In this document: positions 1 to 64,000 of the stretch, in pieces
How positions within the stretch are numbered: the first letter of the stretch is position 1
How the letters are laid out: the number at the start of each line of letters is the position of its first letter
NCBI GenBank assembly: GCA_043799715.1
Contig: JAZDNM010000007.1
Span: 21,265 to 85,264, forward strand
DNA length: 64,000 nucleotides
Reading direction: 5' to 3'
Source: an archaeon
Lineage (GTDB): Archaea; Nanobdellota; Nanobdellia; Pacearchaeales; DTIR01
The notes under the pieces: generated by a model
The model's database searches: none
Seen by the model: only the letters and a program-made list of their open reading frames with translations
Told to the model about the DNA's origin: nothing
Made by a program: the position numbers and the translations under genes

Positions 1-1163
1 AGCTTCTTGAGGACATGGACTTATATGCTGAAGGGATGCCCATTGAAAAAATGACAGAGGCAATAGCAAAAGGCAAGATAAAATGCCCGAAATGTTCCGG
101 GGAATTAAGCGAAGTGAAGTGGTTCAACATGATGTTTGCTGTGCCAATCGGATTTGCAGGCGAGAAAGGCTATCTTACCCCTGAAACAGCCCAGTCCTCT
201 TACATAGCATTCAACCAGGAGTTTGACGCAACAAGGAAAAAGCTTCCTTTGGGTTTAGCGATAATAGACAAGGCATACAGGAATGAAATCTCGCCAAGGC
301 AGCTTTTTTTCAGGTTAAGGGAGTTCACACAGGCAGAACTGCAGATTTTCTTTGACAAGGATGATATGGACAAGCTTGACGAGAAAAAATGGAAGAATAT
401 TGAGGATACAAAACTGAAAATTAAGCTTGCAAAAGAAAAAGAAGCAAAAGAAATATCATGCAAGGAGCTGAACAAAACCTTCCCCAAGTTCTACCTTTAC
501 AATGCCTCAAAGATTCAGAATTTCTATCTTAATGTCATGAAAATTCCAAAAGCAAAATTTAGATTCAGGGAATTGAGCCAAGAAGAAAGGGCTTTCTACA
601 ACAAGATACACATGGATGTTGAGCTTGAGATTGACAGCCTTAACGGCTTCAAGGAAGTTGCGGGATTGCATTACAGGACAGACCATGACTTGCAGGGGCA
701 TGCAAAAACCTCTGGCAAGAATCTGGAAGTTTTTTACAATGAGAAAAAAATCATTCCCCATGTTCTTGAGCTTTCATTCGGGGTTGATAGGAATGTTTAT
801 GCAGTTATTGACATATTCTACAGAAAAGAAAAGCTCAAGGATGATGAAAGGGCTATTTTCAGCTTTCCAAAGGAGATTTCGCCTTTCAATGCAGCTATTT
901 TCCCTCTTGTGAACAAGGATGGATTGGACAGCGAGGCTGAAAAAATTTACAGGATGCTGAAAAAATATCAGCTGAACATTTTCTATGATGATTCAGGCAG
1001 CATTGGAAGAAGATACAGGAGGCAGGACGAGATTGGCACTCCATACTGCATCACAATAGACTACGACAGCATGAAAGACAAGACAGTCACAATCAGGGAC
1101 CGGGACACAATGAAGCAGGAAAGAGTAAAGATTTCCGAACTGTCTGAAATTTTGATGAAATAA
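1..1163 (+). CDS. glyS: Glycyl-tRNA synthetase, archaeal/eukaryal class II type (C-terminal part; 5' end runs off the window)
   Basis: The frame is open from base 3 with no stop before the listed Met at 15. Class II core motifs are present (FRLREFTQAELQIFF, ELSFGVDR), as is the anticodon-binding tail (SIGRRYRRQDEIGTPYCITIDYDS). Confidence 0.9.
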   Translation, partial: LLEDMDLYAEGMPIEKMTEAIAKGKIKCPKCSGELSEVKWFNMMFAVPIGFAGEKGYLTPETAQSSYIAFNQEFDATRKKLPLGLAIIDKAYRNEISPRQLFFRLREFTQAELQIFFDKDDMDKLDEKKWKNIEDTKLKIKLAKEKEAKEISCKELNKTFPKFYLYNASKIQNFYLNVMKIPKAKFRFRELSQEERAFYNKIHMDVELEIDSLNGFKEVAGLHYRTDHDLQGHAKTSGKNLEVFYNEKKIIPHVLELSFGVDRNVYAVIDIFYRKEKLKDDERAIFSFPKEISPFNAAIFPLVNKDGLDSEAEKIYRMLKKYQLNIFYDDSGSIGRRYRRQDEIGTPYCITIDYDSMKDKTVTIRDRDTMKQERVKISELSEILMK

Positions 1164-1181
1164 ATTTATCAGCTAACAGAA

Positions 1182-1592
1182 ATGGAATATGAAGAATTAT
1201 TAATAAAAGATTACAAGTATTGGACAATTTATCTTTACAAAAACCAGTATTATCTGGGAAGAGTTTATATCTGGGCAAAAAGGGAAAATGCCTTTGATTT
1301 TATGGACATTACTTCTGAAGAACAAAAAGAATTTTTTGAGATAGGAAGAGCTGTAAAAAAGGCATTAAAAAAATTGTTTAATCCCGACTTGTTTAATTGG
1401 GTTTCACAGGGAAATATCACTCCTCACTTGCATATTCATTTAATCCCAAGATATGCTTCCCCAAGAAAATTTGGAGAAATTGATTTCAATGATGAAAGAT
1501 GGGGCAAGAACTATGCACCTTATAACTATGATTTTAAAGTTTCCAAAGAAGTCCTTATTAAAATTAGGGATGCTATAAAAAAAGAGTTATAG
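1182..1592 (+). CDS. HIT (histidine triad) family hydrolase
   Basis: 136 aa with the histidine-triad motif PHLHIHLIPRY. Confidence 0.8.
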   Translation: MEYEELLIKDYKYWTIYLYKNQYYLGRVYIWAKRENAFDFMDITSEEQKEFFEIGRAVKKALKKLFNPDLFNWVSQGNITPHLHIHLIPRYASPRKFGEIDFNDERWGKNYAPYNYDFKVSKEVLIKIRDAIKKEL

Positions 1593-1647
1593 ATTACCCA
1601 TACAGCAAGAACTACTTTTATAAACGCTTTTTCTCTCAATAAATCAG

Positions 1648-1719
1648 GGGCCCATAGTTTAACGGTTAGAACACGAGGCTGGCAGTCTTGTGATTCGGGT
1701 TCGATTCCCGATGGGTCCA
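1648..1719 (+). tRNA. tRNA-Ala (anticodon GGC), no intron
   Basis: Hand-folded 72-nt cloverleaf. Acceptor GGGCCCA/TGGGTCC includes the G3:U70 alanine identity pair. Anticodon loop is CTGGCAG and T-loop is TTCGATT. Confidence 0.85.
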
Positions 1720-1844
1720 TAATCAGAACCAATTGAGATTGGTTCCGATACCTCCAACAATCAAACCTCATAATAAAAAGAACCAAGGGTTCTCTTTATG
1801 AACTCTCCTTCATTAGAATAGGAGATTTTGATAACCTAAAAAAA

Positions 1845-2276
1845 ATGGCAAAAAAAGAAAATAAGGGCTGCATTTTCTGCAGGATAGCCAGAAAGGAAAT
1901 TCCTGCAGAGATAGTCTATGAGGACAGGAATTTCCTCGCGTTTCTTGATATAAAACCTGCAACAAAGAAAGGAGGGCACACACTTGTGATACCCAAGAAA
2001 CATTACGACATCATAACAGACATGCCCTCTGAAGAGCTTGCAGGCATGATGGTTGCTGTAAAGAAAGTTTCAGGCGCGCTTATGAAAATCTCAGAGGGCT
2101 TGAATATACTGCAGAACAATAAAAAAGCTGCAGGGCAGTTTGTCAATCATGTGCATTTCCACTTAATCCCAAGATACAGGGATGACCATATAGTAATAGA
2201 AAAGTGGAAAGAGTGCGAATACAAGGGCAACAGGATAAATGAAGTCTCAGAGAAAATAAGAAATCTTTTAAAATAG
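1845..2276 (+). CDS. HIT family protein (HinT-like nucleotide hydrolase)
   Basis: 143 aa with N-terminal CIFCRI and the HIT motif HVHFHLIPRY. Confidence 0.85.
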   Translation: MAKKENKGCIFCRIARKEIPAEIVYEDRNFLAFLDIKPATKKGGHTLVIPKKHYDIITDMPSEELAGMMVAVKKVSGALMKISEGLNILQNNKKAAGQFVNHVHFHLIPRYRDDHIVIEKWKECEYKGNRINEVSEKIRNLLK

Positions 2277-2295
2277 CAACTCTTCACTCTATTGC

Positions 2296-2388
2296 GGCTG
2301 TGTAGCTCAGTTGGCAGAGCGCTGCTCTCATGCAATCATCATGATTTAAGAAAGGCAGATGTCGGCGGTTCAACTCCGCCCACAGCCA
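2296..2388 (+). tRNA. tRNA with anticodon CAU (elongator Met or Ile2), 20-nt intron at 37/38 (2333-2352)
   Basis: Acceptor GGCTGTG/CACAGCC, D-arm GCTC-AGTTGGCA-GAGC, anticodon stem CTGCT/GGCAG and T-arm GGCGG-TTCAACT-CCGCC. The mature length is 73 nt once the intron is removed. Confidence 0.8.
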
Positions 2389-2419
2389 TAAATAAAAAAA
2401 GGTTGAAAAGATAAAAAAA

Positions 2420-2737
2420 TTACTTCCTTGCGAGGGTTATGTCAATTGTGCTTACATTGACTCTTCTTCCCTCTTGGTTGTCAAATTCTTCTGAGTCAAT
2501 CTTTATGTCCTTAACGAAGACACCCTGCTCTTTCAGGAATTTTTTCGCTGTAACCTCTGCAATGTCAACTGCACGGCTGATAAACTTGCCTCTTGCCCTT
2601 ACTATCACTTCCCTTGCACCTTTTGTTGTGAATTGCATTACTACGCCGGTTACATAGTTCATGAAAGGCTTTCCTCCAACAAAGATTGTATTGGTGTCTT
2701 CCTTGCCCCTCACTTTCTTCGCCTGTTCTTCTGTCAT
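2420..2737 (-). CDS. albA: Alba (Sac10b) DNA/RNA-binding protein
   Basis: 105 aa with NTIFVGGKPFMNYVTGVVMQF...VIVRARGKFISRAVDIAEV. A GGAGGT Shine-Dalgarno lies 8 nt upstream, so the gene is probably co-transcribed with S17e. Confidence 0.9.
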   Translation of the reverse strand: MTEEQAKKVRGKEDTNTIFVGGKPFMNYVTGVVMQFTTKGAREVIVRARGKFISRAVDIAEVTAKKFLKEQGVFVKDIKIDSEEFDNQEGRRVNVSTIDITLARK

Positions 2738-2795
2738 CTTTACCTCCTGTCTGTTTTTATGTTTCTGTTATCCAAGCTTTTGCTTGAGCATGATA

Positions 2796-2981
2796 TCACT
2801 TCTTGTTCATTTTGACAAGCCTTGTTATGTATCCAACAACTATGTTCCTTGTTCTCTTGTTTGGGATAAGCCCCTTGACAAGCTGCTTGTTCTTCTCAAA
2901 ATCTAATGAAAAAGAGGATTTGTTCTCCAAAAAGAACTGCTTTCCTGTCTTTTTCATTATTCCTGATTTTATTCTTCCCAT
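2796..2981 (-). CDS. rps17e: 30S ribosomal protein S17e
   Basis: 61 aa: MGRIKS...DFEKNKQLV...RNIVVGYITRLVK, the typical archaeal eS17 pattern. Confidence 0.8.
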   Translation of the reverse strand: MGRIKSGIMKKTGKQFFLENKSSFSLDFEKNKQLVKGLIPNKRTRNIVVGYITRLVKMNKK

Positions 2982-2990
2982 TTTTCTCCC

Positions 2991-3854
2991 TTACCTTATC
3001 TTCCTTAAAAACAGGGTGCTTTTAAAATTTTCTATCTCAGCCAGAGCCTTTTTTGACGGGTTTCCATCGCACAGGAAAAGCACAGGAAGCCTTCTCGCCT
3101 GGTTGTAGCTAAGCAGGACTCTTATATCATTCTCGCTGATTGACTTCTTGTCCTTTGCAATCACAAGCATCTCTATATCCCCTATTGAGGAGCTGACAAG
3201 AGCCTTCATTATCATGCTTTTTTTCTTTGACTCCTCCTCAGATAGTATTCTTATCTTCTCTTTTTCAAGGAATGCATGAACTTTTTTTGTGAATTCATCC
3301 TCACTTCTCTTTGGCTGCGGCTTTTCAGCCCTTATCACAGGTTTTTCCGCTGCATCAGGAGCTATAGCCTCTTTTGCAGCCTCTTTCTTTGGTTTCCTGG
3401 CTTTGTTTAATGCAGCTTCAGCTGACTTGACAGCTTCCTCATGGCTGAAAGAGTTGAATCTCCAGAAAACTTTTTCCCCTTCTTCTGCTTTTATGCTGAA
3501 CTGGCTTGCAAAATCTTTTATGTTTCTGATTGCAACTCTCAACGCAGGAAGCAAGCTCTCCTCTTCAAGCACATGATGCTTTTGAAGGAGCAGGAACACT
3601 TCCTTTTCTTTTGAAGGAAGATATGTATAAAAATTTTCGAGCATTGGCTCCTGCCCAGGCAGATAGTAAAGCGGAGAGCCCCCCACTTTTAAATTGCTGA
3701 CACGCAATGTTCTGTTTGAAACCATCTCAGAAAGAATTGCTGATGCAAATAATATGCTCAACTCCGCACCTTTTGTGACATGTATCGGCAGCGAAGGGCC
3801 TCTCTGCCCGATAATCTCTGCTATCTTCCTTTTCTTTTCATCAACATCAATCAT
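2991..3854 (-). CDS. Hypothetical protein, apparent tandem winged-helix N-terminus plus an acidic/lysine-rich linker and a small C-terminal domain
   Basis: 287-aa ORF with a GGAGG Shine-Dalgarno upstream. It sits in the EndA-to-Alba operon. I cannot name a family from the sequence. Confidence 0.5.
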   Translation of the reverse strand: MIDVDEKKRKIAEIIGQRGPSLPIHVTKGAELSILFASAILSEMVSNRTLRVSNLKVGGSPLYYLPGQEPMLENFYTYLPSKEKEVFLLLQKHHVLEEESLLPALRVAIRNIKDFASQFSIKAEEGEKVFWRFNSFSHEEAVKSAEAALNKARKPKKEAAKEAIAPDAAEKPVIRAEKPQPKRSEDEFTKKVHAFLEKEKIRILSEEESKKKSMIMKALVSSSIGDIEMLVIAKDKKSISENDIRVLLSYNQARRLPVLFLCDGNPSKKALAEIENFKSTLFLRKIR

Positions 3855-3882
3855 TTTAAGTATCCTCCAGAATCCAAGGCAA

Positions 3883-4455
3883 TTACGGACGTTTCCATGC
3901 TATTTCGTAATAGGTCACATCGTTCTCATCATCTACAATTGCTATGAGAAGATTTTTCTTTGTTGAGTGCGCAACCCTGTTTTTTGCCGCGAATTCATGC
4001 CATGTAAGCCCTGCTGACTCAAACACGGGATAAAGTATCCACTTGGCATGATCCTCCCCAGGCTTTACGCCTCTTTCATAAACCCTGAAATCAGCCCCAA
4101 ACTTCAATGCGGTTTTCAGGATATAGCCCCTGTTTCTCATGTCCTTGAAAACAACAAATCTTGTATGGAAATTATTCTCAATCAGCTGGGCTTCATGAGT
4201 AAATGCATTCATGCTTAATTTTTTATTTGCCTTGTATGCCTGAATCCTGCCCTTTTCCAGCAGATACTGCGCCTCAACAATAGAGTAGTATATCTTGCCC
4301 TCTTTTGGCTCGCCGAACCTGCTTGACTCATAAAGCGAAAAAGCTTCCTTTGAATTTGAAAAAATTCTTCCGCCTTCAAAAACAGCCCTGAAAACTCTGC
4401 CCCTATCAGGAGTTTTTGCTGAACTGGCTTTTGCATTAGTTTTTTTTGCTTTCAT
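3883..4455 (-). CDS. endA: tRNA-splicing endonuclease (short, homotetramer-type size)
   Basis: 190 aa with FKDMRNRGYILKTALKFGADFRVYERG...HAKWILYPV. A TTTAAATAT box starts 29 nt before the ATG. Confidence 0.85.
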   Translation of the reverse strand: MKAKKTNAKASSAKTPDRGRVFRAVFEGGRIFSNSKEAFSLYESSRFGEPKEGKIYYSIVEAQYLLEKGRIQAYKANKKLSMNAFTHEAQLIENNFHTRFVVFKDMRNRGYILKTALKFGADFRVYERGVKPGEDHAKWILYPVFESAGLTWHEFAAKNRVAHSTKKNLLIAIVDDENDVTYYEIAWKRP

Positions 4456-4475
4456 AAGATTATCATGCTCAAATG

Positions 4476-4532
4476 ATATTTAAATCTTGTTCCAAAAAAC
4501 ATCCTTTGTTGAGTTCCAAAAGGTATTTAAGA
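4476..4532. promoter_or_regulatory. Divergent promoter pair for endA (-) and RNase Z (+)
   Basis: TTTAAATAT (minus strand, 4476-4484) and TATTTAAGA (plus strand, 4524-4532) each start exactly 29 nt upstream of their ATG (4455 and 4553). Confidence 0.6.
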
Positions 4533-4552
4533 ATGCAGGGCTTTTCCTGATT

Positions 4553-5446
4553 ATGATAGAGTTGACATTCCTTGGGACATCACAGGCAGTGCCTACAGCA
4601 TCAAGAAACCACACTGCAATGCTGCTAAGATACAAGGATGAAAGCATTCTTGTTGACTGCGGCGAGGGCACGCAGAGGCAGTTCAGGATAGCAAAATTAA
4701 ACCCCTGCAAGCTCACGAGAATTCTTATAACCCACTGGCACGGGGACCATGTTCTTGGCTTGCCTGGCTTGCTCCAGACTCTTGCCTTGAATGGCTACAA
4801 CAAAACTCTTGAAATCTACGGGCCAAGAGGCACAAAGAGATTTTTTGATTTCATTTACAGCATGTTTGTTTTTGCAGGCAATATTAAGATTAATATCACA
4901 GAAATTGAATCAGGGGAATTCATCAAAACAGATGACTTCAGCATTGAAGCACTGCCTTTGCAGCACGGAACAGAGTGCCTTGCTTACAGGTTTTCTGAAC
5001 ATGATAAAAGAAGAATGAATGCTGCAAAAATAAAAAAATTGGGGATTGAAGGGCAGATGATAGGCAGACTGCAGAAAGGGGAAACAATAAGCATTAACGG
5101 GGAAAAAATAAAGCCAGAAGCTGTAAGCAGCATTGAGAAAGGAAAGAAAATTGCATTCATGCTTGACACTGGAGTATGCGACAACTGCATTAAAATTGCA
5201 AAAGATGCTGACTTGCTGATATCAGAGTCAACTTATTCAGATGAATTAAGAGAAAAGGCAAGGGAATACCTACATCTCACTTCAAAGCAGGCTTCTGAAA
5301 TAGCAAAAAAGGCAAAGGCAAGAAAATTAATTCTTACTCATCTCTCGCAGAGATACGAGCGAGAGGAACAGAAAATTCTGCAGGAAGCAAAAAAAGTTTT
5401 CAAGAATACAGAACTGGCAAAAGATTTTATGAGGGTTGAGATATAA
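4553..5446 (+). CDS. rnz: Ribonuclease Z (tRNA 3' endonuclease, metallo-beta-lactamase fold)
   Basis: MIELTFLGTS...ITHWHGDHVLGLPGLL (HxHxDH motif). The start is set at 4553 by the -29 TATA rule. The ORF-track start at 4487 would include the promoter. Confidence 0.9.
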   Translation: MIELTFLGTSQAVPTASRNHTAMLLRYKDESILVDCGEGTQRQFRIAKLNPCKLTRILITHWHGDHVLGLPGLLQTLALNGYNKTLEIYGPRGTKRFFDFIYSMFVFAGNIKINITEIESGEFIKTDDFSIEALPLQHGTECLAYRFSEHDKRRMNAAKIKKLGIEGQMIGRLQKGETISINGEKIKPEAVSSIEKGKKIAFMLDTGVCDNCIKIAKDADLLISESTYSDELREKAREYLHLTSKQASEIAKKAKARKLILTHLSQRYEREEQKILQEAKKVFKNTELAKDFMRVEI

Positions 5447-5488
5447 ATGCGTAGATAAATATTTATATTGAAAGGTTATATTCCTGAT

Positions 5489-5746
5489 ATGCCTAAATTA
5501 GAAAGTTTATGCTCTAAAGATTTTTACTTGAAAGATAATGCTCGTTATAAAGCAATAGATTTTTTACCTACTTTAGGTTTTTTTACAAATTTGTTTAGAA
5601 ATTATAGTTGGAGAGAACCCCCTAAATCATCCACACAAGAGCAAAAAAAATATGTTAGACAAATGCCCTTTTACTCTATTTATCAGGGCCTTTCAAGTTC
5701 TACAGCTTATGTTATAATTGACAATTTTATAAGAAATTTAAAATAA
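5489..5746 (+). CDS. Hypothetical small protein (orphan, very AT-rich)
   Basis: 85 aa from the ATG at 5489. A TATTTATAT box starts 29 nt upstream. No motif is recognisable. Confidence 0.4.
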   Translation: MPKLESLCSKDFYLKDNARYKAIDFLPTLGFFTNLFRNYSWREPPKSSTQEQKKYVRQMPFYSIYQGLSSSTAYVIIDNFIRNLK

Positions 5747-5777
5747 AGATAGATTCTCCTTTTTCATCGTAGTCTAA

Positions 5778-6728
5778 CTATTTCTTCTTCTCTTTTTCCT
5801 TAACAACCTTTGCCTCTGCTTCCTTTATCTTCAGCTTTTCCTGCAGCTCAAGCTTTTCAAGAAGCTCCTTGTACCTGTTCCTTATTGTGACTTCTGTTAT
5901 GCCTGCAACATCAGCCACTTCCCTCTGTGTTTTTTTCTCGTCATTCAGCAATGCTGCAACATACAGTGCAGCTGCTGCAATGCCAGCAGGCCCTCTTCCA
6001 GAAGTCAGCTCTGAAATCTCTGCTTTTTTCAAAATTCTTAATGTGTCATTCTGAGTTCTTGGGGACAAATGCAAAATTGAGGAAAATCTCGGAATGTAAT
6101 CTTTAGGGTTTGAAGGAGTTACTTTTATTGTCAGCTTGCGTGTTATAAACCGATATGTCCTGCCTATCTCCTTTCTCTCAACTTCAGACGCATTTGCTAT
6201 CTCGTCAAGTGTCCTTGGGATGTTGTAGCTGCGGCATGCGGCATATATGCATGCAGCAATAACTGACTCCATGCTTCTGCCCCTGACTAATCCTCTCTGG
6301 AGAATTACATTGTAAACCCTTGATGCCTCTTCTCTTACAATATTTGGCAGGCTGAGGAAAGATGCAACCCTTCTCAGCTCGAACATAGCCAGCCTCAAGT
6401 TTCTTTCAATGCTTGTTGATACTCTTTCCTGCCATTTTTTCAATCTCAGGAATTTTCTTGTCTGCTTTGCCCCCTGAAGCCTGTAAATATCAGAAATCTC
6501 TCCTATGTTTGTTGTCAGCCCCTTGTCAAACTTCTGCATGCTCAATGGAGCTCCGCCTCTGCCTTTCTTGTCGCCTTCTTCAAAATGACTCCACTCCTGC
6601 CCGAAGTCAACCATTTTGTCCTCTACAACAAGCCCACAGTCATGGCAGATAATCTCCCCTTTTTGCTCATCATATCTCAAGTTTATGCTTCCGCATTCAG
6701 GGCATTTCTTGATGAATTGTGTAGGCAT
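5778..6728 (-). CDS. tfb: Transcription initiation factor IIB (TFB)
   Basis: 316 aa with an N-terminal zinc ribbon (CPECGS...CHDCGLV) and two cyclin-like repeats. Confidence 0.95.
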   Translation of the reverse strand: MPTQFIKKCPECGSINLRYDEQKGEIICHDCGLVVEDKMVDFGQEWSHFEEGDKKGRGGAPLSMQKFDKGLTTNIGEISDIYRLQGAKQTRKFLRLKKWQERVSTSIERNLRLAMFELRRVASFLSLPNIVREEASRVYNVILQRGLVRGRSMESVIAACIYAACRSYNIPRTLDEIANASEVERKEIGRTYRFITRKLTIKVTPSNPKDYIPRFSSILHLSPRTQNDTLRILKKAEISELTSGRGPAGIAAAALYVAALLNDEKKTQREVADVAGITEVTIRNRYKELLEKLELQEKLKIKEAEAKVVKEKEKKK

Positions 6729-6737
6729 TTTAGCAGT

Positions 6738-6790
6738 ATTTATAAATATTTCCCAAAATGATTTATAAATCTTTCGGAATGTTTATAAAT
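6738..6790 (-). promoter_or_regulatory. Three TATA-like boxes upstream of tfb
   Basis: TTTATAAA cores lie at 6739-6746, 6762-6769 and 6782-6789, spaced 23 and 20 nt apart. Confidence 0.5.
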
Positions 6791-6806
6791 AGAAAAATAG
6801 GGGGGA

Positions 6807-7178
6807 TTATTCTTTCTTTTCCGATACAAGCACTGCGTTGACAAATGATTCCTGACTCGGGCGATTTGTTATTCTTGCATTGCCTATTTCAGTCTCGATT
6901 ATCGCACCCTTAATCAGCACGTTCTGCCTTGCAAGAAACTTGTTTGCAGGGGTTTCAATAACCTTTTTTATAGCTACAATTTTGCATTTCCCTGTTTTTT
7001 TGTCAAGCACATTAGCTGTGTTTGCAGAAAGCAAAACTGTTTTTATTCTTCCGCCCATGCCTCTCATTCCCTTCTTTTTTCCCTTGCCGAGCTTTACAGT
7101 TCTTGTCTGCCCTGTTCTTTCAAAAAGCTTTTTCTTCCTGAATTTTTTGTATCTCCCGCCAGAAGATTTTCTTGCCAT
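6807..7178 (-). CDS. rps8e: 30S ribosomal protein S8e
   Basis: 123 aa: MARKSSGGRYKKFRKKK...NVLIKGAIIETE. A TTTTTAAAC box starts 29 nt before the ATG. Confidence 0.9.
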   Translation of the reverse strand: MARKSSGGRYKKFRKKKLFERTGQTRTVKLGKGKKKGMRGMGGRIKTVLLSANTANVLDKKTGKCKIVAIKKVIETPANKFLARQNVLIKGAIIETEIGNARITNRPSQESFVNAVLVSEKKE

Positions 7179-7211
7179 CCTAGAAGCATAAAATTTCAGT
7201 TTAAAAAGATT

Positions 7212-7311
7212 GTTATTTGCGGCTTTGTCATAAACCTGGGACTTTTATCAATATTATCCTTAATAGGAATTATTGAAAGTCCCGCAAATTGGACAAAGCC
7301 GTTATTTGCGG
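7212..7311 (-). terminator. Structured intergenic element (nested or alternative hairpins followed by a T-run); probable terminator or attenuator after the CAP-domain gene
   Basis: Complementary pairs are cggctttgtc 7220-7229 with gacaaagccg 7292-7301, gggacttt 7238-7245 with aaagtccc 7276-7283, and atttgcgg 7215-7222 or 7304-7311 with ccgcaaat 7282-7289. gttatttgcgg is a direct repeat (7212-7222 and 7301-7311). Confidence 0.4.
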
Positions 7312-7328
7312 TCTGCCTTGGAAAAAAA

Positions 7329-7715
7329 TCAGTAGAATCTCTGAACAAGCACAAGAAGCCCTGATTCGGGATTATACGCAATCTCAGCGCCAATATGAGC
7401 CCATGCTGGATTTATCATGTTATTCCAGTGGCTCTCATCAAAAGAAGAGATGATTCCGGATATGTGCCCTTCAAGCGAATCACTCCCTTTTGAGTATCCC
7501 ATGTTCTCTGATGCATACTCCCCTGAGAAAAATGGATTCGAATGCTTAATCTCCCAAATCCTGTGCTCTCCCCATTTCTGCATCTCCTCAAGAACATACT
7601 GTGCATGCTTCTGCGCAGCATCGCTATTTCTTTCATGGATAAACAAAGGATGCCTTTTGCACTCGCCTCTTTTAAAATTTGTATGGCTGAGTATAAAATA
7701 TCTTATATCACCCAT
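7329..7715 (-). CDS. CAP/SCP/PR-1-like domain protein
   Basis: 128 aa with the pattern ...SGEYASENMGY...GHISGIISSFDESHWNNMINPAWAHIGAEIAY...LVLVQRFY, typical of YkwD/CAP domains. No signal peptide is seen. Confidence 0.5.
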   Translation of the reverse strand: MGDIRYFILSHTNFKRGECKRHPLFIHERNSDAAQKHAQYVLEEMQKWGEHRIWEIKHSNPFFSGEYASENMGYSKGSDSLEGHISGIISSFDESHWNNMINPAWAHIGAEIAYNPESGLLVLVQRFY

Positions 7716-7814
7716 TCCGGTTTCATCAAATTGTGAGATAAATACCTTGTGGAAAATAGAATATATAGATTGAAACAGGGAAATATTTAAAAACTCCCCT
7801 GATGAATTCTTAAA

Positions 7815-8072
7815 ATGGTCAACGGCGTCGAAAGACCCCTGGATTTGCTGAACAATTCCAAGGGTAAAGAGATACTTGTGCAGTTGAAGAATGACAGGCA
7901 GTTAGTCGGAACTTTGCTAGCATTTGACATACATATAAACATTGTCCTAGACAATGCAAAGGAAATTGAGAACAATGAGGCAAAGAGAAGCATAGGACTG
8001 GTTTTTGTCAGAGGCGACACGATAATCTTCATATCGCCTGCATCAACTTCTGCGCATGCAAAGAAAGAGTAA
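7815..8072 (+). CDS. Sm-like (LSm/SmAP) RNA-binding protein
   Basis: 85 aa with Sm1/Sm2 motifs (ILVQLKNDRQLVGTLLAFDIHINIVLDNA...VFVRGDTIIFI). A TTTAAAAAC box sits at -29. Confidence 0.9.
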   Translation: MVNGVERPLDLLNNSKGKEILVQLKNDRQLVGTLLAFDIHINIVLDNAKEIENNEAKRSIGLVFVRGDTIIFISPASTSAHAKKE

Positions 8073-8107
8073 GAGAACAGGGATTCTGGCTTGTTTCTGA
8101 TAGGTTT

Positions 8108-8129
8108 TCTGGTGCATTAAGTGTCCATA
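8108..8129 (+). repeat. Left terminal inverted repeat TCTGGTGCATTAAGTGTCCATA
   Basis: It is the exact reverse complement of 12618-12639. The TTCTG-TGCA core resembles IS6-family ends (GGTTCTGTTGCAAAGT). Confidence 0.85.
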
Positions 8130-8174
8130 ATCATGGCTTTTTTATGAGAAAAGAAGATAGAAATAATTGAGAAA

Positions 8175-9281
8175 TTATTTTCCAGATTTAATTCTATTGT
8201 CGTGTTTACATAACATCTGACAATTTTCAGCTGTTGTTTTTCCACCTTCGTGCCAAGGAGTTATATGGTCTGCTTCCATTCCTTCTATTTCAAAATGTTT
8301 CTTGCATTTTGGGCAAATACCCTTCTGTTTTTCATATGCAATTCTTTTTTGTTTATCTGAGAAAGCACGAAGATTGAGATATCGCTCGTTTCTTGTTAAA
8401 ATATATAGATATATTCCTTTTTGGTTCGTAATCTCTTCATCTTGCATTAATCCAGCTATTTCTTTTTCTAGTTTTTTTGAATCTAATTTTTTGTTCTTAA
8501 ATTTATTATACAATTCGCCCCAATTAATACCTCTCATCTCTTTTCTGTAATTTGGAAAAATTTTCCTCACCCAGCTAATTACATTTTGGAAATATTCCCA
8601 TAATTCGTCTGCTTTTTTGTCGTGTTGATGTTTAGACATATATTCCTCTATCTTCTCATTGTTAATCCACGATAAAACCGTTTCTAAAATTTCTTGTCTA
8701 ATCGGAGAGCCATTTACTAGTTGTCCACCATCGCCAGCTAGAAGATATGCTGCACAATTTGTCTTACTAAATTTTAATTTGGCATCTGAAAGCCATGGTC
8801 CTGTGTATACTGCATTAAGAAGCTCTTGTTCAGTTAATTTTACTCCAGAGATATTCACGATTCTAAACCAATCCAATTTTTCTCTTTCTTTTCCTTCACA
8901 AAAATAAATCATTAATTCATATTCTAATATTTGACTTTGTTCGTCTTTTGTTAAGCTATGAAAATATTTCCCATTTATTGAAAAATCTCCAGCAACATAT
9001 TGAGCAATACTAATTGTTCTTTGTTGTCCGTCTAAAACTTCAAAATTCCCACCATCTTTTTTTACCCAATATATAATATTAAGTGGGAACTTTTTCTTGA
9101 CTGTTTCAATAACCTCATTTCTCTGTTTATCCTTGTATACAAATTCTCTTTGATATTTCGGACGAATATCTAGTTTTCCTTCATAAGCAGTTACGCCTTC
9201 TTCAGCACTATCTTTATAGTCCTTTACAACTTCTCTTATGGGAATCTTATGTAACTCTACTTTCATAAGATAATGAACCAA
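8175..9281 (-). CDS. DUF262 (ParB/GmrSD-type N-terminal domain) - HNH endonuclease fusion
   Basis: N-terminal KYQREFVY and LDGQQRT motifs mark the DUF262 domain. The C-terminal HNH is CPKCKKHFEIEGMEADHITPWHEGGKTTAENCQMLCKHDN. The first codon at 9281 is TTG and the first ATG is at 9266. Confidence 0.8.
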   Translation of the reverse strand: MVHYLMKVELHKIPIREVVKDYKDSAEEGVTAYEGKLDIRPKYQREFVYKDKQRNEVIETVKKKFPLNIIYWVKKDGGNFEVLDGQQRTISIAQYVAGDFSINGKYFHSLTKDEQSQILEYELMIYFCEGKEREKLDWFRIVNISGVKLTEQELLNAVYTGPWLSDAKLKFSKTNCAAYLLAGDGGQLVNGSPIRQEILETVLSWINNEKIEEYMSKHQHDKKADELWEYFQNVISWVRKIFPNYRKEMRGINWGELYNKFKNKKLDSKKLEKEIAGLMQDEEITNQKGIYLYILTRNERYLNLRAFSDKQKRIAYEKQKGICPKCKKHFEIEGMEADHITPWHEGGKTTAENCQMLCKHDNRIKSGK

Positions 9282-9291
9282 AAAGAATTAT

Positions 9292-10440
9292 TTAAACTTT
9301 CTTATTCTTAATAATTACACGGGCATAAATGCTTGAATATAGCTTTCCTGTCATTACATCCTTAAAAGAAGGAACCTTATCTATTTTGGGATTGTAATCA
9401 AGATATAATGTACCTTTTGCATTAACAGTAAATTTGCCTGTTGGTTTTCCATTTTTATCTAGAATTTCCATTTTTTTGTTACTCTTAAAATCAATTGAAC
9501 CAACTATACCTAGGGCAATAATTTCAAATTGTTCTGGATTATATTTATCTAAAAAAGTAATTGGTACACCAATTAATCCTTTATAGTCCATCGGAATTTC
9601 GCTCACTTTATCTACATTTATAGCATCATAATTATCATACTTTGGATACTCGTTAGGGCTATATTTTTTATACAAAGTTAGAAACTCCCTATGCTTTTCA
9701 ACATCTAAATTAGTAAACCAACAAGAAGTTGAAACTCTGGCAATTTTATTTCCTTTTTCATCTGTATGGTGAAATTGTTTCCAATCTTTTGGAACTATAA
9801 AAAACATACCCACATTAAAATTTGTATAACCTGTTCTAATTTTATTTTCCTTGAACAATTTAAAAATATCTTTGTAAGTTAAGGCATTTGTATTTCCTAT
9901 AATCAAAAATTTTTTATTATAGTCTATTAATTGAGTTAAATATTCTCTAAATAGGGAGAAAGGAGGATTAGTGCAAACTATGTCTGATTGTTTTAATAGG
10001 TCAATGCACTCTTTACTACGAAAGTCCCCTCCTTGTTTAAGAGGTGTTGCTGTATTTTCGTTATGTTTAAGCAACCATTCAACATCAGATATGCCAATTG
10101 AACCATCATTATTAGAATCTTCTACTTTGTTTATTTCAAGTTTAAATGCTTCTTTAGAATTGGCTTTTAACCCCTTTATATTAAACAAAGGTAATTGACT
10201 CCCAACAATTGGCGACCCAGAATAAGAAGTGGCAATAAGTTTTTTTAATTGGAAATTGTTGAAGTTAGCTGCAAAAAACTTAAAAAAATTACTTTCATAT
10301 GGGTCATCACAGTTACAATAAATTACTTTATCCTTAAATTGTGCCTTATAATGCCTTAACTCTCTCTCAATATCACTAATCTGTGTATAAAATTCATCTT
10401 TCTTTGATTTTTTAGCATTGTCAAAAAGTTTAGTAGCCAT
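9292..10440 (-). CDS. N6-adenine DNA methyltransferase, EcoRI-methylase-like family
   Basis: 382 aa with N-terminal KDEFYTQ and the catalytic motif IV DIVCTNPPFS. It lies 10-25 nt upstream of the nuclease gene on the same strand. Confidence 0.8.
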   Translation of the reverse strand: MATKLFDNAKKSKKDEFYTQISDIERELRHYKAQFKDKVIYCNCDDPYESNFFKFFAANFNNFQLKKLIATSYSGSPIVGSQLPLFNIKGLKANSKEAFKLEINKVEDSNNDGSIGISDVEWLLKHNENTATPLKQGGDFRSKECIDLLKQSDIVCTNPPFSLFREYLTQLIDYNKKFLIIGNTNALTYKDIFKLFKENKIRTGYTNFNVGMFFIVPKDWKQFHHTDEKGNKIARVSTSCWFTNLDVEKHREFLTLYKKYSPNEYPKYDNYDAINVDKVSEIPMDYKGLIGVPITFLDKYNPEQFEIIALGIVGSIDFKSNKKMEILDKNGKPTGKFTVNAKGTLYLDYNPKIDKVPSFKDVMTGKLYSSIYARVIIKNKKV

Positions 10441-10464
10441 GATTAATTATTGGTTTTCCCATTT

Positions 10465-11418
10465 TTATAAGTTTTGTTGTGCTAAATTTATTAATTCAAG
10501 CCATCTATTCGGTGTCTGAAATTTCAGTTCAGGGATAGCCAACTCGCTCGGCGTTTTTCCTTTCAGGGCTTCGTGCGGTTTTACAAAATTGTAAAATATC
10601 TCTATGCTTTTCATAATCGCATAAGCACTTTCAACAGAGCCGTGCATCCCTCTAAATCCAGTTGTTCTCTGTCTTATTGTGTTGTGCATCCTCTCAACCC
10701 AGATGTTAAATCCCTCATTCTTCCTTTGAGTGACTATTTTATGCTCTATCTTGTATTTTCTTGTGCGGTTGTCATAACCAAAAGTTTTCTTGACTGCATT
10801 TTCATAAGCGAGAAATCCGTCTGTCGTAACTATCTTGACTTGTTCGCCTGTCTTGTCTTTGATGTTTGACAGGACTTTCTTTAGGTTGTTTTGGCTTCTG
10901 CTTTTGACATAAGCGGAGTTAATCATGAATCTTGTCTTTACATCAATCCCATCTATAAACCAGTTCTTGTCCGTTCCTTTCCTTTTGTGGCTCTTTCTCC
11001 TGTGATACTCCATTTCATCAACTTCTATGTAGCTTCCTATCTGGACTTTCAAGCCATCTGTGTAATCAGCTATTTTCAAGCTGTATTTTCTAACCCATCT
11101 TAAAATGGTGCTGTGGTCAGAGTTGTGCGGAAAGAACGCCTTAAAGTGCTCCTGAACCCCTCTTGTGCTTAATCCCCTGCAAAACAGGTCTAAGGCACAA
11201 GTTATCTTCTGAGGGCTGTTTCGCATCCTAAAGAATGTGTCTCGTGGTATGAACCTCTTGAAGCATGATTTGCAGAAGTATCTTTGCCTCTTTCCGTGGG
11301 CTTCTGTCTGTTTGAATCCTCGCCTGACTACCTCTTTGCTTTGGCAGTGAGGACAAGCTATCTGTTGTTTTTCCATGATATATTCATGTACCTGAACTAT
11401 ATAAACCTTTCGGTACAT
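10465..11418 (-). CDS. IS6-family DDE transposase with N-terminal zinc finger
   Basis: Zinc finger CPHCQS...FCKSCFKRF. The DDE triad context is IEVDEMEY...WFIDGID, VTTDGFLAYENAV and VERMHNTIRQRT, followed by YNFVKPHEALKGKTPSE. An alternative start is M15 at 11376. Confidence 0.8.
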   Translation of the reverse strand: MYRKVYIVQVHEYIMEKQQIACPHCQSKEVVRRGFKQTEAHGKRQRYFCKSCFKRFIPRDTFFRMRNSPQKITCALDLFCRGLSTRGVQEHFKAFFPHNSDHSTILRWVRKYSLKIADYTDGLKVQIGSYIEVDEMEYHRRKSHKRKGTDKNWFIDGIDVKTRFMINSAYVKSRSQNNLKKVLSNIKDKTGEQVKIVTTDGFLAYENAVKKTFGYDNRTRKYKIEHKIVTQRKNEGFNIWVERMHNTIRQRTTGFRGMHGSVESAYAIMKSIEIFYNFVKPHEALKGKTPSELAIPELKFQTPNRWLELINLAQQNL

Positions 11419-11528
11419 GATTTCAAATAACCCATACTGTCTTATAAAACGCCTATTAATTACATAAAGACATAGTCATTTTGCTACAAACCGAAAGACT
11501 TAAATAGTATGGTTAATAATATAACTAT

Positions 11529-12293
11529 ATGGAAAACAAAATGAAAGAATATAACCTGAAACTACCAAGTAGTTCAATAGTCAATCTTAAGAGCAGTTGG
11601 GAGGTACTTAAGATTATTTCAAAGACAGGAAAAACGTTTACAGACAAAGATGTAGTAAAAAACGGCTCTCCAATAAATGAAAATAATCTTTTTAGGGTTC
11701 TATCTTATCTTAAATATTTAGGGCTACTCGTAGAAAAGAGAGAAAGAGAAGTGATTAACGGTAAAGAAGAGTCTGTTCAAAGATGGATGCAAGAAGATAA
11801 CAAAGATGTCACGGAATTTTTCTTTCTGTTAAGGGATAATAGAGAAGAAGAGGCAAAAAAGATTTTGATAGAATTAATTAAAAAACACGATTTGTTTTTA
11901 TCAATCAAAGATGAGCTGATTAACGGGCATCCTTCAATTACAGTTATAGATTTAAAAGATTTTTTTAGGAAGAAAATTCCAGAAAAAAGCCCAAGCTACT
12001 ATGATAATGGAATCAAATTTACAATAGATTTCTTATTGTTTTGCAAATTGATATTCACTGAAGGGAATATAATAAAGCTAAAAGAACAAGAAAGCAAACA
12101 TGAAGAAAAGAAAGAAGAACCACAAGGTAGGGAGCAAACCAACGAAGCTAAAAAAAATATAACTCTTGGCGAGAATAAGTATATCGTCTCTATTTTTGGA
12201 AAAAATACTAACTTTGAATTTCCTATTAATCAAAATTCAGATATAGAAGATGTTGAAGCTATATTAAACATAATAAGAAAGAAACTAACATAA
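11529..12293 (+). CDS. Hypothetical protein (possible N-terminal winged helix), island passenger
   Basis: 254-aa ORF with lysine/glutamate-rich composition. No catalytic motif is recognised. Confidence 0.5.
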   Translation: MENKMKEYNLKLPSSSIVNLKSSWEVLKIISKTGKTFTDKDVVKNGSPINENNLFRVLSYLKYLGLLVEKREREVINGKEESVQRWMQEDNKDVTEFFFLLRDNREEEAKKILIELIKKHDLFLSIKDELINGHPSITVIDLKDFFRKKIPEKSPSYYDNGIKFTIDFLLFCKLIFTEGNIIKLKEQESKHEEKKEEPQGREQTNEAKKNITLGENKYIVSIFGKNTNFEFPINQNSDIEDVEAILNIIRKKLT

Positions 12294-12321
12294 TGCTCAT
12301 CGGTGAGAAATATAGGGACAC

Positions 12322-12365
12322 CACGAGGATTTGCTTGTTGTTTCCAAGCAAGTAAAATCCTCGTG
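12322..12365. terminator. Bidirectional hairpin between convergent island genes
   Basis: cacgaggatttgcttg (12322-12337) pairs with caagc...aaaatcctcgtg (12345-12365) around a 7-nt loop. Confidence 0.5.
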
Positions 12366-12389
12366 TCTATATTTATATTATTATAATGC

Positions 12390-12557
12390 TTATTCTTTTA
12401 AATCTTTTTCTAAACATATTTTTTCGTGATTGACCGTTACTTTTAACTCCTTACCTAATAACTTAGATTGTTCAACAATATCTTTAGGCAAGATGACAAT
12501 ATAGCGGTTATAGGTTTTATCACCAACTTTCTTGTCTAAAACTTCCCGTATTTTCAT
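12390..12557 (-). CDS. AbrB/SpoVT/MazE-like small DNA-binding protein (55 aa, below the ORF-track cutoff)
   Basis: My own translation is MKIREVLDKKVGDKTYNRYIVILPKDIVEQSKLLGKELKVTVNHEKICLEKDLKE. The ...IVILPKDIVEQ...G.EL.V pattern fits swapped-hairpin AbrB-type domains. Confidence 0.45.
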   Translation of the reverse strand: MKIREVLDKKVGDKTYNRYIVILPKDIVEQSKLLGKELKVTVNHEKICLEKDLKE

Positions 12558-12617
12558 AATATAATCATGTGCATGAATTATTTAAATCTGTCGGTACATG
12601 AACAAAAACAAATTACA

Positions 12618-12639
12618 TATGGACACTTAATGCACCAGA
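12618..12639 (-). repeat. Right terminal inverted repeat (reverse complement of 8108-8129)
   Basis: TATGGACACTTAATGCACCAGA is followed 3 nt later by the direct repeat TCTGATAGG. Confidence 0.85.
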
Positions 12640-12714
12640 GAGTCTGATAGGCAATTTTTATATAGTGAAGCCTTCTTTAGAAAAGAAGCTTTGGGAAGAA
12701 AACCCAAGGAAAAT

Positions 12715-12861
12715 GCGGAGGTGCCGGAGCGGCCAAACGGGCTAGCCTTAGGAGAGAGCATTTCTTTTCAGAGAAAAGAAATGCTCGGCAAAGAAAAGCT
12801 TCAATAATCTCAGAAAGCTAGTGGCTTAGTGCCTGCATAGGTTCAAATCCTATCCTCCGCA
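12715..12861 (+). tRNA. tRNA-Leu (anticodon UAG) with 63-nt intron at 37/38 (12753-12815)
   Basis: Acceptor GCGGAGG/CCTCCGC, anticodon stem CTAGC/GCTAG, loop CTTAGG-intron-A, a long variable arm and T-arm ATAGG-TTCAAAT-CCTAT. The mature length is 84 nt. Confidence 0.85.
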
Positions 12862-12873
12862 TAATCTATAAAA

Positions 12874-15800
12874 TCACGCAAATGCGCTTATTGATTGGGA
12901 GATGGCTGAAGCAAGCTGGATTTTTTCAGATTCCTGGGAAATTTTTTCCATATCATCCTTGTTGCAGATGAATGCAGGTTCTGTAAGCACAGCAGGCATG
13001 TTTGTGTTCTTGAGAACATACAGGCTGCCTTCTGCGGCTTCTGTGTCAGGCTTGATGCCCCTGTCTTTCACACCCAAACTGGCTACAATATTCTCCTGGA
13101 CTATCCTGGCAAATTCCTTTCCTTTTGTGGAAGTTCTGTAATAGAATGTTTCGGCTCCATTCGCAGAGCAGTACTTTCCATCAACATCCAATGATGCAGA
13201 ATTCATGTGAATGCTGACAAAGATATCCGCTTCAAAATCATTTGCGATTTTTACTCTTGAAGCAAGAGAAACAGCAGCGTCAGTTTCTCTGGTCATTTTT
13301 ACGCTGTATCCTTTTTCTTCAAGCACGCTCTTTAATTTTTCTGCTATTGCCAGATTCATGTCTTTTTCATTTACTCCGTCGCTGTTTACAGCGCCAGGGT
13401 CTGTTCCGCCGTGCCCCGCATCTATCACAATCTTCTTGCTGGCACTCTGGGCTGCTGCAGCGGCAGCAGCTGCGTTTGCTTGTTGGCTTGATGAAGCAAT
13501 ATAATAATATGCTTTCCCGATTTTCTTTACATATGCCTTTGCGCTGTCCCCATTCTGTTTCAAGAAGGGATTCTTGCAGGAGGAAATATCCTTGCTGCAG
13601 TATGTTGAAACATAAGTAGGGCCTTCCTTGTAAGCTGCAATAGCAAGCCCGATATTGCTGAACCTTCTCATATTGCAGGCGAGATATGCTATGCCGCCCT
13701 GGATGTTCTGCTCTGTATTGTACTTGTTTATCGACAGTATCCCCATTGTTTTTGCGCATGCCCCGCCATTCTTGAAATCATTCACAACTGTGTCCTTGAG
13801 CTGCATCAAGCCGTAAGCGCCTGTGCTTGACTGCTCCTTTACATCCCAGCTGCTTTCAACTTCTATGAATGCCCTTGCAAGATTAAAATTCACATCATAC
13901 TGCTTTGCATATTTGTCAATGAGAATATAAATTGCCTGCCTGCTCTGGAATGTGCTTTCAGATTTTGAATTCAGCATATCAGAGGCGCTGTAATCTTTTC
14001 TTATTATAATGCAAATCTCGCTGTTTGAAACCGCAGCGCCTGTTATCCCGGAATTATCTGCATCAATATCTATGCAGACAACATTATCAGGGGTTTCAGT
14101 GTTCTCAGAACCCTCAACTAAATTTTTTTTTTCCTCAGAAACAATGCATTTTGAGCCAGTCCACTGGCAGTTCTCAACAGAGCATTTGTTGCTCTCGCAT
14201 TCAATCTGGTTGTTAAAATTAGAGCATTCCATGCCATCTTCGCAATTAAGGCACGCTGCCTTGATTAATCCCTTTTGAATGTAGCATCTGCCTAATTCAT
14301 GGCATTCACTGTAACTACAGGTATTGAAAATGCCGTCGCTGCATGAAACGCAGTTTGCCTTGATTGTTCCAGGGCTTATTTTTGTGATTTCAGCCACTTC
14401 TTTCTTTGATGTTTTTTCAAGCTGTATGCTCGCCACATTCTCACGATACTTTGCGACCACTAAAGTCATAAGAAGATAATCCCCACTTTCATCCAAATCA
14501 AACTGCTGCTGAATATTCATTTCCAAAATTATTTCCCTGCCGCCAAGTGAGATTTTTGCACCATCTTTCACTGACAACTCCTTCAGCAAAATAGGATACT
14601 CCTTGCTGTTGAATGAAAGAATCTTTTCTGTATTGAGTTCCAAATCAGTGTACTCTGTGCTTGATTCCTTTATCTCGGTTGCCTCAACAGATTTCTTTTT
14701 TTCTGAAGAAACAAGACTCTTTTCTATTTTTGCCTTGAAAATCAATGTTGTTATTCTGTCAAATATCTCAGCAAGCCCTATTCTTGCCTGCGCTTTGTCC
14801 TGATTAAACAAGGATTTCAGGATTATATTCTCATATTGCCCTGTCACATTTGCTATTGCGCTGTTTATTTCCTGCGCTGTTTTGTCTGCTGTGTAGGACT
14901 TGCCGACAATGAGCTTTTCAAGAATTCCATTGTCTTTTGTCAGTTCATACTGTTTCTGGCTTACCTCTGCAAGCAAAGCCTGGCTTCCAGAGTGATCAAG
15001 CATGCTTGTATTCTGCAATGTTGATGCCAGTTCCTTTGCTTTTGCAAGAGTCTCGGAAAGCAAGCCCTGGTCTGTAAAGCTCTGATTTAGCGAGAGAGTA
15101 TCAAGCCAGCATATTATTTTCTTGTCAGTGCAATAGCCCACCTGTTTCCATCTGTCTGGCTGTGTTGTCAGGCTCGGGTTGTCTGTTGTGCACACTCTGA
15201 TAATGCCTAAGCTTGAAATTGACGGGGATAATGCTGATTCCACAGATGACTGCAGATTTAATGATGAAACTGATACAATCCCTGATGTCCCTGCTATGCA
15301 TTCCTGCTCTGTTTTTACCTGCTGCGCTGCCTGCGCAGCAAGATAAGAGTCCTGCAGTTCATTCATGAAATAGGATGTTGTAACCTGCCCGAAGCCGCAT
15401 TCCTCCTGCGCATTTATCTTTACGCATAATTCTGTATATCCTGAAGGCCCTGTGAAATCAACTGACTTGTCAACCTGCTCGCCTTTTGCAATGTAGCCGA
15501 CTGCATTAGGCACAGCCATCTGCTGCATCTGCGCATAATATTCTGTCTGCGGCGACCCTTTCAGATACACATTGTAGTAAGCCCCTGCATCCTTGCCTGC
15601 ATAAATCCTGTAATAAACTTTGTAATGGGATGTTGAAGGCACAGTCGCCTCTGAAAGAATATTCGAGGAGAATGTTGCGTGGAACTGCACAGGGCTTTCA
15701 GGCTCGAGAAGTGAATCGAACATGTCTGATGTTGTTGGATATCTTGCAGAGACCCATGCCTTGCAGATTTCTGTTCCTGCCGCCTCTGTGCTTCTTGCCT

Positions 15801-18800
15801 GGAATGCATTAAAAGCATTTGCGCCATAATAATTTGTAAAGTAATTCACTGAGTCCTGCGCTTTCTGCCATGAGTCCTGCACAAACAGATACTCCCCTCC
15901 GCCGCGCGCGGTGCTTTTTCCTGACATGGTTTCAAGCAGCGACGGAATTCCAACCTTGGCTAAAGGCGCTGCCTGCTTCCAGAAAAATTCGCATAGATAA
16001 ATGGATTTAATCTGGTCGCAGATCCCCACATTTCTGCCTGTTGCAAGATTTTCCTGAAGGCAGTCCCTGACTGCTTTCTGTATCATCACAAAATTATCCA
16101 ATCCTGCATGAACCCCTGTAAGGCAGATTGGAACAATTATCCCCTCTCTTGCATTCGGCAGGCACAGCGCAATGCTGCCTATGATTCCTGTCTGCACAAC
16201 ATCTGCAACAGGATACTTGCCCCCAAAATCGCATCTTGATGAAGGGCATAAAACAGGGTCGCATAAATTAAACATTGTATGGCAGTCTTTTGGTGACATG
16301 AAATCCTCGCATTCATACTGGGGAACTGTAACTGCAGGCTTTCCTCTTGAAAATGACTGCCCTCCAACAGATATGCCTCCTTTGTTCTTGTACTGCCTTG
16401 CAGCTTCAAGCAGATACTGCCTTGCGAGTTTTATCATGTCTGCTGAATTGGGTATTGATGAATAGGTATTTTCAGACATTCCTGTCTGCATGCTGAATTG
16501 AATGCACGGCTTGTCATCCCCATGCCCTGTTGATTCCCATTCTTCCAAGCCATCGCCATTAACATTGCAAATCCAGTAGCTTACAGGCATTCCTGATTCA
16601 GTGTAGGATTTTGTGCTTGAAGTGCCTAAGCTGGATGGCTCGGTTGCGGCATACCATCCGTCTTTTGCATATTTGCCAAGAGGGAGTATGGCAGGCAGCC
16701 CTGCATAAGAGCCTGTCTCCCAGAATTTTACAGCAGGATTTTTGTAAGGATTTGAATATGTTGATGCTGCTGTTATTTCAGCGTATGAAGTTCCAAGGCT
16801 GCTTAAGATTTTTCTCTTGTTCTCCCCTGCAAGTTCATCTCCTATTTTCAATGCACCACTACTGCTAGAGATTTCATAAATTTTAGAAAAGCTGTAGCCC
16901 TGCCCGATAGAATCAAGCACTGCTATATAACTGATGCCCTGCGCAGTGAAAACCGCTGCTTTCTGCCCCTGCGAGATGCTGACGCCCTGCATTTTGCTGT
17001 AATCAGCTTCCTTGACAATATTTTTGTCAGAGAAGGATATTGCCTTGCTCTGGTCCCCTACAAGGGTGCTTTCAACATCTATCCCTGCTGCCTGGAAGAT
17101 ATTTGTTGCTTCTGTGCTTGCCTTGGTGGTTGTTAAAATCTTGTTCCAGTAATTTGCATCATCATAAAGCTTCTGCTGCGAAGCCTGGCACATTGCATCA
17201 GACAGCTTTTTATCAGTACATGCCTGCTGCATTTCAAGATTGAACAATGAATCCCTTACATCAGTTGATGAAAGATAATTCTTGTCCTCAAGAACCTTAA
17301 TATTCCCCTCGCTGAAGACATCCCCTGCTTTCAGCTCAGTGCCATCCCTTGACTTGAATGTAACATCCTTGTACTCATCAAAATATGTCTGGGATTCCTG
17401 GACATATTTTTCCTGGTTTACATATTCCTCTCCGAATGCTCCAAGAACTCCCTCTTTCTTTTCAACAACACCTGCGGTTTTCTTTATTGTGTCTGCTTTG
17501 GAATTTACATTCTTGTAAATGCCCTGTATTGTGCTGACAGAGCTGTCAATTGCGTCTGCATTCTTGTAATAGCAGTCATGGAATGTGCTGTATTTGCCTT
17601 CTGCAACCCCTGACTGGCATATTGGCTCCCAGTATTTCATTGCCTCTGTTCTCGCAAGGCTGCTGCCGCTGCCTGCACCCAGATTATTGAAGAAATTTTT
17701 CACAACAAAATATGCGCTGCCAGCAAAGCATGTGCCTTTCCATACCTTAATGATACTCCCAAGATTATCAACAATCTTCTCCCATTTTGCAATTGAATCG
17801 TTAAGCTCGCTTATCAATTCCTGGGTTTTTTCAGTGCTGAGCTGTATCGACCTTTTCTCAATCCCAATCTTAAATGTGAAATTTGCCTGTGTCTGGGCTC
17901 TTGCAATCATTGGAGAGATAGTCACTGATGCATCTTTTTTCAGGTTTATCTTGCTGACTCTCAAGTCAACTAAGATTTCTTTTGAGGCATCCTTTACAGA
18001 AAGCTTCACTGAATCTTTTTCCTTTACTTTCACTGTAATCGGGTTGCCAGCCTTGTTTTGATAGGAAAATTCAACATAATCCTCTGCAATGCTCAAAACA
18101 GACAATGTCCCTGAGACTGCCTCGTTCTCGCTGTAAGCTTCTGTATTGCCATTAACCATCAAGTCAGCGGACTTCTCGTCCCTGCTCACTTCCTTTATGT
18201 CCTCAAGAACAGCATAATAGCTTCCGCTTGAGGCAGAGATGAATGCTGAAGACAAGCTTAAATCGTGGATTTTCATCAGCTCAAGCTGCTGGCTTGCCTG
18301 TTCTGCGATTCCTGAGCCAGAATAGTCCTTTGCAATCCTGTTAAGCAAATCCTCCTGTGTCTTGAACTTTTTCAAATTTCCAGCAAGCTCTGCTGCCTTG
18401 TACAGCGCATCAGCGCCGTAATATTCCGGCTTTGCACCTTCCTGCTGGGATTTTTTCTCAGAACCATACTGCTCTGAAACTTTTTTGTAATCAGCCAAAG
18501 ATTCAGAGAAATATTCCTCAAGAAGTTTGCCAAAATCATCAGAGTTGTAATTTTTTTCAACAGAGCCTGTCAGCTTGTCAAATGTGAAATAATAGTCCCA
18601 GACAAAAGTGCCCTGCCCTGTTTCCGACGCTGTAATAATCCTGAATTCCGCGTCCTTTCCGAGATAATCTTTGAGCCCTTTTTCAACGCTTGTGTCGCAG
18701 CCGCTCAGGCATTTGATATCCTCTCCAAATTTTGAAGAGCCTTTAATCAGTGTGCTGAATATGTTGAAAAGCGAGTACTTCTTGCCTTTCAGGAGGCTGT

Positions 18801-20052
18801 TTACTACTATATTGAAGTTGTCGAAATAATCGCTCTTTATTGTGTCTGCCTTGACAATCACAACAAAATCCTGATTGAGATTTTTTAGATAAGAGGAAAT
18901 TGCATTTGATGTGCTGCCGATATATGCAAGATATACATTCTGCCCTGAAACAATCTTGTCTCCTGTCTTGAATTCATTTGATGCAATCTCATTCTTTGCA
19001 GAGTCCCTGATTGTCAATCTTGCTTTTGGAGGGTCAATTGAGAGAGTTGTCGGCTGTGAGTCCTTGCAGTTTACTGTCACCTTTCCTCCGCCGACAATAT
19101 TCTGCTCTATATTTGAAATCCAGCATTCATCATCCAAAAATCTCTGCCCTTTTGAAAGCCATAATTCATCGTCGCCAATCCTCACCTTTGCCTTCATTTC
19201 CGGATAGTTGATGCTGTTCAGATTAACTTTCAGCGCAGCAGAGCAATAGTATCCGGGCAGATAGATTTCATTTGAACTCTGCCCTGCCCTTAATGTAACA
19301 GAAGTCAACTGAGTTACTGCATCAGTGTATATCGCAATCTTAACATATTCTCCTGCAGAATCTTTTCCTATCTCCAATGCCCTCAAATACGCCTTTCCGT
19401 TCCAGAATGAATACATTTTGTAATATTGTTTCCATTCCTCCTCGCTCAGCACAGGCAGCAGGAATCCTGCTTTCCCAACTCCAAACGCTTTTTCTGCATT
19501 ATACTGTATCAGGGCTGTTAAATTTGCCTCAACCCACTCAGTCATATTCTTTTCAATCGGCTGATTTTTTAATATCACAACAAGATACCCCAGATTATTC
19601 AATACAGGGCTGCCGAGCAGCTGGGTTCCCCATGTTGTCAGGGCTGCTCTTGCAGGATGAAATCCTATCCCTGCAATATCTTTTGACAACTGCTGCCCCT
19701 TGAATGAGATTGATGTTATTTCAGGGACTTCTATCAAAGGATTAATTTTTATTCCAGTAAGCTGGCAGAAAACCGGGACATCCTGCTCCTCAAGCAAATC
19801 GCTTCTGACAACTGCAGGCGAACAGCTTCCAGGCAAAATCTGCAGGATGAAATCCTGCCTTGCGAGGCACTGCTCCTGGCTGAATGCAGGCCAGTATGTA
19901 TCAATTGAATTTGAGTAATATGAAAGCGGAGAAGGGGAATAGCTGTATGTTGCTGCATATGCTGCTGCAGAGATTATTGCTGCAAAGAAAATGAAAGCAA
20001 AAGCTAACAGTATTCTGCATTTGCCTATTTTAATCAAATCTGTTTTTCTCAT
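12874..20052 (-). CDS. Giant secreted protein (2392 aa) with C-terminal lytic transglycosylase (SLT/GH23) and N-acetylmuramoyl-L-alanine amidase (Amidase_3) domains
   Basis: N-terminal signal ...LLAFAFIFFAAIISAAAYA. SLT motifs are FIEVESSW, GAYGLMQL and AIAAYKEGP (about nt 13501-13938). An Ala8 linker follows. Amidase_3 motifs are IVIDAGHGGTDPGA, VSIHMNS and GAETFYY (about nt 12877-13437). A 12-Cys module lies at about nt 14140-14358. Confidence 0.9.
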   Translation of the reverse strand: MRKTDLIKIGKCRILLAFAFIFFAAIISAAAYAATYSYSPSPLSYYSNSIDTYWPAFSQEQCLARQDFILQILPGSCSPAVVRSDLLEEQDVPVFCQLTGIKINPLIEVPEITSISFKGQQLSKDIAGIGFHPARAALTTWGTQLLGSPVLNNLGYLVVILKNQPIEKNMTEWVEANLTALIQYNAEKAFGVGKAGFLLPVLSEEEWKQYYKMYSFWNGKAYLRALEIGKDSAGEYVKIAIYTDAVTQLTSVTLRAGQSSNEIYLPGYYCSAALKVNLNSINYPEMKAKVRIGDDELWLSKGQRFLDDECWISNIEQNIVGGGKVTVNCKDSQPTTLSIDPPKARLTIRDSAKNEIASNEFKTGDKIVSGQNVYLAYIGSTSNAISSYLKNLNQDFVVIVKADTIKSDYFDNFNIVVNSLLKGKKYSLFNIFSTLIKGSSKFGEDIKCLSGCDTSVEKGLKDYLGKDAEFRIITASETGQGTFVWDYYFTFDKLTGSVEKNYNSDDFGKLLEEYFSESLADYKKVSEQYGSEKKSQQEGAKPEYYGADALYKAAELAGNLKKFKTQEDLLNRIAKDYSGSGIAEQASQQLELMKIHDLSLSSAFISASSGSYYAVLEDIKEVSRDEKSADLMVNGNTEAYSENEAVSGTLSVLSIAEDYVEFSYQNKAGNPITVKVKEKDSVKLSVKDASKEILVDLRVSKINLKKDASVTISPMIARAQTQANFTFKIGIEKRSIQLSTEKTQELISELNDSIAKWEKIVDNLGSIIKVWKGTCFAGSAYFVVKNFFNNLGAGSGSSLARTEAMKYWEPICQSGVAEGKYSTFHDCYYKNADAIDSSVSTIQGIYKNVNSKADTIKKTAGVVEKKEGVLGAFGEEYVNQEKYVQESQTYFDEYKDVTFKSRDGTELKAGDVFSEGNIKVLEDKNYLSSTDVRDSLFNLEMQQACTDKKLSDAMCQASQQKLYDDANYWNKILTTTKASTEATNIFQAAGIDVESTLVGDQSKAISFSDKNIVKEADYSKMQGVSISQGQKAAVFTAQGISYIAVLDSIGQGYSFSKIYEISSSSGALKIGDELAGENKRKILSSLGTSYAEITAASTYSNPYKNPAVKFWETGSYAGLPAILPLGKYAKDGWYAATEPSSLGTSSTKSYTESGMPVSYWICNVNGDGLEEWESTGHGDDKPCIQFSMQTGMSENTYSSIPNSADMIKLARQYLLEAARQYKNKGGISVGGQSFSRGKPAVTVPQYECEDFMSPKDCHTMFNLCDPVLCPSSRCDFGGKYPVADVVQTGIIGSIALCLPNAREGIIVPICLTGVHAGLDNFVMIQKAVRDCLQENLATGRNVGICDQIKSIYLCEFFWKQAAPLAKVGIPSLLETMSGKSTARGGGEYLFVQDSWQKAQDSVNYFTNYYGANAFNAFQARSTEAAGTEICKAWVSARYPTTSDMFDSLLEPESPVQFHATFSSNILSEATVPSTSHYKVYYRIYAGKDAGAYYNVYLKGSPQTEYYAQMQQMAVPNAVGYIAKGEQVDKSVDFTGPSGYTELCVKINAQEECGFGQVTTSYFMNELQDSYLAAQAAQQVKTEQECIAGTSGIVSVSSLNLQSSVESALSPSISSLGIIRVCTTDNPSLTTQPDRWKQVGYCTDKKIICWLDTLSLNQSFTDQGLLSETLAKAKELASTLQNTSMLDHSGSQALLAEVSQKQYELTKDNGILEKLIVGKSYTADKTAQEINSAIANVTGQYENIILKSLFNQDKAQARIGLAEIFDRITTLIFKAKIEKSLVSSEKKKSVEATEIKESSTEYTDLELNTEKILSFNSKEYPILLKELSVKDGAKISLGGREIILEMNIQQQFDLDESGDYLLMTLVVAKYRENVASIQLEKTSKKEVAEITKISPGTIKANCVSCSDGIFNTCSYSECHELGRCYIQKGLIKAACLNCEDGMECSNFNNQIECESNKCSVENCQWTGSKCIVSEEKKNLVEGSENTETPDNVVCIDIDADNSGITGAAVSNSEICIIIRKDYSASDMLNSKSESTFQSRQAIYILIDKYAKQYDVNFNLARAFIEVESSWDVKEQSSTGAYGLMQLKDTVVNDFKNGGACAKTMGILSINKYNTEQNIQGGIAYLACNMRRFSNIGLAIAAYKEGPTYVSTYCSKDISSCKNPFLKQNGDSAKAYVKKIGKAYYYIASSSQQANAAAAAAAAQSASKKIVIDAGHGGTDPGAVNSDGVNEKDMNLAIAEKLKSVLEEKGYSVKMTRETDAAVSLASRVKIANDFEADIFVSIHMNSASLDVDGKYCSANGAETFYYRTSTKGKEFARIVQENIVASLGVKDRGIKPDTEAAEGSLYVLKNTNMPAVLTEPAFICNKDDMEKISQESEKIQLASAISQSISAFA

Positions 20053-21938
20053 TTGAATGAAATATCAATTCCGCTTTCTTCAGCCAGAATGTATGCGCTC
20101 TGCAATTCATCAACACTCTTGGGAGTTTGTATGTATGAGGCCGTAATGCTCATTTTCCTTGAATTTGCGAGAATACTTGCTGTTAAATATTCTGCCCTGC
20201 TTCCTCCTCCTGATATAACCTGTGAAAGAGTCTGCGCAGGCAGCTCTATATCATAGCATTGTTCATTCTGGAATCCGAAAAAGCCTGCTATGCCCCTTGC
20301 AGGAGCTTTAACGCACTGCTGTGTCTTGTAGCTGGCAATTTCAATTTTGCCCTGCCTGAAAATCTGCACAGAAATATTGTAATAGCCCTCTTTGAGCTGG
20401 ACTGTTTTCTGCAGAGGATACATAATACTTTCAGTCTCGTCCCCTGAATCAAATGTTATGAATGCCTGCTCGTCTTTTGACAATGGAACCCCGCCTGCAT
20501 TCACATCAAGCGTTAAATTATACAATGGCTGCATCACAATTTCTGCGCTGCCCTCCTGATTTGTGCTGAACTGCAGTTTTGCATCAGCATATCCTGCTGC
20601 CGAGGCAATGATAAAACCGTTAACGCACTGGGGAAATTTCCCTTCAAGCTCTGCTGTTGCCCCGGAAATTTTTGTCCTGCCAATCTCACACTCCTCATTG
20701 AAGCACTTTAATTTTATGTCTGCCTCAACAGGCTCAAGCCCTATATCAAATGTTGAAACTTTTACAGGAGTTGTCTTGTATTTGCATAATTCGGATTCTT
20801 GCTGCTGCGTAATCTCGCTTAATACAGCGTTTCTTGGCATGTTCTTGCTTATCACAACAAGCACTGGAAACTGGAAAAACTCTGATTCATCAAAAATCTG
20901 GATTAAAACAGGGAATGCAATATCATAAACAAAATGGTACTGGACATAGCAGAATCCAAGAATCCCCAAACCCTGCTGCATTCCGATTGGCTTTGCAATA
21001 AGCATCTCCCCATTATCGCTTTCTTCAGAATCCCCTGAAACCTCAAACCTCATCGGGAAACTGCTTGAGTACATGAAGTTAATATTTTCAGAAACCCTCG
21101 CTGCATTGTCAACAACAAAATACTTGTTTCTTGAGTCAGCAAGGCTGTAATAACTGCCCTTGAGCTTCAATGATGCGATGTTTGCTGAAACAGCATTCTG
21201 CAAGTCCTGCATTATCCCTGATTTCAGCCATGTTTTCGGCGCGCAGTTCAGCTCAACATCGCTTACAGGGGCATAAAGGCTGAGCACATCAATTGTGTAG
21301 TTCTCAAGGAACAGTTCATCCTGCTGCTGGTTATAGATTTTGACAGCAAGATTGTAGAACTTTCCAAGATTGCTTTTTATCTCTGCTCTGTGCCTTGAAA
21401 GTTTTGCTTTAGTATTCCCCTTGCTGACTACAAGCCCTGCATCAACCTCCGCTGAGATCATGCTATCCTTGATGCTTACTGATGCCTTTGCATTTTCCCG
21501 CGCAACAGAATATCCCTGCAATTCAAAATCTGAAAAGCTGCATTTTGCAATCTCTTCCTGGATATACTGGGCAAGCTGTTTTTGCATTTCTGCAATAGAA
21601 GGCACCTGCTGCCTTGCGATGTTGTTTCCTGAAATGTAAAACCAGTAAGGCACTGCATTGCCAAAGAAATCAAGCTGGGAGGAGAAGGGCATATAGGAAG
21701 AGCCTTTTTCAAATGAGGGGGGATAAATATATCCTGCCTGCGCTCCAAGCATTGCACTTCCTTCCTGAAGCTTTTCCTTAATGCATCCTGTAAAATAATT
21801 TTCAATCGGCTGAAATTCAGCCGGAACTGCAGTTGGCATGCTTCTCAAATAATAGAAAAGCCCGACTGAGCCGACTATCAATACGGAGATTATAACAAAA
21901 ATCGTAACCTGTGCTTTTTTGTTCTTTAAAGTGTTCAT
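20049..21938 (-). CDS. Hypothetical 629-aa protein with prepilin-like (class III) signal, translationally coupled to the giant gene
   Basis: The start is chosen at MNTLKNKKAQVTIFVIISVLIVG (21938) because the longer ORF start at 21995 would include TATA-like sequence. Its stop overlaps the giant gene ATG as ATGA (20049-20052). Confidence 0.7.
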   Translation of the reverse strand: MNTLKNKKAQVTIFVIISVLIVGSVGLFYYLRSMPTAVPAEFQPIENYFTGCIKEKLQEGSAMLGAQAGYIYPPSFEKGSSYMPFSSQLDFFGNAVPYWFYISGNNIARQQVPSIAEMQKQLAQYIQEEIAKCSFSDFELQGYSVARENAKASVSIKDSMISAEVDAGLVVSKGNTKAKLSRHRAEIKSNLGKFYNLAVKIYNQQQDELFLENYTIDVLSLYAPVSDVELNCAPKTWLKSGIMQDLQNAVSANIASLKLKGSYYSLADSRNKYFVVDNAARVSENINFMYSSSFPMRFEVSGDSEESDNGEMLIAKPIGMQQGLGILGFCYVQYHFVYDIAFPVLIQIFDESEFFQFPVLVVISKNMPRNAVLSEITQQQESELCKYKTTPVKVSTFDIGLEPVEADIKLKCFNEECEIGRTKISGATAELEGKFPQCVNGFIIASAAGYADAKLQFSTNQEGSAEIVMQPLYNLTLDVNAGGVPLSKDEQAFITFDSGDETESIMYPLQKTVQLKEGYYNISVQIFRQGKIEIASYKTQQCVKAPARGIAGFFGFQNEQCYDIELPAQTLSQVISGGGSRAEYLTASILANSRKMSITASYIQTPKSVDELQSAYILAEESGIDISFK

Positions 21939-22022
21939 TTGACGAAGCAAGAGCAATAAAAAATAGAGCCGAAAGCCATATTTAAATTTTGTCAAAATTG
22001 CCTTAAAACATGGGAATTAGAA

Positions 22023-22158
22023 TGAGCCCGACAGGATTCGAACCTGTGATCTTCTCTATTCTGAGTTTCTTCTCGGTTTTTCTCTTTCCGAGGTTTCTCT
22101 TTTTCTAAAAGAGAAAACTCACGTCAAAGAGACGTCTTAACCACTGGACTACGGGCTC
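22023..22158 (-). tRNA. tRNA-Val (anticodon GAC) with 63-nt intron at 37/38 (22059-22121)
   Basis: Acceptor GAGCCCG/CGGGCTC, anticodon stem TCTCT/AGAGA, loop TTGACG-intron-T and T-arm ACAGG-TTCGAAT-CCTGT. Confidence 0.85.
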
Positions 22159-22262
22159 ACGTCAAAGCAAGAAATGCTCTGGTTTAAAATATTTGCTTTT
22201 TCAGCTTTGTGTAATTTATCAATAAAAATAAAATTTATAAATCTGACTGCTGTAGAATAATC

Positions 22263-22595
22263 ATGAAAAAAAGGTGCTGCAGGAGGTTATATCCCTTCAT
22301 TGTCATATTTTTGGCAATTGGCGTGTTGATATCCCTTGCTGTATTCACAGCAAGAACTGTCGAAACTTTGATGAGTGTTGAGGAGGCTATAGCTATAGCG
22401 CAAAACACCGAATGCACTGAAAAGGGCATGCTGACACAAGACAGCTTTTACAACCCAAATTCAAAGACGTGGTGGATTAGCCTGGAAATGAATCCTGAAT
22501 TCAGGAGCGAGATATGCAATCCTGCATGCGTTATTGATGCTGTGCAGAAAACCGCAGAGATAAACTGGAGATGCACTGGCTTTATTTCTGAGTAA
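22263..22595 (+). CDS. Hypothetical small membrane-anchored or secreted Cys-containing protein
   Basis: 110 aa with an N-terminal hydrophobic helix. A TTTATAAAT box starts exactly 29 nt before the ATG. Confidence 0.55.
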   Translation: MKKRCCRRLYPFIVIFLAIGVLISLAVFTARTVETLMSVEEAIAIAQNTECTEKGMLTQDSFYNPNSKTWWISLEMNPEFRSEICNPACVIDAVQKTAEINWRCTGFISE

Positions 22596-22597
22596 GT

Positions 22598-22972
22598 TTA
22601 TTTGCTTCTGCCTCTTATCTTAATCCCTTTCTTTCTCAGCTCATCTGTCTTTTTCTTTGAGCAGTCCATGCACAGGAATATTGGCTTTTCATTTCTCTTG
22701 TCATAATTTGGCGCGAGAACTAATCTCCACAAGTGCGCTTTTTTGCCGCAGTTGTCGCATCTACCTTCCTTGACGTGCCACATTTCTATTGCTTTTGAAG
22801 TAAAGATAAACTTGTCAACCCAGAAAAATATCATGCCCCCAATCAGGTTTGCAATGACAGTAGACCAGAACCCGACTCCAAGCTGTTTCACAGCAAGATA
22901 AAGAATCGGCGTGCTTAACTGCCATCTTACAAGATACAGAATAAATTTTCTTATTCCTGCAGCCATTTTCAC
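22598..22972 (-). CDS. Hypothetical membrane protein (GtrA-like helices) with C-terminal zinc ribbon
   Basis: 124 aa with two or three predicted TM helices, followed by CDNCGKK...CMDCSKK. Confidence 0.45.
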   Translation of the reverse strand: MKMAAGIRKFILYLVRWQLSTPILYLAVKQLGVGFWSTVIANLIGGMIFFWVDKFIFTSKAIEMWHVKEGRCDNCGKKAHLWRLVLAPNYDKRNEKPIFLCMDCSKKKTDELRKKGIKIRGRSK

Positions 22973-23106
22973 CTCTCTTTGCGAAAAAAGAAATGATGGT
23001 TTAAAAAACTAATGAACCATAAGAGTGTTAAGTTTTAGGGATTAAACTTTTCTAATACAGTTTAAAGTTTATTATGTTCTAAGAATAGGAGAATAAGGAT
23101 ATCTTA

Positions 23107-23592
23107 TTATAACTTTTCTACCTTATCACAACCATAATTCTCTCCTATCAGTTGATAAAATTGCTTATCCATATCTCCAGGCTCGAGGTTAGCTTTAGTT
23201 ACCTTAACCTTGTCTCCTACATTCAAAAGATTGTCGTAGGCTGCCCCGTAATAATCTATAGAAAATACTTTTTCTTTACCATCATCACTTTTTACTGTGA
23301 AAACATACCTATCATGATCACTATGCCCCCCATTTCCCCCCCCAAAAATGTAAGCATTACCAAAACCAGTTGGTATAGGGATAGCTAATCCACTAACATC
23401 CCCCTGTGCTTTTCCTTCTATATCTTCTGTTTTGTAATATGCTTCTTTCACAATTCTCCCTTCCAAAGTTAAATCTTTTAATGATTGCCCATGGGAATAA
23501 CAAAGTCCTCCCATAGCTATTAAACCCGTTGCCAAACCTATCTGTATGATGTTCTCTCCTACATATGTAGCTATTTTTTTAAGTTTATTCAT
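23107..23592 (-). CDS. Hypothetical membrane-anchored protein
   Basis: 161-aa ORF with an N-terminal hydrophobic segment and a Gly-rich patch (GGGNGGHSDHD). Confidence 0.45.
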   Translation of the reverse strand: MNKLKKIATYVGENIIQIGLATGLIAMGGLCYSHGQSLKDLTLEGRIVKEAYYKTEDIEGKAQGDVSGLAIPIPTGFGNAYIFGGGNGGHSDHDRYVFTVKSDDGKEKVFSIDYYGAAYDNLLNVGDKVKVTKANLEPGDMDKQFYQLIGENYGCDKVEKL

Positions 23593-23679
23593 TTTTACAA
23601 ATCTCTTAAAAAATAGCAGTTAGAATGACTATTTAAATATTTCTATTTGTAACTACTTTAAAATAACAAATGATAGGTA

Positions 23680-23797
23680 AGCCTCCAGCAGGATTTGAAC
23701 CTGCGACCCTCTGTTTTTTTAGTTTTCTTTTCCGAGGTTTTCTTCCCAAGAAAAGCTCTTACAAAACAGATGCTCTAGCCAACTGAGCTATGGAGGC
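23680..23797 (-). tRNA. tRNA-Thr (anticodon UGU) with 44-nt intron at 37/38 (23716-23759)
   Basis: Acceptor GCCTCCA/TGGAGGC, D-arm GCTC-AGTTGGCTA-GAGC, anticodon stem TCTGT/ACAGA and T-arm GCAGG-TTCAAAT-CCTGC. Confidence 0.85.
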
Positions 23798-23911
23798 ATC
23801 AGAAACCAGGGTTTCCGATACCTTCCTTAAGAAAAAACTGATGTTTTTAAGTATTTTGGAGGCTTTGTCTTGTTCGGAAATGTTTTTATATATTAATAGT
23901 GTCATGCCTTG

Positions 23912-24121
23912 ATGCCCTTTGAAAAGTATAAACCTCTATTGTTCATAGAAAACCCCAAGTTGAAAAGGGTAGAAGGATTTCTTGATACCCCTGAAAAAGT
24001 CCAGCAGTTGAGAAGCGACTTGGAGAAATCAAGTGAAGAAGCTTTTAAAAGAATTGACAGGGAAAAAAGAGACTGTTTGGCTCATGCAAGAGATTATATT
24101 CTGGATGGATACCCCAACTAA
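23912..24121 (+). CDS. Hypothetical small protein
   Basis: 69 aa from the ATG at 23912. A TTTTTATAT box starts 29 nt upstream. Confidence 0.45.
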   Translation: MPFEKYKPLLFIENPKLKRVEGFLDTPEKVQQLRSDLEKSSEEAFKRIDREKRDCLAHARDYILDGYPN

Positions 24122-24633
24122 TTTTGCTTCTTTCTTTCTAGAACTCGGATTTCGCAGACTGCAAGAGGATAAATCTTCTTCAATGCAACTGACAAATCCT
24201 TCTGAATTTTTGATGCCACTACCTCAGAGAAAACCTCTGCTGATTCCCTCTCCTTGCAGAAGTCCAGAATAATCTCCTTTGCCCTGTCCCTTATTGCTTT
24301 CCTTATGCTTCTTGAAACCTTCTTCCTTGTTATAAGGAACGGCTTTATCCTCAATGTAACATCCTTGCACTTGGCATCAAAAGAATCCTCAATGTAGTTT
24401 GTCCCTTTCCTGATTAGCCTTCTTATATGGAAATTCAAAAGGTTAAGCTTTTTTGGATGCGCTTCAAGGTTTTTTGATGAAATTACAAAAATTCCCTCCA
24501 TGCTCTTGCCCCTGAGAATCCTTGTCAAGTCCAGCTTCATTGTCCTGCCGTCAACCTGCTCAGGAGTGCCTTCTATTGATACTGTCTCGCCAATCAATGG
24601 AATTTTTATTTCAACGGTTTTTCTTGTCGCCAT
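24118..24633 (-). CDS. rps3ae: 30S ribosomal protein S3Ae (eS1)
   Basis: MATRKTVEIKIPLIGE...DLTRILRGKSMEG...RRLIRKGTNYIEDSF. The start is taken at the Met after the L44e overlap. Confidence 0.85.
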   Translation of the reverse strand: MATRKTVEIKIPLIGETVSIEGTPEQVDGRTMKLDLTRILRGKSMEGIFVISSKNLEAHPKKLNLLNFHIRRLIRKGTNYIEDSFDAKCKDVTLRIKPFLITRKKVSRSIRKAIRDRAKEIILDFCKERESAEVFSEVVASKIQKDLSVALKKIYPLAVCEIRVLERKKQN

Positions 24634-24958
24634 ATTCTGTTTTTGCCTTCTCCTCAAATGTTATTTTGCCTGATCTTATTCCCTTTGACTGCATTGTTGA
24701 TTTTTTGCAGACAGCGCAGGTATATAAAATGTTTGTCTTTTTTGTTGATTTTGTCTTCCTTTTCCATGCTGTAATTGGCGGCTTGCTGTATCTTCCAAGA
24801 TTGCCTGAACCCCTCCACTGCCCTCTTTTTTTAACCCTGCTCTTGCCGCCCCTTTTCATGCTTCCTCTTTTATGCCCTGAGCTGACAAGGCTGACTTTCT
24901 GCTCTGTATGCTTCTTGCAGTACGGGCAATACCTTCTTGTTTTCTTAACGAGTTTCAT
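24611..24958 (-). CDS. rpl44e: 50S ribosomal protein L44e (eL42)
   Basis: RRYCPYCKKHTEQKV...YTCAVCKKSTMQSKG, a four-Cys zinc ribbon in a basic protein. Confidence 0.85.
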   Translation of the reverse strand: MKLVKKTRRYCPYCKKHTEQKVSLVSSGHKRGSMKRGGKSRVKKRGQWRGSGNLGRYSKPPITAWKRKTKSTKKTNILYTCAVCKKSTMQSKGIRSGKITFEEKAKTEYGDKKNR

Positions 24959-25020
24959 TTTTACTATGTTGGCAGAAAAAAAGCGTATTTAAATATTTCC
25001 TCGGTCAGCTTTGTATTTCC

Positions 25021-25578
25021 TCAGTCCTCGGTTATCATCTCTGCCTTGTTATCCTGCACAAGAATCTGGGCTATCTCAGAAGGCAGATTTGCAACTTCTC
25101 CCTCTTTGAAAGGACCAAGAACATTGCCTTCTGCATCAAGAAAGCTCTGGGAATCGGATTTGAACCTCAAAAGGATGTGCATCATCTCCTTTTCCTGTAT
25201 ACCGTTGAGCATATTGCTGAAATCCTTGTTGATTTTCTCGAGCTGCTGCGTTACTTCCTGGAAAAGCGTTTTTTCAAACGGCAGCATATTGTCAAAATCC
25301 CTCTTGCTTATGCCTGTTTCAGAGGATATAAACGCGAGATTCAATATTTTTTTCTTCCTTCTCAGAACAAGCTCCTTGATAAGCTCTATTGTGTTGTCAA
25401 GCTGCTTTTTTGTCTTGACAATGACTTCAGCGAACATGTCGGTTTCCTTGCTGATAATCTCTTTTTTTTCAGAAATGTATGCAGAAACCTCATTGAAGAA
25501 AGATTTTGCTAAGGGCTGCAGCTCCTCAGAATACTTTTCCTTCCTAAGCAAATCGTAAATGTCCTGATATGATATCAT
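25021..25578 (-). CDS. GINS complex subunit (Gins51/Gins15-like)
   Basis: 185 aa with an N-terminal YQDIYDLLRKEKYSEELQPL...FFNEVSAYI helical pattern and a small C-terminal beta domain. It lies 9 nt downstream of apgM. Confidence 0.45.
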   Translation of the reverse strand: MISYQDIYDLLRKEKYSEELQPLAKSFFNEVSAYISEKKEIISKETDMFAEVIVKTKKQLDNTIELIKELVLRRKKKILNLAFISSETGISKRDFDNMLPFEKTLFQEVTQQLEKINKDFSNMLNGIQEKEMMHILLRFKSDSQSFLDAEGNVLGPFKEGEVANLPSEIAQILVQDNKAEMITED

Positions 25579-25587
25579 TTTCCCTAG

Positions 25588-26823
25588 TCATGCCAGTATC
25601 AGCTTTAATATCCCTGAACTGGCTGTGTTCCCCAAAGAGCCTTTTTTTGACTCTTTCTCTGAAAATCTTGCTGTGTCATCTCTCCCAATCCCATAGATAA
25701 GCAGCGGCACTGCATCTGAACAATGAAGCTTCAGGTTACATGCAGTTGCATGATCAACTGTCACGATAATTTTGAATTTTTCCTTTGATTCAAGCTGCCT
25801 GACAAAGCCAAAGAACTCCTTGTCTATAATCTCAATCATTTTTTTCTTGTCAAGAGGCCTGTTGTCGTGCCCTGGCAAATCAGTTTCCTTGAAATGGATA
25901 TAGAAATAATCGTGCTTTTTGCTGTTACGGAGTATATGCTTCTTTGCCTGCTCTATTGTTGCATTCAGCGATGCATAGAGATTTTTATAAACATCATAAT
26001 TCTTCATTTCAGGAAGGTTCACTGGATAGAGCTGCATCCCTGCAAGTTTTGCTATGCCTTTTTCAAGCGGCATTCCGGCAACTGCCGCCCATTTTCCCGG
26101 AATTTTTTCTATCTCTCTGAATTCAGAGCCCGCATCCCTTGTGAGAATTATGTTGGCGGGAAGAAGTTTTTTTTCAGCCCGCATCTTGTTTATAGGATGA
26201 TTCTTCAGTATGAAATAGGAATGCTCGACAAATTCATTCACAATGTTTGCACTGAGCTTAGAGGTTTCATCATCATCAAGCGGAATCGAATAATGCAGTT
26301 CGTCCTGCTTTTTTGGCTTGAATACTGAAACATCCGTATCTGTTATGTTGTCTGAAAAGCCGCCTTTTATGACTAGAATTCCCCTATGCTGGACAGTCGG
26401 CTTGAACACAAACTTGTAAGGAATTTTAACGCCTTTATTTATTGCCTTCGCAAGTATAAGGGATTCCCTTGTTGTCAAGGTTCTTCCTGCTCTCCGGTCA
26501 ATAATTTTTCCTTCCTTGATATTGTTTACAGTGGCAAAATTTGTCCTTAAAGCCAAATCACCATAGTTAAGCTTTACATCCGCCCCGATTGCCTCTATTG
26601 TGCCTCTTGAAATAATTTCGGGATTGTATCCAAGAATTGCGAAAACGCCCTCATTTGATTCAGGGGTTACATTCTCGCTCACAAGATGGGAGTATCCCTG
26701 CTTGCCTTCTTTTGCGAAAAAATCAAGATTTGGCGTTGATGCTGCTTCGAGGGGAGTTTTTCCATCCAGTTCATCGCATGCCCTGTCAGACGCCCCGTCA
26801 AGCACAACCAAAAGCGTTTTCAT
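25588..26823 (-). CDS. apgM: Cofactor-independent phosphoglycerate mutase, archaeal type (ApgM / alkaline-phosphatase superfamily)
   Basis: MKTLLVVLDGASDR...GKTPLEAASTPNLD...TVDHATA. The start at 26823 is supported by a TTTATAAAT box at -29. Confidence 0.8.
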   Translation of the reverse strand: MKTLLVVLDGASDRACDELDGKTPLEAASTPNLDFFAKEGKQGYSHLVSENVTPESNEGVFAILGYNPEIISRGTIEAIGADVKLNYGDLALRTNFATVNNIKEGKIIDRRAGRTLTTRESLILAKAINKGVKIPYKFVFKPTVQHRGILVIKGGFSDNITDTDVSVFKPKKQDELHYSIPLDDDETSKLSANIVNEFVEHSYFILKNHPINKMRAEKKLLPANIILTRDAGSEFREIEKIPGKWAAVAGMPLEKGIAKLAGMQLYPVNLPEMKNYDVYKNLYASLNATIEQAKKHILRNSKKHDYFYIHFKETDLPGHDNRPLDKKKMIEIIDKEFFGFVRQLESKEKFKIIVTVDHATACNLKLHCSDAVPLLIYGIGRDDTARFSEKESKKGSLGNTASSGILKLILA

Positions 26824-26843
26824 TGTTTCTGAAGGCTCTCCGG

Positions 26844-26882
26844 ATTTATAAACATTTAACAGCACTCCAAATCTTTATAAAT
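26844..26882. promoter_or_regulatory. Divergent TTTATAAAT promoter pair (apgM minus strand, ftsY plus strand)
   Basis: The boxes at 26844-26852 (minus) and 26874-26882 (plus) each start 29 nt before their ATG. Confidence 0.6.
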
Positions 26883-26902
26883 TCCCGAAGATTTTTTAGC
26901 AT

Positions 26903-27982
26903 ATGTTCAAATTTCTGAAGGAAAAATTAAAGGGCTTCTTCAAAAAAGGCGCAGAGGAAACAATTGAGAAAGCTGCAGAAGAGCGGGAAGAAGAAACAAT
27001 TGAGAAAAAGCATCCGATTAAAACTGAACTGAAAAAAAAGGAAACGAACATAACAGAAATTCCAAAAGAGAAAAAGGAGAGTGAGCCGGAGATGCAGGAA
27101 GAAAAACCGAAAGAGGGCTTTTTTTCAAGATTAAAAAAAAGATATTCCTTTAAAATCAGCGAGGATATGTTCAGCAAGTTCTGGGCTGAGCTTGAGATTG
27201 CGCTTCTCGAGGGGAATGTCGCAATTGAGGTTGTAGAAAAAGTAAAGCATGAACTTCACAGCAGCCTTGTAGGCATTGAAGCTGAAAAGGAAAAAGTGAA
27301 GGAGTTGATAAAAACTGAACTGAAAAAAGCGCTTCTTGGCATTATGGCTGAGCCGTTTGACATTATAAGCAGGATAAACTCGGGAAAGAAGCCCTATGTA
27401 ATTGTTCTTTTCGGCATAAATGGCTCGGGAAAGACAACAACAATAGCAAAGCTCGCGTTTTATCTCAAGCAGAGAAATTTAAGCTGTGTTCTTGCTGCTT
27501 CTGACACATTCAGGGCTGCGTCAATAGAACAGATTGAAAAGCATGCGGCAAAACTCGGAGTAAAAGTCATAAAGCACAGCTATGGTGCTGACGCTGCTGC
27601 AGTTGCATTTGACGCAGTTGAATACGCAAAATCACACAGTATCGATGTTGTGCTTGTTGATACAGCAGGCAGGATGCACAACCAGTCCAATCTCATGAGG
27701 GAAATGGAAAAAATATGCAGGGTTGCAAAGCCGGATATGAAAATATTCATAGGCGAAGCAACAGTTGGGAATGACATGATTGAACAGGCAAAGGATTTTT
27801 CAGAGAAAATAGGCATTGATGCAATAATCCTGTCAAAAGCTGATGTTGACGAGAAAGGCGGGGCGGCAGTTTCAGCAAGTTATATTGCAAAAAAGCCGGT
27901 TATTTTTCTCGGTACAGGCCAGGAATATAAGGACTTGGAGCTGTTTGACAGGGAAAAGATTCTTGAAAGAATAGGGCTTTGA
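26903..27982 (+). CDS. ftsY: Signal recognition particle receptor FtsY
   Basis: A charged N-terminus is followed by the NG domain (GINGSGKTTTIAKLA, DTAGR, SKADVDEKGG). Confidence 0.95.
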   Translation: MFKFLKEKLKGFFKKGAEETIEKAAEEREEETIEKKHPIKTELKKKETNITEIPKEKKESEPEMQEEKPKEGFFSRLKKRYSFKISEDMFSKFWAELEIALLEGNVAIEVVEKVKHELHSSLVGIEAEKEKVKELIKTELKKALLGIMAEPFDIISRINSGKKPYVIVLFGINGSGKTTTIAKLAFYLKQRNLSCVLAASDTFRAASIEQIEKHAAKLGVKVIKHSYGADAAAVAFDAVEYAKSHSIDVVLVDTAGRMHNQSNLMREMEKICRVAKPDMKIFIGEATVGNDMIEQAKDFSEKIGIDAIILSKADVDEKGGAAVSASYIAKKPVIFLGTGQEYKDLELFDREKILERIGL

Positions 27983-28026
27983 GCTGCTTGATTAATCTTT
28001 ATAAATATCCGTTCATTCCATCAGCA

Positions 28027-29400
28027 ATGGCTTTGGAAAAATTGGGAAGTGCATTGAAAGGGATAATAAACAAGATAGCTGGCAGCATATTCATTGACAA
28101 AAAAACGATTGACGCTGTATGCGATGAACTGAAACGTACGCTTATCGGAGCGGATGTTGATTTGGGGATGATAAACGAGATAACTGAAAAGCTGAAGAAG
28201 CTTGCATCAAGCGAAAGCATAAAGGGCATTGAGAAAAAAGAGCAGATTGTAAAGCTCCTGCATGATGAGATTGTTGATATTCTCGGAAAAAAGAAATATG
28301 AGATTGAAATTGAGAAAAAGAAATTCACAAAAATTATGTTTCTCGGGCTTTATGGCGCGGGAAAGACAACAACAATAGCAAAGCTCGCGTTTTATTACAG
28401 CAAGCGTGGATACAAGGTGTGCATGCTCGGGCTTGATGTTCACAGGCCTGCTGCGGCAGAGCAGCTTGAGCAGCTTGGCAAACAGATAAAGGTTGATGTT
28501 TTCATAGACAAGAATGAAAAAAATCCTGAAAAAATATTCAATAAATTCGAAAAAAAACTGGGGGAGTATGACATTGTGCTTGTTGATACAGCAGGCAGGG
28601 ATGGATTAAACAAGGATCTGATTGATGAAATAAAAAAAATTGACAGAAAAGTAAATCCCCAGTATTCAATCCTGGTTATGCCTGCTGATATCGGCAGGAG
28701 CGCAAGGAAGCAGGCGGCTGAATTCAAGAATTCATGCGGGATTTCAGGGGTTATATTGACAAGAATGGACGGGACAGCAAAAGCAGGCGGCGCTCTTGCT
28801 GCGTGCCATGAAACAAATGCCCCTGTGCTTTTTGTCGGAACAGGGGAGCATATTTCGGATATTGAAGTCATGAACCCTACAAGCTTTGTATCAAGAATGC
28901 TCGGCTATGGCGACATGGAAGCACTGCTTGATAAAGTAAAAGCATCAACAGAGGAAAAAAAGCCAGGCGAAAAAAAAGAGGATTTCACATTGCTTGATTT
29001 CTACGAGCAGATAAAGGCAACGCAGTCTCTTGGCCCTTTAGGCAAGATAACAGAATTGATTCCGGGGCTTGGGAACATAAAAATGCCCAAAGATTTAATT
29101 GAGGGACAGCAGGAAAAGATGAAGAGATGGAAGTTTGCAATAGACAGCATGACTCTTGAGGAAATAGAAAATCCAGAAGTGCTTGAAAAGGAAACAGCGA
29201 GGATATCGAGGATAGCAAAGGGCTCCGGGGTTTCTGCAGGCGATGTAAGGGAGCTGATAAACCAATACAAGCTCATCAGGGGCATGGCGCAAAGCAAACA
29301 GAACCTTGATTTGTCAAGGATACAGAATGCAGGGGATTTAAGAGGCCTGGGCATAAACCAGAAGCAGCTGAAGAAGCTTGCAAAAAAATTCAAGTTTTAA
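28027..29400 (+). CDS. srp54: Signal recognition particle protein SRP54
   Basis: The NG domain (GLYGAGKTTTIAKLA, DTAGR, TRMDGTAKAGGAL) is followed by a Met-rich M domain. The start at 28027 is supported by TTTATAAAT at -29. Confidence 0.95.
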   Translation: MALEKLGSALKGIINKIAGSIFIDKKTIDAVCDELKRTLIGADVDLGMINEITEKLKKLASSESIKGIEKKEQIVKLLHDEIVDILGKKKYEIEIEKKKFTKIMFLGLYGAGKTTTIAKLAFYYSKRGYKVCMLGLDVHRPAAAEQLEQLGKQIKVDVFIDKNEKNPEKIFNKFEKKLGEYDIVLVDTAGRDGLNKDLIDEIKKIDRKVNPQYSILVMPADIGRSARKQAAEFKNSCGISGVILTRMDGTAKAGGALAACHETNAPVLFVGTGEHISDIEVMNPTSFVSRMLGYGDMEALLDKVKASTEEKKPGEKKEDFTLLDFYEQIKATQSLGPLGKITELIPGLGNIKMPKDLIEGQQEKMKRWKFAIDSMTLEEIENPEVLEKETARISRIAKGSGVSAGDVRELINQYKLIRGMAQSKQNLDLSRIQNAGDLRGLGINQKQLKKLAKKFKF

Positions 29401-29409
29401 ATTTTAAAA

Positions 29410-29667
29410 ATGAACAGCGAGATTTTTGCGTATATAGGGGGATTTCTTGTTATTACATGCTTGATTCCCCAGATAATAAAGTCCTTCAGGACAAAAAGCA
29501 CAAAGGACTTGTCCTTATACATGGTTGTGCTTGCCTTGCTCGGCGGCATTTCCTACACCTTTTTTGGGTTTTCGATAGGAAGCATTGCAATAATCTCAAC
29601 AAATCTTATATACTGCATTTTTGCAGTCATGCAGCTTTTTCTTAAAATAAAATACACAAAAAAATAA
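29410..29667 (+). CDS. PQ-loop / SemiSWEET-type small membrane transporter
   Basis: 85 aa with three TM helices and a PQ motif (CLIPQIIKSFRTKST). Confidence 0.6.
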   Translation: MNSEIFAYIGGFLVITCLIPQIIKSFRTKSTKDLSLYMVVLALLGGISYTFFGFSIGSIAIISTNLIYCIFAVMQLFLKIKYTKK

Positions 29668-29668
29668 A

Positions 29669-30280
29669 ATGGAAGAGATAATCGCACAGGGAGCAGAGGC
29701 ATTGCTTGTCAGACAGAACTGCCAATTAATCAAAAGAAGGATAAAGAAAGGGTACAGGCATCCGCTTCTTGATGGGAAATTAAGAAAAACAAGGACAAGA
29801 AAAGAGGCGAAACTGTTTGAAAAGGCATCCGGGCTGATAAACGTGCCTGCTGTTTCCTCTGTCGACGAAAAGAATATGGAGATTAAGATGGATTTCATAA
29901 ACGGCAGAAAAATGAGCGATGTCCTTGACTCATTCAGCATGAAAAAATCTTCTGCAATATGCGAGAATATCGGAAAGTCTATTGCAAAAATCCATGATGC
30001 AGGAATTATACATGGGGACTTGACAACAAGCAACATGATTCTTAATGAAGACAGAATTTTCTTTGTGGATTTCGGCTTGGGATTTGAAAGCCAGAAAGTC
30101 GAGGACAAGGCAGTTGACTTGCATCTGCTGAAACAGGCATTTGAATCAAGGCATTTCGAGAGGGGAAAGGAGTATTTTGATTCTGCAATCGGAGGGTATA
30201 AAATTTCCAAAAATGCAAATGCAGTTTTAAAGCAACTGGAAAAAGTGGAGGCAAGAGGCAGATACAAGGGCAAACATTAA
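29669..30280 (+). CDS. bud32: Bud32/PRPK atypical kinase (KEOPS subunit)
   Basis: 203 aa with GAEALL, IIHGDLTTSNMIL, FVDFGLG and EDKAVDLHLL. Confidence 0.85.
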   Translation: MEEIIAQGAEALLVRQNCQLIKRRIKKGYRHPLLDGKLRKTRTRKEAKLFEKASGLINVPAVSSVDEKNMEIKMDFINGRKMSDVLDSFSMKKSSAICENIGKSIAKIHDAGIIHGDLTTSNMILNEDRIFFVDFGLGFESQKVEDKAVDLHLLKQAFESRHFERGKEYFDSAIGGYKISKNANAVLKQLEKVEARGRYKGKH

Positions 30281-30313
30281 GATTTTTAAGTTCTCATTCT
30301 TTTGTTTTTAGAC

Positions 30314-30422
30314 AGCCCCATAGTACAGCGGTCCAGTATGATGCCCTTTGGAGGAAGGTATCGGAAACCTTGGTTTCTGATGAAGAAAGGCATAGACCCA
30401 GGTTCGAATCCTGGTGGGGCTA
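30314..30422 (+). tRNA. tRNA-Gln (anticodon UUG) with 36-nt intron at 37/38 (30352-30387)
   Basis: The acceptor pair is AGCCCCA/TGGGGCT, with the A1:U72 pair typical of archaeal tRNA-Gln. Anticodon stem is ATGCC/GGCAT and T-arm is CCAGG-TTCGAAT-CCTGG. Confidence 0.85.
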
Positions 30423-30473
30423 CTTCTTTTTTGCAAAGGAAAGGTTTAAAAAATAAATCCTTTAGGTATTGGG

Positions 30474-30839
30474 ATGAAATCACAGAAAACAGAAAACATT
30501 GAAAAGCCTTTGTGGCTGAAAAGAAGCGCTGAGGAAGTTGAATCGCTTGTCCTCAAATTTGCCAAGCAGGACATCAGCAGCGAGAAGATAGGGCTGATAC
30601 TCAGGGATACATACGGAATACCCACAACAAAAATAATCTCCGGAAAGATAACAAAAATCCTCGCAAGGCACAATGTCGAGCAGGTAAGCCCGGAACTTGA
30701 CAATTTGAAAAAAAGCGCTGAAAAGCTTAAACTGCATATAGAAAAGAACAAGCAGGATAAGGTGGCGAAAAGGGGTTTACAAATGACACAGGCAAAACTG
30801 ATAAAGCTTGATAAATACTACAAGCGCAAAATAAAATAG
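30474..30839 (+). CDS. rps15: 30S ribosomal protein S15 (uS15/S13e)
   Basis: 121 aa: LILRDTYGIP...HIEKNKQDKVAKRGLQMTQAKL. A TTTAAAAAA box sits at -29. Confidence 0.9.
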   Translation: MKSQKTENIEKPLWLKRSAEEVESLVLKFAKQDISSEKIGLILRDTYGIPTTKIISGKITKILARHNVEQVSPELDNLKKSAEKLKLHIEKNKQDKVAKRGLQMTQAKLIKLDKYYKRKIK

Positions 30840-30854
30840 TTTAGGCGCCTGTCT

Positions 30855-32228
30855 TTGTCTAAAATGCTTAAAGCAATAGAGGGCATTATCCAAGAATTCC
30901 GGGAAGCAAGCAAAAGTTCTGTGATAAGGATAATCAGCCACTATGACAGCGACGGAATAACCGCGGCGTCAATTCTCTCAAAAGCGCTCCAGCGAGAAGA
31001 TAAAAATTTCTCTGTGACAATAGTCAAGCAGCTTGAAAGCTCCTTTATCGAGGGCTTGAAGGAGATTGTAAAGAATCCAAAGGAAATGCTGATTTTTCTC
31101 GACCTTGGCTCTTCTGCGCTTGAGCAGCTATCAAAACTTCCTGCTGAAATTTTTGTCTTTGACCATCACGAAATAAACAGCAGCGAGGAATCGCAAAATG
31201 CGAAGAATATTCATTTCATCAACCCGCACAGTTTCAATGAGGAAGTCAGCGCAGCAGGACTAGTATATCTTTTTGCAAAGGCGCTAAATCCAGCGAACAA
31301 AGATTTGGCTGGCTTGGCGATAATTGGCATGGTGGGGGATATGCTTGAACAGAGCATAAGCAAGATGAACAACCATATCATGAAAGATGCCGCTGACTTG
31401 ACAGTAAAACAGGGCTTGCTTATTTTTTCTGCTGCGAGGCCTCTTAACAAGGCACTTGAGCTAAGCTCTGACATATTCATTCCAGGAGTCAGCGGCTCGG
31501 CTTCAGGAACTATTGACTTGCTGAGGGAGATAGGGATAAAAATCTCAAATGGAAGATATCCAAGCATGCTTGAAATCAGCAAAGAGGAGCTTTCAAGGCT
31601 TATAACAACAATAATGCTAAGGCGGCTTCATATAGACAAGGAAAAAGAGAAAAACATAATCGGAAATATTTATCTGCTGAAATTTTTTGGCAAGGTTGAG
31701 GACATAAGGGAGTTAAGCGCGCTGATAAATGCATGCGGGAGGCTTGGTTATCCGGATATTGCACTTGCATTCTGCCTGGGCAGCAGGGATGCAAAGAACA
31801 GGGCAGAGGAAATATACGCAAAATACAAGCATGATTTGATAAAAGCACTGAGATGGGTTGAGAACAACAAGCATATCATGGGCAAGGGATATATGATAAT
31901 CAACGCAAAGGACAGCATAAGCGATTCAATAATAGGAACAACTCTCAGCATAATCTCCTCCTCATTCATATACGACGAGGGCACAATAATTGTGGGTCTT
32001 GCTTACCAGCAGGGCGGCAAAATAAAGGTTTCAGCGAGGATAGCAGGAAGAAGCAAGGACGGAGTTAATTTGCACAAGCTTATGGGCAAGGTGGCAGGAA
32101 CAGTCGGAGGCGAGGCTGGCGGGCATTCAAGAGCTGCAGGATGCATAATCCCTGTTTCCAAGGAAACAGAGTTTATCGAAGAGCTTGAAAAAGAGGCTGA
32201 AGCAGAGCAGATAAAAATTAGGGTTTAG
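30855..32228 (+). CDS. DHH/DHHA1 phosphoesterase, RecJ/GAN (Cdc45-like) nuclease
   Basis: HYDSDGITAASIL, FDHHE and GGHSRAAGC motifs. The S15-RecJ neighbourhood is common in archaea. The first ATG is at 30864. Confidence 0.8.
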   Translation: MSKMLKAIEGIIQEFREASKSSVIRIISHYDSDGITAASILSKALQREDKNFSVTIVKQLESSFIEGLKEIVKNPKEMLIFLDLGSSALEQLSKLPAEIFVFDHHEINSSEESQNAKNIHFINPHSFNEEVSAAGLVYLFAKALNPANKDLAGLAIIGMVGDMLEQSISKMNNHIMKDAADLTVKQGLLIFSAARPLNKALELSSDIFIPGVSGSASGTIDLLREIGIKISNGRYPSMLEISKEELSRLITTIMLRRLHIDKEKEKNIIGNIYLLKFFGKVEDIRELSALINACGRLGYPDIALAFCLGSRDAKNRAEEIYAKYKHDLIKALRWVENNKHIMGKGYMIINAKDSISDSIIGTTLSIISSSFIYDEGTIIVGLAYQQGGKIKVSARIAGRSKDGVNLHKLMGKVAGTVGGEAGGHSRAAGCIIPVSKETEFIEELEKEAEAEQIKIRV

Positions 32229-32304
32229 AGCATGCTAACAGCAGGGATAATGTCTGCCCTATTGACAAGATTTAAAAATGCAAGGAACAGGATAAGGGGA
32301 TAAA

Positions 32305-32493
32305 ATGGAACAGAAATTATCAATAACAAAAAGCAAGTTTATAAAAGTCAGATGCTCTGGCTGCAAGAACGAACAGATTATATTCGGCAGGGCTTCAAGC
32401 GAAATAAAATGTGTTATATGCGGGCAGGTTTTGTCTGAGCCGTCCGGTGGAAAGGGAAAAATCAAGGGAAGAATACTTGAATTCCTGAGCTGA
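32305..32493 (+). CDS. rps27e: 30S ribosomal protein S27e
   Basis: 62 aa with a C4 zinc ribbon (CSGCKNEQ...CVICGQ). Confidence 0.9.
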   Translation: MEQKLSITKSKFIKVRCSGCKNEQIIFGRASSEIKCVICGQVLSEPSGGKGKIKGRILEFLS

Positions 32494-32510
32494 TTATCTT
32501 CTTTTTAAAA

Positions 32511-33245
32511 ATGAAAATGAATGAACTGCCGCTGGAAAATGAAATTGTCTTGTGCATAGTGGACAGAATTCTCGGCACAACTGTATTTGTCAAGCTTCTG
32601 AAATACAGCAAAGAAGGAGTGATATCCACCTCTGAAGTCGCGCCTGGAAGAATAAGAAACATAAGGGATTATGTTATGGCAGGCAAGAGAATTGTCTGCA
32701 AGGTTTTGAGAGCAGACGAGAAAACAGGGAATATCGACTTGTCATTGAGAAGAGTGAGCAAAAAAGAAAGGGAAGATGCAGTTGAAGCGGATAAAAAGGA
32801 AAGGGATGCGTTCGCAATGCTTAAGATGATTTCAGGGGAAAAGGCAGAAGGAATTGCTGAAAAAATCCGTTTGGAACACGCAAAATTATCAGAATTTATC
32901 AGGGATATAAATTCAATTGACACTGAAAAATTCGGGCTGAGCAATGAAAGCAAGAAACAGATTGAAAAAATCATCAGCGAGAAGCCAAAGAAGATTGTTT
33001 CAGCAAAGGCGAAAATCAAACTCCAAAGCGAGGAGAGCAATGGAATTATAATGATAAAGGAGATTTTTTCAGAAATAATGAAATCATACAAAAATGTCAA
33101 AATAAGCTACATTTCAGCAACGAATTACTCTATATCTGTGAGCTCAGAGGACTATAAAGAGGCAAACAAAAAGCTTTCTGAAATCCTGAAGAAAATTGAA
33201 GAGTTGGCTGAAGAGAAGCACTGCGAGGCTGAATTTCTTGACTGA
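32511..33245 (+). CDS. eif2a: Translation initiation factor 2 subunit alpha (aIF2-alpha)
   Basis: An N-terminal S1 domain (GVISTSEVAPGRIRNIRDYV...DLSLRRV) is followed by helical and alpha-beta domains. Confidence 0.9.
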   Translation: MKMNELPLENEIVLCIVDRILGTTVFVKLLKYSKEGVISTSEVAPGRIRNIRDYVMAGKRIVCKVLRADEKTGNIDLSLRRVSKKEREDAVEADKKERDAFAMLKMISGEKAEGIAEKIRLEHAKLSEFIRDINSIDTEKFGLSNESKKQIEKIISEKPKKIVSAKAKIKLQSEESNGIIMIKEIFSEIMKSYKNVKISYISATNYSISVSSEDYKEANKKLSEILKKIEELAEEKHCEAEFLD

Positions 33246-33250
33246 TTCAG

Positions 33251-33370
33251 ATGAAAAAACTCAAAAAATGCCCGAGATGCAATGCCTACACTTTAAATGA
33301 TTTATGCAAGAACTGCAAAACAAAAACAGAACAGGCAGGCTCAAAGTTTATCAGGAAATATTCACAGTAA
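33251..33370 (+). CDS. nop10: Nop10-like H/ACA RNP protein (39 aa, unannotated in ORF track)
   Basis: My translation is MKKLKKCPRCNAYTLNDLCKNCKTKTEQAGSKFIRKYSQ. It has the CPxC-YTL-CxxC zinc ribbon and sits immediately after aIF2-alpha, the conserved archaeal position. The C-terminus is shorter than in typical Nop10. Confidence 0.55.
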   Translation: MKKLKKCPRCNAYTLNDLCKNCKTKTEQAGSKFIRKYSQ

Positions 33371-34588
33371 TTTTGCCTGCTTTTCCTGAAGCATCGCCTC
33401 GCCGTAAACTCCGTCAAAGCCGGGCTTTACCTTTATTTTTCCTTCCCTGTTAAGCAGGATTATATCAACAAGCTTTTTATCTGTCACTCTTGCCAGTTTT
33501 TCTTTTTCAGCATCAAGCAGGATGTTAAATTCAGAGCCGAATGCATTGATTAATTTGTTGTATTCCTCCCAGACTTTCTTGCTTGAAAGTGTTGATGCTT
33601 TTGCCGCAGCAATCAGTTCATGCAGGGGCAGAAGGCTATAGAACTGCTTTGCATTCCGAGGCTTGAATCCAGCGGGATGATTCGCAAGCTCTTCAACCCT
33701 GTGCTCAACGCCAATTGTCATGGTTTTATGGCATACAGGGCATATGTCCTTAAGCTTCAATGCCTCTGCAGGCGAGCATGAAAAATTGCACAGCCTGTGC
33801 CCGTCATAATGATACTTGCCGTATGCAGGGTCTGTTTCTATTGTGCCCAAAAGTTCATTGTCCCTGATTTGTTTTAGAATATCCTTGTAGGAAACTTCCT
33901 CATTCACTTTTCCCGAGAAAATAGTAGCTTCCCTTCCTAGGCGGAACGGCCAGAATGAGTGCGCATCAGAAAAGCTTACAAGAGATTTCTCGTTCAGTTC
34001 AGACAGTCTCCAGTTCATTGCGGGATTTGAGGACATTCCTGTTTCTATTGCATGGATTTTTCCCGTATACTCCTTGAATGCCTCTTTCAAAGAGTCAAAT
34101 CCGGACATGCTTCCGAATATTCCAAACCAGGGAGTCCAGGCATGAGCAGGGATTATCTCAATGTCTCGGTCAATCTTAAAAAGATTTTCCGCCAGTTCAA
34201 TGCAGGACATTCCGAAAATAGGCCTGCCGTCATAATCCAGTCTTCCTTTTGTCAGAAGCCATGAGTTTATCTGCTCTGCAGTTTCAAGAGAAGGCGCAAG
34301 AATCACGATATGAACTCTTCTGCCTTTTCCTGCTTCAGAGAAAACCAGCGAGAGCTCGGTTGAAAAAATAAAGGGAAAATCCTGATAATAATAAACTCCT
34401 GAGCCATTGTGTTTTAATTTTTCCTTCAGCTCCTTAATCCAGAGCGGATGCGTGAAGTCCCCGGTGCCAAGCATATCAACGCCTTTTATCCTTGCATACT
34501 TGACAAGATTATCAAAAGTTATGTTCTTTGATGTCGCCCGCGAGTATCTGCTATGAATGTGAAAATCAGCAATTATCCCCTTGTCCAT
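33362..34588 (-). CDS. Endonuclease Q-like PHP-domain nuclease
   Basis: DFHIHSRYSRATS...GTGDFTHPLW is followed by the zinc finger CPVCHKTMTIGVEHRVEEL. Confidence 0.65.
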   Translation of the reverse strand: MDKGIIADFHIHSRYSRATSKNITFDNLVKYARIKGVDMLGTGDFTHPLWIKELKEKLKHNGSGVYYYQDFPFIFSTELSLVFSEAGKGRRVHIVILAPSLETAEQINSWLLTKGRLDYDGRPIFGMSCIELAENLFKIDRDIEIIPAHAWTPWFGIFGSMSGFDSLKEAFKEYTGKIHAIETGMSSNPAMNWRLSELNEKSLVSFSDAHSFWPFRLGREATIFSGKVNEEVSYKDILKQIRDNELLGTIETDPAYGKYHYDGHRLCNFSCSPAEALKLKDICPVCHKTMTIGVEHRVEELANHPAGFKPRNAKQFYSLLPLHELIAAAKASTLSSKKVWEEYNKLINAFGSEFNILLDAEKEKLARVTDKKLVDIILLNREGKIKVKPGFDGVYGEAMLQEKQAKLL

Positions 34589-34869
34589 AGCATAGAAAAA
34601 ACAGAGTTATTTTTATAGCTTTGGATAATCATTGATTCCCATAAAAGTGTGATGGCAGACATTCACAAAAAGCAGGATATTTGTCAGCTTGGCAGTGTAC
34701 TCTGCAAGAAAATGCTGCTTTGACAGATAAAGCACTCCTGCAGCAACAAAACAAATCGCACTTAGTGCATAACCTTCCCTTACTTTTTTATCCTTCCAGC
34801 CATTTTCTATAATTTTTGATGAAGAATTCACAAATTTTCCAGAACTTTCATTTTTCCCCTAATTGAGGT

Positions 34870-35988
34870 TTATTCCAGATAAATATCAATCTGTCCCAGA
34901 TTGACTTCTGTGTCAGGAGTAACCTTGATGCTGTTCTGCCCTTTCAAAAGCAGTCTTCCGATTGAAGTCTTGTAATCAATCTTCTCTGTGTCTATCTTGA
35001 CAGGGTTGCCGTTCACATAGATTGTAAGCTCCTTGTGCTCTTTGTCAGGGAACCTCAATGACATCATCGCCAAAACCCTTCCTTCATCAATCTTATCGTA
35101 ATTCTCCTTGTCAATTGCAAAGTAATATGTTGGATAATCCCTCTGCTTGAATTTTATCTTGACTCTTACATTGTCTATGAAATAATTCCCGTCGCTTGAG
35201 AAAACAAGCTCATTATCTTCCGCGAGCATGCCCTTGATATTTCCTGTAAAGCCAGTGCATATTTTTTCATTCACAATTGATTTGTCATTAAGGCTGACTT
35301 GCAAAGCATCTGTTGAATAGCAGTCAGCGTCAAACTTCAGCTCAGCTGAGCTTATGTCATTGACATCCTGCTCTATTACAAAACCCCTTCCTATTTCTGG
35401 TTGTGTCAGGGAGTACCTTTCTTTCAGCATAAACGAGCTTATAACAAACCTGTTTATCTTGCTTGGGAAAAGCGGGATGGAAGCTGCAAGCTTTATTGTG
35501 TTTGTGTGCTTCATTCTTGATTCAGGCAGTTCTATCACATGAACTCCCGTGCCTATAACTCTCGCGACTGTCTTTCCGTTGAGAATAACAGATATCGCGG
35601 CAAGCTCGCTTGCCTCGCTTATTCCCAGGAATAATGTAACCTTAATTGCCCTTCCGGGAATTACAAACTCCTCCTCAATAACTTTTGAATTGAACCATGA
35701 GCCCTCAACTGTTGTCTCTGCGTCAAGTTTTATAGGCACTTCTGTGTTCTCTCTGTTGAAAAGGTCAACTGCGCTTATCTTGTATTCTGCTGAATCCTCA
35801 ATCGGCTGAAGAAGCCCTGGTGTCTCAGAAAGAAAATTTTTGCCTTGTGTTTCTGATGTCTTGTTGCATAAAGGAGAATCAGGAAAAACCTTGCATTTGT
35901 CGCTCGCAGGCATGAAGATCAAAGCTCCAAGCAGCAATGCTGCTATGACAATTATTGCCGCTGCTGCCTGTGCATTTTTTCCTGACAT
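34870..35988 (-). CDS. Hypothetical secreted or membrane-anchored protein
   Basis: 372 aa with N-terminus MSGKNAQAAAAIIVIAALLLGALIF and beta-rich composition. Confidence 0.5.
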   Translation of the reverse strand: MSGKNAQAAAAIIVIAALLLGALIFMPASDKCKVFPDSPLCNKTSETQGKNFLSETPGLLQPIEDSAEYKISAVDLFNRENTEVPIKLDAETTVEGSWFNSKVIEEEFVIPGRAIKVTLFLGISEASELAAISVILNGKTVARVIGTGVHVIELPESRMKHTNTIKLAASIPLFPSKINRFVISSFMLKERYSLTQPEIGRGFVIEQDVNDISSAELKFDADCYSTDALQVSLNDKSIVNEKICTGFTGNIKGMLAEDNELVFSSDGNYFIDNVRVKIKFKQRDYPTYYFAIDKENYDKIDEGRVLAMMSLRFPDKEHKELTIYVNGNPVKIDTEKIDYKTSIGRLLLKGQNSIKVTPDTEVNLGQIDIYLE

Positions 35989-36185
35989 TTTATATTCCCT
36001 ATAACAAGGGATTTAGTATATAACCTTTTCGTTTCTTACAGGCAAAAATAGATAAATATGCTATATTTCCTGAAAGAATGGATTATGGCGTTCCTGAGCA
36101 GAGAAAAAGCAAGAAAAGCTCCAGAAAGAAAAGAAGATTGAGAGTTTACAAGAAAGGCGGGCAGTTCAGGTGCATTAAGCTTGAT

Positions 36186-37271
36186 TCAAAACCAGAATAG
36201 CTTGGGAAGAAATCTTAACAGCCCTGGATTTTTCAAGACAACTGAAACTGCTATCCTGCTTAGATTATCCCTGTTTTTTGCTGCGTCTCCCTTGACTTTT
36301 CCGGCTATCCTGAATAGAATTTCAAAATCTTTTGATTTAAACTTTGACAGCAGCTTTGTCACAAGATGATTGAAAAAAATTGTTTTCTTCAGCTCAAATG
36401 CTTTTTTCCTGTTTTTATAAATTAAGATATCTCTCAGTGCAAATGCTGATTCAATTGCAGGAACAATCCCTCCTCCTGTAAATTTTACCATGCAGGCGGC
36501 ATCCCCCAAAAGAAAAATGGATTTTTTTTGCGTTCTGATAAGCTTTGGCTGGGGGATAAGCGCGGCAGAGAATTTCGGCTTTCTCAACCCCAGATGCTCT
36601 GCAAATGCATTAAAGCATTTAACTGCATTATCCTGCTGCGCAACAACCCCGATTACATATCCTGAATTTGAGGGAAAAATGTAAGAGTAATATCCAAATT
36701 TCTTGACAAAGAAAATTTTGTATTTGTTTGGGGATATTTTTGCCTTGGCAGGAACATTTGCCTTGACGGCAAGCCAGAATTTCCTGTTCTGCCATAATCC
36801 CGATTTTTTTGCGACATTGCTAAGCGCGCCGTCTGCTCCGATAACAAAATCAGCATGCTCTGTTATTTTTCTTCTGTTCTTTCCAATCAGGACATCTCCA
36901 GATTTCCGAACATCAATAAATCTCGCATTGAAAATGAACCTAACTCCAGTATCCTGCGCCTTTTTTATCAGTGAGGATATCAATTCCTTCCTGTTTATCT
37001 CATAGTCCCCGATAGGTATGTTCACAGAACTTGTTTCTGAATAGAATTCAGCGCGCGAGAATTTTCTTGAGACAACTTTTCTTGGGTTTATGCCTAGCTC
37101 TCCTGCAAGATTAAGAAATTTTGATGTAACGATATTAGCGCAGATTTTATTGCATATTTGGCTGCAGGGCTTCTGCTCAACAACAAGGATATCCATATGC
37201 CTCCCTAGAAGGCATGCTGCTGCGAGCCCTGCAATGCTTCCTCCGATGATAACTGCCTTCTGCCTTTGCAT
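36186..37271 (-). CDS. Geranylgeranyl reductase family FAD-dependent oxidoreductase
   Basis: FAD-binding VIIGGSIAGLAAA at the N-terminus and LLGDAACMVKFTGGGI near residue 260. Confidence 0.8.
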   Translation of the reverse strand: MQRQKAVIIGGSIAGLAAACLLGRHMDILVVEQKPCSQICNKICANIVTSKFLNLAGELGINPRKVVSRKFSRAEFYSETSSVNIPIGDYEINRKELISSLIKKAQDTGVRFIFNARFIDVRKSGDVLIGKNRRKITEHADFVIGADGALSNVAKKSGLWQNRKFWLAVKANVPAKAKISPNKYKIFFVKKFGYYSYIFPSNSGYVIGVVAQQDNAVKCFNAFAEHLGLRKPKFSAALIPQPKLIRTQKKSIFLLGDAACMVKFTGGGIVPAIESAFALRDILIYKNRKKAFELKKTIFFNHLVTKLLSKFKSKDFEILFRIAGKVKGDAAKNRDNLSRIAVSVVLKNPGLLRFLPKLFWF

Positions 37272-37321
37272 AATGCGTAAAATTCAGAAATACTTATAAA
37301 TCTATTCTGGCAAATTAAATC

Positions 37322-38209
37322 ATGGATGCGATTTTTTTTGCTGATGTTCTGCTCGCTTCAATAGCCCTTATCTGGCTTTTTGCCGCGGCTATTCAGGACA
37401 TGAAAAAAAGAGAGGTTGCAAACTGGCTGAATTTCTCGCTTGTTGCAATTGCGCTTGCAATAAGGGCGATTGTGTCTGTTGTTTCATCTGATGCAGGATA
37501 TTTCATTTATGGAATTGCAATGACTCTGATTTTTTTTGCAATAGCAAACCTGTTCTATTACGCCAGAATTTTTGCAGGAGGCGACGCCAAAATGCTTGTA
37601 GCCCTCGCAGCTGCATTTGCAACAACTCCTGTTTTTGTCTCAAGCAGCGTAACATCAATAGGAAATATCCAGATTCCATTTATGGCGGTGTTTGTGCTTA
37701 ATATGCTGTTCGCCGGCTCTGTTTACGGGATTTTATGGAGTGCTGCCCTCGCAGCAAAGAACTTTAAAGAATTCATAAAAGAATTCAAAAAATCCAGCAG
37801 ACAAAACAGGCTTGTAAGAATAATCTTCTTTCTGCTTTTTGCTATTGTGCTTTTAATCTGCTTTTATGTAAAGGACATAATTCTGCTGATTATCGCCCTT
37901 TTGGCGCTGGCATTTCCCTACTTGCTGATTTTTGTCAAGGCTGTTGAGAATTCATGCATGGTAAAAAGCATCAAGGCATGCCAGCTTTCAGAAGGGGACT
38001 GGCTTTACAAAGCAGTGAAAATCGGAAAAAAGAGCATAATGCCAAGATGGGAAGGGCTTAACAATGCGGAAATATCACTGATAAAAAAATCAGAAATAAG
38101 AAGAGTGATGATAAAGCAGGGCATACCATTTGTTCCTGTTTTTCTTCTTGCGCTTATAATAAGCTTCTTCGCAAATTTGCTTGTTGTTCTTGTTGGTATT
38201 ATCGGATAA
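37322..38209 (+). CDS. Archaeal prepilin/preflagellin peptidase (A24 family, PibD/FlaK/EppA-like)
   Basis: A polytopic membrane protein with the two catalytic Asp contexts AAIQDMKKREV and AGGDAKML. A CTTATAAAT box sits at -28. Confidence 0.8.
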   Translation: MDAIFFADVLLASIALIWLFAAAIQDMKKREVANWLNFSLVAIALAIRAIVSVVSSDAGYFIYGIAMTLIFFAIANLFYYARIFAGGDAKMLVALAAAFATTPVFVSSSVTSIGNIQIPFMAVFVLNMLFAGSVYGILWSAALAAKNFKEFIKEFKKSSRQNRLVRIIFFLLFAIVLLICFYVKDIILLIIALLALAFPYLLIFVKAVENSCMVKSIKACQLSEGDWLYKAVKIGKKSIMPRWEGLNNAEISLIKKSEIRRVMIKQGIPFVPVFLLALIISFFANLLVVLVGIIG

Positions 38210-38213
38210 GAAA

Positions 38214-38924
38214 TCAATTTGGAATTCTTCTTCTGAAAAACTTGTCAAGCTCGTGCTCGGGATATCCCGCATTGTCCTGTTTTGTTTCCTTTGGCTGCTC
38301 TTTTTCCTGAATTTTTTCTTCCGGCTTTTCCTTTTCAATTTTTTTCTCTAAAATAGGCGGTTTTGCGGATTCTCCTGCATCCTTCCTGATTGCAGAAGCG
38401 ACAGTTTCAATTTCCTGCCTTGGAATCTTCTGCCGTTGCATGAATAAGTCCAGCTTGTCGTCATTGAACCTCGGAATGATATTCAATGCAAAATGAGGCA
38501 CAGCCTGCTCCTTGCCCTGTAGTATGCTCAAGGCAACACCTTGCGACTTGACAGTCCTTATCATTGAAGGAATAACATGCCTTGCAAATGAAAAAATCTC
38601 AAAAAGAAGAGGGTCGGGAAGCTGCGTAAGAAACTGATAGTGCTGCTTAGGCATTACAATCATATGCCCTTTTGAAGCGGGATTTATGTCCATTACAGCC
38701 AGGATATTCTTTGATTCATACACCTTGACTGTGGGAATTTTTCCTTGGGAAATCTGGCAGAATAGGCACTGCTGAAGCGGCATTGCATATTCCTTCAGAA
38801 ATGCACTGAACTCGGCATCATCCATTGCCTCTATTTTCTCGAACATTTCTTTGCTATTTTCATCAGAAAGCTTGCTAAGTTCTTCGAGAATTTTCTCCTT
38901 GATTTTTCCTATGTCTTCTTCCAT
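38214..38924 (-). CDS. HIT-fold protein with degenerate histidine triad and N/C-terminal extensions
   Basis: The core is CLFCQISQGKIP...DINPASKGHMIVMPKQH, but the triad position reads HFALNIIPRF rather than HxHxHxx. Confidence 0.6.
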   Translation of the reverse strand: MEEDIGKIKEKILEELSKLSDENSKEMFEKIEAMDDAEFSAFLKEYAMPLQQCLFCQISQGKIPTVKVYESKNILAVMDINPASKGHMIVMPKQHYQFLTQLPDPLLFEIFSFARHVIPSMIRTVKSQGVALSILQGKEQAVPHFALNIIPRFNDDKLDLFMQRQKIPRQEIETVASAIRKDAGESAKPPILEKKIEKEKPEEKIQEKEQPKETKQDNAGYPEHELDKFFRRRIPN

Positions 38925-38972
38925 ACTTCAATCGAGAAAAAGAATTTTAAATATCTTTGCCAGTATCCCCAA

Positions 38973-39245
38973 TCAGCCGAATGCTCTTCTGAAATCAATA
39001 ACCTCCACTGACTGCACTTCAGGGACTTTTTTTAATGCATCCTCTAACTCTGACTGGTCTTTTTCTTCATGCCATACAACAGTAAGAATCAATGCTTTTA
39101 ATCCGAATGCTATTTCCTCTATTTCAGCCGAATGCAGTTTCGCGTCCTTGCTTTGGATTATCTTTTCTGCATTCTTTTTTATCTTTTCAATATCTGTGTC
39201 AATAGACACCGGCATCATCCTTATTTTCAATGCTGCAATTCCCAT
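38973..39245 (-). CDS. ef1b: Elongation factor 1-beta (aEF-1beta)
   Basis: 90 aa: ...AFGLKALILTVVWHEEKDQSELEDALKKVPEVQSVEVIDFRR. Confidence 0.85.
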   Translation of the reverse strand: MGIAALKIRMMPVSIDTDIEKIKKNAEKIIQSKDAKLHSAEIEEIAFGLKALILTVVWHEEKDQSELEDALKKVPEVQSVEVIDFRRAFG

Positions 39246-39282
39246 AATGCTAATTCAAGAAAGCGATTTATAAAACTTCTGC

Positions 39283-39534
39283 TTATATCTCTATTGGCAC
39301 TTCAAGGACATACTTGCCGTATCCCGCTGCAAAAGAACAGGGCTTCATCAGGATTTTTTTTGTAACTTTCATGTTCCTGTCAAGCCATTTTATCTCAAGG
39401 GGCATAAAACAGAAAAAAGTGTGCAGTGAAATTTTCCTTTCCTTATCAAAAACAAAAAGCAGCGGCTCTTCTGAAAAAGAAAACATCTTTCCCCTGAGCT
39501 TGCTGAAAAATGTCCTGCATATTCTTGGTTTCAT
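39283..39534 (-). CDS. DUF192-like small protein
   Basis: 83 aa. The pattern ...LHTFFCFMPLEIKWLDRNMKV...YVLEVP resembles COG1430/DUF192. Confidence 0.4.
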   Translation of the reverse strand: MKPRICRTFFSKLRGKMFSFSEEPLLFVFDKERKISLHTFFCFMPLEIKWLDRNMKVTKKILMKPCSFAAGYGKYVLEVPIEI

Positions 39535-39545
39535 TTTCTACCGTA

Positions 39546-39618
39546 TGCCCCCACGAGGACTCGAACCCCGATTACAACCTCCGCAAGGTCGTTTCCTATC
39601 CGATTAGAAGATAAGGGC
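39546..39618 (-). tRNA. tRNA-Arg (anticodon GCG), no intron
   Basis: Acceptor GCCCTTA/TGGGGGC has two G:U pairs. Anticodon stem is CGACC/GGTTG, loop is TTGCGGA and T-arm is CGGGG-TTCGAGT-CCTCG. Confidence 0.75.
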
Positions 39619-39663
39619 ATTAATAATAAAGAAATAAATTGGATTTAAAGATTGTGTTATGGT

Positions 39664-40650
39664 TTATTCTTTATCCGGCTCATCCTTGATGCCGGCTGCA
39701 GTTATGTAAAAAATATTCTCTGATTCCGGAAGATTTGGGGAATCAATAACTTTCACAACCCGTGAATTCTGTTTTCCGCGCCTCATATACAGCCTCAGTG
39801 TTGAGGCATGCGCAAGGATATGCCCTCCGATTGCCCTTGTAGGGTCGCCAAACATTACTGACGGGTCAGCCATAACCTGGTTTGTCACATAAACCGCAAC
39901 ATTATACTGCTCTGCCATTCTTATAATCTCATGGAGATGCCTGTTTAATTTCTGCTGCCTGTCTGCAAGCATGCCCCTGCCTGCAAATTCCGCCCTGAAA
40001 TGGGCAGTCAAACTGTCAATTATAACAAGCTTGATTGGCTCCCCCTTCTTGATCATCTCTGTAATTTTATCGAATAATAATATCTGGTGGTCTGAATTGA
40101 ATGCTCTTGCCACAAAAATATTCTTCATAACCTTTTCAGGGTTCATTCCCCTTGCTTCTGCAATCTGCTTTATTCTTTCTGGCCTGAAAGTGCCTTCAGA
40201 ATCAATGTACACTGCCTTGCCGTCTGCGCCGCCTTCTTTATTAGGCAGCTGGACATTTACTGCAAGAGTATGCGCAAGTTGGGTTTTGCCAGAGCCATAG
40301 GCTCCGTAAACCTCTGTTATCGCTTTTGTCTCAATCCCCTTGCCGCCAAGAAGTATGTCAAGATTTTTGCACCCTGTTGTAATTGTCAGAAGTTCAGCCC
40401 TTTTCTTCATGTATTCTGAAGCGTCTTCAAAATCCAGATTCAGCATTTTCCTTGAAGCCTGGATTGCTTTTCTTGCAACAGCTTCGCTAATTCCTGAAAT
40501 ATTGGAAAGTTCAGTAGGACCCAATACTGCTAGATTCATAAGTTCAGTCACGCCAGCCCCCTCAAGCTTTGCTGCTATCGCAGGGCCTATGCCCGGCAGG
40601 TCAGTGATTTTAAAGCCGTCTTTCTTATTTTCCTTTTCAGATTCAGCCAT
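39664..40650 (-). CDS. radA: DNA repair and recombination protein RadA
   Basis: An HhH N-terminal domain is followed by Walker [10 protein letters not shown] and Walker B LVIIDSL. The ATG at 40650 has TTTATAAAT at -29, whereas the ORF-track start at 40656 is TTG. Confidence 0.95.
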
Positions 40651-40703
40651 GACCAAAAAAAGGGCTTTTCATTTATAAATTTAGTTCTTTTGGGATATAT
40701 CAG

Positions 40704-41159
40704 TTAGAAGAGATAAGCTGCAATCCATGCTATATCAAGCAGGACAAGCACTGAAAAAATTATCTTCTCTGTAATGCCTCCTGTTGTTATCCTGCCCTTG
40801 ACTTTATACTTAACAGGCCAGAAGGGCTCCACTCCTTGCACAGTAAAGCTGTCCAGAAGAATATGCATGCTGTATCCCGCAAAGAATGCCATTGAGACAA
40901 ATGGGGAAAATGCAAACAGGATAGCGCTGAGAATAAAAGAGCAGGTAAATGAATGAAAAAATCCCCTGTGTTTTGAAAGGAAAAATGCGATTTTTGCGAA
41001 TATTCTGTATTTCCTGCCGATGAAAGAATGAAGCGTGTCTATGTCGGGCAGCATTGTCGCCAAAATTACAATGGAGACGAATGCAATCTTATTGCTGAAT
41101 TGTCCTGAAAAAATTAGGGCAAAAAGGATATTGGCTGCAATATGCGTCTTAAGGAGCAT
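40704..41159 (-). CDS. Membrane-bound metal-dependent hydrolase (DUF457/YdjM family)
   Basis: 151 aa with four TM helices and the MLPDIDT and HRGFFHS motifs. Confidence 0.55.
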   Translation of the reverse strand: MLLKTHIAANILFALIFSGQFSNKIAFVSIVILATMLPDIDTLHSFIGRKYRIFAKIAFFLSKHRGFFHSFTCSFILSAILFAFSPFVSMAFFAGYSMHILLDSFTVQGVEPFWPVKYKVKGRITTGGITEKIIFSVLVLLDIAWIAAYLF

Positions 41160-41166
41160 TTTTTAT

Positions 41167-42126
41167 TTATCCGCTGATTTTTGCTATAAGCTCTTCTACA
41201 TCAACCACTGAAACATCTGATACTACAAATTCTGTATTGCCAAAAAGTTTGTTTGTTCTTGCCCGGCCATCAAGCCAAAGCTCCTTGCCAAGAAGTTCAT
41301 TTTTCTTTTTCAGGAAAAAATCAGCATTTCTCAGCATCTCCATTTCATTTGCCGGAAGGTTCAGCAGCTTGGATATCGAATCAGAAAAGAAAATCGCTCT
41401 TATATTCTCAGTCCCGTCATCAGCCACAGCAGTAATAATCGCGCGGTTTTCAGGGGCGACAGTATTGTGCTTGCTGCAGATGAATCTGTTCTCCTCCTGA
41501 GTCAAGCGCATTGAGCATTCAGGGCATACTGAAAAAAACCTCGGCTCGAAAATCTGCAAGACAGCAGCCCTTATCCTTGCCTTGTCGTTCTGTTTTAGCT
41601 CTGCAATTGTTTTTTCATGCATAACCTCTGATATCTTCACTGATGCTATTTCTTCTGTGCTTGGGCTCAGCCCGGACATGCTGCCGAGATGCAGTTCCCC
41701 CTCCCTGACAGCAGCATCCTTTATCTCTATAACACTGCCTTTTGAAATGTTTCCGGTCTCAACGAGATTTATGTGCTTGATATCCCAAAGAACAGTCCTC
41801 ACGCTTGCGGTCTCATCTGCAATAACCAATGTTGCAACTTTTCCTTCCCTGTCCCCTTTCTTGAAACTCCTGATAGGATAAACCTCAATAATCTTTGCGG
41901 TCACAGAAACCTTTCTCATTCCTGTAAGAAGCTCTGAAACCTTGACTTTCTGCTTGTCAAAGTTTATGCCGAGCTCTGCTGCAACAACCTGCGCAGCGCC
42001 TTCCTTGCTTATCAATCCGGAAAGCTTTGCCCTCTTGGCGTCAATGCGCCTTTCAACCTGTTCTATATCAAGCCCTGACTGCTTTGCAATCTTGTCAACA
42101 AACTGCTCGTATGCGGCTGTTATCAT
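41167..42126 (-). CDS. rpa: Replication protein A-like ssDNA-binding protein (OB folds plus zinc finger)
   Basis: OB-fold repeats are followed by CPECSMRL...ICSKHN. The first ATG is at 42126, and the ORF-track start at 42144 is TTG. Confidence 0.7.
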   Translation of the reverse strand: MITAAYEQFVDKIAKQSGLDIEQVERRIDAKRAKLSGLISKEGAAQVVAAELGINFDKQKVKVSELLTGMRKVSVTAKIIEVYPIRSFKKGDREGKVATLVIADETASVRTVLWDIKHINLVETGNISKGSVIEIKDAAVREGELHLGSMSGLSPSTEEIASVKISEVMHEKTIAELKQNDKARIRAAVLQIFEPRFFSVCPECSMRLTQEENRFICSKHNTVAPENRAIITAVADDGTENIRAIFFSDSISKLLNLPANEMEMLRNADFFLKKKNELLGKELWLDGRARTNKLFGNTEFVVSDVSVVDVEELIAKISG

Positions 42127-42187
42127 TTTTATCAGTCCAAACAAGAGAAAATCCGTTTAAAAGTATTTTTATATGCAAGAGCAACTA

Positions 42188-42916
42188 TCAAATGCTGAAC
42201 CTTACTTCAATATTCCTGTATTCTTCATTTATGAAATATCTGCTTTTGCTTTTCATTGTTATTGATTTCATGTCTATTTCAGAAATTTCCCCTGTTTCTA
42301 TATTAAAACTGCCAAGATTCATGCACAATGCAATATCCTCCTTGGCTTTGCACTCATCTGCCTTCTGCCAGATTTCCTGGAATGAAGCAAGATTAATATC
42401 CTCCAAGTCAACAGCAAAAGAGGATTTGAAATCAAGCATAAAAGAGTACCCAAAAACACCCTTGACGCTTCCCTTCAGCTCAATCTCGTTAGAATCAAAA
42501 TTAATTATCTTATCTTTAATGCTGGCTTTGTATTTTATTTTGTTAAAATCAGGATTATAATAGAGAGAATTTATCTCATTCATTCTTTCTCCTATATCTG
42601 TTGCAAATTCCTCATCAAAATTTCTTGTAAAATTGCAGAAATGCAAATACCCTGAATAAACCTTGCAGTCCTGTGGTGCAAATTTCCCTTCATCAGAAAT
42701 ATTCTGATAGGCATTTGCAACCGCAATCTTCGCAGCTTCTGCTGCGAATTCCCTGTAAACAGATATTTCTTCGTTCATCTTCAGCACTTTATCAGGAGGG
42801 GCAAACATTTCAGCAGCTCCTGTTTTTGCTGTAATAAACTTGAAAAGGGCATAACCGCAAAGCACGAAAACTGCGATAGTTATAAGCAGTGCGAAAATTG
42901 CAGCTTTCTTGTTCAT
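42188..42916 (-). CDS. Pilin-like protein (class III signal)
   Basis: N-terminus MNKKAAIFALLITIAVFVLCG. Its start overlaps the stop of the upstream gene as ATGA (42913-42916). Confidence 0.6.
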   Translation of the reverse strand: MNKKAAIFALLITIAVFVLCGYALFKFITAKTGAAEMFAPPDKVLKMNEEISVYREFAAEAAKIAVANAYQNISDEGKFAPQDCKVYSGYLHFCNFTRNFDEEFATDIGERMNEINSLYYNPDFNKIKYKASIKDKIINFDSNEIELKGSVKGVFGYSFMLDFKSSFAVDLEDINLASFQEIWQKADECKAKEDIALCMNLGSFNIETGEISEIDMKSITMKSKSRYFINEEYRNIEVRFSI

Positions 42917-43392
42917 GATTTTTCCTCCAGACATTTGCTGTCAACAGCAAGCATTGCTGTAACATCCTTATTTTTTGTTACAGGAAGAATTATCATTACT
43001 GTATTCCCAATATATGCTGTATTGCCTGACTTGATTCCCGCTGCCTCAAAAAAATAACAGCTTCCAAAAGGCTTGAATATTTCTTCTGTTTTATTCTTCA
43101 CAATAGCATTTGACTCTATTGAATCAATCCTTATGATATCCGCAATTTCCGTTTCTATACCCTGAAATTCCACTTTTGTATCCAAAAATGCCTTTAATGA
43201 AATCATTGCCTGCTGTTTCCCGCTGTAAGCAAGATAAACATCTGAATTTTTCCTGAACTGGAATCCCGCGGCTATTGTGCTGAGATAAAAGAAAATCGCA
43301 ATTGTAAAGAAGATTAATAGAGTCGCGACTGTCAGTGCGACAGTTTCTCCAAGCTGCGCTTTTTTTGAAATTCTTATTTTTTGTCTTGTCAT
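42913..43392 (-). CDS. Pilin-like protein (class III signal)
   Basis: ...ISKKAQLGETVALTVATLLIFFTIAIFF. An ATGA overlap with the upstream gene lies at 43389-43392. Confidence 0.6.
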   Translation of the reverse strand: MTRQKIRISKKAQLGETVALTVATLLIFFTIAIFFYLSTIAAGFQFRKNSDVYLAYSGKQQAMISLKAFLDTKVEFQGIETEIADIIRIDSIESNAIVKNKTEEIFKPFGSCYFFEAAGIKSGNTAYIGNTVMIILPVTKNKDVTAMLAVDSKCLEEKS

Positions 43393-43853
43393 TCTGCCCC
43401 TTTTATCGTTGCGACAAACAAGTCGGCATAAATTCCATTACGGCTGACTGAATAGTATCTCTGGAGGAGGCATGCGGGCTTGGCTTTCATAGTAATCCCT
43501 TTAATCCTGCAGAGAATTTCTAAATCGCTGTTTCCAATTGAGAAGTTTTCGTATCCTGAAGTGATGCGGACATAACTCTCCTCCAAATCAATGTTCAAGC
43601 CGCATTTTTCTGCACTTAATGAAGAGATATCCTGAAGACTGCTGTCTTTTATCATGCAGCCGGCAACTCTTCCTGCAATAATTGCGGTTTCCATTTCCCT
43701 TGTGTCCACATTTCTTGAATAGAAAACATATGAAATCATTATCACTCCTACAACAATAACTATAATCAGGAAAAATCTGAATATCCATAAAATGCTGTCC
43801 CAGCCAAGCCTGTCAAGCGCCTTTTTCTCAATCAAAAATCTGCTGTTTGTCAT
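43389..43853 (-). CDS. Pilus-associated membrane-anchored protein
   Basis: 154 aa: ...EKKALDRLGWDSILWIFRFFLIIVIVVGVIM. It lies in the same operon. Confidence 0.5.
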   Translation of the reverse strand: MTNSRFLIEKKALDRLGWDSILWIFRFFLIIVIVVGVIMISYVFYSRNVDTREMETAIIAGRVAGCMIKDSSLQDISSLSAEKCGLNIDLEESYVRITSGYENFSIGNSDLEILCRIKGITMKAKPACLLQRYYSVSRNGIYADLFVATIKGAE

Positions 43854-43854
43854 T

Positions 43855-44226
43855 TTACTCCCAAACCTTTATTTTTATCTCATTGCCCTGCACTGATGTT
43901 TCAATCTGCCTTGCTGTTGAGAATGAATATTCATAAGGATGTGCTGCAATTTCTTTTGAGTTTACCTCAACCTTATTCCCCTTGAATGAAACAGTTAAAT
44001 TTTCAGTGTATACTGTGAATTCTGTGCCGGGCTCTGCAGAATCAACAAGCAGGGCAATTTCTTTTGCCAGAATCTGCTGCTTTGCAAGCGTGCCTGTTGA
44101 CGCATTTCTTATGAAAGCAAGCAGTACAAGAAAAATTATCAGGACAAAAACAATATAGATGATAAAAGACTGCAATTCCTCCATATCCCCTTTTTTTCCC
44201 TTCATAGCTTCCTGAATGATGTGCAA
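43855..44226 (-). CDS. Pilin-like protein (class III signal)
   Basis: MKGKKGDMEELQSFIIYIVFVLIIFLVLLAF, counting from an internal Met at 44205. Confidence 0.55.
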   Translation of the reverse strand: MHIIQEAMKGKKGDMEELQSFIIYIVFVLIIFLVLLAFIRNASTGTLAKQQILAKEIALLVDSAEPGTEFTVYTENLTVSFKGNKVEVNSKEIAAHPYEYSFSTARQIETSVQGNEIKIKVWE

Positions 44227-44236
44227 TTAATAAATC

Positions 44237-45094
44237 TTATGGGATACTTTCTATGTTCGTGCAGCCAACCTCTCTTATGTCTTGGGGATTATATTCCACA
44301 AGATACAGCGAAGCGAGATAATCAGAGCCCTTTCCTCCTGAAAACATGTCTGCAATTATCTTTTTCCATTTATCTTGAAGTGCTCCCCCAATCGCTCCGC
44401 CGATTATAAGCCCTACTCCTGCACCGATTGTAGTTCCTGGACCGGGAATAATGCTGCCTATTACAGCCCCTACTTTTGCGCCTATCCATCCCCCCTCTCC
44501 GACAGCAAGCCAGTTGGATAATAATTCATTCTTGAAAAATGAGAAGACAACCACATATTCCTCATTAGTATCTATCACTTCCCCTGTGCCTACAACCTCT
44601 GGACTATCTAAATTGGAAAAATACTGCAAGTAAGTTATATTGCTTGTCGGCAGTTTCTCAACAGCAAGATATTCCTTGAAATCATTAATCTTGAGATTTT
44701 TTGCATCCTTGTCAAATTTTATTGTTGAGCATATAAGGCAGTAATTCTTCTTGAAAAGCCCTGCTGAAAAGAAATTCAATTTGCCTTCTCCCAGCATCCA
44801 CCAGCAGTCGTGCATTGCATTTGCAATCCTGCTTTTTATGGCATTCTCATCATCCTGAGTAAGGAGTATTTTTTCTGTCCTGCATTTTAATGGCAGTCCT
44901 GCCCTCAAAGGAGCTCCCACAATTGTAGGCAGGCTTCTCATCAAAACAGACTGATGGCATGCCTCCCTGTCAATAAAGTCGGTTGTTCTTGAATTGTAAA
45001 TGTATAGAAACCAGAATATAACTGATGCAACAATGATTGTGATGATTATGCCTACAAGCACCTCTGCTTCTATGCCTTTTTTGTTGAATTTCAT
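44237..45094 (-). CDS. Pilin-like protein (class III signal), Gly-rich C-terminus
   Basis: MKFNKKGIEAEVLVGIIITIIVASV. The start at 45094 has GGAG upstream, and the ORF-track start at 45148 adds an implausible Cys-rich leader. Confidence 0.55.
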   Translation of the reverse strand: MKFNKKGIEAEVLVGIIITIIVASVIFWFLYIYNSRTTDFIDREACHQSVLMRSLPTIVGAPLRAGLPLKCRTEKILLTQDDENAIKSRIANAMHDCWWMLGEGKLNFFSAGLFKKNYCLICSTIKFDKDAKNLKINDFKEYLAVEKLPTSNITYLQYFSNLDSPEVVGTGEVIDTNEEYVVVFSFFKNELLSNWLAVGEGGWIGAKVGAVIGSIIPGPGTTIGAGVGLIIGGAIGGALQDKWKKIIADMFSGGKGSDYLASLYLVEYNPQDIREVGCTNIESIP

Positions 45095-45201
45095 TTTACA
45101 AAAATCTCCTGAGCAGATACCACAATGAGGAAAAGAGCACTGCAGCAAAAACTATCCAGAGGATTACCCTTATCAATGTTTCCTGTTGGAGTGATGCTTT
45201 T

Positions 45202-45714
45202 TTATTTTTCTTTATTCGCAATCCAAACATGATATTTATCCTCCTCATTAGTAATGCCCAGTTTAAGCAAATTTATCTTTTCTGCGAGATTGCCAGTCCA
45301 GGTTTTCAGGGGTTTTGGAAATTCCCTGCATGCGGAGTTTTTTGTGCAGTCAGCAGAATCCCTGCATAGGCATAGGCATACTTTGTCCGTGCATTCTGCC
45401 TTTCTTTTTACTTCAGTGTCCCTTAATCCGACAACAGGATTGCTGTATTTGTCAAAAGATAGAATCCACCATCCTGCAGGAGCATACACAAGCACAGGAC
45501 TTGGCGTTGACTCGCCAATACCCAGCATATCCACAGTGTTATATAATTCCTCAAGAGTTCCCTGAGCCTGAAGCACTTCCTTCTGTGTCGAGAAAAAAAT
45601 TGAGGAAAGGGAAGAGCCAAGATAAAGAAGGGGGATAATGCAAAGAATGCCCACTATCAAGCCGATAACAAATTTCAGCAGTCCTCTTTTGCCGCCTAAT
45701 AATCTTCTGGGCAT
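45202..45714 (-). CDS. Pilin-like or pilus-associated protein
   Basis: MPRRLLGGKRGLLKFVIGLIVGILCIIPL. It has its own TTTAAATAA box at -29. Confidence 0.55.
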   Translation of the reverse strand: MPRRLLGGKRGLLKFVIGLIVGILCIIPLLYLGSSLSSIFFSTQKEVLQAQGTLEELYNTVDMLGIGESTPSPVLVYAPAGWWILSFDKYSNPVVGLRDTEVKRKAECTDKVCLCLCRDSADCTKNSACREFPKPLKTWTGNLAEKINLLKLGITNEEDKYHVWIANKEK

Positions 45715-45763
45715 AGCAAGAAAAACAAAAAGAATTATTTAAACTTTTGCGATTTCCCGCTTG

Positions 45764-46165
45764 CTAGCCAATCATCGCTGTGCATGCCTGTGTTTTGAGA
45801 ATATCTGTGCAGTCTATCCCGCATATGATATTATATCCCTCTTCCTTAAGCCCATTGCATGTTTTTTTCTCAGGATTCTTTGGATCAGATATCACAACGC
45901 TTTTTTTCTCACAGCAGTACACTGTGTTAAGCTGGGCAAGGCAGTTGGCATTGCATGTGCTTATCACTGCATCTATGCTGTCTATTGCAGGGGTAAAAAC
46001 ATTGATTTTTTCCCAAAGATTTGTCCAGCCCATTGTGAATCCCAATGTAACAACAAGCAGCACAAGAACAGCAAGTATGACAACAACAATAGTCCCAATG
46101 GTTGTCTCAGCCCCTCTTTTATTTTTCAGCATTTTTCCTCTTTTTGTTTTAAACTCCTGCTCCAT
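45764..46165 (-). CDS. Pilin-like protein (class III signal)
   Basis: ...MLKNKRGAETTIGTIVVVILAVLVLLVV. An alternative start is at 46132. Confidence 0.6.
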   Translation of the reverse strand: MEQEFKTKRGKMLKNKRGAETTIGTIVVVILAVLVLLVVTLGFTMGWTNLWEKINVFTPAIDSIDAVISTCNANCLAQLNTVYCCEKKSVVISDPKNPEKKTCNGLKEEGYNIICGIDCTDILKTQACTAMIG

Positions 46166-46217
46166 CGCCCATTTTATGCTCCTTGTCCACCCATTTTTTA
46201 ACCGCCGCTTGTCGGCT

Positions 46218-46418
46218 TCATTCCCTTATCAATGCCCTTGTATTTTTAAACCTTTTTGTCCCAAACATCAAAATTGCTGTTCCCAGAACCTCGCTGCCTA
46301 TTCCTGAGAAATACTGCTTGAGATAATTGTTCCAGAAAAGGAAAAGCGCTGATGCAACAACAACAATCACAAGCAGGATGAGTACCACTTTTATTATTGT
46401 ATCAATTGTTATTTCCAT
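46218..46418 (-). CDS. Small hydrophobic pilus-locus protein
   Basis: 66 aa: MEITIDTIIKVVLILLVIVVVASALF. Confidence 0.45.
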   Translation of the reverse strand: MEITIDTIIKVVLILLVIVVVASALFLFWNNYLKQYFSGIGSEVLGTAILMFGTKRFKNTRALIRE

Positions 46419-46419
46419 A

Positions 46420-46572
46420 TTATCTGCCGAACCTGAACAGGTTGCTCACTTTTTCTATCAAATCTGCGCCCTTTGATTTCAGGAGCATAATTCCCAACCC
46501 AACAATTGCAAGAACAAGCAAAGCAATAATCCATTTTGCAAGAGTTTCAAAAGCAATGCCTTTTTTGTTCAT
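46420..46572 (-). CDS. Small pilin-like protein (50 aa, unannotated in ORF track)
   Basis: My translation is MNKKGIAFETLAKWIIALLVLAIVGLGIMLLKSKGADLIEKVSNLFRFGR. A TTTATTAAC box sits at -29. This is the first gene of the operon. Confidence 0.55.
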   Translation of the reverse strand: MNKKGIAFETLAKWIIALLVLAIVGLGIMLLKSKGADLIEKVSNLFRFGR

Positions 46573-46647
46573 TGTTTCAGAAGGCATAAATTGTTAATAA
46601 ACTTAACTCTCACAAAAATTTTTAAGTTGCAATCTCCTTGAAATCAA

Positions 46648-48324
46648 ATGGGAAAATTGAGGAAACTTGCTGTTCTGGGCATAGCAGCGGGCATGCTTCT
46701 CGCTCCAATCAGGCATTCAAATGCAGAAATCCTGCAGAAAACTTATACGCAAGACAGCAGGCAGACCAAAATTCAGATTGACACAGAGAAAAAGGAATTC
46801 AGAACCGAGCCGGATATGGATGAAGGGAAAGCAAGGGAGATTCTGTCTCTTGCGCTTCTTGAACAGATTGTCTACGAAACAGAACCCAAAAACAAAGATC
46901 TAAGCAAAAAAACAGAGGAATTCTTCTGGAAAAATCCAAGCGAGATGCTGATGAGATTTTCAGAGCCAATAGGAACTACTTCAAAGAATATAGCAGAATT
47001 CAAGCCATTTGACATTCCAAAACTGGACATCAATGTGATTAAAACTGGGAATGAACTTGGCTTGAATTTCAAGCTGCAGTCTCCGGATTACTCTTTCAGA
47101 TGGGGCAAGAGCAGCAGCATAGGCATTTTTTATCCCAAAGGCACAAGAATAACAAGAAAAGTGGATGAAGCATACGTGCTTGCAGACAGCAAGGACAATC
47201 TTGGCTTCAGAAAAACAGAGACAGATAAATGGAATGATGAAAGAGAGGCTTATGGAAAGCTTGCAGAAGCAGCAGTAAAATATGGCTTAAACAAGGCAGA
47301 GAAAAATCCGCTTGGAGTGATGCTGTCCTTGGGAATAAAAATTGAGAATCTTCTGGAAGAGGATGAAAAATCAAGAAGGGAAGAAATTGCATCTGCACTG
47401 AAGGAAAAATATAACTGGATATCCTACAGCCCTGCTGATTTCTTTGCAACTCCTGAGCAGGGCAGGCTGATAAGAATAAATTTTGATGGCAGGCCTGAAA
47501 GCTTTGCATTCTTCATAAATTCAGATGTTGAATTGAACATATCAGAATACGGCACGCAGACAAAGAAATCAGGAAATTTAGCCAGCATTACGGGAATTGA
47601 AATGAAAAAGGAGAATGTCTTGAAAAAAACTTCTGCAGGCAGAATTATCGGGCAGTCACTGCTTGTTTCACAGCGCCTTGATGGATACATTGAAGAATAC
47701 AAAAAAAATAGAAGATTAGGGAAGCTAAATTCAAAAGAAAAACATGATCTTTATGAAAATATCAGCTTATGGAAAGCGCAGCTTGAACCTTTTCTTGATA
47801 TGCTCAACAAAATTACGAACAAGCAGCTGGGCAGCAGCCTTGAGGAAGTGGCAGAGTATAATACCTTTAGAAAAAAATCAGAAACCTTGACTGAAAAAAT
47901 ATTCTCGCTTAATCAGGCCTCAAACAGCTATACTTTCCTCTCAAAATACAGCAAAGGAGACAAGGAAAAAATTCTTGAACTGTTTGACAGGGAGCTCAAA
48001 GCGCTGAATGAGAATAATTTTGAGTTATATTCAAGCTGTTTTACAAAGAATGTGCTAAAATCAAAACAACTAAGCTCTATGAAAGAGTTTGACAGCAGAA
48101 AGAAGACGGGAGCTGAAGAAAACTGGGAAATTGAAAATGTTTCTATCAATGGATGGCTGGCTATCGTAAACATGAAATACTTCTACAGAGATGAATCCCA
48201 ATCGCTTGAGATGAGATATAGCGTAGATCTCGCAAAGGAAAACAGCGAATGGAAGGATATGGGGAGAAATAAGATAATCGAGAGCCTGCGCCCAATATCA
48301 CGCCAGCCCTCCGGTAGCAACTGA
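46648..48324 (+). CDS. Hypothetical secreted protein
   Basis: 558 aa with a Sec-type signal (MGKLRKLAVLGIAAGMLLAPIRHSNA). No catalytic motif is recognised. Confidence 0.6.
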   Translation: MGKLRKLAVLGIAAGMLLAPIRHSNAEILQKTYTQDSRQTKIQIDTEKKEFRTEPDMDEGKAREILSLALLEQIVYETEPKNKDLSKKTEEFFWKNPSEMLMRFSEPIGTTSKNIAEFKPFDIPKLDINVIKTGNELGLNFKLQSPDYSFRWGKSSSIGIFYPKGTRITRKVDEAYVLADSKDNLGFRKTETDKWNDEREAYGKLAEAAVKYGLNKAEKNPLGVMLSLGIKIENLLEEDEKSRREEIASALKEKYNWISYSPADFFATPEQGRLIRINFDGRPESFAFFINSDVELNISEYGTQTKKSGNLASITGIEMKKENVLKKTSAGRIIGQSLLVSQRLDGYIEEYKKNRRLGKLNSKEKHDLYENISLWKAQLEPFLDMLNKITNKQLGSSLEEVAEYNTFRKKSETLTEKIFSLNQASNSYTFLSKYSKGDKEKILELFDRELKALNENNFELYSSCFTKNVLKSKQLSSMKEFDSRKKTGAEENWEIENVSINGWLAIVNMKYFYRDESQSLEMRYSVDLAKENSEWKDMGRNKIIESLRPISRQPSGSN

Positions 48325-50433
48325 AGCAAGCAGCGATAATGCAGTTATGGCTATGAATGCGACAAGTGCATAAAGCATCATGCCAAACTTGAGATTTCTT
48401 GATATCTGAGCTTTCTCGCTTAACTCATCAATGCCTGACTCTACCTTCACAAGCGTTCCTGTGAGGATGAATATTATCTCAATTATGTAAAATCCAACAA
48501 CGATCTGCAGAAAATATGGAGGGATCATTGTGGTTATGTCAAACATGCTTGTCAGCTGGGACGCTGTCTCAATGCCTGCGAGGCCCTCTGTGCCCTGCAC
48601 TGACATCATAAGCTCAAGCTTGTTGAGAATTGTTGTTATCATCACTGCAAGCCCTGTGACAATGCCTGCGAGCACAGGCGCGAGGAATGTCATATTGCTG
48701 CGCATATCAGAGACAATCTCTGCAAGAAGGTCCTGCAGCCTTTCATTTATCTTGTTTATATTCTTGATATACTGCGATATGCTCATCAGCGCCCTTGCTG
48801 CTACCTGCAATCCCTTCTTGACTGCCTCAACCATAATCTGCATTGAAGTTTTTACAAGTTCAGAGGGGTAATACACAATCGCTCCTCTTTTAGGATTGAA
48901 TATTGCATTCTCAAGCGACATGCCAACCTGATTTATGTTCAGATTAACAGTCCTGAAAAAATTCTCTGTTTTTGTTCCGCGGACAGATTCTGACACTCTC
49001 CCGAATGCAATTTCTGCAGGAACCCCGTCGCCAAGGCGGTTGCCAAGCTGAAAAAGCGATGATGCAAATTCCTGCTCAAGCTCTTTTGTCTCAGTTCTTG
49101 TTTTTATCAGCTGTGATGTTTTCAGGTTGTAGACTGTTGAAAAGAACAGGGCTACGCCCAAAGGAATAAGAAGACTGAGAATTGCAGAACCAAGTCCAAA
49201 CGGACCTGTAACAATCCCCGCTGTTTCCTTGAAATCAAAAAACTTTGCGTTGCCCAAAAGAGGCATTGCAAAATCTTTTTCCATGCCAAGAAGCCCAGGC
49301 AGTCCTGTATACTGGAATAAAAGAGGCAGAAGCCCTGCAAGGATCATTGGAACAGAAATAAGGCATGCCATCAGATAAGGCTGCTTTGACTTATAGAGAT
49401 AATAATCAGGATTTTGTTCAAGAAGTTCTGTTTCACCGTAGCCGCCAGGACGTTTGCTTAGAACGCTGCTTGTCATGTAAAAAACAAAAAATGGCACAAT
49501 GAGATTAAAGAGAATCATCACATGATACCACTTTATTGCGCCCTGAAGAAGTGTTGATGCAAGAGGCAGGAGCGCAAGGGCAAGGGTAGGCAGGACAATC
49601 CCGAGCATATAAAGATTAGTCAGGGGTGTTGTGACATCATGAGTAAATCTCAGCATTCTTTCGTAAACCCCATTGAGTATGACATCAAGTGCTTTTTCAA
49701 GAGTTGCTGTTCTGCTTGTCTCGCTTGGCTCATATAATGAACTTTCAATGAGATGGAATGCCTCAATGAACTCGGTGGAATATCCTCTCCACGACTCAAG
49801 ATATGCATCAAGGCTTTCCTTCAGTGTTGAATATCTTCCAATCTCAACATCCCAGAATATTTTTTTGAAATCAAGGGCAAGAGGCGGCTGCAAATGCTCT
49901 GATGCAAACTTGACAGCTCTTTCAAGATTGCTTGTGTGCCTCATGTAAACCACAACATAAAGGATTGCAGGAACCATCTGCGAGCTTGCCTTTAATCTCC
50001 ACGCCTCTGCAATCCTGTCAGGAGCTGTAACTGAAAAATAAAACAGGAACATGGAAGTGAAGAACATAAGGAAAAAGGCAAGAAATGAAAAACTGTTTGT
50101 CGCGAGAAATATCCCTACAAGCATTACAACAGAAATAAATAATCCTGTCAGGAGCACAAGCGTTGAGAATGCCATCACATCGCTTGGAGTGATATCAAGA
50201 TGCGCTGTCTCAAGATTTTTTCTTATTCTCTCGTCATCAGCTTTCTTGACTTTTATTTTTATAATGCCCCCGACATTCTTGCACAGTCTCTCAAATCTTG
50301 AAAGATTGGGCATTGACTCCTCTTTGAACTGCTTGTATTCCTTGCTATATTCAACATTCACCTCACTCATTATCTCTGATTCTATCTTGCTTCCATACTT
50401 CTTCAGAATATCGTCAACTTTTTTCTCAGCCAT
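48298..50433 (-). CDS. Polytopic membrane platform protein of a type IV pilus/archaellum-like system (FlaJ/TadC-like)
   Basis: About 711 aa from MAEKKVDD, with many TM helices. It lies immediately downstream (13 nt) of the secretion ATPase, the standard partner arrangement. Confidence 0.6.
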   Translation of the reverse strand: MAEKKVDDILKKYGSKIESEIMSEVNVEYSKEYKQFKEESMPNLSRFERLCKNVGGIIKIKVKKADDERIRKNLETAHLDITPSDVMAFSTLVLLTGLFISVVMLVGIFLATNSFSFLAFFLMFFTSMFLFYFSVTAPDRIAEAWRLKASSQMVPAILYVVVYMRHTSNLERAVKFASEHLQPPLALDFKKIFWDVEIGRYSTLKESLDAYLESWRGYSTEFIEAFHLIESSLYEPSETSRTATLEKALDVILNGVYERMLRFTHDVTTPLTNLYMLGIVLPTLALALLPLASTLLQGAIKWYHVMILFNLIVPFFVFYMTSSVLSKRPGGYGETELLEQNPDYYLYKSKQPYLMACLISVPMILAGLLPLLFQYTGLPGLLGMEKDFAMPLLGNAKFFDFKETAGIVTGPFGLGSAILSLLIPLGVALFFSTVYNLKTSQLIKTRTETKELEQEFASSLFQLGNRLGDGVPAEIAFGRVSESVRGTKTENFFRTVNLNINQVGMSLENAIFNPKRGAIVYYPSELVKTSMQIMVEAVKKGLQVAARALMSISQYIKNINKINERLQDLLAEIVSDMRSNMTFLAPVLAGIVTGLAVMITTILNKLELMMSVQGTEGLAGIETASQLTSMFDITTMIPPYFLQIVVGFYIIEIIFILTGTLVKVESGIDELSEKAQISRNLKFGMMLYALVAFIAITALSLLASVATGGLA

Positions 50434-50446
50434 CTTCCCTCTTTTT

Positions 50447-52738
50447 TTAGATTCTTTTTTTCCTGATTTCCCTGTTAAGCCATTCTTTCCATTCCCTGAA
50501 AACTTTCTTGCTTTCAGGCAGACCAATCTCTTCTCTTACTGTATCAGAAAGGTGATGGAATGCATTGTTGCTTGCGACATTAAACTCCGCTTCAAGAAGC
50601 TCAGGCATTTTCAATTTTTCAGCTGTATCTACAATCTCCTGCTTTATGTTCGCTCTGAGCATTATATTATCCCAGACAGCATCCCAATTGCCCGCCCATC
50701 CTTTCACATTCGCAGCGATTGATTTTATTATTTCGCTCTCGCCTGTAATCAAGTCAGGAGTTGCTTCAAGCTCATCGGTCTGGACATTGTATTTCATTAA
50801 GTCTACAAATCCGCGCTCTTCAATAGGGTCTCTTGTCCAGTGCTTTCTCACTTCTGTAATGGAAAACATCCTTCTCCATGAATGCATTCCGTCTGCTGAC
50901 TTTATTGGGTTCACAATAGTAATCAAATCAGTTGCCTTGAAGCTTGTTATAGGGACTTGCAAATCATTGACAACTCTGTCAAAAACACCGTAAGGCGAAG
51001 CGCCGTGCACTGTTCCAGCCACAACATTTGCCAATGCTCCAACTCTCATTGCCTCATACAATGCTTTTGCCTCTGTGCTTCTTATTTCCCCGAGAATAAG
51101 GCAGGAATCGCCAAGCCTTAATGAAGTCCTTATCCCTTCATCAGCAGGAACCTCTGTTGTTTCTTTCAGCAATGCCGCCCTTACTTTCATTCTTAGAATA
51201 TCATACCCTAATTTCCTTAATGAATCCACAGGCAGTTCAAGAGTATCTTCAAGCACTATCATTCTGTACTTCGACATTATCTCAAGCAGCAAAGCCCCAA
51301 GCAGCGAGGTTTTTCCCGCGCTTCTCGTGCCGGCGACAAGCATTGTCCTTGACCCGTCAATCATGAAGCTTAGCAATCCCGCAGAAAGTGAATTGAGCAT
51401 CTTGTTCTTGATAAACAATGGCAGTGTCCACGGGCTTTCTCTGTGCCTCCTGAATGCATATGCAAGCCCGTATGGGCTGAGCGGCTGCTGTATTATCGCA
51501 ACTCTCGCCCTTACATTCCCAAGAGACAAGTCCGTGTCAAGTATGGGATTTGCCTCATCAAGAGGCCTGCCTGAAAGCATCCTGAATTTTGCAGCCCATG
51601 AATTTGCATCCTCGACACTCGGCATTATATTCGTGTAGCATTCGTCAAATTCAGCATGCCTGACAAATATCGCTGTCTGCCCTGCAGGGGAATTCATGAC
51701 AACATCCTGCAGCTTGTCATCCTGAAGCAGCACTTCAATAAGCCCGAAGCCGATTGTGTGCCTTACAAGAATTGTTGCAAGCTTGTTGAGCTGCCTGTAT
51801 GAGATTTTTATTTTCTTGTTTTCAGACAGCTCCTGAAGCAAGTCCCTTGATATGGAGAAAAACACCTGCCTTGTTCTTTCAGGATCTGTGAATTCCTCTG
51901 CCTTGGGCCTGTGCTCAATAAGGACATTCCTTGCAAGATTTAGGAGCATGTAATAATCTTCTCTCAACTGGAATTCAGGGGGAACAATATGGTAAAGGAA
52001 TTTTGGCTGGTTTGGCAGGCGGAGTATTGTAACTATGCTCCTATCATAGCCTGAAACAACCTCATACTGGCTGACAATCTCGCTGTCTTCAGGAAATGAA
52101 GCTGAAAGCCGCGTGAATGTGAAGTTGGGAATTACATCCGGGCTGAATATTCTTGAATAAACATCCCTGCTGCCTATGTGATATGCGTCTATAAACGGCT
52201 TTGTTTGTTTTATCATCCTTGTGTCTTCAAGCATCCGCATTATTCTCTCAAGAAGCATAAGATAATTATCCTCGCATTTCTTGCATGACTCCGGAAGTTT
52301 CTCTGCATTTATCCTCTCTTCTCTCAAAAGCCTTTTTGCTTCCACATAGCACCCAATAGGATCCTGCTTCAGCAATGTGAGAATAAGATAATTCAGGGAG
52401 TTGTATCTCTGCGGCAGGCATTTCTTGCATTCAAAAGGAGCAAGTTTCTCTACACTTAAGATTCTCTCCTGCTTGATTAAATGAGTGTAAAGCTGCGCGA
52501 TTTCAACAAGCATTGATACCTGCGAAAAATCATAGCTGTAATTTCTCTGCTGGACAAAAACAATCCTTGAAACTCTAGGTGATTCAACAAGCGAATCTAT
52601 TGTCCGCGACATGCAGACAGAAGAGTCAGCAAGACTCGGGACTATTGTTGCGCCAAGGTAATTGACATACATTATGTCTTCGCCTGCTTCCCTTATTATT
52701 TCAAAATCGTACAAAGCTGTGTCTGGCTTGAAAATCAT
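50447..52738 (-). CDS. Type II/IV secretion-family ATPase (FlaI/PilB/VirB11-like)
   Basis: Walker A VAGTRSAGKTSLLGAL, IVLEDTLEL, and GEIRSTEAKALYEAMRVG...AGTVHG. It has a large N-terminal extension. Confidence 0.8.
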   Translation of the reverse strand: MIFKPDTALYDFEIIREAGEDIMYVNYLGATIVPSLADSSVCMSRTIDSLVESPRVSRIVFVQQRNYSYDFSQVSMLVEIAQLYTHLIKQERILSVEKLAPFECKKCLPQRYNSLNYLILTLLKQDPIGCYVEAKRLLREERINAEKLPESCKKCEDNYLMLLERIMRMLEDTRMIKQTKPFIDAYHIGSRDVYSRIFSPDVIPNFTFTRLSASFPEDSEIVSQYEVVSGYDRSIVTILRLPNQPKFLYHIVPPEFQLREDYYMLLNLARNVLIEHRPKAEEFTDPERTRQVFFSISRDLLQELSENKKIKISYRQLNKLATILVRHTIGFGLIEVLLQDDKLQDVVMNSPAGQTAIFVRHAEFDECYTNIMPSVEDANSWAAKFRMLSGRPLDEANPILDTDLSLGNVRARVAIIQQPLSPYGLAYAFRRHRESPWTLPLFIKNKMLNSLSAGLLSFMIDGSRTMLVAGTRSAGKTSLLGALLLEIMSKYRMIVLEDTLELPVDSLRKLGYDILRMKVRAALLKETTEVPADEGIRTSLRLGDSCLILGEIRSTEAKALYEAMRVGALANVVAGTVHGASPYGVFDRVVNDLQVPITSFKATDLITIVNPIKSADGMHSWRRMFSITEVRKHWTRDPIEERGFVDLMKYNVQTDELEATPDLITGESEIIKSIAANVKGWAGNWDAVWDNIMLRANIKQEIVDTAEKLKMPELLEAEFNVASNNAFHHLSDTVREEIGLPESKKVFREWKEWLNREIRKKRI

Positions 52739-52803
52739 ATAATGCTAAATCCCCTTTCTATTTTATACCGCAGAAGGACTTTTAATATTTTTGCAGTTGA
52801 GGA

Positions 52804-54009
52804 TTATAAAGAGAAATCAGATATTCTTTTCTGGCTCCGGAAATTCCTGAGCAGAACGCTTCTGCCTGTGAACTCCTGAATATTAATCCTCATCCTTGCC
52901 TGCGCCGCCTGCAATGCCTCCTGCAGTGTTGGGAATTTTTCAGGAGCTCTTGTAAATGCATCCCTTGATGCTTCCCTTAATATGCCTACACCACAAGGCA
53001 TGTAATATTCCGGGCGGGCTTCTCTCAAGAAAATGCATGCTGCCTGCCTTCCCACTCCTGAAAGGTATTCTGAAACTGCAAGCTTATTTGCATAATAAGC
53101 CCCTGTAACCTCTGATGCATAATCCTTTCTTCCAAAAGTGTTCTCGTAATCCCTTGAGAAATAATTTCCTGAGCTGCCTTCAGCCCATAAACTTCCTGAC
53201 ATCCTTGCCTCTATAACCTCAAATTCAAACTGCGAAGGCAGAAGAATAATCTCATAATGGTTCCCAAGATACTCTGAATGAAAAAGCATTATGTCTGAAA
53301 TCCATGGCAGTGTTTTGACTTTTTCAAGAAGCATTTTTGAAATGCTGTCGTCAACAGCTGTCACAGCCCATCTTGAAGGAACAAGCTTTCTCTGCACTTT
53401 AACTCCGAGCAATCCCGCAGAAAGAACTTTTATTATGTTGCTAACGGCAATGTCTGATTTGTACAGCTCACGAACCGCCTCTGTTGCTTTTGCATCATAA
53501 TCTGAAGTCAGGTAGTCCACTTTTCTTTCAACTTGGGGATTTTCCTCAACTCTTACTGATGCAAGGGGAGCGGGATTGCCGACAACAGGCATATTCTTTG
53601 CTAAACTGAAGGAAACATTTGGCTTCTTTTTCAGCTTGAATTCTGTTGCCACAGGCTTGCTTGCAAGAGCTATTTCCTGCATAACTCCCAGAAACCTGCT
53701 GCCTTTTTTTATGTGGCTTTGGAATCTTGAGTAAATCATCTGGCTCCTGAACTTCATTATGTCCTCAATGCCTGCTTTTTCCCTGAACCAGATTTCGGGC
53801 ATGCTGAACTTTTCAGTGCGGCCATATTCATTAGGCGCAAGAATTCCTGTATAGACTTCAGGATAATTATATTTCCCGACAAATATTTCAGGGGCGCTTC
53901 CGGAAAACTGGAGCTTTATTTTTGGCTGCAGGTGCTTCAATGACGCAAGAATCCTGCATGACTTTCCGCACATTCCCTTGCCCCTGCACCTGTAACATAA
54001 TTCCCCCAT
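52804..54009 (-). CDS. Nre-family archaeal DNA repair protein (NreA-like)
   Basis: 401 aa with an N-terminal Cys cluster (CYRCRGKGMCGKSC). The overall pattern resembles DUF650/DUF651. A TTTAAATTC box sits at -29. Confidence 0.5.
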   Translation of the reverse strand: MGELCYRCRGKGMCGKSCRILASLKHLQPKIKLQFSGSAPEIFVGKYNYPEVYTGILAPNEYGRTEKFSMPEIWFREKAGIEDIMKFRSQMIYSRFQSHIKKGSRFLGVMQEIALASKPVATEFKLKKKPNVSFSLAKNMPVVGNPAPLASVRVEENPQVERKVDYLTSDYDAKATEAVRELYKSDIAVSNIIKVLSAGLLGVKVQRKLVPSRWAVTAVDDSISKMLLEKVKTLPWISDIMLFHSEYLGNHYEIILLPSQFEFEVIEARMSGSLWAEGSSGNYFSRDYENTFGRKDYASEVTGAYYANKLAVSEYLSGVGRQAACIFLREARPEYYMPCGVGILREASRDAFTRAPEKFPTLQEALQAAQARMRINIQEFTGRSVLLRNFRSQKRISDFSL

Positions 54010-54074
54010 AACAAAAAGAGGAAGAAAAAGAATTTAAATTTTTACAAATAATGCAAAAAAAATATAAATCCAAA

Positions 54075-54269
54075 TCAGCCCTTTATGTCGCTTATGCCAA
54101 GCATCAGGAAAAGCAGTCCGATAAGGATAACGCCAATTATCATTCCGCCTTCCAAGAAAAGGATTGCTGCTGCGCCCCATACAGGCATATTTATAGCAAC
54201 AACAATCGGCACAAGGACAAGCATCAAGCCAGCAAGCAACTCAAGCCATTTATTCATTTTTCCCTCCAT
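54075..54269 (-). CDS. Small two-TM membrane protein
   Basis: 64 aa and strongly hydrophobic, with a TATA-like box at -28. Confidence 0.45.
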   Translation of the reverse strand: MEGKMNKWLELLAGLMLVLVPIVVAINMPVWGAAAILFLEGGMIIGVILIGLLFLMLGISDIKG

Positions 54270-54359
54270 TATCTTATTGGGAGCAGAAATTTAAATATCT
54301 TTCCATTAGCAATCCAAACAAAGGAGAAGGTTTAAAAAATTGGCTTGCTATAAAAGAAT

Positions 54360-55052
54360 ATGCCAAGGGTTAAAGAAACACTGTTTATATTGCTGGCTGC
54401 TGCTGTATTGGGATATGTTACATCATTCCCTATGTTGTTTTATAGTACCTGGCTGAAATTCTCCGCAATTGCGCTGGGCATACTTCTTGTTAATATCCTT
54501 GCAAAAAAGGCGCTTGCATACAAGCTTGGCTGCGTGCTTGAAATCAAGCCATGGACTTTTGAAAGATACGGCTTTGGCAGGGCGCAGTATTTCGGAGTGC
54601 CTATTCCTGCATGGCTTCTCTGGCCTGTGCTTGTTGTCTGGGCGAGCCTTGGCAATGTGTGGTGGCTTGTTGTCTCAACATTTGAAGTGCATGCAACAAT
54701 GAGAAGAGTTGGCAGAAAGTTTGCAGAAGTCACTGAATGGGACATCTCGCTGATTGCCGCTCTTGGAATTATCGCAAACATAATCGCTGCGGTTATAGCC
54801 TATTCCCTTGGATACCAGCAGATTTCATTCATGAGCATGTGGTTCGTGTTCTTCAATATGCTGCCATTTCCGGCATATGATGGCGGCAGGATATTCTTTG
54901 GCAGCAGGATCTTCTGGGTGTTCATGTCCTCGTTAAGCCTTGCTGTTCTCATACTGCTGCATATTGAAGCCAGCGCGACAATCACAATAATCACTGCTGT
55001 TGTCTCGGCGATTATCGCCGCTGTTATTTTCTACAGCGTTAAAGAGAGATAA
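54360..55052 (+). CDS. Membrane protein with site-2-protease (M50)-like C-terminal motif but no HExxH
   Basis: FFNMLPFPAYDGGRIF resembles the NxxPxxxLDG motif. The position expected for HExxH reads ALAYKLGC. A TTTAAAAAA box sits at -29. Confidence 0.4.
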   Translation: MPRVKETLFILLAAAVLGYVTSFPMLFYSTWLKFSAIALGILLVNILAKKALAYKLGCVLEIKPWTFERYGFGRAQYFGVPIPAWLLWPVLVVWASLGNVWWLVVSTFEVHATMRRVGRKFAEVTEWDISLIAALGIIANIIAAVIAYSLGYQQISFMSMWFVFFNMLPFPAYDGGRIFFGSRIFWVFMSSLSLAVLILLHIEASATITIITAVVSAIIAAVIFYSVKER

Positions 55053-55090
55053 ATCGATTGTTATTTAAACAAGCAAATTTCTTTTTTCTC

Positions 55091-56632
55091 ATGCTGATTG
55101 CAATAAAGCCAAGGCAGTACCAGGAGGCAATATTGCAGACAGCGCTCAGGCACAATACTCTTGTTGTTCTGCCAACAGGAATAGGAAAAACGCTTATTGC
55201 TCTTATGCTTGCGATTGAAAGGCAGAAACTCGGGGGAAAAGTTCTTTTTCTTGCGCCTACAAGGCCGCTTGCTATGCAGCATCTTGAATATTTCAGCAAG
55301 CATCTTCCTGAACTTTATGCGGATATGCAGATTTTCACAGGAAAAATTGAGTCTGGAAACAGAAAAAAAATCTGGCAGACCGCAGATATCATCTTCTCAA
55401 CTCCGCAGTGCATTGCAAATGACATCAAAAATAATCTTTACACTCTTGAAGATGTTGTCCTTCTGATTGAGGATGAAGCGCACAGGTGCCTTAACAACTA
55501 TGACTATGTCTATGTTGCAGATGCATATGCAAAGCAGGCAAAAAAGCAGAGAATACTTGGGCTTACTGCAAGCCCAGGAAGCGAAACAGAAAAAATAAAT
55601 GAGATTTGTAAAAATCTTCATATAGGCGCAATAGAGGCAAGGACAAGGGACAGCGAAGATGTCAAGCAATATCTCCAGGAGCTGAAAACAGAAATTAAAA
55701 GAGTTGACTTGCCTGATTCATTTAAAGAAATATTAAAGGACCTGGAAATCATTTTCAGCAAGAAAGTTGAGGAGCTGAAAAACAGGAAGCTTCTTTTTTC
55801 GCAGGCAACAAAAAAAAGCCTTCTTGAACTGCAGGGCAGGATAATGAGGGCTATAGCCTCTGGCAACAAGCACTTCAACCTGCTCAAAGGGGCAAGCATC
55901 GGCGCACAGGCAATAAAGATTCAGCATGCACTTGAACTGGTAGAAACACAAGGCATCTCTCCATTGTACAATTATATGCAAAATCTGTTTGAGCAGGCAA
56001 GGCTGAAAAAGAGCAACGCAGCAGTGCAGCTTGTTAAGCAGCCGGAGTTCAACAGGGCTCATATAAAAACTTCAGAGCTTCTCGCGCTGAATATTGAGCA
56101 TCCAAAATTAAATGCATTAAAAGAGGAGATTGAAAAGGCAATCAGGGAAAATAGCAAGGCAAGAATTATAGTATTTTCTCAGTATAGAGACACGATAATG
56201 ATGATTTGTAAAGAGCTGAACAAGATTCAGGGAGTAAACGCAAAGGTGTTTATCGGGCAGGCAAGAAGGGATGAGGGCGGCTTGACGCAGAAAGAGCAGC
56301 AGGAGATAATTTCTGAATTTAAAAAAGGAAATGTCAACATAATTGTCGCAAGTTCAATAGGGGAGGAAGGGCTGGATCTGCCTGAAGTAAATGCTGTTAT
56401 TTTTTACGAGCCAATACCCTCTGCAATAAGGAAAATACAAAGGCAGGGAAGAACAGCAAGATTAATGCCCGGAAAGCTTGTTATACTGCTGACAAGAGAC
56501 ACGAGAGACGAATCATACCACTATGCCTCACTTGCAAAAGAAAAAAAGATGCACAGCATATTGAAAGATATGGCTGATAACTTCAACAAAAAGGCAAAGA
56601 AACAACAGCAGTCCCTCGGGAGTTTTGTATAG
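55091..56632 (+). CDS. Hef/FANCM-family SF2 helicase (helicase domains only, no ERCC4 nuclease domain)
   Basis: PRQYQEAI...LPTGIGKT, DEAH, SEFKKGNVNIIVASSIGEEGLDLPE and QRQGRTAR. A TATTTAAAC box sits at -29 relative to the ATG at 55091. Confidence 0.8.
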   Translation: MLIAIKPRQYQEAILQTALRHNTLVVLPTGIGKTLIALMLAIERQKLGGKVLFLAPTRPLAMQHLEYFSKHLPELYADMQIFTGKIESGNRKKIWQTADIIFSTPQCIANDIKNNLYTLEDVVLLIEDEAHRCLNNYDYVYVADAYAKQAKKQRILGLTASPGSETEKINEICKNLHIGAIEARTRDSEDVKQYLQELKTEIKRVDLPDSFKEILKDLEIIFSKKVEELKNRKLLFSQATKKSLLELQGRIMRAIASGNKHFNLLKGASIGAQAIKIQHALELVETQGISPLYNYMQNLFEQARLKKSNAAVQLVKQPEFNRAHIKTSELLALNIEHPKLNALKEEIEKAIRENSKARIIVFSQYRDTIMMICKELNKIQGVNAKVFIGQARRDEGGLTQKEQQEIISEFKKGNVNIIVASSIGEEGLDLPEVNAVIFYEPIPSAIRKIQRQGRTARLMPGKLVILLTRDTRDESYHYASLAKEKKMHSILKDMADNFNKKAKKQQQSLGSFV

Positions 56633-56704
56633 TATGCATTGCATTACCTATCAAAGCTTCCAGCAGTTTAAAAAGGAATTAGAAGAAATAATCTGCCTGC
56701 AGCT

Positions 56705-56977
56705 TTAAAGCCCGAATGTCTCCTGGAATTCAGTCAGTTTCTTCAGCTTTTCCATGAACTCCTCGCCTCTCGGCTTTAGAAGTAGGTAGATATTTTTTTC
56801 CTGTTTTGTCTCAAGCACCATCTCTTTTGTGATGAGCTCCTCAAGATAAGACTTCATCAGCTTGTGGGACAAATTAACCTTGTACATCAAATGGGTTTGC
56901 TTTATTCTCCCCCGCTTGTCCTTGATTGTCCTGAGAATGTCGTTTATTATCTCTATCTTGTTTCTTTTTTTTGCCAT
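56705..56977 (-). CDS. Small winged-helix transcription regulator
   Basis: About 90 aa from MAKKRNKIEIINDILRTIKDKRGRIKQTHLMYKVNLSHKLMKSYLEEL. Confidence 0.55.
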   Translation of the reverse strand: MAKKRNKIEIINDILRTIKDKRGRIKQTHLMYKVNLSHKLMKSYLEELITKEMVLETKQEKNIYLLLKPRGEEFMEKLKKLTEFQETFGL

Positions 56978-56984
56978 TTTCAGA

Positions 56985-57698
56985 TTATCTCTTTCCTGTA
57001 AGGGTGTAATACTCGTAGAGCAGAATGAAGAAGCCAGCAAGCTGGAAAAGTTCAGCTATGACATATGCTGACAAGCCGACAAGCGCAAAGATGAATGCCA
57101 TCTGGCTGAGGCACATCAATGCAAAGCTCAGGAAAATCCTAAATGACGAGCTTTTCTTCTTCCTTATGTAAATCCGATAATAAAAATAGGAGATGTATGC
57201 CAGGAACAGCGCAGCTGTGATGTGGAAAAGAGGATAAAGTTCAAGGATGAAATAGGAAGTGACAGCAGCAAAAATGCTTGTGAATGAGACTGCGGATATG
57301 AAATAGAGCAGGATTATCATCTTGTTCTTTTCCCTTGACTTGCCTATAATCCAGAAAATTCCAAGAAGCCCGCAAAGCATAAGGAATCTGTAAGCAAGGT
57401 TCCCTGCTGCATAAACAAGATTGGTGTTGCCAAGAATATAATATTTCACAAGGAAATAATCCACTGTGCTCTTTCTCAGCTCGGGAAAATAAAGCAATAG
57501 ATTTGTTATAACTTTAGCAAAAAAAGCCAGGGCAATCATAAGGAAGCTCAGGCTGAAATATTTGTGGGTTGATTTTTTTGTGAACTGATAAAGCCTGCGC
57601 GCAAAAAAAGCAAGCAGCAGTGCAGCGAGGATTGCGATTGACTCAAATATTGCGTCTATGCCCCAGAACCATCTTGGGCTGAATAACACGTTGACCAT
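56985..57698 (-). CDS. Hypothetical polytopic membrane protein
   Basis: 237 aa with about seven TM helices. A TTTTTAAAA box sits at -29. Confidence 0.6.
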   Translation of the reverse strand: MVNVLFSPRWFWGIDAIFESIAILAALLLAFFARRLYQFTKKSTHKYFSLSFLMIALAFFAKVITNLLLYFPELRKSTVDYFLVKYYILGNTNLVYAAGNLAYRFLMLCGLLGIFWIIGKSREKNKMIILLYFISAVSFTSIFAAVTSYFILELYPLFHITAALFLAYISYFYYRIYIRKKKSSSFRIFLSFALMCLSQMAFIFALVGLSAYVIAELFQLAGFFILLYEYYTLTGKR

Positions 57699-57744
57699 AA
57701 GTTATTCAGGCTTGCAGATTTTAAAAAGGCTTTGGTTTTTTTGT

Positions 57745-57867
57745 GGTTCTGATATGGAAAAGAGGCTGTGGATGTCTGGAAAGAGGCTGCTGGAGGTATC
57801 GGAACCCGCAGAGGTTCTGATAGGGGGATAGGAGTTATCGGAAACAGCCGGACAGGCTGGTTCTGAT
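57745..57867 (+). repeat. Tandem copies of the GGAGGTATCGGAACC...GGTTCTGAT hairpin module plus GGAAAGAGGCTG direct repeats
   Basis: Full copies lie at 57792-57821 and 57831-57867, and a half copy at 57745-57753. ggaaa(a)gaggctg occurs twice (57755-57769 and 57777-57790). Confidence 0.7.
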
Positions 57868-58056
57868 AACCTATGGAACATTGTTCTGTTCAATGCTTTC
57901 ACAATTATTTAAAAAGGGGTTTTCCTGGAGAAATCAGCATATTCGATGCTGGCTGGTTAGGGGGTTATGGAAAGGGTTAACCTCTTTTTCCCTGGACATA
58001 ACCTCTCTAATTCTTTTTATCATTAGATTTTTATATTGGTTTTTCCTGTTCAAAAA

Positions 58057-58701
58057 ATGAAAAGCTATGACGCAATAATCTTTGATTTGGATGGCACACT
58101 GATTGACTCGCTGCCTTATCATTTTCTTGCATTCAGGGATTTGCTTCTGGAGCATAATATAAGGATTAATGACATTTTTCTCAAAAAGATGATAGGAATG
58201 CCCACTTCAACAATACTAAAAAAGCTTAAGGCAAGATACAGCTTCAGGGAAAATGTGCAGGACTTGCGCGAGGAAAGAAGATACCATTATTTCAAGTTTC
58301 TCGGGCAAAGAAACATTGTTTTTCCGGGAGTCAAGGCCACGTTAAAAAAGCTGAGGTTCAACTTCAAAATAGCAGTTGCGACAGGCTCAAGCAAAGTGAT
58401 TTTTCTGCATTCAACAGACAAGGACTTTCAGGAGATGTTTGACTTTGTCGCCACAATAAATGATGTCAAAAAAGGGAAGCCGTACCCAGAGCAGTTCCTT
58501 TTTACAGCAAAAAAGCTCAGAGCAGCTCCAGACAGGTGCCTTGTTATCGGAGATTCAATATATGATGCAATTGCTGCAAAAAGAGCAGGGATGGACTTCA
58601 TAGGAGTGCTTTCTGGCTATAACAAAAAATCCGAATTATTCAAAGAAGGGGCGATAAAAACAATAAAATCTGCAAATGAGCTTGTCAGAATCCTTGGATA
58701 A
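58057..58701 (+). CDS. HAD-superfamily hydrolase (phosphatase / beta-phosphoglucomutase-like)
   Basis: AIIFDLDGTLIDS, VATGSS and VIGDSIYDAIAAKRAG. A TTTTTATAT box sits at -29 relative to the ATG at 58057. Confidence 0.85.
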   Translation: MKSYDAIIFDLDGTLIDSLPYHFLAFRDLLLEHNIRINDIFLKKMIGMPTSTILKKLKARYSFRENVQDLREERRYHYFKFLGQRNIVFPGVKATLKKLRFNFKIAVATGSSKVIFLHSTDKDFQEMFDFVATINDVKKGKPYPEQFLFTAKKLRAAPDRCLVIGDSIYDAIAAKRAGMDFIGVLSGYNKKSELFKEGAIKTIKSANELVRILG

Positions 58702-58738
58702 TTTTCTTCTAAGATTTTTAGTCCAATATCCAAAATAA

Positions 58739-59575
58739 TTATTGCGAATTCAGAGAGTCAAGAGGCGATTTTACTTTCCTCAATTCCTCTGATGAAATAT
58801 GAGTGTAAATCTGCGTTGTGCTCAAGTCAGCGTGCCCGAGCAATTCCTGAATTTTTCTTATGTCTGTGCCTGACTCAAGCAAATGTGTTGCAAATGAATG
58901 TCTCAATGTATGCGGCATAACTCTCTTGCCTATGCCTGCTTTCAACGCAGCTTTCTTGACTATTTTCTCTATGTTCCTTGTGGAGAGCATTCCTTTTGGC
59001 CCTGTGAAAAGCAGCTCTGCATTTTTATTTTTCTGCGCTTCAGCTTGCTGCCTGAGCTCCTCTGAAATTGATGCGGGGATATTGAAAAATCTGTCTTTTT
59101 TGCCTTTTGCCTGCCTGATATGCCCGGTTTTCTCATTGAAATCTATATCATTTATTTTAAGGCCGACAATCTCTGAAACCCTGAAGCCGCAGGCATATAT
59201 CATGCTTATCATCATCCTGCTCTTGGTGTTATTTATTGATGAAATCAGCTTCCGGACTTCGTCTATTGTAAGAACAATTGGAATGCGCTTCTCCCTTTTC
59301 GGCCTTTTTATCCCCGCTGTAATGTCCTTTCCAAGAATGTTGAAATACGCGTATTTCAGCGCAGAGAGAAACAGGATTGTGGTTGATGATGATTTATCCG
59401 CGAGTTTCTCTGCCATGAAAAACTTGACATCATCTTCCCTGATTTCATCTGGATTTTTCTTTGTGAAATCAATAATTGAAGAGTTAAAAAAAAGATAATT
59501 CCTTATTGTGTACCCGGAATTCTTGGAAATTTTCAGTTCTGTTTCAAGTTTCTTGAGAAATTCCTCTTTGTTCAT
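58739..59575 (-). CDS. xerA: Tyrosine recombinase XerA (XerC/D-like)
   Basis: ACGFRVSE...HTLRHSFATHLLESGTDIRKIQELLGHADLSTTQIYTH. Confidence 0.9.
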   Translation of the reverse strand: MNKEEFLKKLETELKISKNSGYTIRNYLFFNSSIIDFTKKNPDEIREDDVKFFMAEKLADKSSSTTILFLSALKYAYFNILGKDITAGIKRPKREKRIPIVLTIDEVRKLISSINNTKSRMMISMIYACGFRVSEIVGLKINDIDFNEKTGHIRQAKGKKDRFFNIPASISEELRQQAEAQKNKNAELLFTGPKGMLSTRNIEKIVKKAALKAGIGKRVMPHTLRHSFATHLLESGTDIRKIQELLGHADLSTTQIYTHISSEELRKVKSPLDSLNSQ

Positions 59576-59604
59576 TAGGGCAGTTGTGCGAACTTACTTA
59601 TAAA

Positions 59605-60003
59605 TTATTGGTCATAACCTAATGCAATCATCTCGTATGTAATCTTCTTATGATCAATATTAAGCTTAAGATGGTTGTGCCTGGCTAGAGTCTCAAGCTG
59701 TTTTGGAGTCAGCAAAACAGAGTTTATGCTTGCATTGTTCAAAGTCATGCCGTCAACATTGAAAATATTTCTTGCAAAGGTGGGGTCGTAGCCCCTTAGT
59801 TCAGAAGGAAGCATGCCTAAGCAGTGTTTTTCAAGATTGTCTCTTATATCAAGGGCAAGATACAAACTGCATCTGCCTATATCCTTCATCAAAGCATCCC
59901 CAATATAAAGGCAGTCAATCTCATAGTTTGCGGCAAGGAAATCGGTGATAGAATCAAATCTATGCTTTGTTTCTATCCTCTGGGAGATCTCTTTATTGCC
60001 CAT
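59605..60003 (-). CDS. Hypothetical protein
   Basis: 132-aa ORF with no recognisable motif. Confidence 0.45.
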   Translation of the reverse strand: MGNKEISQRIETKHRFDSITDFLAANYEIDCLYIGDALMKDIGRCSLYLALDIRDNLEKHCLGMLPSELRGYDPTFARNIFNVDGMTLNNASINSVLLTPKQLETLARHNHLKLNIDHKKITYEMIALGYDQ

Positions 60004-60063
60004 TTTATGCTTAAATCCTAGATGTAAATATTTTTATAGTTTGCTGCCTGCAGATAATTGAAA

Positions 60064-60330
60064 ATGCCCTATATAAAACAGGATGAAAGAAAGCAATATG
60101 AAAAGTTTATAGGGGATATCATCCAAATCCTGAAAAAAGTTCCGGCAGAGCAGCAGGATGGGGCATTAAACTATATTGTAAGCAAGATTTTACTGGGTGT
60201 TTATGAGCCGAGATATTTTAATTTTAACAGGGCTGTTGGTGTTCTGGAATGCATAAAGCAGGAATTTTACAGGAGATTTGTTGCGGGATATGAGGATAAG
60301 AAGATAAAGGAAAACGGGGATATCACATGA
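60064..60330 (+). CDS. Hypothetical protein
   Basis: 88 aa from the first ATG (MPYIKQDERKQYEKF...). The ORF-track start at 60058 is TTG. Confidence 0.45.
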   Translation: MPYIKQDERKQYEKFIGDIIQILKKVPAEQQDGALNYIVSKILLGVYEPRYFNFNRAVGVLECIKQEFYRRFVAGYEDKKIKENGDIT

Positions 60331-60381
60331 GAACAGCGAATAAGATAGATTTATAAAGTAAACAAATTAGTGAGAATAAAC

Positions 60382-60403
60382 GTAAAGGAAAGCTTTCCTT
60401 TAC
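60382..60403 (+). promoter_or_regulatory. Perfect 22-nt palindrome in the leader of the RGG/zinc-ribbon gene
   Basis: gtaaaggaaagctttcctttac equals its own reverse complement. It lies 22 nt upstream of the ATG and is followed by the AGGAGG Shine-Dalgarno. Confidence 0.5.
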
Positions 60404-60425
60404 AAAAATACAACCAGGAGGAAAA

Positions 60426-60614
60426 ATGGGAAATTTTAACAGGGGCGGCGGCGGATTCGGCAGAAGTGGCGGATTCAGGCGTGATTTTGGCCCTAGAGAA
60501 ATGCACAAGGCAGTTTGCTCTGAATGCAAGAAGGAATGCGAAGTTCCATTCAAGCCTACAGAAGGCAAGCCTGTTTTCTGCAGAGAATGCTACGCTAAGA
60601 AGAAAGGATTCTAA
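60426..60614 (+). CDS. Small RGG-box plus CxxC...CxxC zinc-ribbon protein (putative nucleic-acid binding)
   Basis: MGNFNRGGGGFGRSGGFRRDFG...CSECKKECEVPFKPTEGKPVFCRECY, with a strong Shine-Dalgarno. Confidence 0.7.
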   Translation: MGNFNRGGGGFGRSGGFRRDFGPREMHKAVCSECKKECEVPFKPTEGKPVFCRECYAKKKGF

Positions 60615-60685
60615 GCTCTTCTTTTTGGCAGAGTATATTTTATTTTTATTTTTTATTTTTTAAAACTTAATCAAGTGTCCTGAAA

Positions 60686-61336
60686 ATGGCTAAAAGCAGA
60701 AGGATAATGCTGGCAGTATCTTTAACAATAGTGCTTGTTTCTTTTTTGGCTTCTATTTTGCTGTATAATTCCCTTCCTGCGATTATGATATCCCATTGGG
60801 ATTCTGTTGGAAATGCCAATGGGTATATGCCAAAGTTCTGGGCGGCTTTTCTTGTGCCTTTTATCTCGCTTTTTTTGCTGTTATTGTTTATTCTCCTGCC
60901 AAAAATAGACCCTTTAAGGAAGAATATAGAAAAATTCAGAGCAGATTACAATAAACTTATCATTTTGCTTATGATTTTCATGCTTTACATTCATATCCTC
61001 ACACTACTTCTAAATAGGGGATATGAATTCAACATTGTTTCAATGATGCTTCCTTCTCTGGGGATTTTATTCTATTATACCGGCATATTAATACAGAATT
61101 CAAAAAGAAACTGGACCATAGGCATAAGAACTCAATGGACATTAAGCAGTGAAAGGGTTTGGAACAGGACAAACCGGCTTGGGGGGAAACTTTTCAAGAT
61201 ATCGGGGATTCTTGCAATTGTTGGTTTTTTATCTGGGAAATATGCAATTTTCCTTGTAATTGTGCCTGTGATTCTATCAGCAATCTTCCTTATCATTTAC
61301 TCTTATCTTCTTTACAGGAAGGAAAAGAAACACTAG
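60686..61336 (+). CDS. SdpI/YhfL-family membrane protein (DUF1648 plus SdpI-like)
   Basis: HWDSVGNANGYMPKFW and NWTIGIRTQWTLSSERVWNRTNR. A TTTTTAAAA box sits at -29. Confidence 0.5.
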   Translation: MAKSRRIMLAVSLTIVLVSFLASILLYNSLPAIMISHWDSVGNANGYMPKFWAAFLVPFISLFLLLLFILLPKIDPLRKNIEKFRADYNKLIILLMIFMLYIHILTLLLNRGYEFNIVSMMLPSLGILFYYTGILIQNSKRNWTIGIRTQWTLSSERVWNRTNRLGGKLFKISGILAIVGFLSGKYAIFLVIVPVILSAIFLIIYSYLLYRKEKKH

Positions 61337-61441
61337 ATTTGTTAAATGAAACGCAAAGGCTTATAAAGCAGGAATTCGGAATTTCTATAACAAGAGACTG
61401 ATGATTTATAAGAAAAAGCGCGTCTTTTTCTTTGAGGAATT

Positions 61442-62872
61442 ATGGATAAGTTCAGAAAGCTGGGTATTAGCGAACCCATGCTTGAAGCAATAAAGGAAGC
61501 GGGTTTTGAGAAACCCACTGAAATACAGGAGAAGTCAATACCTTTGATTCTTTCTGGCAAGGATGTCATAGCTTGCTCTGCAACAGGCTCAGGTAAGACG
61601 CTTGCATTTGCAGCAGCGATAATAAAAGATGCTGAACCAGGCAGGGGTATAAGGGCTCTTGTTCTGACTCCGACAAGGGAGCTCGCAGAGCAGGTTGCAA
61701 AGGCGCTTGAATCTTTTTCAAAACATAAAAAGCTTGAAATCGCTGCGATTTATGGCGGGCTTTCAATTAACCCGCAGATTTCACATCTGAGGCATGCTGA
61801 TGTTGTTGTAGGAACTCCCGGCAGAATCCTGGATCATATGAACCGCGGCACAATAATTCTGCAGAATGTAAAAACCCTTGTTCTTGATGAGGCAGACAGG
61901 ATGCTTGATATGGGTTTCATAGATGATGTAAAGAAAATTCTCAGGGAATGCCCTGAGAAAAAGCAGACGCTGCTTTTCTCAGCAACAATAAATGAGGATA
62001 TCGCGAGGCTTATAGAGAAACATCTGAAAAATCCGGTTGAGGTTGCTGCTGAATCATATGTAAACGCTGAAAAGCTGCCTCAGGCATATTATGATACCCA
62101 GGACAACCAGAAATTCTCGCTTCTTGTGCATCTTTTGAAAAATGAAAAAAGTGGGCTTGTCATGGTTTTCTGCAATACCCGAAGAAATACTGATTTTGTG
62201 GCAAACAATCTCAAGTTCCTGGGAATAAACGCGATGGCAATTCATGGTGGATTCTCACAGGAAAAAAGAAATTTTGTAATGGGAAAATTTCATTCAAAAA
62301 ATGTGCAGGTGCTTGTATGCACTGACGTCGCTGCAAGAGGGCTTGATATAGAAGGGATTTCTCATATATACAACTATGACATTCCTAAAGACAACAAAGA
62401 ATACATTCACAGGATAGGCAGGACTGCAAGAGCAGGGAAAGAGGGCAAGGTTATCAATATTGTCGCAAGCAGGGATTATGAAAATTTTGGCAGGGTTCTG
62501 AGAGACAAAAATCTGAATATAATAAAAGAGGAAACACCCGAGATTGAAAGGGTTTATGTAAAACCTGCTGAACGCAGCAGATACAGGAGTTCGGAGTATT
62601 CCCCTAGGGGAGATGGATACAGAACAGGGCATAGTTCAAGGCCCAGGGAATACAGGAGTTCAGGGGATAGTTCAAGACAAGGGGGATATAGGAAGGATTC
62701 TGAAGAATCAGGAGGAAGGCATTACAGCACAAACAGATTTACAGGAAGAGAAGACAGAGGGGGGGGAAGAAGGTTTGGCAGAAGCAGTTCTGGCAGCAGG
62801 ACTCCAAGCAGAGGCAGTTTCAACAGAGGCAGAAATCCCAGAAGCAGAAGTTTCGGAAACAGGGCAAGATAA
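61442..62872 (+). CDS. DEAD-box ATP-dependent RNA helicase with Arg/Ser/Gly-rich C-terminal tail
   Basis: Q motif, AxTGSGKT, DEAD, SAT and HRIGRTARAG. The tail is ...RGGGRRFGRSSSGSRTPSRGSFNRGRNPRSRSFGNRAR. Confidence 0.95.
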   Translation: MDKFRKLGISEPMLEAIKEAGFEKPTEIQEKSIPLILSGKDVIACSATGSGKTLAFAAAIIKDAEPGRGIRALVLTPTRELAEQVAKALESFSKHKKLEIAAIYGGLSINPQISHLRHADVVVGTPGRILDHMNRGTIILQNVKTLVLDEADRMLDMGFIDDVKKILRECPEKKQTLLFSATINEDIARLIEKHLKNPVEVAAESYVNAEKLPQAYYDTQDNQKFSLLVHLLKNEKSGLVMVFCNTRRNTDFVANNLKFLGINAMAIHGGFSQEKRNFVMGKFHSKNVQVLVCTDVAARGLDIEGISHIYNYDIPKDNKEYIHRIGRTARAGKEGKVINIVASRDYENFGRVLRDKNLNIIKEETPEIERVYVKPAERSRYRSSEYSPRGDGYRTGHSSRPREYRSSGDSSRQGGYRKDSEESGGRHYSTNRFTGREDRGGGRRFGRSSSGSRTPSRGSFNRGRNPRSRSFGNRAR

Positions 62873-63547
62873 TTATTCCTTAAAATTTGAAAAGGACTTG
62901 CTTATTTTCTCGTTCCAGAATTCAGGCAGGGAATATGAAAGCATTCCTTCAAACTCGTCTGCAATAACATAAAAAGATTTTACTCTTTCTTCTGCAGGAA
63001 TATCCTTGAAATGGATTTCTGCTTTTTTGAACAAGTCAAGTATTGATTTTCTCTCAAACCTCGCCTGAAGCAAGGAGGGCTCCTTGAACAGCAAGACATC
63101 TGAAAGCCGCATGACATTCAAGTCAAGCATTGCAGAGTTCTGTGTTATGATTATCAGAGACAGATTCTTGTGCCTTGCTATAACCATCATATCGCTTAGC
63201 ACTTTGTTTGCTTTCTGCATTGAATCCCTTGAAGAATAGCTTATTGCAGCCTCGTCAATCAGAACAGCCGAGTTATTCTTGACTTCATTCATTCCCGAAA
63301 CTTGCTTTATGAACCACGGGAGTTTTGCCTTTCCAAGATAATACGCTTTCCTGTTTCTTGAAAGCTGCTCGAGGAACTTGAATCCAAGAGCTGTTTTGCC
63401 GCTGCCTCTCCTGCCTGTTATGAGAATTATAAGACTGGAACTGCCTAATCTTTTTTTGAATGCATCAAAGCTTCCTGAAACTTTTTTTCCCTCAGAAAAA
63501 TCGATTTCTTTCTGCTCTTTTTTCCTTAAAAAATCTAATATCGGCAT
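62873..63547 (-). CDS. P-loop NTPase (Zot-like / small AAA-like)
   Basis: Walker A ITGRRGSGKTALG and Walker B AVLIDEAA. A TATTTAAAC box sits at -29. Confidence 0.55.
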   Translation of the reverse strand: MPILDFLRKKEQKEIDFSEGKKVSGSFDAFKKRLGSSSLIILITGRRGSGKTALGFKFLEQLSRNRKAYYLGKAKLPWFIKQVSGMNEVKNNSAVLIDEAAISYSSRDSMQKANKVLSDMMVIARHKNLSLIIITQNSAMLDLNVMRLSDVLLFKEPSLLQARFERKSILDLFKKAEIHFKDIPAEERVKSFYVIADEFEGMLSYSLPEFWNEKISKSFSNFKE

Positions 63548-63652
63548 TAACAGGAAAATTCAACGCAGTTTAAATATATTTATCCTAAGTATGAAGGCAT
63601 AACTAATATATGCAAGGGTTCTTCCCTTTGCTTAAATTATTTTTCGCAAGGC

Positions 63653-63883
63653 TCATTTCCTTTTTTTCTTTTTCCTGGCTTCTCTTTTCTTTGCTTTCTT
63701 GAGGATTAATCCGACTATTGAGACAATCAAACCAACTACTGCGACAAAAAGCCAAAGTATCTGGTTAGAGCCGTAGATTAACGGGATTGTCACATTGCCG
63801 GGCAATACTGCTCCTGAAAGGAAGCCGATTATAAATCCGCCAAAAAGCAACACAAGCCCTGTGCAAAGAACTGTTTTTCTCAT
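63653..63883 (-). CDS. Small two-TM membrane protein with Lys-rich tail
   Basis: 76 aa with a GGAGGT Shine-Dalgarno 5 nt upstream of the ATG. Confidence 0.45.
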   Translation of the reverse strand: MRKTVLCTGLVLLFGGFIIGFLSGAVLPGNVTIPLIYGSNQILWLFVAVVGLIVSIVGLILKKAKKREARKKKKRK

Positions 63884-64000
63884 GTTTACCTCCTTTTTGA
63901 TTTTATTTTAAGGCATCCGGATTTTTTAAAGCTTTTCAAGGCAAGATTTTTATAGACTGATTGGTTTGTAACTTCATGAAAAAGGGGTGGGAAATAGCAG

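What the first reader, a model, noticed from the sequence alone, without database searches (positions are those of the whole stretch)
42188..52738. Large type IV pilus-like locus: nine small pilin-like genes plus platform protein and ATPase
Seen in the sequence: nine consecutive minus-strand genes lie at 42188-46572, including a 50-aa gene absent from the ORF track. Seven of them begin with K/R-K/R-G/A followed by a hydrophobic helix (NKKG-IAFETL, NKRG-AETTIG, GKRG-LLKFVI, NKKG-IEAEVL, GKKG-DMEELQ, SKKAQ-LGETVA, NKKA-AIFALL), and several are linked by ATGA overlaps. Across a divergent 558-aa secreted protein lie a secretion ATPase (Walker A GTRSAGKT; GEIRSTE...TVHG) and, 13 nt downstream, a polytopic membrane protein of about 711 aa. 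An A24 prepilin peptidase sits at 37322-38209. Established knowledge: an ATPase, a FlaJ/TadC-like platform, a peptidase and pilins constitute an archaeal type IV filament machine. Inference: nine candidate subunits is a high number, and together with the nearby giant hydrolase operon this suggests an attachment or attack apparatus rather than a motility archaellum. No FlaC-H-type accessory genes are seen.
Basis: partly seen in the sequence, partly recalled or inferred. Interest (0 to 1): 0.65.

Follow-up and report, generated by a model that had tools for sequence, protein, structure and literature searches.

The report
Conserved ten-pilin archaeal pilus locus
This is a real type IV pilus-like assembly machine (ATPase, membrane platform, signal peptidase and ten pilin-like genes) in a tiny DPANN archaeon; the same locus occurs in hundreds of related species, so it is typical of the group but has never been studied experimentally.

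Summary
The minus strand at 42188-46587 carries ten tightly packed small genes, not nine. Nine of them, not seven, start with [KR][KR][G/A] followed by a hydrophobic helix.

- **Core machine.** The upstream ATPase belongs to the FlaI/TadA/GspE2 family and has intact catalytic motifs. The 711-aa membrane protein is a very divergent GspF/TadC/FlaJ-type platform. The A24 peptidase keeps both catalytic aspartates.
- **Distribution.** The window comes from a Pacearchaeota/Woesearchaeota-type archaeon. The platform is found in at least 585 species genomes of that clade.
- **Conservation.** The ten small-gene families recur there, mostly as single copies, in nearly fixed order and with the cleavage motif retained. 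The peptidase usually lies directly after them. ATPase and platform are almost as conserved as RadA, whereas the pilin-like proteins evolve fast.
- **Closest known systems.** These are the Methanococcus Epd pilus and the bacterial Tad/Flp pilus. It is not an archaellum and not a VirB11 system.
Ten subunits is the norm for this clade, so the number is not a sign of an attack device. The only link found to the giant murein hydrolase is that its conserved 628-aa partner also carries a canonical class III signal peptide.

Verdict: a well-supported but predictable, uncharacterised type IV filament locus of moderate interest.

The parts
50447..52738 (-). Assembly ATPase (763 aa) of the FlaI/TadA/GspE2 family. 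It has a conserved N-terminal region of about 300 aa, in which residues 101-160 (with the CxxC pairs) are variable. Walker A is GTRSAGKT, Asp box EDTLE, Walker B LILGEIR, His box GTVHG.
   Evidence: Pfam T2SSE 2.4e-11. NCBIfam FlaI 2.8e-33, TadA 3.6e-33, VirB11 5.3e-14. PDB matches: afGspE 2oap 2.6e-19, CpaF 4.3e-17, FlaI 1.2e-11, VirB11 1.7e-4. Identity to orthologues is 58-85% (59-60 compared).
48298..50433 (-). Polytopic platform protein (711 aa). It is a single-gene, highly divergent GspF/PilC/TadC/FlaJ homologue.
   Evidence: No Pfam hit of its own. AF2 model with pLDDT 77.9. The only high-probability Foldseek matches are to the EpsF cytoplasmic domain (prob 0.96-0.99, TM 0.64-0.66). The remote full-length homologue P0261 (27% id, 6e-75) scores above threshold on Pfam T2SSF (7.6e-8). 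More than 4693 homologues, about 57% median identity.
46648..48324 (+). 558-aa protein with a Sec-type leader, lying between the platform and the pilin cluster on the opposite strand. It is a lineage-specific insertion and not a conserved part of the system.
   Evidence: No Pfam or PHROG family. A counterpart exists only in L001 (47% id) and one other locus; it is absent from L003 and L005.
46420..46572 (-). g1: 50-aa prepilin, MNKKG|IAFETLAKWIIALLVLAIV. The mature protein is about 45 aa with no globular domain and a conserved C-terminal NLFRFG. It is the candidate major, Flp/EpdE-like subunit.
   Evidence: Family found in 74 of 86 loci and usually the first gene after the platform; motif present in 71/79 members. 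A TATA-like box lies about 25 nt upstream of this ATG.
46218..46418 (-). g2: 66-aa protein that starts directly with a hydrophobic helix (MEITIDTIIKVVLILLVIVVV). It has no leader here; orthologues are usually about 250 aa and often carry KKG/KKA.
45764..46132 (-). g3: 122-aa prepilin-like protein, MLKNKRG|AETTIGTIVVVILAVLVLLVV, with a Cys-rich head containing 5 invariant Cys. The family is often duplicated in relatives.
   Evidence: Motif in 97/98 members; 31 of 65 loci have 2 or more copies; alignment A3.
45202..45714 (-). g4: 170-aa pilin-like protein, GGKRG|LLKFVIGLIVGILCII, with a conserved Cys cluster (CLCxC...C...C).
   Evidence: Single copy in 66 loci; motif in 63/66.
45096..45248 (-). 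g5: 44-50-aa mini pilin-like protein, NKKA|SLQQETLIRVILWIVFAAVLF. It overlaps the 3' end of g4.
Evidence: Family in 55 loci, median length 39 aa.
44237..45094 (-). g6: 285-aa pilin-like protein, MKFNKKG|IEAEVLVGIIITIIV. It has a strongly conserved Cys domain (CHxSV...PLKCKT...DCW...GEGK) and, in this genome, a C-terminal glycine zipper.
   Evidence: Motif in 62/63 members; consensus. Gly-zipper PF13488 3.4e-7, but present in only about 25/63 orthologues. All database homologues are unnamed.
43855..44205 (-). g7: 116-aa pilin-like protein, MKGKKG|DMEELQSFIIYIVFVLIIF.
   Evidence: Family in 63 loci; motif in 56/64.
43389..43853 (-). g8: 154-aa pilin-like protein, EKKA|LDRLGWDSILWIFRFFLIIVIVVGV, with four conserved Cys.
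   Evidence: Single copy in 61 loci; motif in 59/61.
42913..43392 (-). g9: 159-aa pilin-like protein, SKKA|QLGETVALTVATLLIFF. Gln at +1 occurs in 30 of 56 orthologues. It overlaps g8 by ATGA.
   Evidence: Single copy in 59 loci; motif in 56/59.
42188..42916 (-). g10: 242-aa pilin-like protein, MNKKA|AIFALLITIAVFVLCGYALF. It overlaps g9 by ATGA.
   Evidence: Single copy in 58 loci; motif in 57/58.
37322..38209 (+). A24 class III signal (prepilin) peptidase, 295 aa. Both catalytic Asp motifs are conserved (AIQD..REV and FAGGDAK), as is the C-terminal GIPF.P.F motif.
   Evidence: PF01478 1.1e-10; FlaK 3.3e-10. Among 41 orthologues, the 38 that share a locus with called pilin genes lie 109-1617 nt from the end of the pilin cluster, mostly on the same strand, with D and GGD at 90% or more. 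In this window the peptidase is displaced about 4 kb by RPA, YdjM, RadA, tRNA-Arg, EF1B and HIT.
20049..21935 (-). Probable additional substrate of the peptidase, outside the locus. A 628-aa surface protein, MNTLKNKKA|QVTIFVIISVLIVGSVGLF, encoded 4 nt upstream of the 2392-aa SLT+amidase protein (12874-20052).
   Evidence: Motif scan. 96 of 120 homologues carry the class-III-like [KR]x[G/A] motif followed by a hydrophobic stretch, typically ...|Q[VI]T[IL]F[IV]I. The gene pair is conserved in L087-L089. AF2 plus Foldseek: N-terminal helix followed by Ig-like beta-sandwich domains, resembling SlaB and sortase pilins.

Best explanation
The locus encodes a complete archaeal type IV filament (TFF) machine of the Epd/Tad-like kind. 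It is a core, clade-wide organelle of Pacearchaeota/Woesearchaeota-type DPANN archaea.

Proposed mechanism:
1. Ten pilin-like preproteins are inserted into the membrane.
2. The A24 peptidase removes their very short basic leaders (M-x-K-K-G/A|).
3. The single hexameric ATPase, docked on the 711-aa GspF/TadC-type platform, extracts the processed subunits from the membrane and polymerises them into a surface filament.
4. The tiny g1 protein (about 45 aa when mature and lacking a globular head, like Flp and EpdE) is the most likely bulk subunit, possibly together with the often-duplicated g3.
5. The single-copy g4-g10 proteins form the priming or tip complex, as minor pilins do elsewhere.

The most likely function is attachment to host cells or surfaces. 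No retraction ATPase was found in the window.

Shown here: the family identity of ATPase, platform and peptidase; the conservation of the motif; and the gene order. Inferred: cleavage, filament formation, the assignment of major and minor subunits, and the adhesive function.
For: ATPase:
- T2SSE 2.4e-11.
- FlaI and TadA about 1e-33 against VirB11 5e-14.
- PDB matches GspE2, CpaF, FlaI.
- All catalytic boxes conserved in 60 orthologues.

Platform:
- EpsF-like cytoplasmic bundle by Foldseek, prob 0.96-0.99.
- End-to-end homologue P0261 with above-threshold Pfam T2SSF.

Peptidase:
- PF01478, with both catalytic Asp conserved.
- It sits right after the pilin cluster in 38 relatives.

Substrates:
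- 9 of 10 genes carry [KR][KR][G/A] plus a helix, against 0.2 sites expected by chance.
- In 58 related loci with enough flank, 44 have 4-11 such ORF starts within 8 kb downstream on the same strand. About 11 have the cluster divergently upstream. The background is near zero.
- There are ten orthologous families, mostly single copy, in the order g1-g2-(g3)-g4...g10-(g3), with the motif kept in 67-99% of members.

Distribution and constraint:
- At least 585 species genomes carry the platform.
- ATPase 64.5% and platform 56.8% median identity, against RadA 68.6%, DEAD helicase 55% and RPA 47%. The pilin-like proteins are at 25-45%, as expected for exposed subunits.

Literature:
- DPANN type IV pilus islands with unrecognisable pilins were predicted (PMC6393860).
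- The Epd pilus has 11 genes and a headless major pilin (10.64898/2026.04.22.720090; EpdE mature mass 6.4 kDa, PMC4390842).
- Pili-like appendages have been seen connecting ultrasmall cells to hosts (PMC7906910).
Against: - No experimental or expression data exist for any component.
- No pilin fold was demonstrated. No structure prediction was run on g1-g10, and a g3 profile finds nothing significant in the PDB.
- None of the ten families matches a Pfam, NCBIfam or PHROG pilin model.
- The platform's second T2SSF repeat is supported only weakly (P0226, E 0.078; no internal repeat by hhalign).
- Near-housekeeping conservation and a strictly single-copy gene set are unusual for a plain adhesion pilus. 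They could point to a more basic cell-envelope role.
- The identity of the major subunit is a guess based on size and gene position.
Confidence: 0.68

Rival explanations
1. The same machine works as a short pseudopilus or surface-assembly device, in the manner of a T2SS or bindosome, rather than as a long adhesive pilus. In this view the ten pilin-like proteins form a fixed envelope-spanning scaffold. That scaffold anchors or exports other class-III-signal proteins, such as the 628-aa Ig-domain protein and, through it, the giant surface protein, which here carries SLT and amidase domains.
For: - ATPase and platform are conserved nearly as much as RadA, and nine of the ten pilin families are almost always single copy in fixed order. 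This is more like a structural complex than a variable adhesin set.
- A further conserved class III signal protein exists outside the locus, with a SlaB-like or Ig-like architecture, next to a 1769-2392-aa partner.
- Class-III-signal binding proteins that functionalise TFF machines have been proposed for other archaea (10.64898/2026.04.22.720090).
Against: - No co-localisation: the pair lies 22 kb away in a ribosomal-protein/TFIIB neighbourhood.
- g1 resembles filament-forming Flp/EpdE subunits.
- No evidence exists for export of any substrate.
- The SlaB resemblance rests on generic beta-sandwich domains with low global TM scores (0.13-0.18).
Confidence: 0.15
2. The main role of the filament is DNA uptake, supplying nucleotides or enabling transformation in an organism with minimal biosynthesis. 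The parallels are Com pili of monoderm bacteria and the Epd pili of Methanococcus.
For: - Epd-type pili are essential for natural transformation in M. maripaludis (PMC10133366).
- The locus is flanked by RPA, RadA, Nre and a DEAD/Hef-like helicase in the window and in relatives.
- The set of one major plus many minor pilins resembles Com systems.
Against: - The neighbourhood is not DNA-specific. EF1B, HIT and YdjM are linked to the locus about as often as RPA.
- No ComEC/ComEA-like or nuclease gene was found among the window ORFs scanned.
- No DNA-binding motif was identified in any pilin.
Confidence: 0.1
3. The locus encodes an archaellum, that is, a rotary motility filament.
For: The ATPase scores 2.8e-33 against the FlaI model and the peptidase matches FlaK.
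Against: - The FlaI score of 115 bits is far below the model cutoff of 550 and equal to the TadA score.
- No archaellin, FlaF/G, FlaH or FlaC-E/X family was hit in the window ORFs scanned.
- The ATPase has about 185 extra N-terminal residues.
- The candidate major subunit has no head domain.
Confidence: 0.02
4. The locus encodes a conjugative or type IV secretion ATPase system of the VirB11/TrbB type.
For: Weak hits to TrbB (7.9e-16) and VirB11 (5.3e-14; PDB 2gza 1.7e-4).
Against: - These hits are 17 or more orders of magnitude weaker than those to FlaI, TadA and GspE2.
- No VirB4, VirD4 or relaxase was found among the ORFs scanned.
- The partner protein is a GspF-type platform and the neighbours are class III signal proteins.
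Confidence: 0.01

Closest known systems
Epd pilus of Methanococcus maripaludis (archaeal TFF 'system 1')
   Same: - A monoderm archaeal type IV filament with a FlaI/TadA-type ATPase, a TadC-like platform and a dedicated A24 peptidase.
- A long operon of many class-III-signal proteins (11 genes).
- A very small major pilin without a globular head (EpdE, 6.4 kDa mature).
- Basic leaders ending in K-G/A, often with Q at +1.
- System 1 is reported in some DPANN archaea (10.64898/2026.04.22.720090; PMC4390842).
   Different: - Epd has two platform genes (EpdJ and EpdK); here there is one 711-aa gene.
- Here the ATPase has a conserved N-terminal region of about 300 aa.
- None of the ten pilin families is detectably similar in sequence to known pilin models.
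- The peptidase is 295 aa, and its subtype (EppA-like or PibD/FlaK-like) was not resolved.
- Function has been tested only in Methanococcus (adhesion and transformation).
Bacterial Tad/Flp pilus (CpaF/TadA, TadB/TadC, Flp, TadE/F pseudopilins, TadV)
   Same: - CpaF is among the best structural-database matches of the ATPase (4.3e-17), and TadA matches at 3.6e-33.
- One homologue of the platform is named TadB by JGI.
- g1 is Flp-sized.
- There is no retraction ATPase.
   Different: - No secretin or outer-membrane parts (RcpA, TadD), as expected for an archaeon, and no TadZ.
- The Flp G|xxxxEY motif is absent; g1 has G|IAFET.
- Ten pilin-like genes instead of three or four.
Archaellum (FlaI/ArlI, FlaJ/ArlJ, FlaK, archaellins)
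   Same: The ATPase, platform and peptidase belong to the same superfamilies.
   Different: - No archaellins, FlaF/G, FlaH or FlaC-E/X.
- Extended ATPase N-terminus.
- Headless candidate major subunit.
DPANN type IV pilus 'dark matter' islands predicted by Makarova, Wolf and Koonin 2019 (PMC6393860, Fig. 2A)
   Same: The same idea: in DPANN genomes a recognisable ATPase and TadC are accompanied by runs of unannotated small proteins with signal peptides, which were predicted to be divergent pilins.
   Different: That paper gives a general prediction for example loci. Whether its example belongs to this family could not be checked, because the figure is not held. The clade-wide ten-family organisation and the degree of conservation shown here are not described there.
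Com pseudopilus of monoderm bacteria (ComGA-GG)
   Same: - A single-membrane cell.
- One ATPase, one platform, one major and several minor pilins in one operon.
- A dedicated A24 peptidase.
   Different: - Bacterial GspE/PilB-type ATPase (ComGA only 2.6e-9).
- Five pilins rather than ten.
- A DNA-uptake partner (ComEC/ComEA) is known there and was not found here.

Membership tests
Type IV filament (TFF) superfamily machine | PilB/GspE/FlaI/TadA-family ATPase with Walker A, Asp box, Walker B and His box | tested here: met
   PF00437 2.4e-11. FlaI and TadA about 1e-33. PDB matches GspE2, CpaF, FlaI. GTRSAGKT, EDTLE, LILGEIR and GTVHG are conserved in 60 orthologues.
Type IV filament (TFF) superfamily machine | Polytopic GspF/PilC/TadC/FlaJ-family platform protein (T2SSF domains) | tested here: met
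   The protein itself has no Pfam hit. Homologue P0261 (27% id over the full length, 6e-75) has T2SSF at 32.8 bits, above the 25.2 cutoff. The AF2 model matches the EpsF cytoplasmic domain with prob 0.96-0.99. The second repeat is only weakly supported.
Type IV filament (TFF) superfamily machine | A24 aspartic prepilin peptidase with two catalytic Asp | tested here: met
   PF01478 1.1e-10. The D of 'QD..REV' and the 'FAGGDAK' motif are conserved at 90% or more in 41 orthologues, which usually lie adjacent to the pilin cluster.
Type IV filament (TFF) superfamily machine | Substrates with a class III signal peptide: a short basic leader ending in G/A, followed by a hydrophobic helix | tested here: met
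   9 of 10 genes in the window have it, against 0.2 sites expected by chance. The motif is conserved in 67-99% of orthologues of each family. Actual cleavage was not tested.
Type IV filament (TFF) superfamily machine | Subunits adopt the pilin fold (N-terminal helix packed on a beta-sheet head, or helix-only Flp type) and polymerise | not tested
A g3 profile against the PDB gave nothing significant. Polymerisation cannot be tested with these tools.
Archaellum | Archaellins (PF01917) plus FlaF/FlaG, FlaH and FlaC-E or FlaX | tested here: not met
   None of these families was hit by the ORFs of the window that were scanned or listed for genes of L001, L003 and L005.
Epd pilus / archaeal TFF system 1 | Two separate platform genes (EpdJ/EpdK type) | tested here: not met
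   A single 711-aa platform gene is present here and in all relatives examined. It may correspond to a fusion, but no internal repeat was detectable.
Epd pilus / archaeal TFF system 1 | Major pilin lacking a globular domain (arCOG06620 type) and an EppA-type peptidase (arCOG02300) | tested here: inconclusive
   g1 is headless and of similar size (about 45 aa against about 60 aa), but no arCOG library was available to test homology. The peptidase subtype was not resolved.
Bacterial Tad/Flp pilus | Flp prepilin with the G|xxxxEY motif; TadZ, RcpA secretin, TadD | tested here: not met
   g1 reads KKG|IAFETL, with no EY at +5/+6. No secretin or TadZ family was hit in the ORFs scanned.
VirB11-type T4SS / conjugation | VirB11/TrbB ATPase together with VirB4, VirD4 and VirB6 | tested here: not met
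   VirB11 5.3e-14 and TrbB 7.9e-16 against 1e-33 for FlaI and TadA. PDB VirB11 1.7e-4. No VirB4 or VirD4 among the window ORFs scanned.

The most novel reading that the evidence does not exclude
The ten-pilin machine, its A24 peptidase, and the class-III-signal 628-aa Ig-domain protein with its giant partner (which here ends in SLT and amidase murein-hydrolase domains) form one functional host-interaction organelle that is close to essential for Pacearchaeota and Woesearchaeota. In this reading a filament or pseudopilus positions a peptidoglycan-cutting surface complex against a bacterial host. In lineages where g6 carries a glycine zipper, it may also insert into the host membrane. That would explain the RadA-like conservation of the motor, and it would give a molecular basis for the 'pili extending into the host' seen by cryo-TEM.
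Probability: 0.1. Interest if true: 0.8.

Novelty: new member of a known kind. Interest (0 to 1): 0.42.

Why it matters
Pacearchaeota and Woesearchaeota are among the most abundant uncultured archaea in groundwater and sediments, and how they attach to or feed on hosts is unknown. This locus is present in at least 585 species genomes, and its motor proteins are constrained almost as strongly as RadA, which makes it a leading candidate for their cell-cell contact organelle. Eleven of its thirteen conserved components are annotated only as hypothetical proteins. Defining the ten pilin families, the divergent platform and the probable extra substrate beside the giant murein hydrolase provides concrete targets for several approaches: metaproteomics, to look for cleaved N-termini and to see which subunit is abundant; heterologous peptidase assays; and cryo-ET. 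The finding does not overturn anything, because type IV pili in DPANN archaea were already predicted.

Tried and rejected
- **Source contig.** An exact-sequence look-up of the window's ATPase found no record.
- **Platform against PDB sequences.** The profile gave nothing (best E 1.2).
- **Internal duplication of the platform.** hhalign of its two halves gave no signal (E 0.26), so a 'fusion of two TadC-like genes' remains unproven.
- **Whole-chain Foldseek E-values for the platform.** These are poor (0.4 or worse). Only the local EpsF hits have high probability.
- **Unrestricted iterative HMM searches with each small protein.** These drifted across families through the shared leader and helix. 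They were replaced by best-family assignment.
- **Glycine zipper of g6 as a conserved membrane-piercing element.** Rejected as a general feature. It occurs in about 25 of 63 orthologues and is absent from the closest relative L001. The PHROG 'tape measure' hits cover only this low-complexity segment.
- **CxxC pairs in the ATPase N-terminus as a conserved zinc site.** Rejected, because residues 101-160 are not conserved.
- **DNA-repair neighbours as evidence for a competence role.** The linkage is not specific.
- **g3 profile against PDB.** Only an insignificant match to the N-terminal helix of an archaeal 'Flagellin' chain (8fk7, E 0.52) and to a designed coiled coil.
- **628-aa protein profile against PDB sequences.** Only spurious HisF fragments.
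- **g6 database search.** Only unnamed Pacearchaeota/Nanoarchaeia proteins were found.

Full report
**Origin of the window.** The sequence is archaeal. It contains RadA (39664-40656), RPA, TFIIB, SRP54/FtsY and EF1B. Several tRNA matches span 109-147 nt, which indicates introns. Homologues of the membrane platform protein are named Candidatus Pacearchaeota, Woesearchaeota or Nanoarchaeota. The closest is 85% identical and lies on a 591-kb Pacearchaeota scaffold. The window therefore comes from a DPANN archaeon of that clade.

**Check of the observation.** All the genes described are present. The ATPase (50447-52738, minus strand, 763 aa) carries GTRSAGKT, EDTLE, LILGEIR and GTVHG. The next gene starts 13 nt downstream at the ATG at 50433 and encodes a 711-aa polytopic protein. 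A 558-aa protein with a Sec-type leader lies on the plus strand at 46648-48324. The A24 peptidase is at 37322-38209 (PF01478, 1.1e-10).

The small-gene run holds ten genes rather than nine (g1-g10, 46587 down to 42188). Nine of them, not seven, have [KR][KR][G/A] followed by a hydrophobic helix. The gene g2 starts directly with the helix.

A six-frame scan of the whole window finds 9 distinct motif sites, 8 of them in this 4.4-kb stretch. Markov simulations expect 0.2, with a maximum of 2 in 100 runs. The genes are packed with 1-nt gaps or overlaps, except before g3 and g4.

**The motor.** The ATPase matches Pfam T2SSE. Against NCBIfam it scores FlaI 2.8e-33 and TadA 3.6e-33, but TrbB, BasE and VirB11 only 1e-14 to 1e-16. 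All scores are far below the family cutoffs, so it is a member of the superfamily and not of any named equivalog. In the PDB the best matches are Archaeoglobus GspE2 (2.6e-19), CpaF (4.3e-17) and FlaI (1.2e-11). VirB11 reaches only 1.7e-4. About 300 N-terminal residues precede the region that aligns with FlaI. Most of this region is conserved in 60 orthologues, but the CxxC-containing stretch at 101-160 is not.

**The platform.** The 711-aa protein has no Pfam, NCBIfam, PHROG or PDB sequence match, although it has more than 4693 homologues. Three lines of evidence place it in the GspF/PilC/TadC/FlaJ family:
- An AlphaFold model (pLDDT 77.9) has as its only high-probability Foldseek matches the cytoplasmic domain of EpsF (3c1q/2vmb, prob 0.96-0.99, target TM 0.64-0.66, about 120 columns). 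A PilC model follows at prob 0.35.
- A profile search of 1.84 billion representatives found 1249 relatives. Among the more distant full-length ones, P0261 scores above threshold on Pfam T2SSF (7.6e-8, 32.8 bits). Four others score 19-25 bits in the first half, and one scores weakly in the second half.
- P0261 aligns end to end with the window protein (27% identity, 6e-75). This maps the T2SSF domain to about residues 157-290.

A test for an internal duplication was negative.

**The peptidase.** Forty-one orthologues retain the two catalytic aspartates (QD..REV and FAGGDAK) and the C-terminal GIPF.P.F motif. In the 38 loci where it could be measured, the gene lies 109-1617 nt beyond the last pilin gene, mostly on the same strand. 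In this window it has been separated by about 4 kb of housekeeping genes.

**Conservation of the locus.** Among 58 fetched loci with at least 7 kb of downstream flank, 44 have 4-11 motif-bearing ORF starts within 8 kb downstream on the same strand. About 11 have the cluster divergently upstream. Almost no sites occur elsewhere.

Best-family HMM assignment defines ten families. Nine are essentially single copy per locus, and g3 is often duplicated. The dominant order is g1-g2-(g3)-g4-g5-g6-g7-g8-g9-g10-(g3). The motif is retained in 67-99% of members, for example g3 97/98, g6 62/63 and g10 57/58.

Median identity to the window protein is 64.5% for the ATPase and 56.8% for the platform. For comparison, RadA is at 68.6%, a DEAD helicase at 55%, RPA at 47% and EF1B at 43%. 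The pilin-like proteins are at 25-45%. The 558-aa protein is present in only two other loci and is a lineage-specific insertion.

**The subunits.**
- **g1** is about 54 aa (about 45 aa when mature). It consists of one hydrophobic helix and a short tail ending in a conserved NLFRFG. It is normally the first gene after the platform.
- **g5** is even smaller, about 39 aa.
- **g3, g4, g6 and g8** have conserved cysteine patterns, which fits extracellular disulfide-bonded heads.
- **g6** has the most conserved head (CHxSV...PLKCKT...DCW...GEGK). In this genome it also has a glycine zipper (PF13488, 3.4e-7), but this occurs in only about 25 of 63 orthologues.

A TATA-like box about 25 nt upstream of the ATG at 46572 suggests a leaderless g1 mRNA. 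Oligo-T tracts and a second TATA-like box between g3 and g4 may separate a g1-g3 unit from g4-g10. This is an inference only.

**Mechanism proposed.** The components and their linkage are those of a type IV filament machine. I infer the following sequence: the A24 peptidase removes the 5-12-residue basic leaders, and the ATPase on the platform then polymerises the processed subunits. On this model g1 (and perhaps g3) forms the bulk of the filament, and the single-copy g4-g10 act as a minor-pilin priming or tip complex. Adhesion to hosts or surfaces is the most likely function.

The closest studied systems are the following:
- The Methanococcus Epd pilus has an 11-gene cluster, a headless 6.4-kDa major pilin and a dedicated peptidase (10.64898/2026.04.22.720090; PMC4390842).
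- The bacterial Tad/Flp pilus is the other close relative.

Pili-like appendages linking ultrasmall cells to hosts have been imaged in groundwater (PMC7906910). Because Epd pili are required for natural transformation (PMC10133366), a DNA-uptake role cannot be excluded.

**What it is not.** It is not an archaellum: no archaellin, FlaF/G, FlaH or FlaC-E family was hit in any ORF scanned. It is not a VirB11-type system. It fails the 'two platform genes' criterion of system 1. Its relation to the other archaeal subsystems could not be tested, because no arCOG or MacSyFinder models were available.

**The hydrolase link.** The 2392-aa protein (12874-20052) does end in SLT (2.4e-15) and Amidase_3 (3.9e-55) domains. 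Such murein hydrolases are already reported for this clade (PMC9723730, PMC11537232). It lies 22 kb from the pilus locus. Its upstream partner (20049-21935) is the ninth motif site in the window. Ninety-six of 120 homologues carry the class-III-like [KR]x[G/A] motif, typically followed by Q[VI]T[IL]F[IV]I.

The pair (about 620 aa plus 1769-2392 aa) is conserved next to ribosomal-protein and TFIIB genes, but the hydrolase domains are present only in some relatives. An AlphaFold model of the partner (pLDDT 77.6) shows an N-terminal helix, an alpha/beta domain and several beta-sandwich domains. Foldseek matches sortase-pilin and adhesin Ig-like domains and the S-layer stalk SlaB.

The two loci therefore probably share the peptidase. 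That is the only evidence connecting them, and the pilus locus is conserved independently of the hydrolase.

**Novelty and verdict.** Type IV pilus islands with unrecognisable pilins in DPANN genomes were predicted in 2019 (PMC6393860), and DPANN loci appear in a 2026 census of archaeal TFF systems. The 2016 census contains no mention of Woesearchaeota or Pacearchaeota. The finding is therefore a new, well-documented member of a known kind. It has some distinctive traits:
- a single, very divergent platform gene;
- an extended ATPase;
- ten fixed pilin families;
- near-housekeeping constraint on the motor.

Interest is moderate, at 0.42. The most novel reading still open is a single A24-dependent host-attack organelle that combines the filament with the murein-hydrolase surface complex. 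I give it about 10%.

Noticed in passing
window 20049-21935 (-) and 12874-20052 (-): A 628-aa protein with a canonical class III signal peptide (NKKA|QVTIFVIISVLIV) is encoded 4 nt upstream of the 2392-aa SLT+Amidase_3 protein. The class-III-like motif is kept in 96 of 120 homologues. The pair is conserved in relatives next to S3Ae, L44 and TFIIB, but the hydrolase domains are present only in some. The AF2 model shows an N-terminal helix followed by Ig-like beta-sandwich domains resembling SlaB and sortase pilins. It may be a stalk plus giant canopy surface complex.
   Followed up: partly
window 34870-35988 (-): A 372-aa protein with no Pfam family starts MSGKNAQAAAAIIVIAALLLGALIF. This is a weaker class-III-like leader (K-N-A|Q plus helix), about 1.3 kb from the A24 peptidase gene. 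It could be another peptidase substrate.
   Followed up: no
window 8175-11418 (-): A low-GC stretch (0.30 at 8-10 kb) holds a GmrSD_N+HNH endonuclease, an EcoRI-type adenine methyltransferase (7.3e-133) and an IS-type DDE transposase. It is probably a mobile restriction-modification island inserted beside the giant surface-protein operon.
   Followed up: partly
window 45715-45766 and 46573-46660 (- strand): Oligo-T tracts and a TATA-like TTTAAATAA lie between g3 and g4. A TTTATTAA box lies about 25 nt upstream of the g1 ATG at 46572. Together these suggest a leaderless g1 transcript and a possible attenuation point after g3.
   Followed up: no
L003 9838-10017, L005 9828-10004, L001 8587-8757: In relatives, a gene of about 58 aa encoding a ribbon-helix-helix-like protein sits just upstream of, or overlapping, the platform gene (on the opposite strand in L001). 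It is absent from the window, where ATPase and platform are 13 nt apart. It may be a regulator of the locus.
   Followed up: no
L005 7378-9826; L001 9130-9867: The ATPase and platform genes are not always adjacent. An ABC transporter pair (L005) or a 245-aa membrane protein (L001) is inserted between them.
   Followed up: no
window 58739-59575 (-): A tyrosine recombinase (Phage_integrase, 5.6e-43) lies near the 3' end of the window. It may be XerA or part of an integrated element.
   Followed up: no
window 2296-2388, 12715-12861, 22023-22158, 23680-23797, 30314-30422: Five tRNA genes span 93-147 nt, which indicates introns. ARAGORN mis-reads two of them, while Rfam detects all of them.
   Followed up: no
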